From: Sphagnum compactum | Lineage: Eukaryota | DNA: 64,000 bases | Direction of reading: 5' to 3' | Assembly (NCBI GenBank): GCA_965153455.1 | Contig: OZ234493.1 | Location: 28,882,213-28,946,212 of the forward strand | Shown: positions 1 to 64,000 of the stretch, in pieces | Numbering within the stretch: the first letter of the stretch is position 1 | How the letters are laid out: each line of letters opens with the position of its first letter | Made by a program: the position numbers and the translations under genes | The notes under the pieces: model-generated | Told to the model about the DNA's origin: nothing | Seen by the model: only the letters and a program-made list of their open reading frames with translations | Database searches by the model: none

Positions 1-1551
1 TGAGAAAGAAGTGACATGATGTCACAAAATTATGGGCATACATGAAAGACAGCTGCACAGGTGAAGATGGGTTAATGATTTCAGCAGCTGTTGACATACC
101 TCAAAAAGTTTGATGGATGTATCAGCACTACCAGTGGCCACAAGGCGCCCGTCTGGGCTGAACCGTGCACAGCGGGCAATGTTCTGCAGAACATCATCAT
201 CCCCCAGGCCCTACCTTTAGTGCAGTGTTCAGAAGAGTGAAAGAAGAACAAACAAAACTAGGATGAGAATACTCAGGGAATACTCTGAAAGCGTAATAGT
301 CAGGACATATCTCATACTGGACTTGTTCCTTTTGTGCAAAGAAGGATAAAGGCTAGAGCTTTTAATAGACTCATTGAAATGTGCATGACTCTTTCTATAT
401 TCCACAAAACTCAAAATGCAAAATCCTTAGTACAAAAACCCACAGGTGAAATGATCATATGGAAGGGAATGTAGTTTTACCTTGTGCTCTGAAACATGCC
501 GAGAGTCATGCTTTGCAAAGCTCTTTGGAGTCCCTTGGTTGCCTGCACTGAGCTGCCCCAATATTCGATAAGACCATCAACTTTTCCACTACAAAACCGC
601 AGTATTGCAATGGAATTCTTGACCTTGGGTATAGTCTAAGAACATGAAAAAAAACTGCAGAAAAGAATAGAAGATGGTGCTGAGCAGTTTTCCACATCAG
701 GCCAAGTTCTCACCTAAAATCCAACAATGTTTTCGGAATAATAGGTACAGGTCCATAGCCAGCTAAAGTTGTTCCACCACCACCACCTCCACCCTTGTCT
801 AGAGAAGCAAGGGGCACTGCCATTTTTGCTGATTCATCCCTCTCTCCAGACAAACCCTGCACAAAAAAGCTGCCACTTGATTTTTCCTACTCAACAACAA
901 CACAATCCACTGTTGTTGTTTCAAAACCAATTTTATTGATATAAACAGCTGTGATGGTCCCCAAGCAAATGTAGAATAGCAAGAAATGTCATACCTTACG
1001 AACAAGGTCCAAGAGCTTATTGGGGGGCACTTCAGTATGCAAAGGTGTCATTGTTGCATTTGACACTGCTATGGCTGCCTGCAGCATTAAAACATCCACC
1101 CCATTTCAATACACACCAAGCATCTCTTCCAACTTCTTCTCCAAAACACATTCAGGATCTTGCTAAACTAGAACCAAAAATAAGAGAAATAAGAAAAAAT
1201 AAAATTAAAAATTAAAAAAAACTCTCCTAAACCCTAAACACTCCACTTCATTCCAAAACACGTAACAGTAGAGCACGGGGAAACAAAAACAGCAGCAGCA
1301 ACAGGACACCACTAGTAAAAACAAAAAACATAGCAAAAGAGACAGACATATTCAACAAAAGAGCGTGTGTGTAGCAACAACACGTGAGAGAAAGAGAGAA
1401 AAAAGGAAACGAAACAAACAAACAGGAGACGAGGAGTTGTTACTTGATTGAGATTATTTTCCCGCAAGTGCCCAACGATGAGCGCCATAACATGTCGTTG
1501 CAACGCACCCTCCTGCTGCTGCTGTTCCCCGCCTCCCCCTACCATTCCCAT
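1..1551 (-). CDS. CSTF50: Cleavage stimulation factor 50 kDa subunit (CstF-50), 5' exons; gene continues past the left edge
   Basis: Exon 1551-1444 MGMVGGGGEQQQQEGALQRHVMALIVGHLRENNLNQ and exon 1078-995 AAIAVSNATMTPLHTEVPPNKLLDLVRK form the N-terminal dimerisation region. Later exons encode KHDSRHVSEHK (~480-510) and WD40 NIARCARFSPDGRLVATGSADTSIKLFE (~100-187). GT-AG boundaries; matches plant CstF-50 as I recall it. Confidence 0.88.
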
Positions 1552-3472
1552 CGTCCCCCCCCCCCCACCGTGCCTTGGTCTCTTGTTCTCTTCTCTTCTC
1601 TTCTTCTCGTCCCTTCGAAGGAACAAAGAGAAGAAGAAGAAACGAATAAGAAGGGTTAGGGTTAGGGTTTGTCCGATTGAAGAAGGAATCGAAGAAGAAG
1701 AAGAAGAATTAGGTCATTACGCTTCTTAATTGGGCGGTTACCTGAGTTTGTTTTATAAGCCTCTGGTGCCGGTTATTCAAACTCTGGAAATCTTGTTGTT
1801 CCAGTTTCAAGAAAATTCAGAATCAAAGAACCTTCAATTCCAGTTTTTTTTGGGTCGGAAAGCCTCAAAGAGAACCCTGTGCTTTTCACGAAATAATTGG
1901 CAAAGAACTAGCAGAAGGTTACATGAAGGTTATTAGATCTTTTTGAGAACTGCAATTCCATATCAGAATCACTCCACAACCATGCTATCATGGATGATTA
2001 AAACATATAAATTCATTTTTCATGCATTTTTCATTCAAATCAAGTCACACAAGATCCACTTCTCATCCATTGTAGACTGCAATCAAGTTCACAGTTTACA
2101 CCGGTGTTCTGATTGTATCTGGTTTAGGACTTAAAAGTCTATGTAAGTGTAAATGCCATAATGAAATTTATTTGCACACCATGTAAACGTATAAGGTCCA
2201 TTTATACCCATGTCAGTGCAATTGTATATCACAGACAAATACACTTATGCAACTTTCTGCAGCTTTGTAAAAACACACCACTTCTGGTCTTCATTTTATG
2301 AGCAGTCCTTTTTCATGAGCCAGCCAGCCCAAGAATTGGGCACAAGAATAGTGACATCTAGGTGACCACATCACTCTTGGGTCCTCAGTGTGTAACTAAC
2401 ACCAATGGGCCCAAGCCAATGACACTCTGATCAGAGTCATGAAACCCTAGTAACACATTGTCAAGTAAATATGAACTTGTGAATAACTTCAACTGTACCA
2501 ACATTGCACACATATCATAAACATTCAGATGTTTGTCCAATAGATGTTTGTATCCTTTTACAACACCAGATCAATTTTGGGAACAATGTCAACACTAGTC
2601 CTTCAGAAAACATCTTGCAGCTGAGCATTGAATTTTGATACAATGCCCTTTCCACTACAGAACAAACAGAAGCAAAGAGAAAGCTCATGAATTGGCCCTT
2701 GATGCAAAACAATGGAAATCCTTTTTTTCTTACCTTTTTGTTCACATTGATACCTTGTCCAACTCCCTCTTTGAGCTTAGAACAAAAAATAAGCACCTCA
2801 GTCAAACGAATCAATAGCATAAGGCATTGCATTTTCATTTTCCCTCTCTAAAAGAGGTGAGAGGTACTTGCATGTAGTTGTGTACAAGCCATCATCCAAT
2901 TCAGGTAAGACTTGCACAGCTCATTGCAAAAAAGTACCTTCATATGAGAATCTCTATATGACTGAATGGTCAAAAGTCATCACTGGCTGCCAGTGGAAAA
3001 CATGAACGTACAAGGTATTACACTTGATCTTCAGATCTCCAAGTTGTGTTTCAAGCCCCTGCTCCGTCCATTTGCTTAGGTAACTCATGGATACTGCTGA
3101 CAGTAATGGAATCCTTACCACTAGATCAGCCCAAAACTGAGAATGCAATAATTACAGAGAAATTTGGGATTCCTATACGCCAGGTAGTGTTGGCAACCTG
3201 TATGTTCAATTTTGTTTCTTTTTTGATTTCCTTCCAAAACCCTGCTTGACAGGTGGGTCAGCAGCTTGTTGAAGAGATTCATCAGATACACCCTTGCCTG
3301 TATTGCCAGCATCATCAGTTGCCTCTTCACTGCAAATGAGCATCAAGAATGGCATCTTAGGTCTTCCATTGAAAGCAAACTCAATTGTGAAACAACCTCT
3401 GAAAGCTCATGGATTTGCATTTCAAAAACTTCCAGGGAACTTAGCAATGAATATTTGCATTTATGATAGAAC

Positions 3473-6400
3473 TCACTTGGGATCTTTCAATAGCTCAAGT
3501 TGCTCTATTGCTGTCTTGGCTGCATACAGCATCATCTTCTTCACCTGCATACAATTCAAATTTTACCATGAGTTTGCTATCCTATATGAAAGGTTTCATA
3601 CTTTGAGGTTTCAACTAAAACACAAGAAAGGCCTCACCTCTAGTTTATCTTCTTTTGCTCGATGATCCATAGGAAGCAGACGGAATTCCTCTGTCAGCTT
3701 AAGGCATTCTTGTACATTTTCAGGAGACACAAAATCGAGAGCAACCTTAATGCATGACTGCATCATCCACCACACACATAATGGTAAGAGAGGGAGAAGG
3801 CCACTTCATTGTAATTCAAATGTACCTCCCTGAACATTTCTCGCAGTTTTAAACTATACAGAATGGTTTAATACAGCTTATAATACAGTTTAAATCTGTA
3901 CAAGTATGTTCAAAGGTAAACTTGATCAATTTTGACCTCCTGAAACTTGTTTAGGTTCCAAAATGTAAGTAATGGCTTTCCAATTGTGAGGATAAGAACT
4001 TTAGGGGTAGTCTTGTCGTCTTGTCCATTAGGATGCATAAGGTATCATGGACAATCTGACAATATAAGCACCTCGACAACACTCTCACCTTCAAGTTGCG
4101 AACTTGATGAGGACAACCAGCAGGAATGAAGACTGCTTCACCATAATCCTGCTCAAAAGTCCATGCTTCAATTCCTGCAAACAATATTGCAAGTCAGAAT
4201 CCATCAAATAGTACGACAGAAAAGGTCGCCTTAGCAAGGCACCAGCAAATACTACGGTCGTGAGAAAACCATTTCCACTACTGAAATTTGAGAGCCAACA
4301 TGCTGGGGGATCTGTGTAAATCACCTAACAGTAAAGATGTCGAAGAGACTCAGCACATTCTGTGTATGATACCAACTTTGGATTCAACACTAATTTCAGC
4401 TAGTTTGGAAAATTGAGACTGCTCTAACCATGCTGTTGGGCAGAACAGAGCCACTATCTCCCTTTCAAGAATTCCAAACCAAATTCCTGTTCTCTCAAAA
4501 TCAGAGTAGATTGAGGCAACATGAAGATGAATTCAGACAATAATATTGACTTACCAAATTCCTCCTTTAACTTTCTCTTGTGCTCTTCATCCAAGAAAAA
4601 GGTTTGATCATGAATAGGGTGTGTAATCTGCCAATGGATTCCCAAGGGAAGTGAAATCAGGACTGCCATGAAGGCCCAAGTCAAATGAGTCTCAAAGAGG
4701 GATGAACTTTCAATCATGGTTAAAGGAAGCTTAGTGTACAGTGTAACAGAAGACTTAGAAGGGATCTTACAGATGGTACAGGCTTGCCATCTAAGTGCAG
4801 AAACTCCTTCCAGTGAATTCTCAAGTACTCCTTCAACTTTGGCACATCTTGTCGTCGAAATATGTCCCACAATGCCCCTCCATATTGGGCTCTGTCCTGA
4901 CCATTTGACAGTGACTCAGTTGCTGCACTCACTCCATTTCCCACTCCTTTGTTAGTCTCAGTGTGTAGGCATTCAATTCCAACTTCCATCGATGACTTCC
5001 CATTGTCAGGCTGTGCACTGGCACCATCCCTGGACCCTGTAAATAAGAGGGTTATCTTACCATTTGCAGGTAGTCCACTGTCCCCATTTGATTCCAATTT
5101 GCTGGATAAAACAGCATCTTGTATTTCTCTGTTGTTATCAATGGGCTGTTCAGTTCCAGCTCCAACTAGTGAGCACTTTTCAGAGTCCTTTGAACAAGGA
5201 GCCACATCTGTTTTGCCCACAGCACTTAAAGAATCCCTGCAGTCTGGTGTTGAGACTGGTTCATCCTTAGCTTCCTCCATATTATGGGCCTCACTTCTCT
5301 TGCTTTTCTTGAAGTCCTGAAGAAGTTTTTTTATCCTATTTTGTTGACGATAAGGATACTTGATCTCTGCAGTGTGTGTGAGAACATTCACCTGGTACAT
5401 TCCAACCTCTATTAAATTTGGGAACTGCTGTAAAAGACATGTTTTGGCATATAAGCAGGTTTGAAAGTCTGTATAGCAGCAACAGATAGAAGGAATGGCT
5501 CCAGAGGGCTCTATGCTTTCCTGCCAAAAAAACCTTTGAAGACTTATAAGCCTTGACAGCAAGCATCTTACCGCATCAGACATGTCACAGTGCAACTTGG
5601 TCACTGAATCACCTTTGCCAAGCTCCTCCTTAAGACCATATGCAATGTATGTTTTAGGACCCAAATCAGGTTTTATGGCATCTTTTGGTAACAGAGCAGC
5701 TAAATTGAGAAGACCATCCCTAGGATCTGTGTATTCATGAAATGGTAGTGAGGCAAGAAACTCGGCTTCATGACGTGGAAGGCGCTCTTCAAAATAGTTT
5801 GAGGGTGGCCAATCCTTGAGCTTCAACATTTCAGGCCATCCTCCAGGTTGAAGACGGCCTTCCTCATAGCCAGCAAAGAACTGATGAATATTGATCTCCA
5901 CCTGCAGTATGAAGCCTTAGCATCATATGTCTGTTATTATGGCACCCTATAAATCTGATTTGTCTCAAACCAAAGATTCTCCCAGCATAGAAAGAGGATG
6001 CATTTACCTCACGCCAATCCAAGCAATCGAGAGCTTTCACACTCTTAGTCTCCTCCTTGAATTTGTTCTTTGTAGTTTCCCGTACAGCACGCCACATAAC
6101 CATGGGTTCCCAGCTGAGACCACTGCCACCTTCTAGCACGTCACGGACTATAACAGGCTCACCTTCAATCCAATGTCTCTGAAAATGCACCAGACCCTCG
6201 GCCTCAACACTTTGTCGGGTAGGGCAGAAAAGATGATTGTCATGGCCACCTACTCGGTGAGCAGCAAGACGTAAATGCTTGCCACTGTCTGGGTCAGATA
6301 AATCACAAATTGAGCAGTGCATTGAATCCTGTTCCTTCAGGTTGTGGCATGTCGCAGCAATGTTTTCCGCATCAGTTGTCAACTTTGCCAACCAGTCAGG

Positions 6401-8323
6401 CTCAAACAAAGTTTTCAACTGTAGAGTATGCAGACCACCACAACCACCTTGTGACTTTGGAGGACAAGGAATTCTGCCACCCTGACCTGCTTCCCACAAA
6501 GGTAGTGGTGCAGGAACAGCATTCACCTCCATTGTATCTGCTTCTTTAATGTCATCCTGCAGTTGCAACTTCTGTTGTGCTGATTCTGATTGGTCTCCTC
6601 CTGGTTGGTGGCCCAGACGTAGTTCACGGCTGCAAGTCAGACACAAATCATAATCACAGCCTGAGCAGTTCCTATGGTAGTCCACAATTGATGTCTTGCA
6701 ATTATCACTGCACATCCAGAAAACCACACTGGCTGCTGTTAAATCCTCACATGGCACTGTTACCAAAAACACATTGTAAGGTGAACAAACACATTATCAC
6801 TAGACCATAATCAGTGTGAAATCAAGACAAACTTTGAAAGCAGAACAAGCTAAATCACCACTCAAACACATACTGGCAGTGATGTGCCACTTACCAGTAA
6901 AGGCGCTCATCCTTAGGAATCACTGCCTGTTCCACCTTCACAGTTGATGTCCCTGCAGAGACAACATGCACATACTCAGCACACACAATAAGCCACTGAA
7001 TAATGACTACTGCCAAAAGGTGAGACAAATGGGAGAACAAGGTACGTTGTAAGCTTCGCTCCAGTTTCAGCTCCTCACGCTGCTCCTGATGAAGTTGCTT
7101 CAAGCATGGTAGCAGCTTAAGGAGCAAATGCTTCAACACTTCAAGAGTCTCCTTCCTGCTCAACTTCACAGTTTCCTGTTACCCACCATATCACTCCATT
7201 ATTATACAGTTTCATTAACAAATAAAAGCATAACACTGAACACAGCCTTCCAGGATGCTGTATGTCACTTACCCTCTTTGGTCCACAGCTCCGGAGGCAA
7301 GCCTTGCAGTTACAGTTTTCACGGCAGAAAGGGCACTCCTGTGCCACATCCTCCTCTGACAGAAGTGGGTACCTGCATTGACACAAACATCAGCATAACC
7401 TCAAACACCAGCAAATGCTCCCATACTGCCACAAGATACCCATGTACATACCAGGTTTTGATACATGCAGAGCAATAGCGCTTGCGGTCACACTTGAGGC
7501 AGTATATCACATTCTGCTTGTCACTCCTCTGACATTGATGACACATTCTGCAACTATCTTCCTTCTCCTTTGTGCTTAGCTGCAGCACCAAATCAATATA
7601 GGCACACCTCCATCAACTACTCTACCAATATCCAGTACTGCTGTTCCAAACAATAGCAGCTTTTCTACGCAATTGAAGTGTGCAAACAGCTGTGCTGTTG
7701 CTCCCCTTCTGATTAAGTAGCCAGGGCACTTCTGTAATGTAATGGCTGAGGTAAAATCCCTGCCATGGGCAAATACATCACTGAACCTGCCCCACCTTAG
7801 CTGTAGAAAAGTTGCAATAAAACACCTATACATAGAGCTTCAGAATAAAAAAGACTTGCCAAATCCAATTCAGTAAAGACTTCTTAAGACTCACCTTATT
7901 TCCACCATTTTGGAGCTTCGCATTTCCACTGTCATCGGCTGAAAATTCTTCAGGGTCAGATTCTGCAGCCCTACCAGTTGATCGTCTTTGGGACTTTCCA
8001 GACAGGGAAAGATTGTAAGACTTACTCTCCTTGTTAGCAATAACTCTCTTCCTTGCATTTGGTTTGATGTTCTCTTCAGAAATAGTAGTCTTGACCACAG
8101 GCTTCTTAGGTTTTGTGTAGGTCTGTGTTCTGTTTCTTATTTGTATGTAATGATATTCACAGAGAGAACCTTGGAATATTCTCTTGCTACAGCGCCAGTC
8201 TCTTCCATCGGACCTCCTGCACCGTTGCTCATCTGGAACCTCATCTACCACTTTCCGACGCTTTGCTGTTTTACTGCTGCCTTTCATACCACTGTTTGAT
8301 GCATCATGTGGCCGTCGCCCCAT
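3473..8323 (-). CDS. KDM3/JHDM2-group JmjC histone H3K9 demethylase (JMJ25/IBM1-like): WRC, Cys-rich RING/zinc finger and JmjC domains, about 12 exons
   Basis: WRC motif [18 protein letters not shown]...CLKC...[112 protein letters not shown] at 8323, TGA at 3475-3473, canonical splice sites. Confidence 0.93.
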
Positions 8324-8469
8324 ATCCTCAATCCTCACCTGCCATTCAAGAAGCTGATTGAATGAAGAGTTTCCAGCAAGCAATCACCTTGGTGATGCTG
8401 GCCATGTTTAGGATCTTTGATGCAAGGGCAATTAAGAGAAATTCACATCCTACCACCAGAATAATGAGA

Positions 8470-8790
8470 CAAACAAACTTTGCAGAAACAAACAACATGT
8501 GAGAATTGGATGCACATGTTTGAGAGAAGCATTTGATTCTGATGCACCTTGCAAAAAACAGAAGATGGTGGTGGTGATCAGGCTCAACAAACTTTGCAGA
8601 ATCAAACAACATGATGTGAGAATCTGATGCACATGTCTGAGAAGCATTAGATTCTCTTGATCTGATGCACCTTGCAAAAACAGAAGATGGTTGGCAGTGG
8701 TGGTGGCAAACCATGCAGGTTCAACATGTGAGAATGTGATGCACGTGTCTGAGAAGCATTTGGTTCTCTTTGATCTGATGCACCTTGTGG
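8470..8790. repeat. Imperfect tandem triplication (~115-125 bp unit) between the thioredoxin exons and the JmjC gene
   Basis: The block gatgcacatgt(t/c)tgagaagcatt...ctgatgcaccttg occurs three times (~8509, ~8626, ~8738); caaaaaacagaagatgg occurs twice. Confidence 0.8.
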
Positions 8791-9021
8791 TAGGGCACTT
8801 CAAAAAATTGAATATGCAAAATCGTCTCCTTCCTCATGTCACGAAGTACAAAATCAAAGAGGTTCCAGAAAATAGAAGAAGAAGAAGAAGAAGAAGAAGA
8901 AAACACTAGGAAGGAGGAGGCTGTGGTAAAGAGGGTTTAGATCAGAGTTAGCAAGGCAATGGCTGCTTGATTGTCTGTGATCATGGATATTGAAGAAGAA
9001 GAAGAAGAAGAAGAATCTCAC

Positions 9022-9476
9022 CTGGACTTATCAACATCAACCTCGAGGAAGGTGAGAATGTCATATTTCTTGATCAGTTCTGAGAAAACTGGGGTCATAA
9101 GCCGACATGGTCCACACCAAGTTGCTGTGAAGTCTACCACAATCTGTGGACAAAAGTTTGTAATCTTCGTATGTTTGAGAACCAGGTGCAAGAACAAAAT
9201 GAGAAGAAGACAATGGTTACTACTACTGCTACTACTACTACACCTACTCTTCTTCTTCTTCTTCTTCTTCTTCTTCTTCTTCTCGCCACAAGTTTGTTTT
9301 CTTGCCAGAAGACATACTCAAAAACAGGGAGTTGTGAATTGGATTCACACAGAGAGAGACGGAGAGAGACAGAGAGAGATGCTCACAATCTTGCCACGGC
9401 TCTTGGCATCCTGGATCTTCGTCTCCCGGAGCAGCTTGCTATTCACCATATGCACATTGCCATGATCACCAGCCAT
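9022..9476 (-). pseudogene. Thioredoxin h exons 1 and 2 (exon 3 absent), probably joined to the JmjC transcript
   Basis: Exon 9476-9387 (90 nt) MAGDHGNVHMVNSKLLRETKIQDAKSRGKI|gtgagc. Exon 9143-9022 (122 nt) cag|[40 protein letters not shown]..|gtgaga with the canonical WCGPC active site. Confidence 0.88.
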
Positions 9477-12400
9477 GGTTGCTCCAAGACCACAACGGTG
9501 CACACCCCTCGCTCCCTGCCTCCTGTCCTCTTCCTTCCTTCGTTTTGTTTTGGTTGCTGTTACATTCCCTGAGATTAAACACAAGAAGAAGAGGAGCGCA
9601 GCAGGAGTAGGAGGAGGAGGAGGAGAAGACACACGGAAGCACAACCGTTGTGGACGCGCTATGCGCACAACAACAAAACGAGATCTAAAACCAACCGCGC
9701 AAAAACTAAAAACCTCCGATAAGATTTGTACTGTATTTGGAGGAACGCTTACCCACAGCATTGGAAGAACCCGCGCTGCATTTCCGTTTTCCGTTTTCCG
9801 AATTGCCCCGGGTCGGTTTTGTTTTGTTTTTTCTTTCCCCCGCCCCACCCCACCCCCATGCGATGCCCGGAGGGCACCCTCCAGATACCCTCCGGGTATC
9901 AAAACAAATGTTTTCTAGGGAAATTTTTTAATCGTCCTTTTTATGCCATGCAATGCCCTTGGCCACGGGCATTATCAGAGTCGGGTCTACCTTGACCTTG
10001 CCTTGCTTGGGCCCGGGCCCTTATAGCAATAATGGCTATGAACTTGAGCATTTCCCTACTACACATGCACACCTTCTTCACCTTCTTCTTTGATTGAAGC
10101 CTTGTTTTATTAGCCTTTGTTAAAAATAAATAGAAAAAAAATGCGTTGACAAACTCCCAAGCTTTTCACAACAAAGCAAATTTGTGGTTAACCCATGAAT
10201 CTCCATTGCGTCATGTTCATTTAGTATATTTTACCTACCACAAATCATGAAAACCACTTATCATAACCATGATTTACACCATATTACCAAAATTATATCA
10301 TCTTCTTATGCTCTCCCTATGCTTCAACGTTCCAACAAAGAATAAAGTTTAAGGTGACACCAATGAGCTTCTTTGTAAAGATTTTTTAAAAAAAGTTTTT
10401 AAGACTATAGCATCCTAGTCTTCTACCATTTTTAAAATGTAAATAATGGAATTGCTAGTCTACATGAAAGATGAGGTCCAAGCTAGAAAAATAAATTTTC
10501 ACAATGAAGATTTGGAGCAATGTAACATTTGCATTTTTGTTTGACAAGTTTGAACATATATTCGGAGTCTAACATGAAGGTAACAACGTAACAAAATTTG
10601 AAAACTTTTGTTATATATGTGAACAACACTCATTCTCCAACCAATGTGTAACATACCTCAAACAAGTGTAAAGACAAATTCAACAAAATCAATGACAAGT
10701 ACTATGTTGAAAAGAAGAAGACCAATGTCACAAGTACATGCTCCACCTTCAAACTAAGTTTGGTATGAAAAGATTCAATTACTTGTTTGTTTGATGATGA
10801 TGATCAAAGAGTCGACACTACTTATGAAGAGACTAATGAAAGTGTTTATGAAATTCAAGAAATCCTTATATCCTCAATGATGCAAATTTCTTCATTTGGA
10901 GATGGGATTGTATTTTCAAATCTTAGTTCCAATACACTAGAAACTAGGGCATGCAAGTTATTTGGCGTCCAAGGTCAACATAATAGAAAGTTGAAAAGAA
11001 AAAAATGAAAATGAACATTATTGTTGACCTTACCAAAGAATTTTTTTTTATTGGTGTGAAAGAAGTTGAAAAACTCAAAATGGAGATGATTGAGAAAATC
11101 AATTCACAAATGTTACATGTCAATTACAACTTGCAACTATGTTTGTCAATCATGTGTTGGAAGCCAAAGAAACCAATCCTAACAATCATTAATGATCAAA
11201 TGTTCATTTAAGTTCATTACATTACTTTCGTGTTTTCGATATGGCCAAAGTTATGTTGTATAATGCCTTTGCCATGTGCGGATGTTTATTCCAATAATGC
11301 ATGTGGCCTTGGGCAGTACCTTACATGTAAAGACCTAAATTTTTTTTACCTTTGTTATTTGTGATCCATAGTCAAACAAAATTTTGTGGACAAAATTTCC
11401 ATCGTGACAGATGAATTTTACGTTTGGGAATATGTTGTCCCTTTTTCAACTTGAAAGGGTGGGCGAAAAAATGGTGTAAATCCTTGTATTTATGTATGGG
11501 AAGGGCCTATTTTAAGTAAACAATCAAACCGTCATGGACATTCACCACAAAATGGACAAAAATGAATAATTTATAAGGTCAAAAGTCTTTCAGGGTTTCA
11601 ATATCTAATTGAAAAACCAATTGACTAAAGCCTCACCATCATTCATTAAAAAAAGGTTAATTAAAATAAACTTTGATATGTACCCATGAATTCATACCCC
11701 AAAAAATTGCACCCATTTTGGTAATATTATCATATTAATAAACGTTATATAAGCTTATTGCTCAATGGTTAGGTTGATAAAATTGTGTTTAAAAATTGTG
11801 TTGATCAAGGTTTCCCTTAATTTGAAGGTTGAGCCTTTAGGGTTGTGGCCTCACGGTATAGGCCCTAAAATTAAAGGAGACCTTTGGGAGCGTGCCTTCC
11901 CCAATGTAAAAGCATGAAAGGAAATGGTGGAATATTTGCATGTGATTGACGAAAAGGTCCAACATGAGAGAATTTTCTTTGTGAGGAGGTGTTTCCAATA
12001 CAAAGATATAACCTTCAAGTGCTTTATAATGTAATACTAGGGCATGATGTAGTTGGACCAAATCGACTGGCAAGTGGCAACCCTAATTCACATACATGGA
12101 TTTGTATGTGGAACCAAGTTAGATAGTAAACATTTTAAATGTGTGAACATGATTGATATTCCTTCCTTTTCCATGGAATCCATTCAAAATGATTTTGCAA
12201 AGGATGGAAACGAAAAGCAAAACATAATGGTCCGTGGAATAAGATAAGGATGTGAGGCATCTAATCAAAATGTCATTGGAATGGCACCTACAACGAGCAA
12301 TAAGAACTCTTATGAATTTCAACATCATAAGCCTAAGCATAAACACAACCGTGTCAAAATACAACAAGATGAACAAGAGTTTCAAAGTACACCAAATGAA

Positions 12401-12664
12401 TACTTCCAAGAATTTTTTATACCGTGGGAAGACATGAAAATGAACTGCAATAACATGAGGCCCCATAACATTATGTTGCAAGGTGGATTGTGGCTGACGT
12501 CAAGATGGGAACAAGGTTATGTTGGAAGGTTGTTGAGATGATTACAGAGGTTTGAGGCTAGAATTTACACATTGGTGTTGGGTACTTTGTCAAAAGGAAT
12601 TTCCTAACTTTGAGAACACAGTTTGAGGCTAGAAGTGACATTCCATCATTCACCATCTTTGCGG

Positions 12665-12732
12665 AAAGGAATTTCCTAACTTTGCCTGTTGAAGCCCATT
12701 GTTCTCAACAGGCAAAGTTAGGAAATTCCTTT
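12665..12732. repeat. Perfect 28-bp inverted repeat with a 12-nt loop
   Basis: aaaggaatttcctaactttgcctgttga (12665-12692) and its exact reverse complement (12705-12732); a third partial arm copy at 12593-12612. Confidence 0.95.
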
Positions 12733-13724
12733 GAGTACCATTGACTGTGTATCTTGCAGCTTGCAGGTCATTCAAACAAGGGTTGCAACCAAGGTTTGTG
12801 ATTTTCTCAGACACCTGAGATTACACAGAGGTCACACCCTTTATGCAACATTTTGATAGTCTGAGCTACAGTCCTCTTCTGAGCTTTGTGGGTGGTAACT
12901 ATTCTCCCCTGCTATTGCAAACGAGGTAGTGATACTCCAGTGGAGCCATATTACTTGCAGACAAAACCCTTGTATTTACTCACTCACTCACAGGTCATGA
13001 TGTCCCACCGGATCTTCAGAAGCCTCCAGCAAAGAAGCTTTCACAGAAATCTAATTTGAACGAAGGAAAAGCATTCTGTCAAATTGCAGGCAAAATAACT
13101 CAAGTTCACATCTGCAAAACATGGAATCTAACAAAGACTGCAATTGCTTGTATTTGTTGCAATAACATGCATCATCTACAAATAGTGGAGAAAAATCCAT
13201 GCTATACAGAACTCCACATATCAAAAGACATGACACAAGCAAGCAAGCAATCAGGGAATCCAATTCACATTTCGCCAAAGAAAACTGAAAAAACCTGCAG
13301 ATTGAAAAAACAAGACTACTGTATGCCTAGCCAATCATCATAATCATCACCATCATCATCACAAGCTGCATTGCAAAGTGGAAGTTGTTGCATTATCATT
13401 CCTATCAATTCTCACCCAACAAACACATGATGCTGGTATTCCAGTAATGGCATTCTCTAACTTGAAGGACGGTGATGATCTTCCTGCAGAACCTTCATGA
13501 AGCACAATGGTCTGTTGATCTCTCACTCACAAATGTCCCGTGCAAAGCAAATTTGCGAGGGGGCTCTGAAATCATACCTTGCAATTTCTACCTTCAGATT
13601 CTAATTCCAGAAAGCTCTAAACCCTAATCCTAAGAGTATGTTCACAAGGAGGGTTTGGATGCTGAAGAACCATGATGTTTTCTGGGTGTCTAAGAAAATC
13701 AGTCTTGAAGTGACTACCAAGGGT

Positions 13725-14489
13725 TTAGGATTGCTGCAGAAGTTTCCTCAAGACAGCTTCTGCTCGAAGCTCTACCTTGGGAAGAGCCCAGTCATGTTGG
13801 ATAAGATCCAATCCATCTTTCTCAGCACCCAAGGTTTTGGCAGGATCTGCACCAAAGCCACCCATCTGCATGGCCATCTGTGATTGCATCAACCTTTGAG
13901 CATCATCCGTGGCGTTGTCCTCACCAAGGATGAGACTGAAGAGACCACGAAGACCAAACAGGTTCAAGAAATACCAAGAACGACTACTGACATAGCTCAC
14001 GTCCACGGAGCTCAAGTCGATGCCATTCTGCAGCATGCTACGAAACCTCTGTGTCAAAGGGAAGGGAATCTTGGCAGCAACGAAACCGGAGAAGAAGAAA
14101 TTCACCCAAGCGAAAGTAATGGTCTGAGGAATGATCATGGACAGATTCTTCTTCATCATGTCCATCGCCATGTTAGGGTCCGAGAACATTTGCGCTTGCA
14201 TGTTGGGAGCTTGATCTTTTGGCACATGCAACAATCCATTCTGCTCATTTGTATAATACGTTTTGCGCATCAGGAATGCTTTAGTCGGTATGAGATTGGC
14301 TCCTGCTCTCAAATACCTTGCTCTCAACACCACTTGCCCTTCCTTCAACGCCTTCATATCCGGATTCTGCGTCGTCCGCATCATCCTTGACACAAAATGA
14401 CGCAACACGCCGATGAGTACCATGACCACAGACAAAGGCACTAATACCCAGTCACGGATCTGCGTATCCAGCACCAAATCGTTCGCCAT
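13725..14489 (-). CDS. EMC3: ER membrane protein complex subunit 3, single coding exon, 254 aa
   Basis: MANDLVLDTQIRDWVL...FAWVNFFFSGFVAAKIPFPLTQRFRSMLQNGIDL...VSSRSWYFLNLFGLRG; typical EMC3/TMEM111 motifs in an uninterrupted ORF. Confidence 0.95.
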   Translation of the reverse strand: MANDLVLDTQIRDWVLVPLSVVMVLIGVLRHFVSRMMRTTQNPDMKALKEGQVVLRARYLRAGANLIPTKAFLMRKTYYTNEQNGLLHVPKDQAPNMQAQMFSDPNMAMDMMKKNLSMIIPQTITFAWVNFFFSGFVAAKIPFPLTQRFRSMLQNGIDLSSVDVSYVSSRSWYFLNLFGLRGLFSLILGEDNATDDAQRLMQSQMAMQMGGFGADPAKTLGAEKDGLDLIQHDWALPKVELRAEAVLRKLLQQS

Positions 14490-15039
14490 CTCCTCCTCCT
14501 CCTCTGGAAAAATCCCCACAACAACAAACCCTACAACAAAACACACACAACACAACCTCTTCTCTCTGCAAGCGCACCCTAAGAAAACGAAGAAGACGAC
14601 ATAATCCTCGTGCCTTCATGGATGAATCATCCACGAGCAATTTTCTTCCGGAGAAAAAAAAAGGAAATCATCCATAGTCGCCGACTAGTCGTCCCTGAGG
14701 ACCGATTTATCATCCATGAAGATCACTGGTTCACTTGTGTAATCTTTCGTCCCTGCTGCCACCGAGCATGTCTCGCGCGCGTTCGCGGGTCTCACTTTTT
14801 TCTCTTCTCCTTCGACGCAGATTTTGCCGCAGCGAGCTACTTTCACGCGCACAGTTTTATTTTATTTTATTGTTGCGCTTTATAATTTGGGTGCGCTCAT
14901 TGCATCATCAACTTCCTTTTGGATGCGATCCAATTGGGAGTTTTTGGTTTGTTGTGTATAGTCTAGACATGCTTCTTCTTGTTGTATTGACGGAAGCAGA
15001 TCGAGCTTTGGATTATGGCAGGTGGTGAGTGTCAAGGAT

Positions 15040-17206
15040 GTGTTTCACAAGAAGATGAAAGAATACATCATCAAGCTTGTGTACATTGAAATGCTTGGAC
15101 ATGACGCATCATTTGGTTACATTCAAGCTGTGAAAATGACACATGATGCTAATCTGTTGTTGAAACAGAGTGGCTACTTGGCAGTCACTCTCTTCCTCAA
15201 TGAGGATCACGACCTGATCGTCCTCATTGTGAATACAATCCAGAAGGATTTGAAGTCGGATAACTATCTAGTTTGTTGTGCCACACTCACTGCCATTTGC
15301 AAGCTTCTGAACGAAGAGACAATCCCTGCAATCTTGCCTCAGCTGGTGGAGTTATTGACACATCCCAAGGAACTTGTGAGGAAGAAAGCTGTTGTGGCAT
15401 TGCACAGATTTCATCAGTGAGCCCTGAGCACCGTTTCTCATCTTGTCCCTAAATTTCGACAGGTGGGTGGGTGGGTCGTTGGTTGCTATCTACAGATGCT
15501 GTATAAAAAAACTCTCAATGATAGAATTTTTAGGGTTTTGAGGGCACACAACCTGTGAATGATTTGAATTTTTCATTTCAGGATCCACACATTTCTCATC
15601 TTGATTCCAGGTATACAATTGAAAGATAATGTGAGTTTTCTGGTGATGCAGATTCTATGTGACAAGGACCCGAGTGTGATGAGTGCAGCGGTTTGTGCCC
15701 TCTTTTACCTTGTGACAGCTGATGCACAAGCATACAAGAACTTTACAACCAGCTTTGTGAGCATTCTGAAGCAAGTTGCTGAGCATCGACTTCCAAAGCT
15801 TTACAATTACCATCGAACTCCTGCTCCTTTCATCCAGGTAACACTCCCGTTTCCTAGTCTCAACAAGAGCTGGATTTTTCTCTAGCTCTATGATTTTTCT
15901 CTTGCTGATTGGCTGTTGTTGTTTATTTGTGTGGTGTGAGTATAGGTCAAAATTCTGAAGATACTGGCATTATTGGGTGCAGGTGACAAGCACACTAGTG
16001 AGAATATGTACAGTGTGCTTGCTGAAATTTTGAAGAGAAGTGATGCCAATTCCAATATTGGGAATGCCATCCTGTATGAGTGCATTTGCACCATCACCAC
16101 CATTCATGTCAACCCAAGGCTTCTTGAGGTGGCCACTGAAATCACCTCCTGGTTTGTGAAGGTAAAAATTCCTCTTGAAATTCTCTTGTATAAGATTGTA
16201 TTGCCCATGCGCAATGTGATTAACATTCTTGGCTTACTCAAGCTTTTGTAGTACCTTAGTTTTCACACATTCTGCTCATACAAACAAAGTGCAAGTGTTT
16301 CTGTGCTTTATCAAAATATGTGCTGGTGTGGAACAGAGTGAGAATCACAATTACAAGTACATGGGCATTGATGCATTGGGGCGCATCATCAAGTTGAATC
16401 CAGACTTTGCAGAGAAGCACCAATTGGCTGTCATTGATTGTCTTGAGGCATGTTGTTACCAGATTGATGTGTCTTTGCTTTGACTTTCTTGCTTATTTTT
16501 TCGTCTCCTTTTCTGATTTGGTGCTTTGCTTTTGCATTGTCGGGAACTGATGAAGTCAGTCAGGATGGTTATGGAAGGTGATTAGTACCGTACTATATTG
16601 CTGTTGAATGTCTATGAACATGCTTTTCTTGAGACATTCTCAGTACTACTGACAAAGATACTTGATGTTTGGATATTGATTGACACACATGCAATTGAAC
16701 TTTGCGTTTGGAACCATGCACCAGGATCCAGATAATACATTGAAGCACAAGACATTGGATCTTTTGTACAAAATGAGGAAGTCAAGTAATGTGGAGGTGA
16801 TCATGGAGAATATGATAAGGTACATGCAGACCCTCAATGATGCCCACAACAAGACAGAGATTGCAGGTCAAGTTATCAAGTTGGCTGAGCGATTTGCTCC
16901 TAGCAACCAGTGGTTCATACAGGTATTGTTCTACCCAACCTCTTGAATGTTTTTCCATGTCCAGAAGCTTGTCCATTGGAGTCTCCTCAATCATGGTCCT
17001 GAAGATTCTAGAGGTTAACAGGGGTGGGCTTGGTTGGCTACCAGATGGATGGGGGCGTTATGGCATGGATCAGACTATGAACCAGGTGTTTGAGCTTGCA
17101 GGTGACCTAGTGCCTCCCAAAGTTGCACATGACCTGATGCATCTCCTTGCTGAAGGTGCTGGTGAAGATGATGAAGATGCTGACTCCCTCTTGCAATCCT
17201 CTGCAG
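15040..17206 (+). pseudogene. AP4E: AP-4 complex epsilon subunit, internal fragment of six exons with a premature stop
   Basis: KKMKEYIIKLVYIEMLGHDASFGYI...NTIQKDLKSDNYL; LCDKDPSVM; HRLPKLYNYHRTPAPFIQ; DPDNTLKHKTLDLLYKM; LAERFAPSNQWFIQ. In-frame TGA at 15418-15420. No N-terminal or C-terminal exons were found. Confidence 0.85.
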
Positions 17207-19001
17207 TATGATGCCACTCCCTTCTGCCATATCCATGCACAGTTGCATGCAAAACAGGCCAAACAACGCAAAGAGTTTCTACATAATGAAGCACATATGT
17301 GCTACCAGCAACCTCTTCCAACAGCATATGGTCACTACTCATACACCCGATCTGAACCATCATACACTGACAGTTTGCCCTATGATCACACAGATTCAGG
17401 TATCTCACACTGCCACCCTTCAGTTTATGAGTCATACTCAGATACTGGGGTGGCATCTTATAACAGAAAGCATGGACAAGATGGTTGTAAGGTGTACAGC
17501 AAAAGCCAGGTGTATGAAACCTCATCCTATCTATATGTGGGCTCTCCACCATACCCTGCATATGGGTGAGTGTTTGTAGAGAAGAGATGGGGTGTGGCCG
17601 AAGCAGGGAGTTTGGCAGGATGTGAGTTTGGCTTTTGACTGGTGGAGCCTGCAACAAATACTGGGGTTAGCTGGCAATTGAGTACACTGGATACAGTAGG
17701 GTGATTTAAGATGGCACAACTGTGGAAGTTACTGGTACATTATTCTTACTTTGGTTGTTTTATGCAAGTATTTATTGAACAGAAACTCCAATGCTGAGTA
17801 GCACTGGAGATTTCACATGGATGATCAATAAATATACCATTGTACTTTTGTCAGTAAGTTTAGCAACTGAGAAGAGCAAGCCCCATCCTAGGATCAATTC
17901 ATTACAAGGTGTATTGTATCTCAAATGGATGTAAATATATGTATGTAGAGCTTGGCCACAAGTGCTTCCTTTTGCACTGCCCTGATGCTGGCCATGCACC
18001 AATTTGCCAGGAATTTTAGTCAACATGCTAATACATTATAAGACACAGAGTGTCTAGGGTAGGACTTGTAGGTTGTGCCAGTACAAATGAGTTTTAATGT
18101 TATACAGTTAATTGCAAAGCTTGATTTGTTTGAACATTGTTAGAAAAATATGTTGCAATTTAATGCAAAGAAAATGGAGGGGCAACTCAAAGTTTTATCT
18201 TATATAATCGTTTCAGTTATACTGTTCTGGAAGACATCAGCAAATTGAATGGCTTTATAGCTGTGAAAATCAGGGTGGCCTAGAAGGTTTCTATTTTTAC
18301 CTGTTTGCTGTGGAATTTGTCCTGATAGTAATGTGCAGGGCCATTGCAGGCATTTCCCTGCATAGCACCAACATCTCTCGCTCCTTTCATGTGTTTCCCA
18401 TCAAGCGGAATCAAGGGCAGCAAATGTGCTGCCACAATGATGGGAACCCTCTCATGGTTCAGAAGCAATTGTTCGACGGTTTTATAAGAGAAAAAACCAT
18501 GGATACAAATTTTGTCAAAACCTACCAATCACTGCATGATTGCAGTGAGATTTTTGTCCAGAAATTGATTGCAGCTATGGTGGGGGTTTAGGGTTGAGAG
18601 TTAGATCAAACAACCCCCATGTCTGCAAACCTACTTACCAACCAAGCACAGTAGTGCATTGCTGTCCCATCTACAAAGTGCACTACAAGCTCAAGAATCC
18701 TCATAATTGGCTGAAAAGAACTTCTATAAACTGTGCAAAATCAAGAATGTGCTGAGAAGAGGAGGAAAAACAACCAAAAAATACCTGCCATTACATCCCC
18801 ATTGCATCAAGTACTAGAGACCAACAGATATAACATGGCTGTGAGATTACATAAGAGAAACTCCTTGACAGCCCTTTGAAGCTCACAAATCAACAAGACA
18901 GTCTTCCAAATTTACACCAGTTCTCAGCCTCAGAGTGTACAGAGAGAGAAAGACAGAGAGAGAAGAAGAAGAAGAAGAAGAAGAAGGTGGGGTGAACAGA
19001 T

Positions 19002-19619
19002 CTAGCCTGGAGGCCATTTCATTTGGCGACCGCCAAGCAAGTGCAAATGCAGGTGATAGACAGATTGACAGCCATTAGGGCCATCGTTGATGACCACGCG
19101 GAAACCATTATCCAGCCCTTCTTGATCTGCTACGCGTTTGGCCGCCAACAGGAGCTGACCTAACACGTCCTTATGCCTTGCATCGGCCTTGCTGAGCTGC
19201 GTCAAGCCGTCTCTCCGCTTGGGGATGAGAACCACATGGACGGGCGCTTGCGGATTGATGTCACGGAACGCCAACACGGATTCATCCTCGTACACCACGG
19301 AGGCGGGGATCTCCCTGCTCACTATCTTGTCGAATAAGGTAGGCGCCCCTGTGTCTAGCGTGACTGCTGCTGCCGCGGCCGTCTTAGCTGCAGCTTCTTC
19401 GTCTCCACTTCGGGCCTTCACCGCCGTGGTACTACTACTACTCCACAGCCTTTTTGAGCCTATTGCGGTGCCAGCTGCTGCAAGAAGACGTTGCCCACAA
19501 CTAGCTTTTTGCAAGCCTAAAACTGATTTGCAGCTCCGTGCTGCTGCTATTCCGCTGCTGCAGCACGGCACGATACCAGCCGCGTGCGCAGTGAGGCCCA
19601 GCAGCGCCCATCTCGCCAT
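19002..19619 (-). CDS. HINT2: Histidine triad nucleotide-binding protein with N-terminal transit-like extension (HINT2-like), single exon, 205 aa
   Basis: PTLFDKIVSREIPA...AFRDINPQAPVHVVLIPK...GFRVVINDGPNGCQSVYHLHLHLLGGRQMKWPPG; HxHxH triad; Ser/Ala/Arg-rich leader. Confidence 0.92.
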   Translation of the reverse strand: MARWALLGLTAHAAGIVPCCSSGIAAARSCKSVLGLQKASCGQRLLAAAGTAIGSKRLWSSSSTTAVKARSGDEEAAAKTAAAAAVTLDTGAPTLFDKIVSREIPASVVYEDESVLAFRDINPQAPVHVVLIPKRRDGLTQLSKADARHKDVLGQLLLAAKRVADQEGLDNGFRVVINDGPNGCQSVYHLHLHLLGGRQMKWPPG

Positions 19620-21599
19620 GCGTGATGGATGATGATATGTACTTGGGTGGTGGTGGTATGTAGGTATTCTCTCTCTCTCTCTCCTTCTTGCAAAACCCGC
19701 GATCACTACACCAATTGCACAAACTTACACTCATCTAGTAGCTACAAAATTGGATTCCAATTATTGTATACTCATATGCTGCGCATTCGAAACCATCTCC
19801 AACTCGTCAAATGATGAAAGCAGAGCCACGAGAATCGTGAACCAAGGCAGAAGCCGCGAGGACGACGACGACGACCCGAGAGGGTTCGAGCTTGGGAAGC
19901 GTCGCGTATAATACGGTCAGGACGTATGTACTTGTTCATTCAATACAATATATAAAATACGTACAATATATATTCCTGCACACAAACAAAATCAAATTTA
20001 CATACTCAATTTCACTACCAACTAAGAATTGCCAATATTAGTCTTACAAGGAAGATGACATTGGGAGTATAACCTATAATTGTTGTTTCCACTAGAATAG
20101 GTGACCTTACATGATTATTGAAGTTCACAACATGACAATGAAAAAAAATTCAATCATAAACAATCTCACATTTGACTTTTCACCTAAAATTGTAGTATCA
20201 CAAATGAATCAAATGGTCAATATGTAAGTGGAGGGATACTTGACTAGATGGATTGAGGAATCCTTTTCACAAGGATGGGGATTGATTTTTTTTTGTCACA
20301 TTTTATTAGCAATAATTTGGGCTTTTCACAACCAAAATAATTTGTTATACAATTTCATTGTTTGAACTCAAAGTCCAACATTATGGCCAACATGTTATGA
20401 ACATGAACAATTGTAGAAGTATTTAAAAGGTTAAAAAAAAAAGGCTAGCATATTGGTCGCTTTTGGACTCATGCAACCATGGAGGATCTTGAGCTCATCA
20501 TCAAATTGCAATGTAAAAAAAAAGCATACACATAGCTCAATGCTTGAAGTTAGCTCTAAGTTTCATGGATTTAGTAATAATAACATTCAAGGCATCAAAC
20601 AAGAACCCATAGCCTTTTTATTTAATTTAAAACACATTCTTCCACAATTTTTCTTCAAATATCCACCCCGTCCCATGTAATGGCCCAAGTCAACTCAATG
20701 AGACATTCATAAATCAAACATGACACTAGTTGGCACAAGTATAAAGGAAAGTTAACACAAATTTGTCCATGGACTTGTACATCATGGCCTATGAATATGT
20801 TAACTACTTACAACTTGGAAACTTGATATTGAACTTGTCCCTATCCAAACAAGAGATTGAAGCCATGGTAATCAAATGCTAAAAATGGCTCCACATGTCT
20901 GGGCTATATAAAAAAATCAAATCTTCTATAAATTCAAAATCATCCATGCAATTATGAACATAAGATTCATATTCACAAGACTACCTTATTTCATCAACTA
21001 CATCCACGCATCAAGATTGTGATCATGATGACAATTGGAACAATGTTGAAATAGGTGATTGACACCAACCACTATAGGCACAAAAAAATGGACACGTCTT
21101 ATTAAACAAACAATAATTTCATTCACATTATACACATCATCATTTATTCATGTTATCACATATGTTTTCAACAAACTATCAAACCAAAATGAATGCATAG
21201 AAATGATCGGACGACTACCTTAATAACATTTGTTGTTGTTGCATTCACCAAACATAACTATTGAAATGATTCGCACTTCCTTTCCTCGTTGCAATAGTCA
21301 CAACATCTACATTCAACCATTTAAAACTTAACCATGTTATGCTTGTGCAAGCAATATTTTGGACTTCAATGGATTGCTATGAAACTCTACAAGCTATAGG
21401 TCATAACAAGCATCCTTTCCATGGCAACAAGTACAAGAGTAACAAGCATAAAGGTCTAAACCTACCAATTCGAAAGGTTTTCGAATATCAATATTTTCAT
21501 AGGTTGGCACTGGTAGATTATGTTGTTTCTTATTTGTTTAAACTATTTAAAAACCTAACAATTTATTTAAAACACGCCTAAGCAATTAGTTCAAACCTT

Positions 21600-21780
21600 T
21601 ATGCCAAGGAGCCAATATTGAATGCTAGTTATTACTCCCAATATGCCAAAAAGTTTGCCCAATTAAGCTCACCTACTAGCACTTAGTATCAATTTTCTAA
21701 GACATAGTTTCCCTAACATCAAAACCAAGCTACTCTATTTTGAAGGGGATTTTGAATATTAAAAAACCCTAACTCACAAT
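21600..21780 (-). mobile_element. Possible decayed hAT transposase C-terminal (dimerisation) remnant
   Basis: Minus strand reads ..ILSASR..ELNWANF across a frameshift, resembling hAT SAS.CERNWS; very degenerate. Confidence 0.25.
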
Positions 21781-22359
21781 ATTCCTTCAACATTGGCCAC
21801 ATTAGGTTTACACAAATGTTGATTAGTTTTAAGATTTATACAAGTTTAGGTCCAAATTATAGGTCAAGTTTTAAGATCTTTGGAAGTTCCAAATTTTGTT
21901 GGAATTGCTATTGGAACCTAACAGAGCAATTGACCTCTTTTTGAAAATAAAATTAGAACTTGGACTTGAGGTGCTATCTCATTTTAAATTGGTTTAGGTT
22001 CTCTAAATAGATAAATACAACTTTATTAAACATATATAAATTTGACTTTATATTATAAGCAAGTTATTGCACTTGATTGATTATACATAATTAATTTAAC
22101 ATAAATTCTATTTTGAACTATGTGGACTAGTTGGACATTCTAATATTACATAATTATTATTTTTTGGTTTAGTTGTGTGTAATGGAAATGGAACCAAACT
22201 TGGTCTTAAGAGTGGACTTGTTCCATCAAAAGACAAAGAAAAGAGCTAAAATCAGGGACCCAAGGTTCTTTTGAAATCAAGAACTGGTGGCAGGTAGGGT
22301 GTCTAATACTTGGTCTCATTCATACCCTTGTCGGACCCTATATACCAACACAACACTCT

Positions 22360-22857
22360 TTTAAGACCTGAATCTTTTGACACATGGGTTTTGAGACCTG
22401 AAATTCTGACAGTAAGGAGTAGGAAATTGTGTTTTGAGATCTGAGGTTCCTGACAGCGTGGATTAGGACATGGATTTTGAAAAACTTAACAGGTTTATGG
22501 CCTACATTAAGACATGGGTTTGAGACCTAAGATTCTGATGGTGTGGATTAAGACGTGGCGTTGAGACCTAAGATTCTGAACAGCACGGATCAGCATGTGA
22601 GTTTGAGACCCAAAGATTCTGACAGTATGGAATAGGACGTGGATTTGTTGAGACATAAGATTCTGACAGCATGGATCAGCACGTGGGTTTTGAGATGTAA
22701 GATTCTGACAGCGTGGAATAGGACGTGGATTTGTTGAGACATAAGATTCAGAGAGCGTGGATCAGGACGTGAGCTTGAGACGTAAGATTCCGAGAGCGTG
22801 GATCAGGACGTGGGTTTGAGACCTAAGATTCTGACAGCGTGGATTAGGACGTGAGAC
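22360..22857. repeat. Minisatellite, ~38-41 bp unit, about 12-13 copies
   Basis: Consensus approximately gagacctaagattctgacagcgtggatcaggacgtgggttt; the right-hand copies are better conserved. Confidence 0.92.
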
Positions 22858-23132
22858 TTTTCTCCAAGCTGCGACACAGAAAACAGAAAGAGGAGAGAGA
22901 GTGTACGCGCGTCGCGTCTCTTGTGCGCGTGTCTGCGTTGTACAGCAACGCAGATCAAGCGAGCGAGGGAGCGAGCAGAAGGCAGCAAGCAGCGGGAGGG
23001 ATATGACCACATCACTGTGAGTGGCAAATAAAAAGAGAATAGAGAAAAAAAGAGAAAGAACAAGGAGGGAAAAAAATAAAAGAGAGAGAGAGTAGATACA
23101 GATACACAGAGACATAGAAAAAGACTCAGACA

Positions 23133-24060
23133 ATGATTCTGTTGGAGGGTCCTTCGCGTGTGCTGCAGCAGGTTCTTCATACGCGCGTGAAGAAGTAAGT
23201 AGTATTTAATCTCTCATCATCATCATCATCATCTTTCACCACACCCGTGCGTGCACGCACCCTAGAATCTTCCCCGCTTCCTCATTTGAAATCTGTCCTG
23301 GTTTTCGAAATCTCGAGAACCCCAGAATGTTGACACACCTCTGTGTGACGTGATTTCTTGAGAGGGTTGCATTTGAACCTTTCAAGCATTCGAGGACCAG
23401 GAAATCAATCCGTGTTTGGTCTTTTTTTTTTTCTAATTTTTAGGGGTTTCCTGGTTTGTGAGTTCTGTTCCGCTTCAGTTATGCGCAAGCATAACCCTAA
23501 TCAGCAGTAAGACAACCAGAAAATGAAATTTTTTCGAGACAATATCTCTCCAAAACTCTAATCTCTCTTATTGTGTTGTGGTAGTATGGAGAAGCCTGCA
23601 GAGGTGGATTTTCATCTTGTGGAGTTTGATGATGTGCGGTATCACATTCAGGTATTGCTTATTGCAAATACTTGCTGCCTCAACCTCTGTCAGACTTTTG
23701 TCTGAGCTTTTCAGAGTCACAACCCTATATTGAAGATGGATTTTGAGTGTTAGGCGGACAGTCTGGAAAGGGAAACAAAAATTCTACTTTGCTTAGGGTT
23801 TCTTAAGTACCTCTGAACTTTCTATTTTTTCCATGTGATCAGATCCTTCCATCTTAGCATTATTGGAGTCAGGCTATGATTGTGAGCTTCTGTGCCAAAG
23901 AATAATTGAAAGGTCATGAGGCCAATCTTTTTGCCTTTGGGCATTTGCAGATTTGTGGTGTGATCTGATGGGGCTGAATGAATGCAGGCTTCAGCAAAGG
24001 ATCCTCAACATGTGCTTTTGTCAATTGCTTTGCCTCCACCACCACCTGAGACTGTTCTTA
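23133..24060 (+). pseudogene. ARPC2: Arp2/3 complex subunit 2, 5' fragment (exons 1, 2 and part of 3)
   Basis: Exon 23133-23194 MILLEGPSRVLQQVLHTRVK; exon 23585-23651 MEKPAEVDFHLVEFDDVRYHIQ; exon from 23988 ASAKDPQHVLLSIALPPPPPETVL, then an abrupt switch to AT-rich repeat. Splice phases are consistent. Confidence 0.85.
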
Positions 24061-24490
24061 TTTGAATTTTAAAAAATTGATATTTTAATTTTGATAATTG
24101 AATTTTCAATTTTTAAATAGTTATTTGAATTTGAAAATTAATATTTTAGATCTGAAAATGGTTATTTGAATCTACAAATTGATATTCCAATATGAAAATT
24201 GTTCTTTCAATTCTTTAAAAAATTATTTGATTTTGGAAGAAACATTATTTCAATCTATTACTGGCTATTTTAATTTTAAATATTTGAATCTAAAAATAAA
24301 TCATTTAAATTTTTAATATAATTAATTGAATCAAAAAATGGAGTTGTCAATTTCGAATTTTTTTATTTGGATCTAAAGTTGATATTAAAAATTTTTAAAT
24401 TATTATTTCAAACTAAAAAAAGTAGTTCAATTTAATATTTTATATTTTAAGTCTGAAATATTTTATTTAAATCTATAATTTGATATTTAG
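24057..24490. repeat. AT-rich degenerate short-period (~21 bp) repeat
   Basis: Recurring (t)tatttgaat(t/c)t..aaaat..g motifs in very AT-rich sequence. Confidence 0.55.
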
Positions 24491-25156
24491 TAATAAAAGT
24501 TATAACAAATGAAATAGTAAGAAAAGTAATTATGAAAAATAGCTAGTCGTTACATAAATTAATAATGTAAATTTTTTTTAATATTATTAAATATTTAATG
24601 TAGTAAAATATAGATTTTTTTAAAAATTTTACGACATGAATTATTATTCAAAAAATATTATAATTAATAAAATTATCATAATTAATAAATATTTACTAAA
24701 AGTGAGATAATAATAATATTATTATTATTATTAATTAGGCTAGTTACTAGATACTAGCTACATTAATAATATTATTATATTATTATTTATTAGATTTATT
24801 ATAAATAATTTAATTACGAGGTAAATTAAACTTAAATTAATTTAACCTAACCTAACTTAAGATGATAAACTAATTAATAGTTGATAGTTAGTATGGAGTT
24901 GTTAATACATGCAATTAGGATACAACTAAATTACGAAAAAAATTTATCCCATATATTTTGTCTTGACTTTTAATTTAGAAACCATATAACTAAGTGCATT
25001 AGAACATTGAAAATACACAAATAACATTAAAAACCAAATGCCATTTTTGATCAGTTAATCAAATAAGGTTGACATTTAAAGGTTAAACTTAAAATAAAAT
25101 AGGATTTAAAAACCTAACCTATTTCCTAGCCTACACTTACTTAGTTACTTACTTAA

Positions 25157-26047
25157 TGATGCACTCCCAAATTCCTTAACAAATTCAAGTATGAGTCCAA
25201 AGGTGAAAACAACAAGAATAAAAAGTTTGGGAATGAATAGGTACGCTCCTTAACTCGCAACACTTCGGGGATAAAAGGGGCATGCTAGAGTTCCGAGATG
25301 GGGGTTAGGGCAAACGACAAGCAGGTCAATTATTTTCACAGACTTGCACAAACCAAACAACAAGTTAGTTATTGCATAATTAGAGTGTTTTCGATGCACG
25401 GATGAACCATGGGCATACACGGGTTCATAAGACTCATCATGGCCTGGACTTGGGGGAAGCCACCACCTCCCCCTTATAGTAGTCTCTGTGCCTGGCCATA
25501 AGATTGCACCAAATGTCATTTTGTCTCGAGAGTCCGAATTCAAGAATTGTGAAATTTTCGAAATTATGACTCCCACAACTTTGGAGGCCATTTCATGTAA
25601 ACCTCCGATTGAAATGAAGTTTAAAGCAAAGTTGTAACCTTTGTCAAGAGCTTTCCAAATATATGTGGCACACCACCTGAAAGTAAAATAAATCAAGGAG
25701 ATTTTCAACTTTTAGTGGTCGGGAGTCAGATTGACACTTTGACACCCAACCCTTCTTTTGGCCATAACTTGTGTTTTAAGTACTCAAATGGGGCACACGA
25801 GCCCATTTTAGACATCTAAGTTTCAAAACCCAATGAGTTTGGACCCCTGAAATTGTTTTTTCAAAATTTAGGAGTCCATTGAGACTACAACTCCCAAAAT
25901 GGGAGCCCCCTTGGGAGTGTGTAGGTTCATTCCCTCACACTCTCCTACACTCTAAAAAGTCTGAAATGTGACTTTCGAGCTTCACTATCGACCTGCACCT
26001 TTGCGAGCCCTTGCCTTAGTCATGAGCCCAAGACTAGAGTCATGACA
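25157..26047 (-). mobile_element. Putative solo LTR (~890 bp)
   Basis: Discrete GC-richer block with TG...CA ends (tgatgc...catgaca); flanks cttaa / cctag fit a 5-bp TSD with two transitions. Confidence 0.6.
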
Positions 26048-27559
26048 CCTAGTCTGAACCTACCTATTTAGCATAGGTAAATAATGTTAGGCTAAAAAGA
26101 TAAATAAATAGGCCAACCTATTAACCTACCTATGTGGATTAAGCCTAGGTACCTTAGGCCTCCCTAAGTTACCTATAAATTGCCACATGTCTCCTTGTAA
26201 TTTGATAAAATATTAACTTACAAATTGTCATGTGTCACCTTGTAATTCGATCAAAACATTAACCTACAAATTACCATGTGTCCCATTTCAATTTGCTAAA
26301 GATTACACCTCATTAGTTTAAGCTAGGTCTCCCTAGGTTAATAAACATGCCATGTGTCATATTGAAATTTGTTATTAGTTGTATACATGGCATAATGTAA
26401 GGTCCAATCAAATTAGTTGCATGTTAATTGCATGGCAATTGCATAAACCATATGTTTCACATACACATGAAATGATATATGTTGACTTTGACTTCATCCA
26501 TCATCTGCAACTAAAGATGCATGTGACTTGTCCAAGGCAACTAGGGGACTTTTAGCTACATATTATGCAAGCAACTAAAACATAGTGGCATGGGCCAATT
26601 GACAGAAAAAATTGTTTTTTACGACTTCTCTTATGCAACTACATGTGTCTTATGCAACTAAAAAAAATGTTGCATGCAACTATTTATTAGTTAGATGCAA
26701 CACATGTAGTTGCATAAGACAAGTTGCAAAATACAAATTTTTTATTAATGGTCGTAGAAAGCCATTTATTTTCTGGTGTTATTCAAATTCAAATTAGTGT
26801 AATGTTTTTGTTTGAAAATGTCCTAAGTTTGTCAACAAAAAAACACACCTAAACAACACCATGGATGACAAAAAATGGAGAAGAACAAAAAGATAAGAAT
26901 GTTGACAAGGAACAACAAAATGACAACAAAAATTAATAAGGGTGTTAAAAAGGCACGTTGGAAACACCAAGGGTGTCTACATCTTAGAAGTAGAGATAAG
27001 TTTCAGGATGCTTTTAATACTTATCATGCAGCACACAAACTTTGCAGGTGGAATGATAACTTGGCCATTACTAGGATGAGCCTTTAAAAGTAGTGTATGC
27101 AATTAATAATCACTTGGGCCAGGCCCCATAAGAGAGTCTCAAATTGCTTGACTTGCATTATTTCAATATGCACAAAGCAGACACAAATGATTGAATTGAA
27201 TTTCAAACAAAAGAAATTTCTTACTTTCTACCTTCATGAATATTCTTGCATCTTTGCAAACCCTTGAGCTTCCAAGCTGATCATAACCTGACCCTGCCTG
27301 CAGCAGTCGGAAGCTGCTTGACTCCATAGCTCACTGTCGTGTCACAAACAATGTTCATGTCCATCTTGCCATTTTCATTGCCAAAATCTCTCTCAGCAAT
27401 TGATCAATCTCTCTGTAATCAATCAATCTTGCAGCATTGATCTCACGAAGTTCTATGCATGTGAATCTGTATCTTGAGATGTTCAGCTTGACAAGAACAA
27501 TACATATGCAAGAAATGTTGACATGCTTTTTCCGCACACCATTTTGTCTTTGTTTGATG

Positions 27560-27880
27560 TCAGCTACAAGTGATTATGAATACAGAGACATAGCCATGGA
27601 AAGTGTAGATGCTGCTGGTGAGTCTGCCAGGGGGAGGAGAAGGAGGATACTGGCGGACACAGATTTTAGAGCTCAGTTTGAGATTGCACCCCTGAGACAG
27701 CAGTACACCTTGCTTGTGCAACTTTTTCCCACAGCTTTCATAGGAGGAAGCCAAGCAGTTGCAGAGCATTTTGACTGTCATGTCCAAGGCTATCAAATGC
27801 TCATTGAAGAAGAGAGGGTTGGATTTGCCACCATTGAGGAAAGCTGAGTATGTATGAACCAAGTGGTTCTCTTCACACAG
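27560..27880 (+). pseudogene. DUF506 (PD-(D/E)XK-like plant family) pseudogene
   Basis: DYEYRDI...RILADTDFRAQFEIA...YTLLVQLFPTAFIG, then frameshifted LQSILTVMSKAIKCSLKKRGLDLPPLRKAEYV*TKWFSSH; typical DUF506 C-terminal motifs. Confidence 0.8.
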
Positions 27881-28971
27881 GCACACCACGAATCTGGTTT
27901 CTCAACAACACAACAACAAAACTGGTCAATGTCCTGCCGCTGCTGAAAGAGCTGCAGTTCAAGATTTTCCTGGCATTGCTACAAGAGACAAGAAGGGACA
28001 GGACTTGAAATTCACAAATGAGATGGAGATACTGCTATTCCGTAAGACTGATCATCATTCAATGTCAGAAATGATGATTATGATGATGAGAGGGATCATG
28101 AAGAATGAAATCACATCATCACAAAGACCAACGACCACCAAGCATTGTTATGTAAAGAAACAAGATCAAGAAGCTTCAGAGCCTAGTGATGAGGGAGTGT
28201 TTGCCAGAGGTGCAAACTTGTTGCACAATCTATTAGCTGTTTGTGATCAAGCAAAGACCAATCGTGATTATAACATCAGTGTTGAGGAGATTGATAACAC
28301 GGCTTGGCAACCCGGAAGTGATGCCCAGAGCTTCAGACAGGCATAGTCCTCCACTTGCAGGTTTAACTGCAATCCTGAAAGAGACAATCCAAGCACATTG
28401 AGCAACAGAATTCTGAGCAAGATCCGAATTTCTTTTTGCAGGTTGTATGAATGAAAAGAATGCGACTCAGTACTGGGAGAGAGACTGGGAATGAATCCCA
28501 GGGGGGGGGCGGGGGGTGATTTAGCAAGTTGCCCAGTTTTTTCAGCCCTGACTGCTAGTGTAAAGGGGGCCTTAGACTAAATCAGGGTCTCGGAGTTCAA
28601 ATTTAACATTTCTTTGATGTTATTATCGGGAAAAGGGCTCATTCACGACGGTGAATGTACTAACGTAGGTGCAAAAAGTTAAAAAATTAAATCAGCCTGG
28701 CCATCAATTACAGGTTGCCCCAATTCCTTCACAAACACCAGACTTGGTTGTGGGCACCATAACACAAACCAAAAATGGGCCAAAAGTTACTGGCTTTGAC
28801 TAGGCTAAGGCCACAGATCTCAGATCCAACATGTTTGCACCAGATGTCAATCGTGCTGATTGTGGTTTTCCACATAAGCAGTCAAAAGGGTCTTGCAGTA
28901 AAACATCATTAGTTTCACAACATATTTTCCCATACTTTATTTAGAGTGCACACATATATATACTTCTGTAC

Positions 28972-29143
28972 CAGTACTTCTTTTTCTTTTTCTTTCCCAA
29001 TTTTGTGGTTTGTAAATTTTGTCCATTCTTTCCACTTTTTGATCATTTTTTTCACGAATTTGCACTATTAAAACAAAATTTCCCAATTTCTTCAAAAAAA
29101 ACTTTGTAGCCACAGTGCGAAAATTCACCAAGAAAAATCACTG
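28972..29143. mobile_element. Short hAT-type MITE
   Basis: cagt...actg termini with T-rich/A-rich subtermini; flanks ttctgtac / ctctgtac give an 8-bp TSD with one mismatch. Confidence 0.7.
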
Positions 29144-29344
29144 CTCTGTACAGAATTTCTTTCGTTTTTCCACTCCCCATTTATTTGCTATGACCGTCCA
29201 GGTAACTTTTCCTTCTCCCCCCAGGCTGCTCCAATCATAGCCACTGGCCAGGGCGAACCAGCACCTACACTGGTACACTCACCTTCTTGAGCAAGGCCTC
29301 TTAGAGGCTGTCTTTGTGGATTCAGATACCCTGATTTTGTCTAA

Positions 29345-29646
29345 GAGCATCTCCACCCCCAAACTGTACGCAACCCCTTTATGTTAAAATAGAATAGTGT
29401 TTAATGATCACTGTCCCCACCCACAAACGTCATGAAAGTCCCTTTGAAACACTCAAAGACCATTCATGTCTTTACATCTGGACCATTAATAGTCACTGTC
29501 CAAATCCGTAGTAAAAAAAAGCTTTTAAAGGGGTTAAAATGACCACTGCAAAATCGACGTCAATACAGGAGCAGAGCGGGAGTCATGCTATCCTGCTGCA
29601 AGATTTAATGAAAAGGGGTGTTTGCAAGTGTGGGGTGGAGATGCTC
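29345..29646. mobile_element. PIF/Harbinger (Tourist-like) MITE
   Basis: Perfect 15-bp TIR GAGCATCTCCACCCC at both ends, flanked by a TAA TSD (29342-29344 and 29647-29649). Confidence 0.9.
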
Positions 29647-29715
29647 TAAGGATGCTACATCATGTTTTGAAACTGCCCCCAAAAACTTTGGGATTTTCAC
29701 TGTGGTTCTACTGTA

Positions 29716-29962
29716 GGCCAGGTTCACCCGACCAAGGCAAATTGATCCCCACATTGTGATCATGGTAAAAATCGCAAAGCCCATTTAAATTGCTCATAAT
29801 ATTCTAAATATTAAAAATATCATTTCCCTAAACAAAATCCTGGTCCCTAAGCCCAAATTTATAAATTTTGGGGCCTAATATGGCCATTTGAATGGGTTTT
29901 GGGGGTTTTTACCATGATCCCAATGTGGGGGCCAATTCACCCTGGCTGGTTCAACCAAGGCC
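29716..29962. mobile_element. Fold-back MITE with long imperfect TIRs (~80 bp)
   Basis: ccccacattgtgatcatggtaaaaa...gcccatttaaat pairs with atttgaatgggt...tttttaccatgatcccaatgtgggg; ggcc at both ends. Confidence 0.75.
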
Positions 29963-30604
29963 CAATTAATCATGCATTGCCTGCAACATGAGCTCTGGCA
30001 GAACGCTTCAATAATTCACTGGGTGAAATCAGCAAACAGCAGGAAACGTGTGGATCAATAGTTTTTTGGGTCAGTTTTGAGATATAGCCCAAGTGGCTAT
30101 CAGCAGTAGGAAGATTTAGTCAGATTTGGCTATGAGCTAAATATGGCATTAGAAAACTTTAAACATATTTCTCTTATTTTTTACTACCTACTTGAAAACC
30201 ATGTATGGAAATCTGACGATTTTTTTTTGGATTTGGTTGAATTTTAGCTATAGAGAATCTCAAAAAGCATTTGATTTTAGCACTTTTCAAATTTATGACT
30301 TAGCTTTTTGGCTACAGTTTTTTGGTAAAAGAAAGGTCGGTGTGTGGATGTGAACAAAAGTCATGAAGATAATAATGGAGGAGGCCAGAGGGAAAAAGTG
30401 AAGCGTGTTTGACAAGTCTCAAGCTGACATTGCATATTCCATCCTCAATTATGAGTAGAAAATAGACACATGTGTTCCTGAAGGAAAGTACTGAATTGTT
30501 CAGTGGCCAAGAAATCGGTAAAGCGCGTATGCTACAGTCTGAAGAGTCACGGCAAAACCCTTCTCGAAGTTTCTGGGGGAGGAGAAAATGAAGAAGAAAC
30601 GTCT

Positions 30605-31020
30605 GTGAGAAAAGTCGAAAAAGGAGTAAGAGAACAGAGTGGGGGAATTCCAGGGAGATCGTGAAGAGGAAAGGGGTTGATGTTTTTTGGAGAGATCTAG
30701 TGGAAAGATCAGCGTAGCGTGCGGGAATCTGTGATGTGACGGACACCCGTCATACCCTGTGTATGCTATTGGGATGGCAGAGGATTTCTAGCTGGTTTTA
30801 TTAGAGCTTCTTCTCATGTGAGAACAGTCGAAAAGGAGTAAGAAGAGAAGAGTGTGAGAATTCCAGGGAGATCGTGAAGAGGAAAGGGGTTAATGTTTTT
30901 TGGGGAGATCTAGTGGAAAGATTAGCTTAGCTTGCGGGAATTTGTGATGTGAGGGACACCCATCATACCCTTTGTATGCTATTGGGATGGCAAAGGATCT
31001 GTAGCAGGTTTTATGAGAGC
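30605..31020. repeat. Tandem duplication of a ~210-bp unit just upstream of the HNL gene
   Basis: agtcgaaaa(a)ggagtaaga...gaattccagggagatcgtgaagaggaaaggggtt...gtatgctattgggatggca occurs at ~30605-30807 and ~30818-31020. Confidence 0.92.
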
Positions 31021-31083
31021 AAAAGGTTAAGAGAAAAATATTTATGAGAGCAGTGAGCAAAAGTAATTCCAGTAGTGCGAAAT

Positions 31084-34000
31084 ATGGGAAGTTCATATGG
31101 CCTCAAGGGAAAAGGAGTGGATCTTTCACAAGGGCCACCAAAAAGAAAGAGAGATGTTGTGCATTTCCCTGCTGCGATTGAGACACCTTTGGTCCCTGCT
31201 GAAAATGCTCCTCCAAGCTCTAGATGGCACAGCAATGTGGTGCTTCTTCTTAATCTTATGACGAACTTTCTTTGCACAGTTTTTTCTTGGGCTTTCCCAA
31301 GTTACATGTTGAAGTTTGATTTTCCTTTGCTTTTTTAAATTTTGTTTGGGTGTGTGTTGAAAATTTTCCTTGACCCTTACAACCATGTTAGCTCGTTGTC
31401 TTCACAAAGCATCAGGAGAAGGAGGTCTAGTTCAGATTTGAACTCCCAACCAGCAGCTTCACAACCATACCCTTTAGCCACTAGGGTACCTAAATGTCCT
31501 CAATCATTTACAAGCTTCCTTGTCATACATTTTCACTTTGCCTACTTTCCAGTTTGTTTCCAATATGAAATGATGTTCAAAACAATAGGAAATGGAGTCA
31601 TCATTATAGCCTCTTACACTTGTTATAACAAGTAGAATTGGTAAAAGGGAAATTTGTCAATTGCCATTGACTAAGAATATATTGAACTTATAAGGATTGG
31701 AACTTTCATTATGAGTTAAGTTCAATGTGTAGTCTTAATCCAACAACCTAAAGCAAATTATTAAAATGCTCTTGGACATTCTTATTGGGTTCGTGTCCTA
31801 ATTCCTTAGGAGTTGGAGGCCTTAGTGACCCAAATGTTGGGGAAAATGTCATGAAATACAAATGAACCAGACTAGATGGTTTAGTTAATCAACCCAAACT
31901 TGAAAGAATCCAATTCTTAGCATTAACCTTTATTGATTGGCATTAGTTCCACCTACTATGCAACAATATTTACTTATTGAACTATGTTTTGAAACTTTGA
32001 AGTCTATGACACGTGTGAATGACCTTCATTTGTGAGTCATGCAAGACAGATTTGGTATTCTCCAATTCATCTATTATTGTCTTCTTGTTAAACTTAATCT
32101 TTTCAATTATTGCCTTTATCTAACTACTATAATTTTTATATTGCATTTCTCTAATTTAATGTATAGCCAAATAATTTTGAAGAGATGTTTGAAGAATTAT
32201 GTTGACCCTTTTTCATTTTCTTTGCAGAAATATCTAGTGCATGATTTAAATCCCACTTGCAATTCCGATAATCCAAACTTGACCATTATTTTTTTTCATG
32301 GGATTGCTTTTGGCACAAATGATGAATGGAAGGAAACATGGACAACACGCCCCACCAACAATAGAGAAGAGTGCATATGTTGGCCAGAAAAGTGGCTACC
32401 CGAAGACTTGAACAACAATGTTTGAATTTTATCATTGTCCTATGATTCTAACATTGTGGCAAGTGTTCACAATGATGTCACTGAAATTGGCAAAAACCTC
32501 ATTCAAAGTTTGGTTATAAATTCAAGGTGTGACAATCTCCTCTATTTATGGACACATTAATTATTTCTCCTTGTGTACATTAAAGATAATTGTTTACATC
32601 TTAAAAATTTCTTAAATGTTTTGCATGAGTTAATTGTTCCTGTGTGCTAGTATTGTGATCCACACCAACAAGTTGCAATTTATTTGAATTGTTAGAGTCA
32701 TGTAGGGGAACGTAAAATGGGGCTAAAATGCAAATGTTCTTGTTTGATGATAATAGCAAAGTCTATGTTCATATTATAAGTTCATGGTACAACTAGTTTG
32801 GTTTTGATGGTAATTTTTAGTTTGCATTTTTTGAAGTTTTATCTTTGGTAATGCAATTGAATTAAATTAAATTAATACATCTATAGAAAATTTGCATCCA
32901 TTTCATTGCAAAAACATTATTTCCAAAAAAAGGTATATCTTTTTTTAATTTAAATTTCTTCTTATTTCAACGATATTTCCAAAGTAACACATAGAAGGTG
33001 AGTTCTACATTAACACAAGAATGTAAACACCTACATACTTGTACATAATAATAGTTTTACCAAAACATGGTTGTCACATTTTTTAGGTAGATTAGTGGAG
33101 TTGATAAATGAAAAATGAAAAATGACGAACAAATCAATTATGAATTTATGGCTCAGGTCATGTGTGGATTGGAAAATTGCCCCAAATATACTGGATAAAT
33201 TTGTACATGCTAATGCAATGTTGATAACAAAATTTTGGTGCATTGTTGAATATTTTGTAGTTATCAATCCCTTTGGGATGGACCAGTCGCATTAGTTGCT
33301 TATAGTTTTGGAGGTCTAGTACTCAAAAGCTTGGTGGTTGAAGCTTGGAAACACAAACATCAAAGGTTAAGAAATGATTTGGATGATGAAGTACACAAAT
33401 GTTGTAAGAAATTTTTGAACAATGTTAAAGGTGTAGTATTTTATAGTGTACCACATGCTGGTGGTACCCAATTTTTATCAAATTATTTCACTTGGCAACA
33501 TCAACAAATCAACACAATGAACAAGTATGCAACCCAATCTGGTTTTTAAAAAAATTTAAAATTTTTCAACCCACAAATGGAGCACCTTTCAATGGATTTT
33601 AAAAATGCCGCTCGTGAAAACCTCAACATTTATGCATTTGGCGAAGGATTACCACTCAACAAGAATTGGGTAAGATTTTCATTTCACCACATTGAAAGTT
33701 ATCCAACTTGGTTCAATAGTTGAACATTTTTTGTACTGTCAAAACTTGTCTGGGATCAAGGACTCAATATTTTTAAATATATTAATGTGGTGAATGGGTC
33801 ATGTGTTTTATGAACTTTATTTCATGAATTACTATGGATGGAAAGGAAATTTGATTGATTTCAAACATTAGGAAATAGGTTTTAAATTTTTCCTTTCATG
33901 AAATCAATTTCATATAAATATTTGTAAGGAAAATCATAACATCATTAAAACATGTAAGATTAATGAGATTAAAAACCAATAACTTTGTGATTTATTGATA

Positions 34001-37000
34001 TAATTTCCTTGCCAAAAGGTTGAAAGAAATTTTTTTACACAAAATATTTCATTTTGATTCAAACATCAATATTTATAAAACTTAGTTTCCACCACCATTT
34101 GGAATTACTATATTATTTATAAGTTAAAGCATAAGTGAACAAACAAGTCAATGAGTTCCATTAACTTAATGTTTTGCAAATGCAGGGAATTTTAGTACCA
34201 TATGCCTCAACTATTCAATTATCAAACAACAACCATTACAAAATTGAGGATGCTAATCACTTGACAATTTGCAAGCCACCAAACAAAGATCATCCAAATT
34301 ATTCTTTATTGTTAAAATGTTTGAAAATATGTATGGAGGTAAAAACTTCAAATCTGAATCTTTTGATTTCATATATGTTCATGTAATTTGATACACATTA
34401 GGTCATAGCACACTTGATGTGTATCGCATACGCAATGTCAGATATATTTGTTATCAAATAAAAAAGATAACATATAAATGACCTATATTTTGTGAATTTT
34501 GACAGAAAAATATATTGCTTCCACGTTTGCCATATCATGAGGTGGCGTTGATTGGCAAAGCAAAAGACATAAACATCTTGTTACAAAAGGAATATATTAT
34601 TGGTTTGGTTGGAATGGGTGGGATTGGGAAAACCACTTTGTGCAAAAAATTCTATCATTTGTTCCACAACCAATATGACAAATCTAGTTTTTTAGAGGAT
34701 GTGAAATCAAAAGACAATATTAACGATGTCATAAAACAACTCCTACATGATTTGTGTGGGATATGCAAGGATAAAACTGTGAATCAAGATGACCTTGACC
34801 GAATTAGGCAATGTATGATATCGGAAAAAGTGTTAATGGTGGTGGATGACGTTGGTAAAGCAGAGAACCTTACATCCTTGCAACTTCTCATTGATACCAA
34901 GAATGCAACTCCTAAAAGCAAAGTACTTGTGAATTGTCGAAATTGGCAAATTTTGAAATCTCATGTAAGTGAAGATGGAAAAGTGGTCATGAAATCTTTG
35001 GAAGAAAAACAAGCAAGGGAACTATTTATGTTCCATGCATTCGGTAATGCAAATCATGTTCCAACAAAGGATTTCAAAGATATATGTATGAAGATTATAA
35101 AAGCTTGTGGGGGGCTCCCTTTAAGCCTTAAAGTATTGGGTTCTTTTTTGTGTAATATTAAAGAGTTAGAAATTTGGGAAGGTGCATTAAGCAAATTGGA
35201 AAGTGGGCAAAGCTTCACTGGGGGCAATGATAATGAAGAACTTTGGAGTAAATTGAAGATTTCTTATGACCATTTGGATAAGGAACATCAAAACATGTTT
35301 TTGGATATTGCTTGTTTTTTGGGTGGTTTGAAAATAAGTACAATTTGTCGAGTGTGGAGTGGAGATTATTTATACCCAAGGTTTGCATTACAAAATTTGC
35401 AACATAGATCTTTAATCCAATGGGTAGAAGGTGGAATCTTGTACATACATGAACAATTACGAGACATGGGACAATATATTGCAAGGGAACCTCCAATTAT
35501 GAATCGATTTATATGGAAATCAAATATGTCAAAAAAAAATTTACAAAAGGATGAGGTTGTCACCATACTATTTCAATCCTATAATTTTATTATGATATCC
35601 TATGATTTCTTTTGATGTCCAAAACCAAATGCTTTAAATTTGAATCTTGATTTTATAAATACAGGCTTTTTTAATAAATTTGGCACTAGGATGAAATGTT
35701 TTTTTGTATTGATAATCCTTTTGTTTTCATTTCATGTGATAGGTGATGGAAAATTTAGAAGGCATCTCATTGAAAAAATGTGTCAAGTTGCCTACATTGT
35801 CCCAAATTAGTTCAAAGGGATTTCGCAACCTTAGGTTGCTTGACCTAACAGAAGCTTCACCAACTATCGTGGAAAATTGCATCCAAGGGAGAAATTTGAA
35901 TAATGTTAAATGGTTGTGCCTCAAGAACTGCATGATTCAAAAATTGCCAAATAATTTGTTTAATTGTTTCCAAATACAAGTACTTGATTTGGCACAATGC
36001 CAAAGTTTGGAAGAAATACCTTCATCTATTGGCCAATTAAATGCACTCCAAGAGCTTGATTTGTCGTGGTGTAAAAAATTGCAAAAATTGCCCCCATCTA
36101 TTGGCGAATTGAATGCACTCGCACAACTTGATTTGTCACAGTGTTCCAACTTGAAAGAACTACCTTCATCTATTGGCCAATTGAACGCACTCCAAAAGCT
36201 TCAATTGTCGCAATGTTCCAACTTGAAAGAACTACCTTCATCTATTGGCCAATTGAACGCACTCCACACGCTTGATTTGTCACGGTGTTCCAACTTGAAA
36301 GAACTACCTTCATCTATTGGCCAATTGAACGCACTCCAAAAGCTTCAATTGTCGTAATGTTCCAACTTGAAAGAACTACCTTCATCTATTGGCCAATTGA
36401 ACGCACTCCACACGCTTGATTTGTCACGGTGTTCCAACTTGAAAGAACTACCTTCATCTATTGGCCAATTGAACGCACTCCAAAAGCTTCAATTGTCGTA
36501 ATGTTCCAACTTGAAAAAACTACCTTCATCTATTGGCCAATTGAACGCACTCCAAAAGCTTCTTTTGTCGAACTGTTCCAACTTGAAAATACTACCTTCA
36601 TCTATTGGCCAATTGAACGCACTCCAAGAGCTTAATTTGCGGGGGTGTTTCTACTTGAAAGAATTACCTTTATCTATTGGCGAATTAAACGCACTACAAC
36701 AACTTGTTTTGTCAAAGTGTTCTAACTTGAAAGAACTACCTTCATATATTGGCCAATTGAACGCACTCCAAGAGCTTTATTTGTCAAGGTGTTCCGACTT
36801 GAAAAAACTACCTTCATCTATTGGCCAATTGAACACACTCCGAAACCTTAATTTGAAGGGGTGTTTCCACTTGAAAAAATTACCTTCATCTATTGGCCAA
36901 TTGAATGCACTCCAAATTCTTAAATTGTTAGGGTGTTCAAACTTGAAAAAACTACCTTCATCTATTAGCCAATTGAACACACTCCAACAGCTTCATTTAT

Positions 37001-40000
37001 GGGGGTGTTCCAACTTGAAAGAACTACCTTCATATATTGGCCAATTGAACACACTCCACACGCTTGATTTGTCAGAGTGTTCCAATTTGAAAGAACTACC
37101 TTCATCTATTAGCCAATTGAACGCACTCCACACGCTTGATTTGTCACGGTGTTCCAACTTGAAAGAACTACCTTCATCTATTGGCCAATTGACAACACTC
37201 CAAGAGCTTGACTTGTTAGAATGTTCAAACTTGAAAGAACTATCTTCATCTATCGGCCAATTAAACGCACTCCAAGAGCTTAATTTGCGGGGGTGTTCCA
37301 ACTTGAAAAAACTACCTTCATCTATTGGCCAATTGAATGCACTTCAAAAGCTTGATTTGTCATGGTGTTCCAACTTGAAAGAACTACCTTCATCTATTGG
37401 CCAATTGAACACACTCCAAGAGCTTCATTTATGGGGGTGTTCCAACTTGAAAGAACTACCTTCATCTATTGGCCAATTGAACGCACTCTCAGAGCTTGAT
37501 TTGTCATGGTGTTCCGACTTGAAAGAACTACCTTCATCTATTGGCCAATTGAATGCACTCTCACAGCTTGATTTGTCATGGTGTTCTAACTTGAAAGAAC
37601 TACCTTCATCTATTGGCCAATCAAATGCACACCCACAACTTGATTTGTCAAGGTGTTCCAGCTTGAAAGAACTACCTTCATCTATTGGCCAATTGAATGC
37701 ACTCTCACAGCTTAATTTGTCATGGTGTTCTAACTTGAAAGAACTACCTTCATCTATTGGCCAATTGAACGCACTCCAAAAGCTTCAATTGTCGCAATGT
37801 TCCAACTTGAAAGAACTACCTTCATCTATTGGCCAATTGAACGCACTCCACACGCTTGATTTGTCACGATGTTCCAACTTGAAAGAACTACCTTCATCTA
37901 TTGGCCAATTGAATGCACTGTCACAGCTTGATTTGTCCAGGTGTCCCCTATTGAAAAAACTACCTTCATCTATTGGGCAATTGAACATAATCCAAAAGCT
38001 TAATTTGTCATGGTGTTCCGACTTGAAAGAAATACCTTCATCTATTGGCCAATTGAACCCACTCCACACGCTTGATTTGTCACGGTGTTCCAACTTGAAA
38101 GAACTACCTTCATCTATTGGTCAATTGAACGCACTCCACACGTTTGATTTGTCACGGTGTTCCAACTTGAAAGAAGTACCTTCATCTATTGGCCAATTGA
38201 ACGCACTCCACACGCTTGATTTGTCACGGTGTTCCAACTTGAAAGAAGTACCTTTATCTATTGGCCAATTGAACGCACTCCACACGCTTGATTTGTCACG
38301 GTGTTCCAACTTGAAAGAACTGCCTTCATCTATTGGCCAATTGAACGCACTCCAAAAGCTTCAATTGTCGCAATGTTCCAACTTGAAAGAACTAACTTCA
38401 TCTATTGGCCAATTGAACGCACTCCAACAGCTTAATTTGTGGGGGTGTTCCTACTTGAAAGAACTACCTTCATCTATTGACCAATTGAATGCACTTTCAC
38501 AGCTTCTTTTGTCAGAGTGTTCTAACTTGAAAGAACTACCTTCATCTATTGGCCAATTGAACGCACTCCACACGCTTGATTTGTCACGGTGTTCCAATTT
38601 GAAAGAACTACCTTCATCTATTGGCCAATTGAACACACTCCGAAAGCTTAATTTGTGGGGGTGTTTCTACTTGAAAGAATTACCTTCATCTATTGGCCAA
38701 TTGAATGCACTTCAAATTCTTAATTTGTTAGAGTGTTCAAACTTGAAAGAACTACCTTCATCTATTAGCCAATTGAACACATTCCAACAGCTTCATTTAT
38801 GGGGTGTTTCAACTTGAAAGAACTACCTTCATCTATTGGCCAATTGAACGCACTCCACACGCTTGATTTGTCAGGGTGTTCCAATTTGAAAGAACTACCT
38901 TCATCTATTGGCCAATTGAACGCACTCCAAGAGCTTAATTTGCGGGGGTGTTTCTACTTGAAAGAATTACCTTTATCTATTGGTCAATTAAACGCACTAC
39001 AACAACTTGTTTTGTCAAGGTGTTCTAACTTGAAAGAACTACCTTCATCTATTGGCCAATTGAATGCACTTCAAGAGGTTGATTTGTTAGGGTGTTCCAA
39101 CTTGAAAGAACTACCTTCATGTATTGGCCAATTGAATGCACTCCAAGACCTTGATTTGTGAAAATGTTCGAGCTTGAAGGAAGTATCTTCATTTATTGGC
39201 TAATTGAACGCACTTTAAAAGCTTCATTTGTGGGAGTGTTAGAACTTGAAAGAACTACCTTTATTTACTAACCAATTGAATGGAATCCAAGAGCTTGATT
39301 TGTCAGGGCGTTCGAACTTGAAAGAACTACCTTCATCTATTGGCAATTGAATGCACTTCAAACGTTTGATTTGTCAAGGTATTCCACTTGAAAAAACTAC
39401 CTTCATCTATTGGCCAATTGAATGCACTCTAAGACCTTGATTTGTAAAAATGTTCAAACTTGAAGGAAGTATCTTCATTTATTGGCCAATTGAATGCACT
39501 CCAAGAGCTTGTTTTATCAGGGTGTTTGAACTTGAAAGAATTAGTTTTATCTATTGGTCAATTGAATGCACTCCAAAAGTTTGATTTGTTAAGGTGTACC
39601 AACTTGAAAGAAGTACCTTCATGTATTAGCTAATTGGATGCAATCCAAAAGCTTGATTTGTTAGGGTGTTACTATTTGAAATAATTACATTTATGTATTG
39701 GCCAATTGAATGCACTCCAAAAGTTTTATTTGTACGAGTGTCGCAACTTGAGAGAACTGCTTTCATCTATTAGCGAATTGAAATCACTGCAAATCTTTAT
39801 TTATAAGATTTTTGCCACTTGAAAACATCATGAAATAAGTACATTCATCTAGGGGCGAATTGAATGCACTCAAAGTGCTTCATTTGTCAAGGTGATTTAA
39901 CTTGAAATAACTACTTTCATTTATTTACTAGTTGAATACATTCCAAGAAAGCTTCATTTGTTAGGGTGTTCCAACTTGAAAAAACTACTTTCATTTGTTA

Positions 40001-40220
40001 GTCATTGAGTGCATTTGAAACTCTTGATTTGTGTGAATGCTTCAACTTGCAAGAATTACTTACATGTACATTGGCCAATTAAATGCAATCCAAAAGTTTT
40101 AATAGTGGGAATGTATGAACTTGTAGGAATTACTTACATTTATTGGCCAATTTATTGCATTCAAGGAACTTAAGGTCTTTCAATTTGAAAGTATTAATTA
40201 CCTTCATCTATCACCAACTG
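31084..40220 (+). pseudogene. Alpha/beta-hydrolase-NB-ARC-LRR immune receptor (HNL class), pseudogenised
   Basis: Hydrolase exons (32228-32526, ~33261-33669, 34186-34338): IIFFHG, CWPEKWLPEDL, LVAYSFGGLVLK, FYSVPHAG, DANHLTICK. NB-ARC exon ~34506-35555: GMGGIGKT, LMVVDDV, CGGLPL, FLDIACF. LRR exon from 35743. Stops at 32423, 33547, 36355, 36499 and 39159; frameshift ~38801. First exon 31084-31239 is tentative. Confidence 0.9.
35935..40220 (+). repeat. 72-bp (24 aa) LRR tandem array, roughly 59 units
   Basis: Unit ttgaaagaactaccttcatctattggccaattgaacgcactc...cttgatttgtca...tgttccaac encodes LKELPSSIGQLNALxxLxLxxCSN; count estimated as span divided by 72. Confidence 0.97.
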
Positions 40221-40223
40221 AAT

Positions 40224-42250
40224 CACTAGTAGAAAACCCCTCTTTTTCAACCAACCCGCCTTCGACTTGACATCGTCTTCAACTACGTTTCAATTGTAAT
40301 TGTTTGAATATTTAAAAAAATTATTCACAATTTCCAAGTAAATTGAACTGCCTACTCTTTGGTGGACAAATGAAGGCAAATCCCAACTATTTTGGAGCTC
40401 ATGGAATATTCTTAGCACCCACATGGTCTACAATTGAATTCTAGTTGAAACATTGACTTGGAAAGTTACATAGTCTATAATCAAGCCTCCCAAGGTGGTG
40501 TGTCAAGTAAGAAAGTCCCATATTTAACTACTTTGGTCAATCACAAAACATAGTGATGGATGGTAGATCACACATGGATGGATGACATTGAGATTGGGAC
40601 TAATGTCTTTGTTGCAAGTGCATAATGAGATTGTTTCTCAACTACAACTACAAATTGAAAGGCAAAAAACAAAATTTTGGGCACTCTTGCATATTATGTC
40701 AACACCTCAATTACAAGTGTTAATTAGTAAACGTGACAACAACCACTGTGCCATGCTCTACAAACATTGGTATGCATGGTTCTGGTTTTAAAAAACAAAT
40801 ATTTATCAAGGTTGTCAAAACTAACAAAACCACAATGATGAAAATATATTCCTTCTCTTTGAAAAATCTAAACAATTAGATTTTGAAAACTATCAAATTA
40901 ATTAATGATTTTTCATGAACATTCAAATCCTAGGTTCCATGATAGATGGTGGGCAAAAATGATTCAACTTTCAAGAAAGCATTATTCACATCAAGATGTG
41001 ACCTTTCACCCAATTCCCTATTAAAAGAAATTTGGCATTGAGAAAAAAATATAATAACACTAATTTTGTGTATACTTCAATGCAGGAGAAAATATATATG
41101 GACATGGATAGCTTAATGCCCAAGAAAAGAAAAGACCTTTTCATCAGTAAAAAATTGTCACTAGTAGAAAAAAACTAAAACGTAACTAAATGATTTGTGA
41201 CTACATGTGACTAATTGTCATTTACAACTAAAATTGGTTACATTTATAATTGAAAATTATATCACACATTTTTTGGTCACATTTATGACTATGTTGCAAC
41301 TATTTATTGGTTTTTCATTCTTCCAATGGAACTATTCACATTATTTTCATCTTAAAAGGCCTTTGTATGGCCCATTAGTTGCAAAAGTGACCAAGAAATG
41401 GTAATTTAGTTATTTATACATTAAGTTATGTATGTTATTAATTTTGTATAGGGTAAGTCATGTGTTTTATGTTATGGTAATTATTTATAACTTAAAATGT
41501 ATATTTAAAATCCATATTTAATCTTTTTACATTAATCATAATGTAATTTGAGTAATTAGTGTAATTATTATCATTATTATACAATGGATATATCTATTAT
41601 TTATAATTACTTATTTACAATAAATAGTTATTTTTCCAGCATAAAAATTTACCCTAAAATTTTTTTTTTTACAATGCTAAAAATACGTTAAAAATTATAT
41701 AATATTTAATTGCACTCATAATGTGTAATATTGATTATTATAATTTAAAATAAGATTTATAATTCTTATGGTAATTTTACTATAATATGGATAATTCATG
41801 TACTTCTTGTAATTAAATCAATTCGATTATAGTAAATTATTGTATTTATAACTTTAAATTACTTATTTACAATTAACAATTATCAAAACTGCAAAATATT
41901 CAAATTAATTATTCATATTTTTACGGTAATCAAAATTAATTACTGCAATTATAATAATTTAATGAAAGTTCATGACTGTATGTTTAGTGTTATTTTTTGA
42001 ATTTCATGATTATGTGCATATTCTTATTCAAATTAGCAATTTTAATTTGTAAATATTTTTGTCACATTGATGATTTCACCATATGTTTATGACACTTGAA
42101 TAATATACAATATGTAAAAAATCAAATGTGATGAAAGAATGAGCCACCCTATCTTATAACTACCCCACATGTCATCTTTGTGGATTGTGATTTAGTTGCA
42201 ATAATTTATTGACGACCTCTGTCGAACATGCCTATCACACTTGGTGTATA
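40224..42250. mobile_element. CACTA-like terminal sequences and AT-rich subterminal DNA
   Basis: CACTAGTAGAAAA at 40224 (where the LRR array stops) and again at 41159, followed by caact/agttgc-type short repeats; partner TIRs not located. Confidence 0.4.
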
Positions 42251-45200
42251 GGAGAATACACACAACTTTGTCCCATTGTGTTGTTCCTTTTTGTAACGCC
42301 ATCTTTATTACAAACCGGTGTGCAACTTGGGGTTTAAAACTAGATTCCAAGGATGTTCAAGGAAGGGTGGGCATGAAAATAGGAGCAAATATGGTACAAT
42401 CACTCCCAATGGAAACACCCAACATTTCATTTTCACATGTGTGAAACACACTTTTGAATACATTTTGTTGTCTATATGTTTATGTTATTTATTTCCATTC
42501 ATTTGTGTGTTTTGTTTCAAGATCTATCGTTTTCAATAATCAATTTTCCATTGTTCTCTTTTAGTCCTTAATCTTGATGCACATGAATCAATCTAGTTCA
42601 TTGAGTCTTAATGTCCTTTCGATATCATCCTTAATGAATTTCTTACATACGCATGGTCAAGATCAATTAATGCACCTTCATAATTTTTGTCACAAGAGGT
42701 GTCAAACCACTAATTTTTGTGGGAACCAAGGTGTGGTTTCAAGAATTTAGAATCCTTAATAAGTCTTAGTACAAGACCTTATAATTTTCCAAAATATAGG
42801 AAATTTTGGAAGGAAATGAATTAAATCCTTTTGAATTGGGAATATGAGTCCTTGATTTTGTAGGAACATTTACTACCTAATAGTTCTTAGAAAATAAGAT
42901 CCATGATTTAGGATCCTCAATTCTTCATTAAGACATGCAATTTTGTGTTAGGAATTGGATTCTTGGGTTACAACTCCACTATTGTTTTATGAAACCCAAT
43001 CTTGCATATTGAGCTTAATTAAGTCTTATATTTCATTTTTCAATCCTACTTCAAGAGTGTGGATCTTATACTAACAATATTATACCCTATATTGAGGAAA
43101 ATTCATTCCATTTTTTATCATTGTATTGGTAGGGAAAGTAAGAAACGTCATTGGAAATACAATATAAAGTTTTTGCATTAAAGATGTTTCACCATTTGTC
43201 TCTAAGGTTCTACAAGACTTGACCAACATCTTGCCAAAACAAAGCACAAGAATTCATGGCAGAAAAGAGGATGGTAGGGTAATGTTTCATGAACTTTTAC
43301 CACATTCAGCAATAGGTGAAACATTCATTCCAATTGGCATAAACACAAAAAATCATGACAAGCTATCCAATGTTGCATGTGAGTATGCTTCAACAAACTA
43401 GTGATAATTCTTGAACACTTGCACATGGAGCAATGAACACACCCATTTCAACTATTGAATCATGTGATCATTTACCAAAACCTAGTTTATTGGCCCAAAT
43501 GCCCCAACAATGCATATATTGGTTATATTTCATTTAAAATTTGGTGTATGATGCATATGTGGAGTTTCTATAATAAAGGTTTCACTCTAAAAAGTGAAGG
43601 TGCCAAGTGAAGGTGATGGTCATGTTCCTTTTTTAGGAATTTTTATTTGTAATAAAAATAATTATCGTCCCTAAGAAGATTTAACCAAATTTGGCAAGAA
43701 ACCAAATATGAAGTACAAATCTTTAATCATTTTTTAATTTCTTGACTACACACTAAAAATAAAATATTAGAATGAAGATTTTTTAAAAGTTTTTTCTTCA
43801 CTTATGGTCTTTGAAAACTTCCAATATTTATCTATGAAAGAAAGTAGTTTATTTGATTTGTTTGTCACATTGAAATCTCCCAAACCATGGTGCATCTTGT
43901 CATGCTTTTGGTGTCATTGGAAAGCTTTCAATGAATAAAGGTGTATCAAGTTGGTTTCATAATGTTTCAACTTATAATGCAAAAGTTATTGAAAACTATT
44001 TTTTCATTGAAAATTCATTTAAATAAAAAAATTATAATTTAATTTGGGCACACTCTTGGTATTGTTAGAAAATTTTCAATTCATATGATTTAATGAAGGT
44101 GTTTGGATTTGCATAAATTCAATGACATTTGCGAAAAATATTGAATTTTGAGTAGTTTTTTTGTTCAAAATTCAATTAAATTACCAAAAAATGGTTTTGG
44201 AAGGAAAAAATGGGTAACCAATTCACATTTAGGCCAATGACATAGGCTACACCAATACATTTGAGTTATAGTCTTTCATCAACGGTCATTTTGGAAGAAG
44301 TAATGGCAAAATTTCTCACAAAATCTATGTATGAAAAATGAAACTACCTTAGGAAGGGGAATGGAACCTTGGGACTTAAGAGTAACTTATTTCAATGTTC
44401 TTAAAGTTTTGCATTCATTTTACATGCAAAGGGTGTCAATGGCATTATAGTGAAAATAGGCAACCTTTATTTTGAGGTGTGTTATTATTATAGGTGAAGG
44501 TTCGTCTAAGCTAGGCATTCTTTTAGGTGTTCCTCCCCTCTCCTTGTTTAATATGCTTCTTGCAAGGGGGGGGGAGGGTTCAAATACTTGATTTCTTCTC
44601 GTTCCCCTTGCGATTGCCCTCTTTGGAGTATTCTTATTTTGTTAGGACTTGGGGTCCTTCCATCTTATACCTTTTTTTCCCCCTTTGTTGGGTTCTTTGT
44701 TTTATTGATAATTGGTAGGTTTTCATCAGTTTTGAATTCTTTCACATGATGTAATAGTGATCCTAGACATGCAACCTATTAAAAATTTCTATAGTATTTT
44801 ATGTCATGCAATCACGCATATGTTAATGTCAAGTTTCAACCCAGAAAAGATGGAGCCGTTATTACTATTTTCTCAAGTCTTTTGCTTGGAACGTAAGGAT
44901 ATTATGAATCCACAATAAAGACAAAGTTTATTGTGACATATTTATCACGTCTTTTGCAGGGAAAACAAAGTTATTTTGAATTCAATTATAACTCAATTAT
45001 GAAATGTCATTGGTATATGGAAAATCACTAGGATGATCATCAATTGGATGCAACATATAAAATCATCAATTAAAATCCAATATAATGATCATCATCTGAA
45101 ATCGCATCAAGCATTACAAGTTAAAAACATATAAACAAATTCAATTTTGCATTAGTAATGACTAAGTATGAGATGGAAAAACCTCTTTGTCTACATTGTA

Positions 45201-48200
45201 ACAAAAGGATCTGAGGCCATTAGACAAGTTTATAACATTCTATGATTGTGACCTTTGGATGCAAGAAGATCATCGCAAGAGGGAATAGATATGTTGACCT
45301 TTTATTGCACCAATGAATCGTCAATTAAGTTTTCTTATTTTCACAAAAAAATCTTTTCATCATCATTTTCAATCTTCATCCTTGATGGACCAACTTTCTA
45401 ATCCACTTGATATAACATCTACCAACAATCATATAACTCGAATTTAATGACAAAAATTCAAGTAACATTGTGGGCAAGTGTGGATGTTTTTGGCCCTTGA
45501 AGGCTTCTATGACAACCATTCGATGAATGCACTACTTAATGTACTCAACTCACAATGGGAATACTTCATTACAAGTCATGGTTACAATGGTTGCCCACAA
45601 TAATACTCTATTGATGGTTCTAATAATAAGCAACTAATGTTATCTTCTTTTTGGTAAGTTGTCTAATGAGGGTCCCTTGTGAATATCATTAGACATGTTG
45701 ACAAGATCTTGCTAGATTTTGTTTCTCCCGGACTTTGAAATCATTGCCATGATTTAGTAACTCAAACTTCAAACAATAGTTCACATAAATCATATACACA
45801 AGGTCACCACCCACATTAATTAGGCATTTTCAAAAATTCAACTCCATGATTCTCAACCCATACTTTAAATTAATAAATTATTCAACCTCTCTTTCTACAC
45901 AAAATTCTAACAATCCAATATGAAATAGTTGATGTTTTTGAAACTTTCAAATGGTTAGGATCTTACTCCACCTTGAAAAGCCTTGATAATATCTGGCCCA
46001 ACTAAGAAAAGAATTTATCCACCTTATTATTATCTAATTTTTTAATATGCACAAATTTAAACGACCATAAGTTTAATTATAATTCTTTTTGCATCAAATT
46101 TTCATAACTTATATTTATTTAAATTGTTAATTTTAGTATTTGTCAAGAAAAAACAACACATGAATAATGACCATTTTTTGAAGGTTTGAAAGATGTAGTG
46201 AAAAAAAATCCTATTTGCACCCTTAAATGGATAAATATAATTCTTTTCACACAAGTAGCATACAAATCTCATGTTCTTAGCCATTAACCATTCCACCTCA
46301 TTCAAAACAAACAAAGGTAAAAGGTAATTAATAAACATATGATCTATTTTCTAAAAGGTATTTCATGCATGCATTTCCATAGTCAAGATTTCACATAAAT
46401 GGGCCACAAATGGAACTAATTCATTTATTAATTGAACATATTAATAATTAATACTTTAAAATTCTAATACATTATATGTTTTTTATAACTCTTAATATCA
46501 AGGATTATGCAGAAAATATATTAATTATAAATTAGTGTTCAAAATAAGCATAACCTTATCATAAAACTAACTAAATTATAAAATTTATTCAACAACCAAT
46601 ATATGACACCCTACATTTCTATTGATGTATTTTCAAAATTCAAAGAAGAATGCCCCTCCTAATCATGTTCGATGCATCGCATGACGAGGTGATCAATAAA
46701 TTGAGATGAAAACAGTTGACAATTTGAAAACAAAGGCAAAAACATTTGATGCAACACAAGAAGAGGTCCTTGTTGTAGTGATGATGTTTGTTACAATGGT
46801 GACACTTGTTACAATGGCAAGACTCATTGTAACAACGATGTTCATTGAAACATTCTTAAATCATGAGGAAGTTTTCTAAATCCTTTTAAAGGTTGTAGAA
46901 CATAAACATAAACTTGAAGAGTGATGACCAAAGGTATTTGCACTTCATGTTGAACCTAATACACGAAAGACACAATGTTCGTTGGAAAACCACCATAATT
47001 CCCTTCAGAATGTATATTGTTATTTTGAAAGTGATCATCAAAGGGTCAATGATCTTCATTATTTGGAAATTGTTCACAATTAACTATAGGAGATAATGTG
47101 TTCTCCAATCTTGGTTATGAAAACAAATACCACAATAATGTATATTGTCATCATTGGTCGAATTTGACAAGGTTTGTTGTTTTGCACCTTCACATTATGA
47201 CAATATTTTTTCACTTGATTTTGATGAAACTTTTGAAACTCAAGTTATTAATAGTGATCATAGTTGAAATGTTAGTTATTCATGACAAAGTTGGAGGCCT
47301 ACATCGCAAAAAGAGCCTAAATTGCCTTTATGTTTCATAAGGACATTATTGTTGTAGTACTATAACAATGTTTTAGGTTCTTGTGTCTTATCACAAATTG
47401 AATCACATTTGTAAAATGTGAACAACCTCCATTTGACCATTCTTATTATTGCTATCACCAGGAACACCCACATTTTATGTCATCTTCTTCGTCCAATGCA
47501 TATTAGCCCCTCACCAATATTTATCCTCTTCTTAAACTAGTTAGAATTCTTGATGTTACGTATCAAAAAAAACCATTTAAGGCATTTGGGGGCATGTGCT
47601 CAATTAACATGCACCATATGTGAGTAACATCATGACCATGAAATATTATTAAAAACTAAAAGTGATTGTGCTAAAAATATGTTGTGTCAATTTTGTACTA
47701 CTCAAATAAACATTTTTCATACCTGACATCAAACAATGACAAATATTAAATGAATTAAAACATTGGGCAACCAAGCAATATAAACAATAGAACAATGTAA
47801 CTAATGTTTGTTCAATTCTTAAATAGCTAACAACTAAACATTAGGAATGCATCTACATATGAAAGATTATTATGATTCCAACCACACAAAGTTCGAATAA
47901 ATCCAAAATCTTTACTAATTATTTCAAAATCAAATAGAAACCATAAATAGTGGTAGATAGACTCCAAATACATGCCACCAATAGCATCATGACCAAGATC
48001 AAGAAAATCACTAACCAAAAGTTTGCATGACTTTGTATTCTTCATAATAAAGAATATTATGGAATAGTAGTAAGCAAAGTGTACTTGCACACCTACAAGA
48101 TGAGTAATTTGATGAAGCATATGGTTTAAAATACGGAGTTCCTACTCCCAAGTGATTAAGATGACCTTCAACACAACCTTGTTTACATTATGAGATTTTT

Positions 48201-48277
48201 CCATCATAATTTGAACATTCATGCACTCACACAAAAGAAAACATGATGATATCCATGTTGAACTCCAACTTTTCATC

Positions 48278-49442
48278 CACTAGAAAGAATCTTGTCCTTT
48301 GCAATAAAAAAAAGAATGACTAAAAGTCCTCAATGACTTTATGAATGAGTATATTCATACAATATAACTTTTAATCCTACATGGAAAAATAAATAGTCAT
48401 AAATGAGTTGCTTTTGTCAATGATGGATGATAATATTACATATGCTTATAACAAATTCATAATTAGTTGACAATTTTTTTCATCTATAGGACACAATCCA
48501 TGGCAAAGGACAAAATGATGCAAAGTTTTAGGTGTCATTTATATGACTATGAAATGAACATTGTTTAAATTGACATGGACAATGATAACATGGTTTTTCA
48601 ATGCAACTATCAAATCACTATATTTGAACATGGCAATTGATGTATGACTAAAGAATGACTACTATGCAATGACATGGGTAATGTTGACCACCTACCTACC
48701 TACTTGCTACTTCTTATCTCTTACAACCTATTTACTTCCTACTTACTATCCTACAACTTGCTTACTACCTACCTTGTACTCTTTTAATAATAATAAATAA
48801 ACATGTGAAATAAAAAACTTAATAAAAATTGGATACTATTTTGGTGTAGTCCATTGGTAAGGACTTGGTTTTATCCTTGTGAAGGTGAGATGTTCAATTC
48901 CTATTAATATTCAATTGCAACCTATATGCATTCCTAAAAGCCTGGGGAAAGTAGGCTAAACTAAGGTAGTTAGGTAGGTAGGTTAGGTAGATTGGTAGTT
49001 TAGGTAAATAGGGTAGTTTATGTAGGTTGTTTAGGTTATGCTACGTAGATCAAGCTAACCTAAGTGCCTACCTACTTTTTTTGACCTACCTAGACCTATT
49101 ACTTACCTACCTACCTATTAAAAATTATTTTTTATAAATAATCCAAAAGAATAATTTTAATTTAAGTTTGATCGGTCAAATGGTCCACTATCTATTATTC
49201 ATATTCTACATTCATTACCATGACACATTAGTAATATTTACGACTTTGCTTTATGACTTGTTTAGTATAACTTGACAAGTATCCTTTATAACTACATGAT
49301 GAAGAATGACATGTCAAAAATTCAATGACTTGTCCTAAACAACTCGTTTGACATGACTAAAGTCCTTTTAGTCATATAATGTCCAATATGATTACAAAAT
49401 CAATCATAAATTGAGTCATAAATTTAAAATTTTCTTCTAATG
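48278..49442. mobile_element. Decayed non-autonomous CACTA-like element
   Basis: cactagaaagaa ... ttttcttctaatg termini; dense atgact/agtcat subterminal repeats at both ends; flanks atc / ttc. Confidence 0.45.
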
Positions 49443-50249
49443 TTCTTATTTGTAGCTCAAAATATATGATTAAAAGATAGGTAAATATTTATGAGGCTCA
49501 TAATTGGATAACACTCCATGTTAGTCTTCACCATCATCATGAAAATTTTGACTAACAATTGGCTAAATTGCTTCAACAAAATATCTTCAATACTAATAGA
49601 TGTATCCATATTCCAATGAGTTTTCCAAGCATCAAATCACCTTCTTGCCCAATTATCATTCCTCACGTTCATCTTTGAAAACTCACTTTCAAGTTTATTC
49701 CATTTATCTTCTAAAAACAAAAAGAAGTCTTTCCAAACCAAATATTTGTCACTTTAATGTCCAAGTATAAGAACATGTGTTAACCCTTGAACATTTACAT
49801 TCTTTACACCACAAATTTGACCATTGTCATGTTGAAATTTCCATAATATTACAACAAATAACACTCGCCAAAAGAATATCACTATGCATGACACCATTGT
49901 GATTGTTACCACCAATAGTATGCATTGAAAGGACCTCAGCCTCCACAACAATATTGCAATCAATATCTTGAACAACCAATTTTGGAATAACCTCAATTTC
50001 CACTAAACAAGAACCTTCCTTTATGAAATATTGTATTTAAATTGCAATAGTTGTATCATAAGGCAAATCTCATGATCTTTCAAGTATGTAAAAATATCAA
50101 TTAAATCAATTAAAATAATGAAATCTAAAAAAACAAAGATAAATCGAAGCCATAATCAAACTCCAAAAAAATGACATCATTTAAACAATTAATGGCCACA
50201 ATATCTTTCTAAACACAATGCACTATAATTGATTGTTTCTTTTAAAAAT

Positions 50250-51500
50250 TGAGAACCTGCAGCAAGAGTATGCTAAACTTAACCATATCAATTGGAAGAC
50301 CCATAATGATTTGACTCGTCTCCAAGCTTATTTGGAGCGAATGACGTGAAATTATGCCAAAATGGAGGTCCAATTCAAAACAATATGGTATCACACGTAA
50401 TTGCCCACATAAAATTTGAAAGGGAGAAGCAAAGTCTTATTGCTCAAATCCAAGACTAGAAGGGTAAGTATGAGACAACTAAGGTATAATTGAACAAACT
50501 TAACCCCATTCTACCTGTTAGAATGAACAACATGTTGAAGGAGTTTGAGGAATTGTTGCTAGACAATACCCTATTCAAGGTGCAAAACCAAGCCTTGGGA
50601 GATAGAAACCCCAAGTGGAAGGAGTGGTGGAAAACCGTTCAGGAGTTCGCAGAGGAGCAGATTTAGGACAATATGGAGTTGGCTCGCTTTGATGAACAGA
50701 GTTTTTTACTCGAACTGCAAGCCTACCAAACTACTTTCCTTGATTTCAAATATGAACCCCCGAGTTTTATGTTTGTGGAAATTGGAACTATTAACAGAGT
50801 TCCAACAATGCCATATGTAGTGCAACATGTTATTAAACCAATTAGTCCACTAAGAGGTGGAACATGTTTAGATTTCATACCCTTACTTGTTTAAACTTTA
50901 TTATACTTGTTTCAATGACCATTGTTGTTAGTCAACCTGTGGAAGGTAGTGAGAGATCTGACAAGAAACAAGATGAACCTATGAATCCTTCATTCATTAT
51001 ACTAGACAGTAGATTAGAATTTTTGGAATTCAAATCTATTACCTTTGACACCACATTAGATAGGTATAGGTCATGAGGTTATTTTGATATCTAATACCCT
51101 GCTTGCCTCGAAGGTATTTACAACACCCATAATGACCTTTGAAGACACACTTGATCTACAAAAGATTGCAACGCTAACCGGTCTTCAAATTTTGAGTCAT
51201 ATTGAACTTATGGAGGTAGTAGGGTGTTGAATATGTTGAAGAAGTCATCAATCAACCGGTTACAGAAGGGTAAATTTAACTCAAAACTTTGAGCTAACAT
51301 TTTGAGGATGAAATGTAGATTTCAAAGGGGGATAATGTTACCTAGATTTGGTAACATGTGACTTAATAGGTTGATAGTGTAAGTAGGTTATTAAACTTAA
51401 CATGTGTCTTAACCTATTAAATTAACTTATAGTATTAACCTAACTAGTTAATAAACTTGGTAGGTAATGTTATCGGGTTAAGAAGATAGGTTGACAGGTA
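50250..51500 (+). mobile_element. 3' part of a decayed LTR retrotransposon (ORF remnant, PPT, start of LTR)
   Basis: Stop-riddled coding-like sequence followed by purine tract aaagggggataa immediately before tgtt at ~51336. Confidence 0.45.
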
Positions 51501-54500
51501 AGTCAATAGGTAATCTATAAAACCTGTATTTGATAGAACCGATAGTTGGATAGGTAATTAAATAGGGTGTACTTTTTTTGAAATTTTTGGACTATTAATG
51601 TAGGTACTGGCTAATGACTATTTATAATGGTCAGTTACGACTGTTGTATTTTGAAATGGCTAGTATAATACTAGGAGGACAAACATGTTGAAGGGACTTT
51701 TTGGATTTCATTCATGATTATGTGTTTTACTCTTCAATTATGGAACATGGATCATTTTTCTTTCAACCTATTTCCTTCAAGCTTTAGCAATTTGTGTAGA
51801 CGTTAATTTAGGATTTGTAATCGTCTAAGTTTTATTTTGTGTATTGTATGTACTTGTTGTTTTAGGAACCCATTGTTGAAAAAAATCCAGAGGTAAAATA
51901 ATCTTAATGGGAATAAAAAAACCTCATTAACACCCATTTGTAGCTTACACCATGTTATCCAAATCCCTTGCCACTAAGGACATCCTTGGTTGATGACTTT
52001 TTTAGCTATCATTAGCCACCTTGCTGTGGGATGCCATTGTCCTTTGTAGTTCTATTTCAATTGATCCACCCTATGGAAAATGAAGATTTTCCATGGTTTT
52101 GGTCTTGGATTATGACCTCAAATCAACATTTTTGCAAGAAGTGCAAATGTTTGAGCCTTTGGACCTAATATTTTAATCCCACCTTTAGTCAATGGTATAT
52201 GGTTGTATCCCATGTTACCTTGGTTCTAGCTTTACTATTTGCTTTGCTTGATTAAACAAAGTTATGTTATGCTCGTATGCATGGCCTCATACATGACGAC
52301 CGATTACAGGCATGCCAATCATGCCTTTTAAGGTTAATGTACGTTCTTAGGTTACTGTATGTTATTAGGTGTTTTAGGGTTATGGCTTGTTTAGGGTTTC
52401 AGCTTGTTGACGGCTGTATAAAAGGCCAAGCTCTTCCCTTCTCTTGCTAGTTTCCTCCATAGTCAGACTGAATTTCTAAATGCTCACGGCGACTATTACA
52501 CGGCCACCATTTACATACACTACATTTTTTTTCCTTCTTTTCAATTTAGTTCTAGAAAAACTGCTTTCTGTCACTTAATGTTGAAAGCGGTAGATTTTTC
52601 CTTGGGCTTCTTTTGCTTGCTGGTTTCTTGTGTTCTTGAGTTGTTGTTACTTCTTTTTCTGCAATAGAATCCAGTTCTATCGGTTCTAGAAGAGAAAGCC
52701 ACATGTGCAGTAAGCCCTTAGGTACCACTACCCAAAATCCTCACCTGGGCAAGAACCACCATTGCTTCGAGATCAAAAGAGAAGCTGAGGAGGCGCTGGA
52801 GAAGCGATGAACGTGCGTGTGTGTGCTGTAGCACAAGAAAAGAAGACAACACTTTCTTAATGGGGGACTAATCTGTAGCGACAAATCAGGTCCTTCTCCT
52901 CCTCCTGCAATTGCAACTGCTTGCTGCTAGGTGAGTAAGCTTAGGAATTTGTTGAAGCCGGATTCTCGCATTGTTACTTGCGAGAGAGTTTGATTCGCTG
53001 TTGCTGCCATAGCCACGACGACGACCAGGATGTTTCGATGGATGCAATGTTGAGGTCGCTATGTGGGATCGCTTCTTCGTAAAGAATTTTTTTTTCATCA
53101 ATCTGCTCTTCTTACTCACACCTGTTGTGGAACATCATGATCATGATCTTCTTCTAGCAGATGCCTTCCTTCTTCAAGTTACTTTGTGGTTGCTGCGATC
53201 CCTCCTGTCCGGCGTGGTGGTCCGGACTCGAAAAGCTCTCGTGGGTGTGGGTTGTTGTTGGTAGAGAACTTTAGATCTAGAGTGGGTGGCTAGGGTGAAT
53301 TGTTTGTCGACTCCTCAGCTCCTCACTATTAAACTAGATGTTGTTCGCTCGCTCCAAGGAAGCTGCCAACTTTCCCTGTTTTTCCTTGGTAAATTCGTTG
53401 TTGCTCTTATTTTGTTCTCCTCCAGCTTGTTTATGGCAGTAGCAGCTGGTGACGACGTTATGTTGGAGGAGGCGGAGGAAGCCTTGAAGACTCTTGAAGA
53501 TTGCAGGGCTAAGTGCAGCATGAAGCAATAAGAAGAAAAAAAAATTTGCACACCATTGCTGCAAAGCTCTCAGGCGATCTATAGCGCGATGTCCGTCATG
53601 TTGTCGCTCACCATCGCTGTAGAACTTTCGGGCGATCTGTAGCACCACGTCGCCACCCGCCATCGCTGCAAAACTCCCGGGCAATCGATAACGCCGCATT
53701 CGTAGCGTCGTTAATCGCATTGCCGTCGCCAACTTTCGTCCACGGACTTTCATTTAGAGACTTTCATCCATTGACGTCCGTCCATCGACATCTATCCACA
53801 GACTTCCGTCCATTGACGTCTATCCATAGACGTCCGTCCATCGATGTCCGTTCGTCACCGTTCATCCCCATTGACGCACCGTATTCTTCAAATCATATAA
53901 ATTGCATACATACGTATCCGATACCGTATTCTTCAAACCATATCTAGTGCTATGTATTTCTACAAAATTTTGAGGCATGGGACAACACCATGTCCTCGGG
54001 TGATGAGAGCATTACCGCTCAGCTAGAGCTAAGGTATCAGCTAAGAAGCAACATGTGAGCCATGGATTATGATTCAATAAATTGTTAAGCTTTAGTTCCA
54101 TAGCTTTCCTTAGTAATAATGATTTGAATCCTTGTAAACCTCCAAGTAATAATTATTAATAGTTGAATTAGCCTTTGGATATTTCCAAGCGTAGAGAACT
54201 TTTTATTTAAGATGATGTAACGCTTAGTTAATTTTAGGACCTAATAAACTTTTTAAAGTGCATTATCCTTTTAGGTTGTAGAGGGTGAAAATGGATGTAG
54301 AATTAGATGTGATTTTACTGATATATTGGGAATACAAGCCCATAATTAACATTAACATTTCGCCATGATAATATTAAATTAGTCTGTAGAATAATCTTCA
54401 AGCACTAATGATGTACTTGTAAAATTTCTAGGATGCAGTCCTAATACATCCTTATATAGTTCTCACTTCTATCAGACTCTTAAATAGAATCAAAATCAAA

Positions 54501-57500
54501 CTTAAGTATTAACATTTTCACCTGAGTAGCCTCACGTGAATTACAACTTAGTAAACGATTAAAAGGGGATAGATCATAATTGTAAAAAATCCAGAATGCG
54601 AAGAATGGTGCGAGCTAGGTATTTGGCTCGATGCTCCATGGAAAGGGGGTTGATTGGGCCTCGTAGCCAACGATAATGGCCATCACCGGTAACTCAAGTT
54701 CGACAATGAAGACGAAAATCGTTGTCTTCACATTAACACTCTTCAAACCTTTCTGGCACAGTTTCATAAGCAAGAACAAATTCTAAATAGATTGCTGAGG
54801 CATGTGGGTTAGGAGACAATTCACGATCCCATGCCGAACGATCGACTCGAATGCACATCACTCATCTGGATGGTTCTTCTTCGCGCAACTGTTGAGAGAC
54901 ATTCACGTCAAGTGGTGCTACGTCAAGCGGTGCTTCGTCAAGCGGTGCTTCGTCAAGCGGTTCTTCTTCAAGCTCTTCCTTTTCTACCGATGCAATTGGA
55001 GGATTCGAGGGCGTAGCAACATCATCCGCCATGATTAATTTTCAGCTACATCAACAAAAATCAAAGGGTAGCCGAAACAATTTGGCGCTTGCATTCGAAG
55101 GGGGTCGTTGCCTTTATTCAAGAAATTAAGGTAGGCATAAGGTGTGGCAATGATGGTGGAACTTCGTGAAAATTCGAACATTTTAGTTTCAACGAATTTG
55201 TGAAACCCTAATATCGACAGTGGATCTAGAAGTACATGGGAATCCTTGTAATTCCAAATTTAATTCTAATTTACTATGTACTACATAATTATTTAGTACA
55301 CGGTAAGGAATAACTAGGGTATATTAAAAAAATAAATGGTGCATGGAAAGGTTATTACTACCGTTGAGTTGATTTAATCAAATGGCAACTCAAGGATGGT
55401 TACTTATTACTACCGGTAAATTATCCCAATAGTTAGTTACTTAGATTAGTTAGGATGAAGAAGTAGAATGTTAACTCAAACGGACAAAATTGACAATGAT
55501 TGAACTCAAGAACCCCATCAAGATGTCCAAGGTAAGGAAAAGGATGAGTCCTCCAATTCCATTGGTCATGAGGATTATCATCCTATTTAATTGGAGAATA
55601 GAACCTTCTTAGTGTTTCATTGGGCATAAGGATTCTCATCATAAATTTCATAGGAAAGAAAAATCATTTTCAATTCTCATTGGTTCATGAAGGATGAGGA
55701 GGCCATTGATTGGAGGGAAGGATTTCCAAACTTCCATTGGACAAGGAGAATAAGCTCAAGGAGGGGTCATGGGAGGCTTACCAAGAGGAGTGGTATCTTG
55801 TGTGTTTTTCGGGGGAAAAAATGAGGAGAATGAGTGTGTGAGAGAAGAATTAATTCTTATGTGTGAGAACATGTTGTTCATAAACAAAAAATGTGCAAAC
55901 AAAGAGCATGGAAGGAAGTTGTGTGTAGCAAGTAATTGTAGTGGGGTTCATGGAAGGATTTCCATGAACAAGCCTTTGGATTCTTATTTAAAATAGTTGT
56001 TCCTCTCAAATTCACCGTTGGATTTGTCTCAAACTTTAAACAATTTTAATTTAAGAGGTGTAAAAGGTTCTCCCAAAATTTTAGCATCATCGGGTTTACT
56101 GCACAAAAGCTACACTTGCTGGAAGTAGAGGGGGTTGAAACTGTCTATTTTTTTCCTCAAATCTGGTCAAATTAGTTTTTTGTTTCGAAGCATAACTCTT
56201 GATTTCAAAAATAAAAACTTATAATATTTTGTAACATTGCTCTTTTCAAGATTAACTTTTTAAAAACCCAATGCATGTTAAACTAGGAGGTTGTATGAAG
56301 ATATTATGACAAATGGAACGAAGGGGAGTCAACCATCAAGCGTGAACATGGCTTTAACATCAACATAATGTTCCTTCACATTCCATCATGGTGAGTTTTG
56401 ATTCTCCCACAATGTTTTGGTATCTTCCAAGTGGACATAACGCATTAGATTATTAGTGAACTTCATTACATTACATTGAACCATTTTAACTTGTTAGAAT
56501 ACAATTACATAGTAGTTCCACCCCCTAGTGAGTTTTGTGAGTGCATATCTTCATGTGGAAGGTGTGCAAGAATTCCTCACATAACACAATCATTTGAACC
56601 AATTTTTTTGAGCTCACGATCTTCACAGTGATACCATCAAACGTCTATAGTGCCATCGTCATCCAATACAACTCTTACTAGGAATTTAGGTTCAGGTTAC
56701 ACTACATCAACAGTACATCAGAGTCCATTTGGAGGGGTTAATTAGTGGGGTACACCAGCTGCCGCACCAACTTTCACACCATCACCATATATTCCGTTGC
56801 AAGCCGTTACTTCTACACCCATATACACCATGGAGGTTAGTAGTTCCTCTGGGAGAATGGAGAAGTTTAGCGGAAGGCCAGGTACCATTTCTTTGAGGGA
56901 GTTTAAGACAACTTTCTCAATTGTAATTTGTGAATTGGAGCTCAAGTATGGGGCTAATTACACCGAGGCGTTCGAATTTAAACAACTAGCCCGTATGTGC
57001 ACTATGAGGCATTAGATGTCTACGAGTAACATTCTCCAAGGATTTTGGGCGTCACCTAGATCCCCAATCTAACTTATGCCACAGCTATCGTCATCGCCTC
57101 TCAAGCTACATTGCAAGCGGCCATTGCACATCATGGGACTGTGCCCAATAATCTAAATCCGGTATTTACTTTTGTAAACTTTTCTCCTCAACAACTCATT
57201 GATGTTACCGCAAACATTCCTCCCACCATTGATGCACCAGCTTTTGCTGAATTAGTGGGGGAATTCTTTCAAGTTCTTGAATTAGAATTTCCGGTTAAGA
57301 GTTTTGAAAAAATTCTGCAACTTGCCACCTTCTTTTGGCAGAAGGATGAAAGCCTCAAGATGTTCTACAGGAGGCTTCTCAAGCTTAAAGAAGATACTAA
57401 GAGCATCACAAACTTGGAAGCTACCCATCGATATCTTCGTTTGTTGGAAGGTATTCCGACACTCCATGCGCAGGTTTTGCAACGAGTTTTTATAGAATTT

Positions 57501-59689
57501 GGAGACTCGTACATTTTGCTGGATGTGTACAACATTTCTGAAAAAGTTGGAATTGGCTCATGCACACTATGAGACGAGTACTATGAGGCCTCCATCACGT
57601 TCAAGGCCTCAACCTCCACCAGCTGTGCTAACTAATCATCACATTCTTCTTCAAGGGTTAAATAGTGCATTTGGCTGCACCCATCCTACCTTCTTACAAC
57701 TACTATGGCAATCCTGCCCACAAAGCTAGTGAATGTAACATTCTTTTGAGGACCTCTTTTGTGATTATTGTGGGAAAGAAGGACATCAAAAAATTGTTTG
57801 TTTTGCCAAGTTCTCGGAATGGAAGCAACTTCAATTACCACGGCAAAATCTACCAACATCTTCTACTGCCCCTCAACCAAAAGCCAAGGCACCTCAGCCT
57901 TCCACTTAGGCTTTCCCCACTAAGGGTAATTCCAGTAAGAATGTTAAGAAGAAAAAACACAATGCTGACAAGAAGGAGGTGCTTCAAGCCCATGCCGTTT
58001 AAGTTCAAACTCTGCAAAATGAACTTGAATCATTGAGGGCCGATCTTGCTAATTTAAAAGGCAAGTCTTCCCAACCAGCTAATCATGCCCAACCTTTAAA
58101 GGGTTCAGGATCACGGGAGGGACCTCCTAGGTCGTTCTATGGCCTCTCACACAATGCCATGGTTGGGGAGTATGTTCTTTCTAGTGCACACAATTCTAGT
58201 CTCACATCAGAATTTGCCACTTCTTTTTGCCCTTCCTACTTCATGGCACAAGAGGCTAGTGTGGCACCCAACGTTTCTGCCATTAGGCAGGTAATTCAGA
58301 TTGATGAACTTGCATCTGGTTCAAGTCCTATTACTAGGGCTAGAGGAGCTCAAGGAGCTCGAGGAGTCATGCCACAATCTTTTCATCCTTTCAACATGGA
58401 AGAAGAACGCACCTTGTTGGCAAGGGGGGAGGAGACTATTCACCACAAGCTTCTAGGGCATCAAATTTTCATGTCCCAAAAGTACATGTACATTAGGAAA
58501 ACACACAATTTTCCACTAATCAACTTATGGAATGCCAACTTCAAATGCGTGAAGTGGTGCAAAAGCTTGTGAGTACACCGTTGTTTAGTTTTCAAGATTT
58601 GAAGCTAAGCACCAGGGACATAATTGCAGTAATAAAGGATACCCTGAACACTACATCAGGTCCTCTACCAATCCCCGATCCACATGTTACAGGGGTCCCA
58701 TCCAACACTTTGGAGAGACATTCGATTAGCTCACATGTTGCAGATGGCGTTCGTAATCTAGTCATTAGTTCTAGCATGGCTAAACTAGTGGGCTCTCCTA
58801 CCTTTGATTCTACATTCACATATCAAAAGGGAACTAAGAACACCTCATTTGTGAATTTGTTACTCAACAAAGGCGTTGTGGATAGCTATTCTCTTCACAA
58901 AGTCTCTCACTCATTTTCGAAGGTGGTGCCTAGTGAGAGAACTTCCATCGCCATTGGAGTTACCATTGTCAACAATATTGAATTAGCAATCCAGGTGGGA
59001 AGACATACACCCAGAGTGGTACTTCTTGATACAAGTGTTCAACCATTGATTCTTGGAGTTCAATTTGCCAAGAAGATGGGCATGCTCGACTCCAAACTAC
59101 GGGAATCTATGTGGCAAATTCGCACTACTAATGGGAGCGTAGAGGATGTACTTGGGGAGAGCTCGGATTTGATTGCATTTAACTTCAATGAAGGTACAGA
59201 TCAAGAGCTTTGCCTACAGGTCAGATGTTTAGTCACCAATGCCACCAGTTACGATGTGCTCATTGGGCAAGAGGCCCTGTTTCCACCAAATTCCACAATT
59301 GACAACTGGTTCGAGCATGCGTACTACCGAATGGATTGGGAGACTGATGGCCACCACCTGGGATACATACCCTTGATTTACATGGGAATCATAGTCCTAT
59401 GGCTCACCATTGTATGCTCAAGGAAGCACACACCATTTCTTACATCCAACAAGCTAACCGTGAGTGGATAGAGGGAGATGAAGAGGAGACAGCTTACGCC
59501 CAAGCTACTGAAAGCTTAAAGGTGGTTCCTATGGACATTCAACACGAACTAGAGGTTTTACAGAGGTTCAAAGCAGCCCATGAGCCCTTGGTCAAAGCTC
59601 TGTCTAGTTTTGAGAACATGGAGAGCCATGGCGAACCAATTAAGCCAGTACTTTGTCAGCTAATCACCTGGACATTGCCTAAGGAGGGG

Positions 59690-60625
59690 ATTACATTATT
59701 AGAGCTTTTTGGTGGTATAGGTCTTGAAGCCCTACTATGGTCAGGGATGGTGGTTCAAAGATATTTCTACGTAGACATTGATCCTATTGCAAGGCAAGTG
59801 GCGGCATCGAGAATGATGGAGCTCACAGCCAAGTTTCCACAATAACTTGCAAACACCGCATGGAAGGTTAGTTTCATTTTCTTGCCCTCTGACATACAAC
59901 TAATTCAGAAGAAACATATGGAATTATTTAGCCCTGTGGACCTCATCATTTTAGGTTGGGAGTGTCAAGGATTTTCAACGGCTAGATTTGGAGAAGGCTT
60001 AAGTGACACAAGATCTGGTCTTTTCACGGACATGGTACGGTTGATCACCTGGGCTCAATCCATTTCTCCTACACTTGGTTATGTAATTGAGAACACCCCA
60101 TTTCAGCTTGACAAGAGGGAAAAAGTCCAAGAACATTACACGCTAGTCAAACATTACCTTGGAGAACCGCTCCTACTCGATGCGGCACAATGCGGTTCCT
60201 ATGCACACTGATTGCACAAATGGTGGACCAACCTTGCACCACTCTTAGTTCTGCAATTAGTTTTGAGATACACCATCAGAGACCCCAACCTATAGGTTTC
60301 TCACATATTGGATGATCAAAGCTCCTGCCAACCAGTTATAAGACAAGAGAAACCTCCTTGGTTTTTTGGGAACACAATAGGAAAACCAAGAGGTGCTTAG
60401 CCCACCTTTGTCTCCTTCCCAGGAGCACACACGTTTCAGGGAGATGGACTAGGCCTGGTGTATTGTCATGCTTCAACCACTTGGGATGAACCAAGCCCAG
60501 AAGAAAGAGAAAAGGCTATGGGGTTCCAAATTGGCACTACTAGTCACACCAAGGTGATTAGATTAGAGTGTAACGCTCTATTGGGGAGAGGCATGGACCT
60601 GAACTCCCTTACATGATTGTTGGTA
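59690..60625 (+). pseudogene. DNMT3-like C5 cytosine DNA methyltransferase domain inside retrotransposon Pol
   Basis: Motif I LLELFGGIG; II YVDID; III SDI; IV DLIILGWECQGFS (Cys codon 59963-59965); V RSGLF; VI VIENT; VIII LDAAQCGSYAH*LHKWWTNL; IX PEEREKAMGF; X LLGRGMDLNSL. Confidence 0.9.
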
Positions 60626-63600
60626 ACCTGTGTATTCTTTCAAATGTACACAACACTAGCATTGATTCAATTAGCTTGCAGTTCTGGCGATGCGACTACA
60701 TGGCACCCCGACCAAGTACACTTGCCTATCTTCAACACTCTACACTTCACTTTCAATGTTGGGGAGGAGGAGGTACCATGTAATTTGACTCAAGTTGTTT
60801 CTGATACACCTAAATAAACAATTATAACCTTCTACGAATCTGCGCAGTTGGATAGTGGAGAACCCAATACACCAGGTTCTTCAAACACACTTTCTAACTC
60901 CATTCCATGTGTTTCCAACTACCCTTTCGTTATGGGGAACTAGCTCACCAAGAAGGAGAGAGACCAGGTCACAGACTTGTTAATTAAGCATGAAAATGTG
61001 TTCGCATTCTCAATGAAAGACTTAGGTAGGTGTAAGACCATGCAATTTTCTATAGACCTTACAGATGAGACACCCATCTATCGGAGGAGGCATAGGTTGA
61101 GTAAACATGAATGGGAACTGGTAGATGAAAGATGCAAAAAGTTCCATGAGGCTGGTCTCATTTAGCCATCAAGTTCTGATTTCGCAGTCGCTATAGTAAT
61201 GCCATCAAAAAAGGATTCAGCTGGATTATGGACTGAGAAAAGGATGTGCGAGGATTATAAGCCTTTGAACCTGGTTACACCTCAAGACAGGTACCCCATG
61301 CCCATCCCTAAAGAATTGATTGATATTATTGGAGATTTAAACATCTTCACAATTGTGGATCTGAGGCAAAACTTCAACTACATTGTGCTCGTTGCGAAGG
61401 ATCGTAAGAAAACGACATTCCATGGAAGCAACAAGTTGTGGGAATGGCTTGTGATGCCTTTTGGATTGAAGTATGCACCTGTCTTCTTTTAGCGAGTCAT
61501 GGACTAGGTTCTCGAAGGGGCATATTTCCTGAAATGCTACATAAATGACATCCTAGTGCATAGCAAGGGACTCCTGCAGCACTTGGCTCATCTTGAGGAG
61601 TTATTCAAGAGGCTCCATGAAGTCAATATGAAGATCCATCCTAAAAAGTGTGAGTTTGTTGTCACCTCAATAGTCTACTTTGGGCATAGAATTTTGCCAA
61701 ATGGTATTATGGCTCATTGGGCCAAAGTAGTAGCCATTTTGGAGATGCCCAATCCTATTGATGTTCACACTTTGAGGAGTTTCATCAGACTATGTAATTA
61801 TTACAAGATTTGTGTCCAAGACTTAAGTACTATCGCTCATCCTCTCTATGCATTATTAAAGAAGGATGTTGCTTGGACACGGAGTGAAGAGGCTCAGGAA
61901 GCTTTCAACACACTCAAGGAAAAGATTTCAGAGTTCCCCATTTTAAGAAGACCTGATTTTAGCAAGGTTTTCATTCTACACACTAATTGGAGTGCTCTTG
62001 GTATTGGTGCTATTCTTCGCCAACTTGATGAGGAAGGCAAGGAATATGTTATCGCCTATGCATTCCGAAGCAACAACAAGGCTGAGAGCAACTACTTTTC
62101 ATACGAGGGGGACTGTCTTGTTGTTGTATGGGCCATCATACATTTCAGGCCCTATCTTTATGGCACCAAATTCACTTTGTATATCGACCACCAGCCTATC
62201 AAATGGTTGATGACCAACGACAAGCTTATTGGCAAGTTAGCTCGTTGGGCGCTTATACTTTAGGAGTAAGAGTTCAAGGTTATTCACCGACCTAGTATTA
62301 CACATCAGAACGTAGATACCATGTCGCAAAGACCCCTCACTACCTCTGAAGATTTCTCAAAAGCCAAGCAAGATTTCGACTAGATTCCAGCAGTACATGT
62401 ATCTTATGCATCTAGTTATCTTGCACTACTGCAATGTGACTTGGTTGAACATCCCATTGTGGATATATGGGAGGACTTGGACACTCTGAGGTTTTTTCAG
62501 CATGGGGAATACCCTCCCCAAGTTACATTAAGTCATCGGGATTGCATATAATAGTGGTCCAAATGCTACTCATGGAGGGACAATCACCTCGTCCGATGCT
62601 TACCACAAGGTGATAGAGTGGTTCCTCCACCACATGAACGGCTTGGTCTTATTCAGAAGGTACACTCGGAGCTTGGACACTTTGGAGTTAAACGTACTTA
62701 TAGCCTTTTCGTTCCTCATTACCATTGGAGAGGTATGTATGTTCAAGTTCGAAACGTCATTGCTAGGTGTGAACAATGTGATAGGGTGAGATCTTCCTTC
62801 TCCTTTTGACAGCTCACGCTTTCTCCACTCCCTATTCAGGGCATGTTCTATTGCTGGTCATGTGATTTAGCTGGAGAGTTACCACAGACCTCCAAGGGTA
62901 ATGTCTACATCATGATTATGATTGAACATTTTTCAAAGTGGGTCGAGCTTGTTGCGCTACCGGACAAATCCTCACACAGCACCAGCCAAACTTTTTTACA
63001 ACAAGTCCTAATTAAGTAGGTTTGGGGCTTGTGCTGAGTGCTTTACTGATCAAGGATCAAAATTCAAAGGAGAATTCCAAGACCTACTTGATCATGCTCT
63101 CATTGACCATTGCCGGACTTCAAGGGATCATCCCCAAGCTGATGGCCTTGCAGAGAGGATGGTTCAGACATGCAAGAAAGGACTTCGAAAAATTTGCCTC
63201 ATTGGGAACAAAGAGGATTGGGACTTGGCCCTACCTTACATCGCCATAGGTTACAGGATGACCAAGCACGCCTCTTTGTCTCATTTATCTCCTTACTTTC
63301 TACTTTTTGGGAGACATCCCATTCCACCCTCTTCCATTGCTGCTCAAATGGACCAGGTTTGTGGACTTGGACTCCCCAGCCACTTGGGCTAGGGTCATCG
63401 CAGAGAGGGCTGCTATATTCAGGAGGGTTATGCCCATGGCCATGGAGAACTTGTCCATTGCACAACATTGAGACACCTTACGGTATGCATACACACATGA
63501 GGTGGTAATTATAAACTTAAAGTGAGACAAGTTGATGTTGGTGACTTTGTGTATCTTTAATGGCAACCTAATGATACTTTATACACTTCTTCCGGTCGCA

Positions 63601-63764
63601 CTATCTTGAGGATTAAGGCGATCGAGCCTTCAGGTGTGTTGGAGTTGCAAGGAGCTGATAGACGCACAATTCGGGATCACTCCAAAAATTGTGCGCCCTG
63701 CCACCTACCGAACTTAGATCCTACCATCATCACATCGACTTGGATTCCTCCACTTGACTATCCA

Positions 63765-63899
63765 TGTCAAGTATGTCAAAGGACAGATGATGCTGATCAG
63801 ATGCTGCTTTGTGATAATTGTAATGGTGGATACCATTTATTCTGCCTCAAGCCGGAGCTCAGTCAAGTTCCCGTCAGCATTTGGTATTGTTCATCATAA
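63765..63899 (+). other. PHD finger at the C-terminus of the retrotransposon integrase
   Basis: CQVC...MLLCDNC...YHLFCLKPELSQVP..IWYCSS*: C4HC3 pattern with the last Cys position replaced by a stop. Confidence 0.92.
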
Positions 63900-64000
63900 T
63901 CTCCTGTAGCATTTTGATTTTTACTTAGACCATGCCACGCTTTTTTCGGCTTTGGTATGGGGGGGGATACATGAGAATTTCATCTTAGCCTCCTTTTGTG

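Follow-up and report, generated by a model that had tools for sequence, protein, structure and literature searches.

A truncated thioredoxin-h (Trx-h) paralogue most probably gives its promoter, its leader and two exons to a downstream WRC-JmjC (JMJ25/KDM3-like) gene, whose mRNA would carry a 71-codon upstream open reading frame (uORF). In the course of events that we propose, one duplicated Trx-h copy would have lost exon 3 together with its terminator and kept exons 1 and 2, with exon 2 one base short, and the JmjC gene would have come to draw on this remnant for its promoter, its 5′ leader and two leader exons. The primary transcript would begin upstream of the Trx ATG, exon 1 would be joined to exon 2, and exon 2 (ending at 9022) would be spliced to an acceptor at 8340/8339, leaving the uORF in the mature mRNA.

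The analysis covered a 64-kb stretch of Sphagnum DNA (the window) and four RNA runs. X22 consists of stranded polyA raw RNA reads, with 80 aligned reads that all have the first mate on the plus strand; X1, X5 and X9 are metatranscriptome contig runs, and X5 comes from a different study than X1. A chimeric Trx-JmjC transcription unit had been suggested in a preliminary description of this DNA, and the suggestion gains support: both Trx exons and the JmjC exon are covered by RNA on the same strand (X22), and the arithmetic of the contig ends fits a joint 9022>8338.

Anatomy of the thioredoxin-h remnant

9387..9476, minus strand: Trx-h exon 1 (90 nt, 30 codons; RNA depth 8.62 in X22)
9144..9386, minus strand: intron 1 (GT..AG, microsatellites within)
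9022..9143, minus strand: Trx-h exon 2 (122 nt, WCGPC intact; RNA depth 7.42 in X22)

Exon 1 encodes the peptide MAGDHGNVHMVNSKLLRETKIQDAKSRGKI, has its ATG in the context ACCATGG, is directly followed by the donor GTGAGC and matches the Sphagnum paralogue P0023 by tblastn. Exon 2 is preceded by CACAG and followed by the donor GTGAGA, its coding part ends with two extra bases, and it matches Pfam Thioredoxin (PF00085) with an E value of 1.1e-12; the WCGPC redox motif that it carries reads WCGLC in the orthologous product P0019. Intron 1 has an X22 depth of zero over 9148-9315, and the joint between the two exons (...SRGKI|IVVDF) is found in the spliced products P0018-P0020. Both exons, with the lengths, the good splice sites and the intact redox motif that had been read from the letters, are confirmed on the minus strand.

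In the paralogue P0023 the Trx h is complete and exon 2 is in phase 0. Since the two exons of the remnant share 85% protein identity with P0023, the resemblance to Trx is not due to chance. As the genomic read-through products P0024 and P0027 reveal, exon 2 of the paralogue has 123 nt (41 codons) and a phase-0 donor, such that the Trx-h exon 2 length given in the preliminary description holds for the Sphagnum paralogue. The remnant exon is one base shorter (122 vs 123 nt), and the remnant does not have the three-exon Trx h structure with a phase-0 boundary between exons 2 and 3. Exon 3, which had been reported missing, is indeed absent from the whole 64-kb window: tblastn with three full-length Trx h proteins (P0023, P0029, P0032) at E<=10 returned exons 1 and 2 only. 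The start of the JmjC exon was considered as a remnant of Trx exon 3, and it showed no similarity by tblastn at E<=10.

That the Trx gene is nonetheless complete, with its exon 3 outside the window or past the JmjC gene, is very improbable. Besides the tblastn result, the JmjC gene lies on the same strand and fills the next 5 kb downstream, and a 122-nt exon 2 would put a paralogue-like phase-0 exon 3 out of frame.

The 122-nt exon 2 is genuine and not an assembly error, because three orthologous products that were assembled independently share its frame. P0018, P0019 and P0020, in which exons 1 and 2 are spliced together and which come from other assemblies, end in DKSR or DESR followed by a stop, and differ from the window sequence at 3, 3 and 5 of 71 residues, respectively. 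Furthermore, neither the X22 raw reads nor the contigs of X1, X5 and X9 contain an insertion or deletion in 9023-9143. This bears on the earlier proposal that the locus yields either an in-frame fusion, should the missing base be an error or an allele, or uORF control. Given the frame that the three products share and the lack of indels in four runs, the uORF half of that proposal is the one that stands, and the fusion-by-error half is rejected. It is thus scarcely credible that an in-frame Trx-JmjC fusion is the main product and the 122-nt exon an assembly error or a rare allele, even though the paralogue exon has 123 nt and phase 0 and one added base would give ...VRIEDMGRR in frame. Searches of proteins argue against such a product as well, since none of the 23 Trx matches among longer proteins is a Trx-JmjC fusion, and PF00085 occurs in none of the 120 JMJ relatives listed.

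The 71-aa product lacks the complete Trx fold. The remnant (as P0018) spans positions 16-61 of the 103 positions of PF00085, as compared to 5-99 in the paralogue P0023, and 42 of the 103 positions, the xMPTF cis-Pro loop among them, are missing. Given this coverage, the product is unlikely to be an active thioredoxin. All protein-level differences among the orthologous 71-aa products are replacements, with one affecting the redox motif, and the remnant has changed at W17R, A47T and K64E with respect to P0023, P0029 and P0032, which agree with each other at these three sites. The reading frame is unbroken in the window and in 3/3 products, at a divergence too low to tell constraint from recency. 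The peptide was seen only in Sphagnum. In metagenome contigs, a search with overly general patterns built on the Trx alignment kept 80 loci, all of them distant Trx relatives (35-64% identity) and none on a Sphagnum contig.

RNA evidence for a probable joint transcript

9477..9660, minus strand: 5′ leader upstream of the Trx ATG (X22 polyA reads)
9560..9565, minus strand: minimal ATG-TAA upstream ORF (carried solely by transcripts beginning upstream of 9565)
8339..9021, minus strand: intron from Trx exon 2 to the first JmjC coding exon (X22 depth 0 in bins 8392-8979)
8472..8691, strand not given: tandem repeat of a 117-nt unit (1.9 copies) within the intron 8339..9021
8330..8341, minus strand: acceptor site (CAG, then GTGAGGATT)
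7895..8338, minus strand: first JmjC coding exon (ATG at 8323-8321, second in-frame ATG at 8287, Met13; WRC domain)
3209..7582, minus strand: remaining exons of the WRC / zf-4CXXC_R1 / JmjC gene (tblastn with P0012, P0017 and three other orthologue models)

Transcription starts roughly within 9570-9660: the X22 depth is 4.56 in 9484-9567 and 0.18 in 9568-9651, where repeats are masked at 9583-9634. The orthologous product P0020 reads in frame through the equivalent of the Trx leader. Within the intron that separates the Trx exons from the JmjC gene, seven X22 bins have depth 0 (8392-8979; 8865-9022 is repeat-masked). In its 5′ and middle parts this intron shares homology with intron 2 of the Trx paralogue, whose read-through P0024 translates alike. 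The 117-nt repeat element recurs in the paralogue model P0022 of S. fallax, where it is used as a terminal exon.

Repeats were masked at 8865-9022 and at 9213-9381, and joints adjoining masked repeats were dropped from the joint table. Neither 9022>8338 nor 9387>9143, which is certain, is found in this table; masking removes both, such that the letters of the junction were not read. The absence of 9022>8338 is uninformative, because the certain joint between exons 1 and 2 is equally missing.

The evidence for the joint instead comes from the ends of the metatranscriptome contigs. The earlier description had named the AG at 8340-8339 as a plausible acceptor opening the WRC exon (the exon begins at 8338); this AG is present, and the contigs of both X1 and X5 break there. 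In X1, record 4 (8062-8341, depth 84.1) stops at the acceptor, and two branches lead away from it. Record 5 (8312-8547, depth 10.7) runs into the intron and is the unspliced branch, and record 7, the spliced branch (depth 72.3), matches 9023-9104 and has a further 28 letters that are unplaced. A contig overlap of 30 letters over the joint demands exactly this number, namely 8312-8338 together with 9022, and the depths of the branches (72.3 + 10.7) come close to 84.1. Record 7 does not continue into the intron, because the X1 depth is 0 in 8728-8895. In X5, record 8 carries the JmjC joint 7579>7895, ends its match to the genome at 8339 and then has 24 unplaced letters, and in record 11 there are 6 unplaced letters ahead of 9023; the 24 and the 6 letters make 30, the expected overlap. 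On this arithmetic we strongly infer the joint 9022>8338. The contigs of X5 and X9 also span most of the intron, at a depth between one third and three quarters of that on the exons. The signal comes from unspliced RNA or from DNA in these libraries, and X9 holds JmjC intron 1 too.

Could the RNA stem from two transcription units? The Trx remnant would then give an RNA of its own, as an expressed pseudogene or a non-coding transcript, which stops behind exon 2 or is spliced elsewhere, and JmjC transcription would start at about 8340. The JmjC exon is the start of most orthologue protein models, the joint table (from which joints beside masked repeats were dropped) lacks 9022>8338, and the X22 depth increases along the JmjC exon. 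However, it would take a coincidence for transcription to begin precisely at an AG acceptor, record 8 of X5 continues for 24 letters that differ from the neighbouring genomic sequence, the depths of the two X1 branches sum as they should, the unplaced lengths (28 and 24+6) fit the joint exactly, and coverage by polyA RNA is absent after exon 2. We therefore regard two units as improbable. A monocistronic mRNA for each gene is likewise not what we found, as the 64 kb contain neither a Trx exon 3 nor a Trx terminator and polyA coverage is absent past exon 2.

Returning to the single chimeric transcript, X22 depth ranges from 2.8 to 19 across the JmjC exon and climbs from about 6 (8224-8307) to 17-19 (7888-8139), in a sample of only 80 reads. 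Since the depth is low and rises along the exon, an additional start inside it is possible.

The JmjC gene itself is well defined. Its first coding exon in the window carries the WRC domain (Pfam 1.2e-13), and the joint 7579>7895 is present in 12 X22 reads as well as in contigs of X1 and X5. The window encodes a protein like P0017, with 97-100% identity in the well-aligned exons, and this orthologue has the domain order WRC, zf-4CXXC_R1, JmjC (Pfam 1.1e-12, 7e-05 and 1.2e-12). An HxD-like LHCDMSD and a later CPHQ were found in P0017 by eye, without alignment to a characterised enzyme. Most annotated orthologue models begin with MKGSSK or MGRRPHD and have no Trx leader, in protein records that omit UTRs. 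The JmjC models P0009 and P0013, from two other Sphagnum species, begin in the Trx 5′ region; these starts speak faintly for the chimeric transcript, because the models are probably ab initio. The seven JGI members of the JmjC cluster that were fetched (7/7) are internal genomic fragments and uninformative on the 5′ end.

As a side observation, about 30 residues precede the WRC domain in Sphagnum, versus about 90-110 in P0041 and P0042. The short N-terminus could conceivably mark a JmjC 5′ exon that was deleted along with Trx exon 3, a weak idea because the fern relative P0048 is equally short before WRC.

The upstream reading frame and its possible consequences

8335..8337, minus strand: stop codon (TGA) that would end the Trx-derived uORF of 71 codons once the mRNA is spliced

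When 9022 is joined to 8338, the Trx codons run into a TGA at 8337-8335, 11 nt upstream of the JmjC ATG, in agreement with the earlier prediction of a 71-aa uORF ending just before it. Given the inferred joint, this AUG-started ORF lies wholly within the 5′ leader. In the JmjC frame of the spliced mRNA there are stops two codons before the joint, so that no product of an alternative start could reveal the junction.

The start codon of the uORF has a strong context (ACCAUGG), and another nine AUGs lie ahead of the main one. If general knowledge of scanning initiation applies, the JmjC protein would therefore depend for its translation on reinitiation, an inefficient process, with Met13 (8287) as a possible site. 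Going by the sequence, we infer that the uORF may control JmjC translation. The mRNA would also bear features of a target of nonsense-mediated decay (NMD), as judged from general knowledge of plant NMD; according to one report, NMD in plants can be triggered by uORFs that exceed 35 aa (PMC3315328).

The fragment might have been kept for its own sake, in a bicistronic mRNA of the CDC26-TTM3 type in which the 71-aa peptide is a selected functional small protein or a redox-sensing nascent peptide and JmjC is co-translated. Its frame is intact, WCGPC is preserved in the window and in two of the three orthologous products, the upstream AUG has a strong context, and such plant mRNAs exist, according to two reports (PMC9768141, PMC11892635). 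Against this stand the WCGLC of P0019, the fact that all protein differences between orthologues are replacements, the three changed sites of the remnant and the missing 42 of 103 Pfam positions with the xMPTF loop, which leave this reading a slim chance.

With the uORF of the chimeric mRNA as the preferred reading, two details of the acceptor region deserve mention. A weak second acceptor lies 5 nt downstream (AG 8335-8334), and its use would put Trx codons 1-70, WCGPC included, in frame with the JmjC protein. The 12 letters on the acceptor side are nearly identical to the exon-2 donor, and splicing would for this reason rebuild a donor-like site at the joint. It is conceivable but unlikely that the Trx remnant acts as a working regulatory module and not as a neutral leader, in either or both of two ways: through a minor fused isoform made via AG 8335-8334, or through the WCGPC-bearing nascent peptide or the rebuilt donor-like site, which would couple redox state or splicing choice to the output of an H3K9-type demethylase.

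Recursive splice sites are juxtaposed AG|GTRAGT sequences. The Sphagnum acceptor likewise directly precedes GTGAGG, giving a juxtaposed 3′/5′ splice-site consensus, CAG|GTGAGG, at 8341-8333. In this case, though, the exon behind the rebuilt site is a normal coding exon that is included, as the joint 7579>7895 demonstrates.

Relation to known gene arrangements

Literature searches on Sphagnum thioredoxin/uORF and on Sphagnum JmjC/JMJ25 found no paper on this locus. The mechanism as such is not new. In Arabidopsis, same-strand neighbours can be co-transcribed into read-through transcripts with intergenic splicing, and translation of these RNAs favours the first ORF and the RNAs are NMD-sensitive, as described by Kurihara et al. 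2022 (PMC9768141). The Sphagnum locus similarly combines two neighbouring genes of one strand in one transcript. However, in the Arabidopsis cases described there both genes are whole and have their own mRNAs, whereas the first Sphagnum gene lacks its last exon and terminator, its ORF is a fragment, and most or all of the mRNA seems to be of the joint form.

The uORFs of AT2G29290 are likewise what remains of a gene copy that was truncated; they have an origin by exon shuffling, and an intron marks the boundary (PMC6041940). There, the remnant copies the host gene's own 5′ end, while in Sphagnum it derives from an unrelated thioredoxin h, promoter included. CDC26-TTM3 resembles the Sphagnum arrangement in that a protein-coding ORF stands as a uORF before an unrelated main ORF, but CDC26 is, as cited in PMC9768141, a complete functional protein conserved across plants, and the Sphagnum uORF is a truncated domain found only in this genus. 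Set against plant thioredoxin h, the remnant agrees in its N-terminal 70 residues, in WCGPC and in where introns 1 and 2 lie (P0023, 85% identity), but it lacks the C-terminal 40% of the fold and has its frame shifted at the end of exon 2.

The locus would offer a clean, dated case of gene-remnant recycling, in which a Trx promoter and two exons front a chromatin-modifier gene across the genus Sphagnum, and the demethylase gene is presumably under a thioredoxin-type promoter. A long uORF with a strong start context, together with ten upstream AUGs in all, predicts low, conditional translation and NMD sensitivity. The arrangement would also explain why gene models are discordant among Sphagnum species, with starts at MGRR, at MKGS or at an invented N-terminus in the Trx leader, and it warns against the name 'thioredoxin 1' that one source uses for the 71-aa product.

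The truncated thioredoxin gene and its neighbor

The thioredoxin h (Trx) copy in front of the WRC-JmjC (JMJ25/KDM3-like) histone demethylase gene has lost a single base close to the 3′ end of exon 2, and it lacks exon 3. The positions reported for these features in the preliminary description were all correct.

9476-9387, minus: Trx exon 1, 90 nt, ATG at 9476, encodes MAGDHGNVHMVNSKLLRETKIQDAKSRGKI; GTGAGC donor
Between Trx exons 1 and 2, minus: intron 1, 243 nt, microsatellite-rich
9143-9022, minus: Trx exon 2, 122 nt, 40 residues plus two bases; GTGAGA donor
8472-8691: tandem repeat, 117-nt unit, 1.9 copies, 83% matches, inside the Trx-JmjC intron
8340-8339, minus: AG acceptor of the JmjC first coding exon, which opens GTGAGGATTGAGGAT and then has the ATG at 8323; 681 nt beyond Trx exon 2

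Exon 2 by itself matches the Pfam Thioredoxin profile (1.1e-12). That exon 3 is missing, as had been proposed, is borne out by a tblastn search of the whole 64 kb with three full-length thioredoxins h (E≤10), which matched exons 1 and 2 only. The first coding exon of the JmjC gene accounts for 143 residues, among them a WRC domain (Pfam, 1.2e-13), and is followed by about ten further exons reaching about 3200-3500, such that the product is a WRC / zf-4CXXC_R1 / JmjC protein. This exon matches a Sphagnum balticum protein at 98% identity, and its cluster at the 90% level contains models from S. jensenii, S. troendelagicum, S. magellanicum, S. tenellum and S. compactum. The protein encoded here is 97-100% identical to these in well-aligned exons, which identifies the window as peat moss DNA. 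Most annotators start the protein at the next in-frame ATG, 8287 (MKGSSK).

Two of the JmjC models, P0009 (S. jensenii) and P0013 (S. troendelagicum), open with about 50 residues read in another frame from the Trx 5′ leader region, with a splice joining these to the middle of the first JmjC exon. These starts are probably ab initio artefacts, though the annotation pipeline linked both genes. The orthologue models P0012 and P0017 also disagree: one stretch of about 50 residues (...GNGVSA) is optional, and the C-terminal exon varies (4768-5391 and 3209-3763, minus), which points to either alternative splicing or uneven annotation in the 3′ half of the gene.

With exon 2 as the query among longer proteins, the matches fell into two groups, the products of orthologous relics and a paralogue that is 85% identical. 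P0018 (71 aa), P0019 and P0020, the relic products, derive from splicing of exons 1 and 2 in other assemblies. Out of 71 residues, 3, 3 and 5, respectively, depart from the window sequence, and the products end in ...VDVDKSR or ...VDVDESR before a stop. The paralogue P0023, in contrast, reads ...VDVDEVQ followed by EVTTEWEIRAMPTFLFIKDGK... and onward to a full thioredoxin h, covering Pfam positions 5-99 of 103 as compared to 16-61 in the relic. The exon 2 length of 123 nt given as usual in the preliminary description is found in this Sphagnum paralogue, where genomic read-through translations (P0024, P0027) place 41 codons ahead of the exon 2 donor, in phase 0. The intron following exon 2 in the window opens with the same GTGAGATTCTTC... 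as these translations.

The preliminary description had considered that the missing base might be an error, in which case Trx and JmjC would be fused in frame. However, the 122-nt frame is common to three independent assemblies, and no insertions or deletions were seen in exon 2 in four RNA runs (X22, X1, X5, X9). The missing base is thus not an assembly error, and we reject an in-frame fusion arising in this way.

RNA across the probable Trx-JmjC joint

RNA runs were found with the 6.8-kb locus, and four were mapped on 7300-9800: X22, which comprises stranded polyA raw reads carrying the same species label, and X1, X5 and X9, which are Logan metatranscriptome contigs from different studies. 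In X22, the first mate lay on the plus strand in all 80 mapped reads, indicating a single direction of transcription. Depth was 4.6 in the leader, 8.6 in exon 1, 0 in intron 1 and 7.4 in exon 2, and it was 0 in all seven bins of 8392-8979, which the repeat-masked stretch 8865-9022 overlaps. JmjC coverage begins at the acceptor and climbs from 2.8 to 19 across the exon, with the downstream joints 7579>7895 and 7369>7449 in 12 and 7 reads. Since exon 2 is present in polyA RNA with zero coverage behind it, it must be spliced onward. The joint table has no row for 9022>8338, the joint of Trx exon 2 to the JmjC exon. However, repeats were masked at 8865-9022 and 9213-9381 and joints there were dropped, and the certain joint 9387>9143, likewise beside a masked repeat, is missing too, such that the lack of a row carries no information either way.

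The contigs provide a further line of evidence, because they behave as pieces of a 31-mer graph with 30-letter overlaps between neighbors (X1 records 4 and 5; X5 records 11, 12 and 13). X1 record 4 (8062-8341, depth 84.1) stops at a fork, from which record 5 (8312-8547, depth 10.7) enters the intron. Record 7 (110 nt) reaches a depth of 72.3 and maps to 9023-9104, with 28 unplaced letters on its low-coordinate side; it does not run into the intron, since X1 depth is 0 in 8728-8895. Exon 2 and the intron both end in CAG, so the 30-letter node 8312-8341 equals 8312-8338 plus 9022-9024, and a contig leaving it into exon 2 needs 27 + 1 = 28 letters before 9023, as found. The depths of the two branches (72.3 + 10.7) come close to 84.1, and by these figures roughly six of seven molecules covering the start of the JmjC exon include Trx exon 2. 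In X5, record 8 contains the joint 7579>7895, matches the genome up to 8339 and continues with 24 unplaced letters, while in record 11 another 6 unplaced letters precede 9023; together these give the 30-letter overlap expected if both cross 8338/9022. Coverage, overlap lengths and depths thus argue strongly for the joint 9022>8338, which we consider very probable. The chimeric gene of the preliminary description is supported in its upstream ORF (uORF) form, by RNA of one direction on Trx and JmjC exons and by the contig overlap arithmetic.

Aligned with one gap, the exon 2 donor, CAG/GTGAGATT, matches the acceptor and the exon start behind it, CAG/GTGAGGATT, at 11 of 12 letters; these are near-identical 12-mers at 9014-9024 and 8330-8341 (minus; CAG/GTGAG(G)ATT). 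The pattern has 4 matches in the window as compared to 0.84 expected. Owing to this near-identity, splicing rebuilds a donor-like site at the joint, which could have the look of recursive splicing or be a microhomology scar. Immediately ahead of the JmjC ATG there are two tandem copies of TGAGGAT (8326-8339, minus).

The uORF and its predicted effects

When spliced at 8338, the Trx frame ends ...DKSR at a TGA (8337-8335), 11 nt before the JmjC ATG, so the 71-codon uORF proposed earlier holds. A weak GAG acceptor 5 nt downstream would set Trx codons 1-70 in frame with JmjC; the predicted Trx(1-70)-JmjC isoform via this AG (8335-8334) would be the sole surviving route to a fusion protein, and is of low probability.

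Ten ATGs precede the main ATG in the leader, of which the Trx ATG (ACCATGG; 9476, minus) has the best context. Under ordinary eukaryotic scanning, leaky scanning to 8323 is implausible, and reinitiation is expected to be inefficient when a 71-codon ORF is followed by a spacer of 11 nt. Translational gating and nonsense-mediated decay (NMD) of the JmjC mRNA are therefore predictions. A preprint, as far as its accessible text goes, argues that Arabidopsis uORF mRNAs behave unlike NMD targets. One of the ten ATGs belongs to a minimal ATG-TAA upstream ORF in the Trx 5′ leader at 9565-9560 (minus), which occurs only in transcripts starting upstream of it.

The 71-aa peptide itself is very unlikely to be functional. 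It lacks 42 of the 103 Pfam profile positions, the xMPTF loop among them, and one orthologue of the relic has WCGLC. The relic carries W17R, A47T and K64E at sites where P0023 and two more distant Trx h proteins (P0029, P0032) agree. Hand mapping of the RNA runs to the Trx exons gave three nucleotide differences from the window, one silent and two replacements (L15Q, in 10 of 10 X22 reads, and Q22E). The frame is open in every copy seen, which says little at such low divergence.

Origin and known counterparts

Intron 2 of the paralogue translates like 9020-8480 of the window, 117-nt repeat included, which places the breakpoint between about 8470 and 8340. A deletion may have taken out Trx exon 3 together with the terminator and any sequence once lying ahead of the JmjC exon; by another route, only Trx exons 1-2 would ever have been duplicated in front of the JmjC gene. 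Before the WRC domain, Physcomitrium and Ceratodon relatives have 90-110 residues as compared to about 30 in Sphagnum, but a fern relative is equally short, and a co-deleted JmjC 5′ exon is therefore only a possibility. The arrangement is common to species of several Sphagnum subgenera, and a thioredoxin domain occurs in none of the 120 JMJ relatives from other plants among those listed. The 117-nt element is also seen in intron 2 of the paralogous Trx gene, and in the S. fallax model P0022 it serves as the terminal coding exon, in place of the true exon 3.

As far as the accessible parts of the sources describe them, the nearest kind is the read-through transcripts with intergenic splicing in Arabidopsis (PMC9768141), where both genes are whole, whereas at the present locus the first is reduced to a fragment and the spliced-together form prevails. 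The uORFs of AT2G29290 (PMC6041940) were likewise born from a truncated gene copy, but that copy came from the host gene. CDC26-TTM3 is a bicistronic plant mRNA whose first protein is complete. The kind is already known; the literature searched held no description of the Trx-JmjC locus, and this member appears undescribed. Regulatory consequences of the Trx leader are unproven, and we regard the locus as a tidy reuse of a remnant and a useful annotation correction, not as a new mechanism.

Elsewhere in the window, an EMC3/TMCO1-like membrane protein ORF (13728-14615, minus; 1.8e-51) and a HIT-domain ORF (19005-19724, minus; 8.8e-27) share the strand of the Trx-JmjC unit. A candidate NLR-type resistance gene (34503-38817, plus) has NB-ARC (1.1e-31) and a Roq1-like winged helix, with long LRR ORFs (LRR_14, 2.4e-112) behind them. 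Reverse transcriptase and RNase H domains (RT_RNaseH, 9.1e-31) mark a retroelement fragment at 61508-62260 (plus), perhaps from about 57000.

Follow-up and report, generated by a model that had tools for sequence, protein, structure and literature searches.

Here, we show that a PHD finger of the moss Sphagnum compactum sits behind the integrase of a Ty3/gypsy-type mobile element that also encodes a DNMT3-like cytosine-5 methyltransferase in its Pol. The element lies in a stretch of 64,000 nucleotides, referred to here as the window, and its domains are arranged in the order gag-PR-DNMT3-like-RT-RH-INT-PHD. Judged from its protein relatives, the finger has long been a conserved addition to the integrase in a green-lineage clade and is not a local accident, and the element is a real, only partly new kind of chromatin-aware mobile element. 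We propose, at a probability of roughly 60%, that the finger would tether the integration complex to the unmodified (K4me0) tail of histone H3, while the DNMT3-like domain would methylate the new cDNA or insertion.

Results

The element is encoded on the plus strand and begins with a terminal repeat, A1, of ~300-335 bp (52264..52600), which matches both A repeats of the sister loci L024, L048, L065 and L076 at 70-78%. The untranslated leader from A1 to gag (52725..54053) is collinear with positions 2611-4068 of L076 (72-84%). It is followed by a nested 2.5 kb repeat (54054..56583, no strand assigned) that is outside the family structure, the sisters being without an insert at this place. This repeat ends in TGTGAG...CTCACA and is found in reverse orientation in L047, L055 and L056. 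The gag region (56746..58500) is broken into several frames, of which the parts 56746-57015 and 57060-57572 are collinear with sister loci; no Pfam family was found in the gag pieces of the window.

Downstream of gag, also on the plus strand, an aspartic protease (59001..59280) is recognized as a weak PF13975 match (E 0.0035) at residues 169-261 of the frame 58497-59471, and this region is collinear in the sisters. The DNMT3-like cytosine-5 methyltransferase (59681..60616; PF00145, E 9.6e-9) is spread over three frames with a stop at 59843-59845, and retains the motifs FGGIG, ECQGFS, ENTP and EPSPEEREKAMGF. Reverse transcriptase (60944..61693) is matched by PF00078 in the frames 61166-61492 and 61508-62263, and RNase H (61886..62263) by PF17917 (E 9.1e-31) and PF17919 (E 1.2e-28). 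The integrase consists of an H2C2 zinc-binding domain (62624..62794; PF17921, E 1.1e-15), a catalytic core (62810..63392) that aligns to the rve domain of the related proteins P0002 and P0012 and is interrupted by a stop at 62807-62809 and a frameshift near 63010, and a C-terminal part (63393..63764) made of a helix, an SH3-like module (GDFVYL ... NCAPCHLP) and a linker, which is open throughout in the sisters. The PHD finger of the C4HC3 type (63765..63899) comes next, and the Pol stop of the family, a TGA at 63915..63917, is five codons past the eighth zinc ligand. Pfam identifies PR, RT, RH and an integrase with H2C2 and DDE domains, in this order, which is the one expected of Ty3/gypsy elements, in the window as well as in P0012, P0230 and P0284.

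The 3' end is marked by a run of eight G (63959..63966) that resembles a polypurine tract, a role that we infer; a G run also precedes repeat B1 in L024. B1 starts at 63967 and is cut by the edge of the window (63967..64000), its 34 bases matching B1 and B2 of L024 and L048 at 91%. The window therefore contains only A1 and the beginning of B1. In the family, the repeats are organized as A1 ... B1-A2-B2, that is, as split direct repeats with A of ~300 bp and B of ~180 bp, in place of the two identical long terminal repeats of Ty3/gypsy elements. The A repeat is found 1.2-1.5 kb before gag and again ~230 bp past the Pol stop (pair seen in 10 of 22 loci), and B1 fills the 180 bp from the stop to A2, with B2 directly after A2 (pair seen in 8 of 12 loci); in L024, the four repeats are at 2417-2709, 11115-11294, 11296-11588 and 11589-11768. 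In the 22 loci compared for the A repeat, no B repeat came to light ahead of A1. Split direct repeats of this kind are known from PAT/Ngaro-type DIRS elements, and here they accompany a Gypsy-type Pol with a DDE integrase. Self-BLAST of the window, and a search with its last 20-40 bases, found no 5' LTR, because the repeats are split and the 3' A repeat is beyond the window end; self-BLAST also found no second copy of the element in the 64,000 nucleotides.

The window also contains host genes. A resistance-type gene with NB-ARC and LRR domains is carried by three frames on the plus strand (34503-38817), and three further genes on the minus strand (7826-8383, 13725-14615 and 19002-19724) are listed as a WRC-domain frame, EMC3/TMCO1 and a HIT-family protein. 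These plant genes identify the host as a land plant. The element is located ~13 kb downstream of the NLR gene, past an AT-rich stretch (29-32% GC at 40-52 kb), and this copy shows no obvious preference for heterochromatin, a point against the targeting proposed here.

That the window encodes a PHD finger, as the first-pass annotation had proposed, was confirmed by a PF00628 match on the plus strand with an E-value of 4.5e-12 and 46.2 bits against a cut-off of 24. The match covers residues 69-111 of a 112-residue frame (63561-63899) and positions 1-45 of the 47 in the model. The annotation had given the range 63606-63899; the finger proper is at 63765-63896, while the first 160 bases (63606-63764) belong to the SH3-like end of the integrase and the linker, the first 68 residues of the frame being integrase with its SH3-like module and the motif NCAPCHLP. 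The finger follows this module directly, and it does occupy the place of the chromodomain in chromoviruses. Of its eight zinc ligands, the window copy retains seven (C63765, C63774, C, C, H, C63843 and C63888), spaced as Cys-x2-Cys, 11 residues, Cys-x2-Cys, 4 residues, His-x2-Cys, 14 residues and Cys-Ser-Ser followed by TAA. This TAA (63897-63899) is at the position of the eighth ligand, where TGT is found in the 35 sister copies that could be aligned through the codon.

The finger is in one frame with the C-terminal module of the integrase (GDFVYL, 63540-63557), from which it is separated by an in-frame TAA (63558-63560). Between the integrase core and the finger, the window copy has frameshifts near 63358 and 63500 and two stops, TGA at 63469-63471 and the TAA just mentioned. 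In this copy, the finger is linked to the integrase by homology with the sisters only and not by an open frame. With its frameshifts and stops in Pol, the window copy is a dead, methylation-scarred relic.

To see how intact relatives are built, we compared the 112-residue frame with longer proteins. Among the 102 matches obtained, those of named origin belong to Sphagnum magellanicum (up to 92% identity) and the liverwort Calypogeia fissa (78%). The sister proteins end in ...WYCSSCSPTAP followed by a stop, so that the eighth Cys is present and Pol terminates five residues on. Sister loci were collected by scanning metagenome contigs with P0002, which confirmed 589 of 600 candidate stretches and left 80 loci. 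A PHD stretch could be extracted from 74 of these loci and is in frame with the integrase in 73. Ligand 8 is Cys in 69 of the 73, a point that the first-pass annotation had proposed to check on a family consensus. The annotation had also named two results that would speak against the fusion, namely intact copies that end Pol before the finger and sisters that are devoid of it. Neither was seen: the stop is five codons past ligand 8 in 72 of the 73 in-frame copies, which are on different contigs, and in-frame fingers are present in 73 of the 80 loci.

Open reading frames spanning the junction were found among the protein relatives. P0012 is a single ORF of 929 residues with RT-RH-INT-PHD, and P0230 (1471 residues), which shares its 90% cluster, is a single ORF with DNMT-RT-RH-INT-PHD. 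P0284 (2811 residues) and P0294 (2358 residues) represent complete gag-pol frames, in which the DNMT precedes RT and the PHD finger forms the extreme C-terminus. In P0230, Pol is open and His5 and Cys6 of the finger are changed to Tyr. These changes are at CHG deamination hot spots and look like decay; given P0230, the element may also be able to propagate without a working finger.

Most sister copies are decayed. All eight ligands are intact in 23 of the 73 and at least one is changed in the other 50; only seven combine eight ligands with a PHD stretch free of stops. Among the differences between sister copies, 857 of 1223 are C>T or G>A, and Cys-to-Tyr losses of ligands occur only at codons preceded by C, that is, at CTG (CHG) sites. 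In sister proteins, the residues at the positions of the window stops 63469 and 63558 are Arg and Gln. The decay looks like deamination of CHG-methylated cytosines, to which the loss of ligands in most copies would be due; such loss does not imply that the finger is dispensable. Short contigs from RNA libraries that are at least 88% alike covered all of the 30 bins in three runs and 29 of them in another, the PHD region included. We rejected these as a sign of transcription of the family, since they are contigs of sister copies and carry-over of DNA is possible.

As the first search had been made with a query containing the finger, its bias was checked with a query of integrase only (P0012 residues 500-800). 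Among the 120 integrase relatives listed, 100 contain a PHD finger (PF00628), and the 20 without are mostly frames that end inside the integrase, frameshifted fingers or outgroups of at most 33% identity. The named hosts in this list are Klebsormidium nitens, Calypogeia, Marchantia polymorpha, Riccia, Closterium, Haematococcus, Pleodorina, Chromochloris and Sphagnum. Vascular plants are represented in this list by a single match, from Citrus, which has 30% identity and is without a PHD finger. A strict C4HC3 pattern is found in 88 of the 120, and in about eleven the eighth Cys is replaced by His (W-x-C-x2-H); this His-ending subgroup contains P0162, P0164-P0167, P0170, P0175, P0176, P0178 and P0193. 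PF00628 scores are 43-47 bits in P0012, P0084 and P0122. The family as a whole has the C4HC3 set of ligands, of which the window copy keeps seven.

Across 25 aligned proteins with 42-94% identity to P0001, seven ligands and the Asp after ligand 3 (Asp263) are invariant, and ligand 8 is retained in at least 90%. The invariance of the ligands extends to relatives only 42-58% identical. For the 45 PHD codons, the pooled pairwise dN/dS among the 73 decayed copies is 0.30, a rough value, as the pairs are non-independent and hypermutable sites may inflate dS. In the ESM Atlas, PHD fingers are present in 99% of the members of the best cluster (0.93; Streptophyta), which adds nothing beyond Pfam.

Many algal relatives, including P0086, P0089, P0146, P0150 and P0202, continue for 100-530 residues beyond the finger, with a conserved block of roughly GxVVxxxxxxxxWGVxxFxGxxxxPxYFxVxYxDG for which Pfam has no family; in bryophyte-type copies, the protein ends five residues past the finger. 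One protein, P0258, in the 226-member RT-RH-INT-PHD cluster of P0084, is filed publicly under an uncultured cyanobacterium and is probably from a eukaryotic contig binned with a bacterial genome.

To find out which type of finger this is, we compared it with solved structures. The nearest PDB sequence matches are WSTF at the top, PHD1 of Lid/KDM5, KMT2D, CHD4, ATXR5, BAZ2A/B and KDM5A/B, together with KAT6A, UHRF1, AIRE and PHF21A; no entry of a DNMT3 ADD domain is among the best 60 of 86 matches. Most of the nearest solved fingers have the unmodified N-terminus of H3 as target, and we know of no established histone mark for the PHD finger of WSTF. The AlphaFold2 model of the sister protein P0001 is modest overall (mean pLDDT 67.6, pTM 0.36) and better defined in the finger (pLDDT 83-89) and in the SH3-like strands 174-225 (~80). 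The best domain-sized match in Foldseek is the PHD finger of ATXR5 in complex with H3 (5vab_A; 52% identity, rmsd 1.0, TMt 0.79), and BAZ2A fingers bound to unmodified H3 (4q6f, 5t8r) match at ~40% identity and rmsd 1.1-1.3. These superpositions cover 45-47 columns, and further domain-sized matches are fingers of DPF3, MOZ and BAZ2B. The P0001 model has the cross-braced two-zinc fold (pLDDT 83-89; rmsd 1.0-1.3), with zinc binding predicted. When the whole 296-residue model was submitted, Tudor-PHD proteins took the top ranks with long, poor superpositions (rmsd 11-21), and these were set aside.

Readers of H3K4me3 have a cage Trp two residues before the ligand His. PHD readers of unmodified H3K4 lack an aromatic cage and contact K4 and R2 through acidic residues; methylation of K4 abolishes their binding. 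In the finger of our family, every bryophyte-type copy has Gly two residues ahead of the ligand His, and MLLCD is preceded by an acidic DDAD patch. By sequence and by model, the closest resemblance of the finger is to readers of the unmodified H3 tail (ATXR5 and BAZ2A). The Gly and the DDAD patch point to reading of K4me0, as a resemblance of class only, since the PDB relatives are mixed with WSTF at the top. ATXR5 (5vab) and BAZ2A (4q6f, 5t8r), which according to the PDB titles were solved with unmodified H3, are chromatin proteins of the host, whereas ours is the finger of a transposon; the likeness is one of structure and is not a claim of descent.

The Pol pieces of the window match the sister loci collinearly, and the DNMT piece is at the expected distance in 42 of the 47 loci whose sequence reaches 4.3 kb or more upstream from the finger; the remaining five have a truncated 5' part or an internal deletion. 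Together with the single ORFs of P0230, P0284 and P0294, this bears out the suggestion of the first-pass annotation that the element encodes its own methyltransferase domain, and places a DNMT3-like domain inside a Gypsy Pol, as in Gypsy-DNMT3 elements. With residues 1-365 of P0230 as query, the top PDB matches are DNMT3A/3C/3B (E 9e-8), and the match spans motifs I, IV, VI and VIII and a C-terminal ERER-MGF stretch. Motif IV is ECQ, not PCQ/PCN, in the DNMT of the window family, a change that may affect catalysis.

Two placements of the DNMT in Pol were observed, both with ECQ. It is before RT, on the side of PR, in the window family, in P0107, P0129, P0136, P0230 and P0284 and in Marchantia, and between RNase H and integrase in P0089, P0092, P0138, P0139, P0179, P0188 and others. 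A search with the DNMT only gave 21 matches, of which all named ones are from Marchantia; 8 of the 21 extend beyond the integrase, and 6 of these have a full PHD finger. The region L066:4540-8012, on the upstream side of a truncated sister copy, holds a second, much more distant element with DNMT, RT, RH and INT pieces that are 30-55% identical and in the same order.

Discussion

The family is best placed among the Gypsy-DNMT3 elements already known, of which the published Klebsormidium element is compared here by its description. KnitGypsy-Dnmt3 has a DNMT3 in Pol and DIRS-like repeats (de Mendoza et al. 2018, PMC5890265). The descriptions agree in a Gypsy-type Pol with an intron-less DNMT3-like domain, in the terminal repeats, where the A1 ... 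B1-A2-B2 arrangement of our family is that of the legend of Fig. 4c, and in marks of CHG/CHH methylation in the copies (PMC5890265). The isolated DNMT domain of KnitGypsy-Dnmt3 gave no de novo methylation in yeast, a result that the authors considered inconclusive (PMC5890265). The hosts differ: a charophyte alga there, a moss here, with relatives in the liverworts Marchantia, Calypogeia and Riccia. The word PHD does not occur in the main text of that paper, and its Fig. 4c or Supplementary Fig. 13 may show one. Klebsormidium nitens does have an INT-PHD protein, P0103, that is 57% identical to the P0012 integrase query; it is represented among the integrase relatives listed only by P0103 and P0213, and by none of the 21 matches of the DNMT-only search.

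Accessory PHD fingers are common in the transposons of Chlamydomonas (Craig et al. 2021, PMC8557442). One of them, Gypsy-7a_cRei, has a Gypsy Gag-Pol with a PHD finger, and targeted insertion was suggested for it, intergenic insertions being 2.6-fold above chance expectation (Craig et al. 2022, PMC9940879). By the figure legend, no DNMT is in its domain list, and the PHD is named before INT, so that its position may differ from the C-terminal one of our family (PMC9940879). The chlorophyte integrase relatives from Haematococcus, Pleodorina and Chromochloris have a C-terminal finger, as in the window family.

Chromoviruses likewise have a small reader of histone tails behind the C-terminal module of the integrase, presumed to steer insertion by chromatin state (PMC6317226, PMC3350952). 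They carry a chromodomain, associated with H3K9me, and plain LTRs, whereas our family has a PHD finger, which by its sequence likely reads unmodified H3K4, and split direct repeats. No chromodomain was found in the Pfam scans of the window frames or of 19 relatives. Filing with the Chlamyvir elements was rejected, as these have a chromodomain according to the papers, in whose text PHD does not occur (Neumann et al. 2019, PMC6317226; Novikova et al. 2012, PMC3350952). A recent preprint describes EpiLTRs of Cymbomonas and Euglena, which combine a chromodomain and DAM with a DNMT sister to DNMT4, and names 'streptophytes (Gypsy-DNMT3)' (bioRxiv 10.64898/2026.05.21.726589). As far as that text describes them, EpiLTRs share with our family the union of chromatin reader and DNA methyltransferase domains in one LTR unit, and the idea of a self-contained epigenetic toolkit; they differ in that our family pairs a PHD finger with a DNMT3-like domain, in streptophytes. 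In the literature texts, figures and supplements aside, we found no description of PHD and DNMT together in a Gypsy element, or of this family in bryophytes. New for Gypsy-DNMT3 elements are the moss and liverwort hosts, the integrase-PHD end, so far undiscussed, and the relocated DNMT.

What could be the role of the finger? The chromodomain of chromoviruses biases insertion towards H3K9-methylated chromatin. By analogy of position, we argue that the finger would bind the N-terminal tail of H3 with unmodified K4 and tether the integration complex to nucleosomes. Such tethering would bias insertion away from active promoters marked by H3K4me3, and the DNMT3-like domain of the same polyprotein would then methylate the new cDNA or insertion. 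The domains themselves, their order, the in-frame fusion, its conservation, the co-occurrence with the DNMT and the decay of the window copy are observed; histone binding and its specificity, the effect on integration, the activity of the DNMT and the cooperation of both domains are what we infer from them. The reading of the first-pass annotation is supported in part; the coupling of reader and writer that it proposes is reasonable and goes beyond this evidence.

The first-pass annotation had also drawn a parallel to DNMT3, which is guided by its ADD domain, and this leads to another explanation, that the finger serves the DNMT as ADD serves DNMT3, directing methylation to H3K4me0 or switching it on there, with its place behind the integrase being incidental. 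The methyltransferase is indeed DNMT3-like. In many algal relatives (P0089, P0138, P0139, P0179 and P0188) the DNMT is directly before INT-PHD, and DNMT-INT-PHD could be one mature protein; DNMT and PHD also co-occur in both reciprocal searches. In the window family and its closest relatives, however, RT, RH and INT separate the two domains, and the finger resembles canonical PHD fingers (ATXR5, BAZ2A, WSTF and KDM5) and not ADD, which is missing from the best 60 of 86 PDB matches. A finger without a DNMT in the domain list, as described for Gypsy-7a_cRei (PMC9940879), speaks in the same direction, and we regard this explanation as unlikely. Equally unlikely, in our view, is that the finger reads H3K4me3, acetyl-lysine or a host protein and brings insertions towards open chromatin or a tethering factor. 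Ty1, Ty3 and Tf1 do use host factors for insertion, PDB titles give H3K14 acyl marks as ligands of the related DPF fingers of KAT6A/MOZ and DPF3 and H3R2 as the residue read by UHRF1, and the window copy is in a gene-bearing region. Against this, Gly and not Trp stands two positions ahead of the ligand His in all bryophyte-type copies, the structures that match best at domain size were solved with unmodified H3, and the finger is single, not a tandem DPF.

It is hardly conceivable that the finger has no role in the element and is carried along as a passenger, derived from a captured host exon or from a neighbouring gene fragment. One might think so from the window copy, in which the eighth ligand is absent, and from the 50 of 73 sister copies with at least one ligand changed, but the Cys ligands are lost to Tyr only at CTG (CHG) sites, a pattern of decay. 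A passenger would also not be expected to have an identical junction and stop codon in 72 of 73 copies on different contigs, ligands that are invariant across relatives only 42-58% identical, a finger in 100 of the 120 integrase relatives listed, from chlorophytes to bryophytes, and a dN/dS of 0.30 over the PHD codons, rough as this value is.

A wider evolutionary picture, which we find doubtful but worth stating, would be that of a Gypsy clade older than land plants and still present in mosses and liverworts, in which a finger for H3K4me0 on the integrase picks silent chromatin and the DNMT marks the copy as host-like heterochromatin. The logic of animal DNMT3 would then be split over the two ends of Pol; the PHD finger would belong to the older core for targeting, its INT-PHD end remaining in place, and the methylase, moved at least once, would be a movable add-on.

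If the tethering proposed here is right and the finger steers integration, it would be a second, independent case of histone-tail reading by LTR-type elements, beside the chromodomain of chromoviruses; the finger would read the absence of an active mark, where the chromodomain reads the presence of a silent one. With copies in Sphagnum, Marchantia and Calypogeia, the family puts an element-encoded DNMT3 in land plants. As Marchantia is a tractable laboratory plant with chromatin maps, the idea of targeting is testable there.
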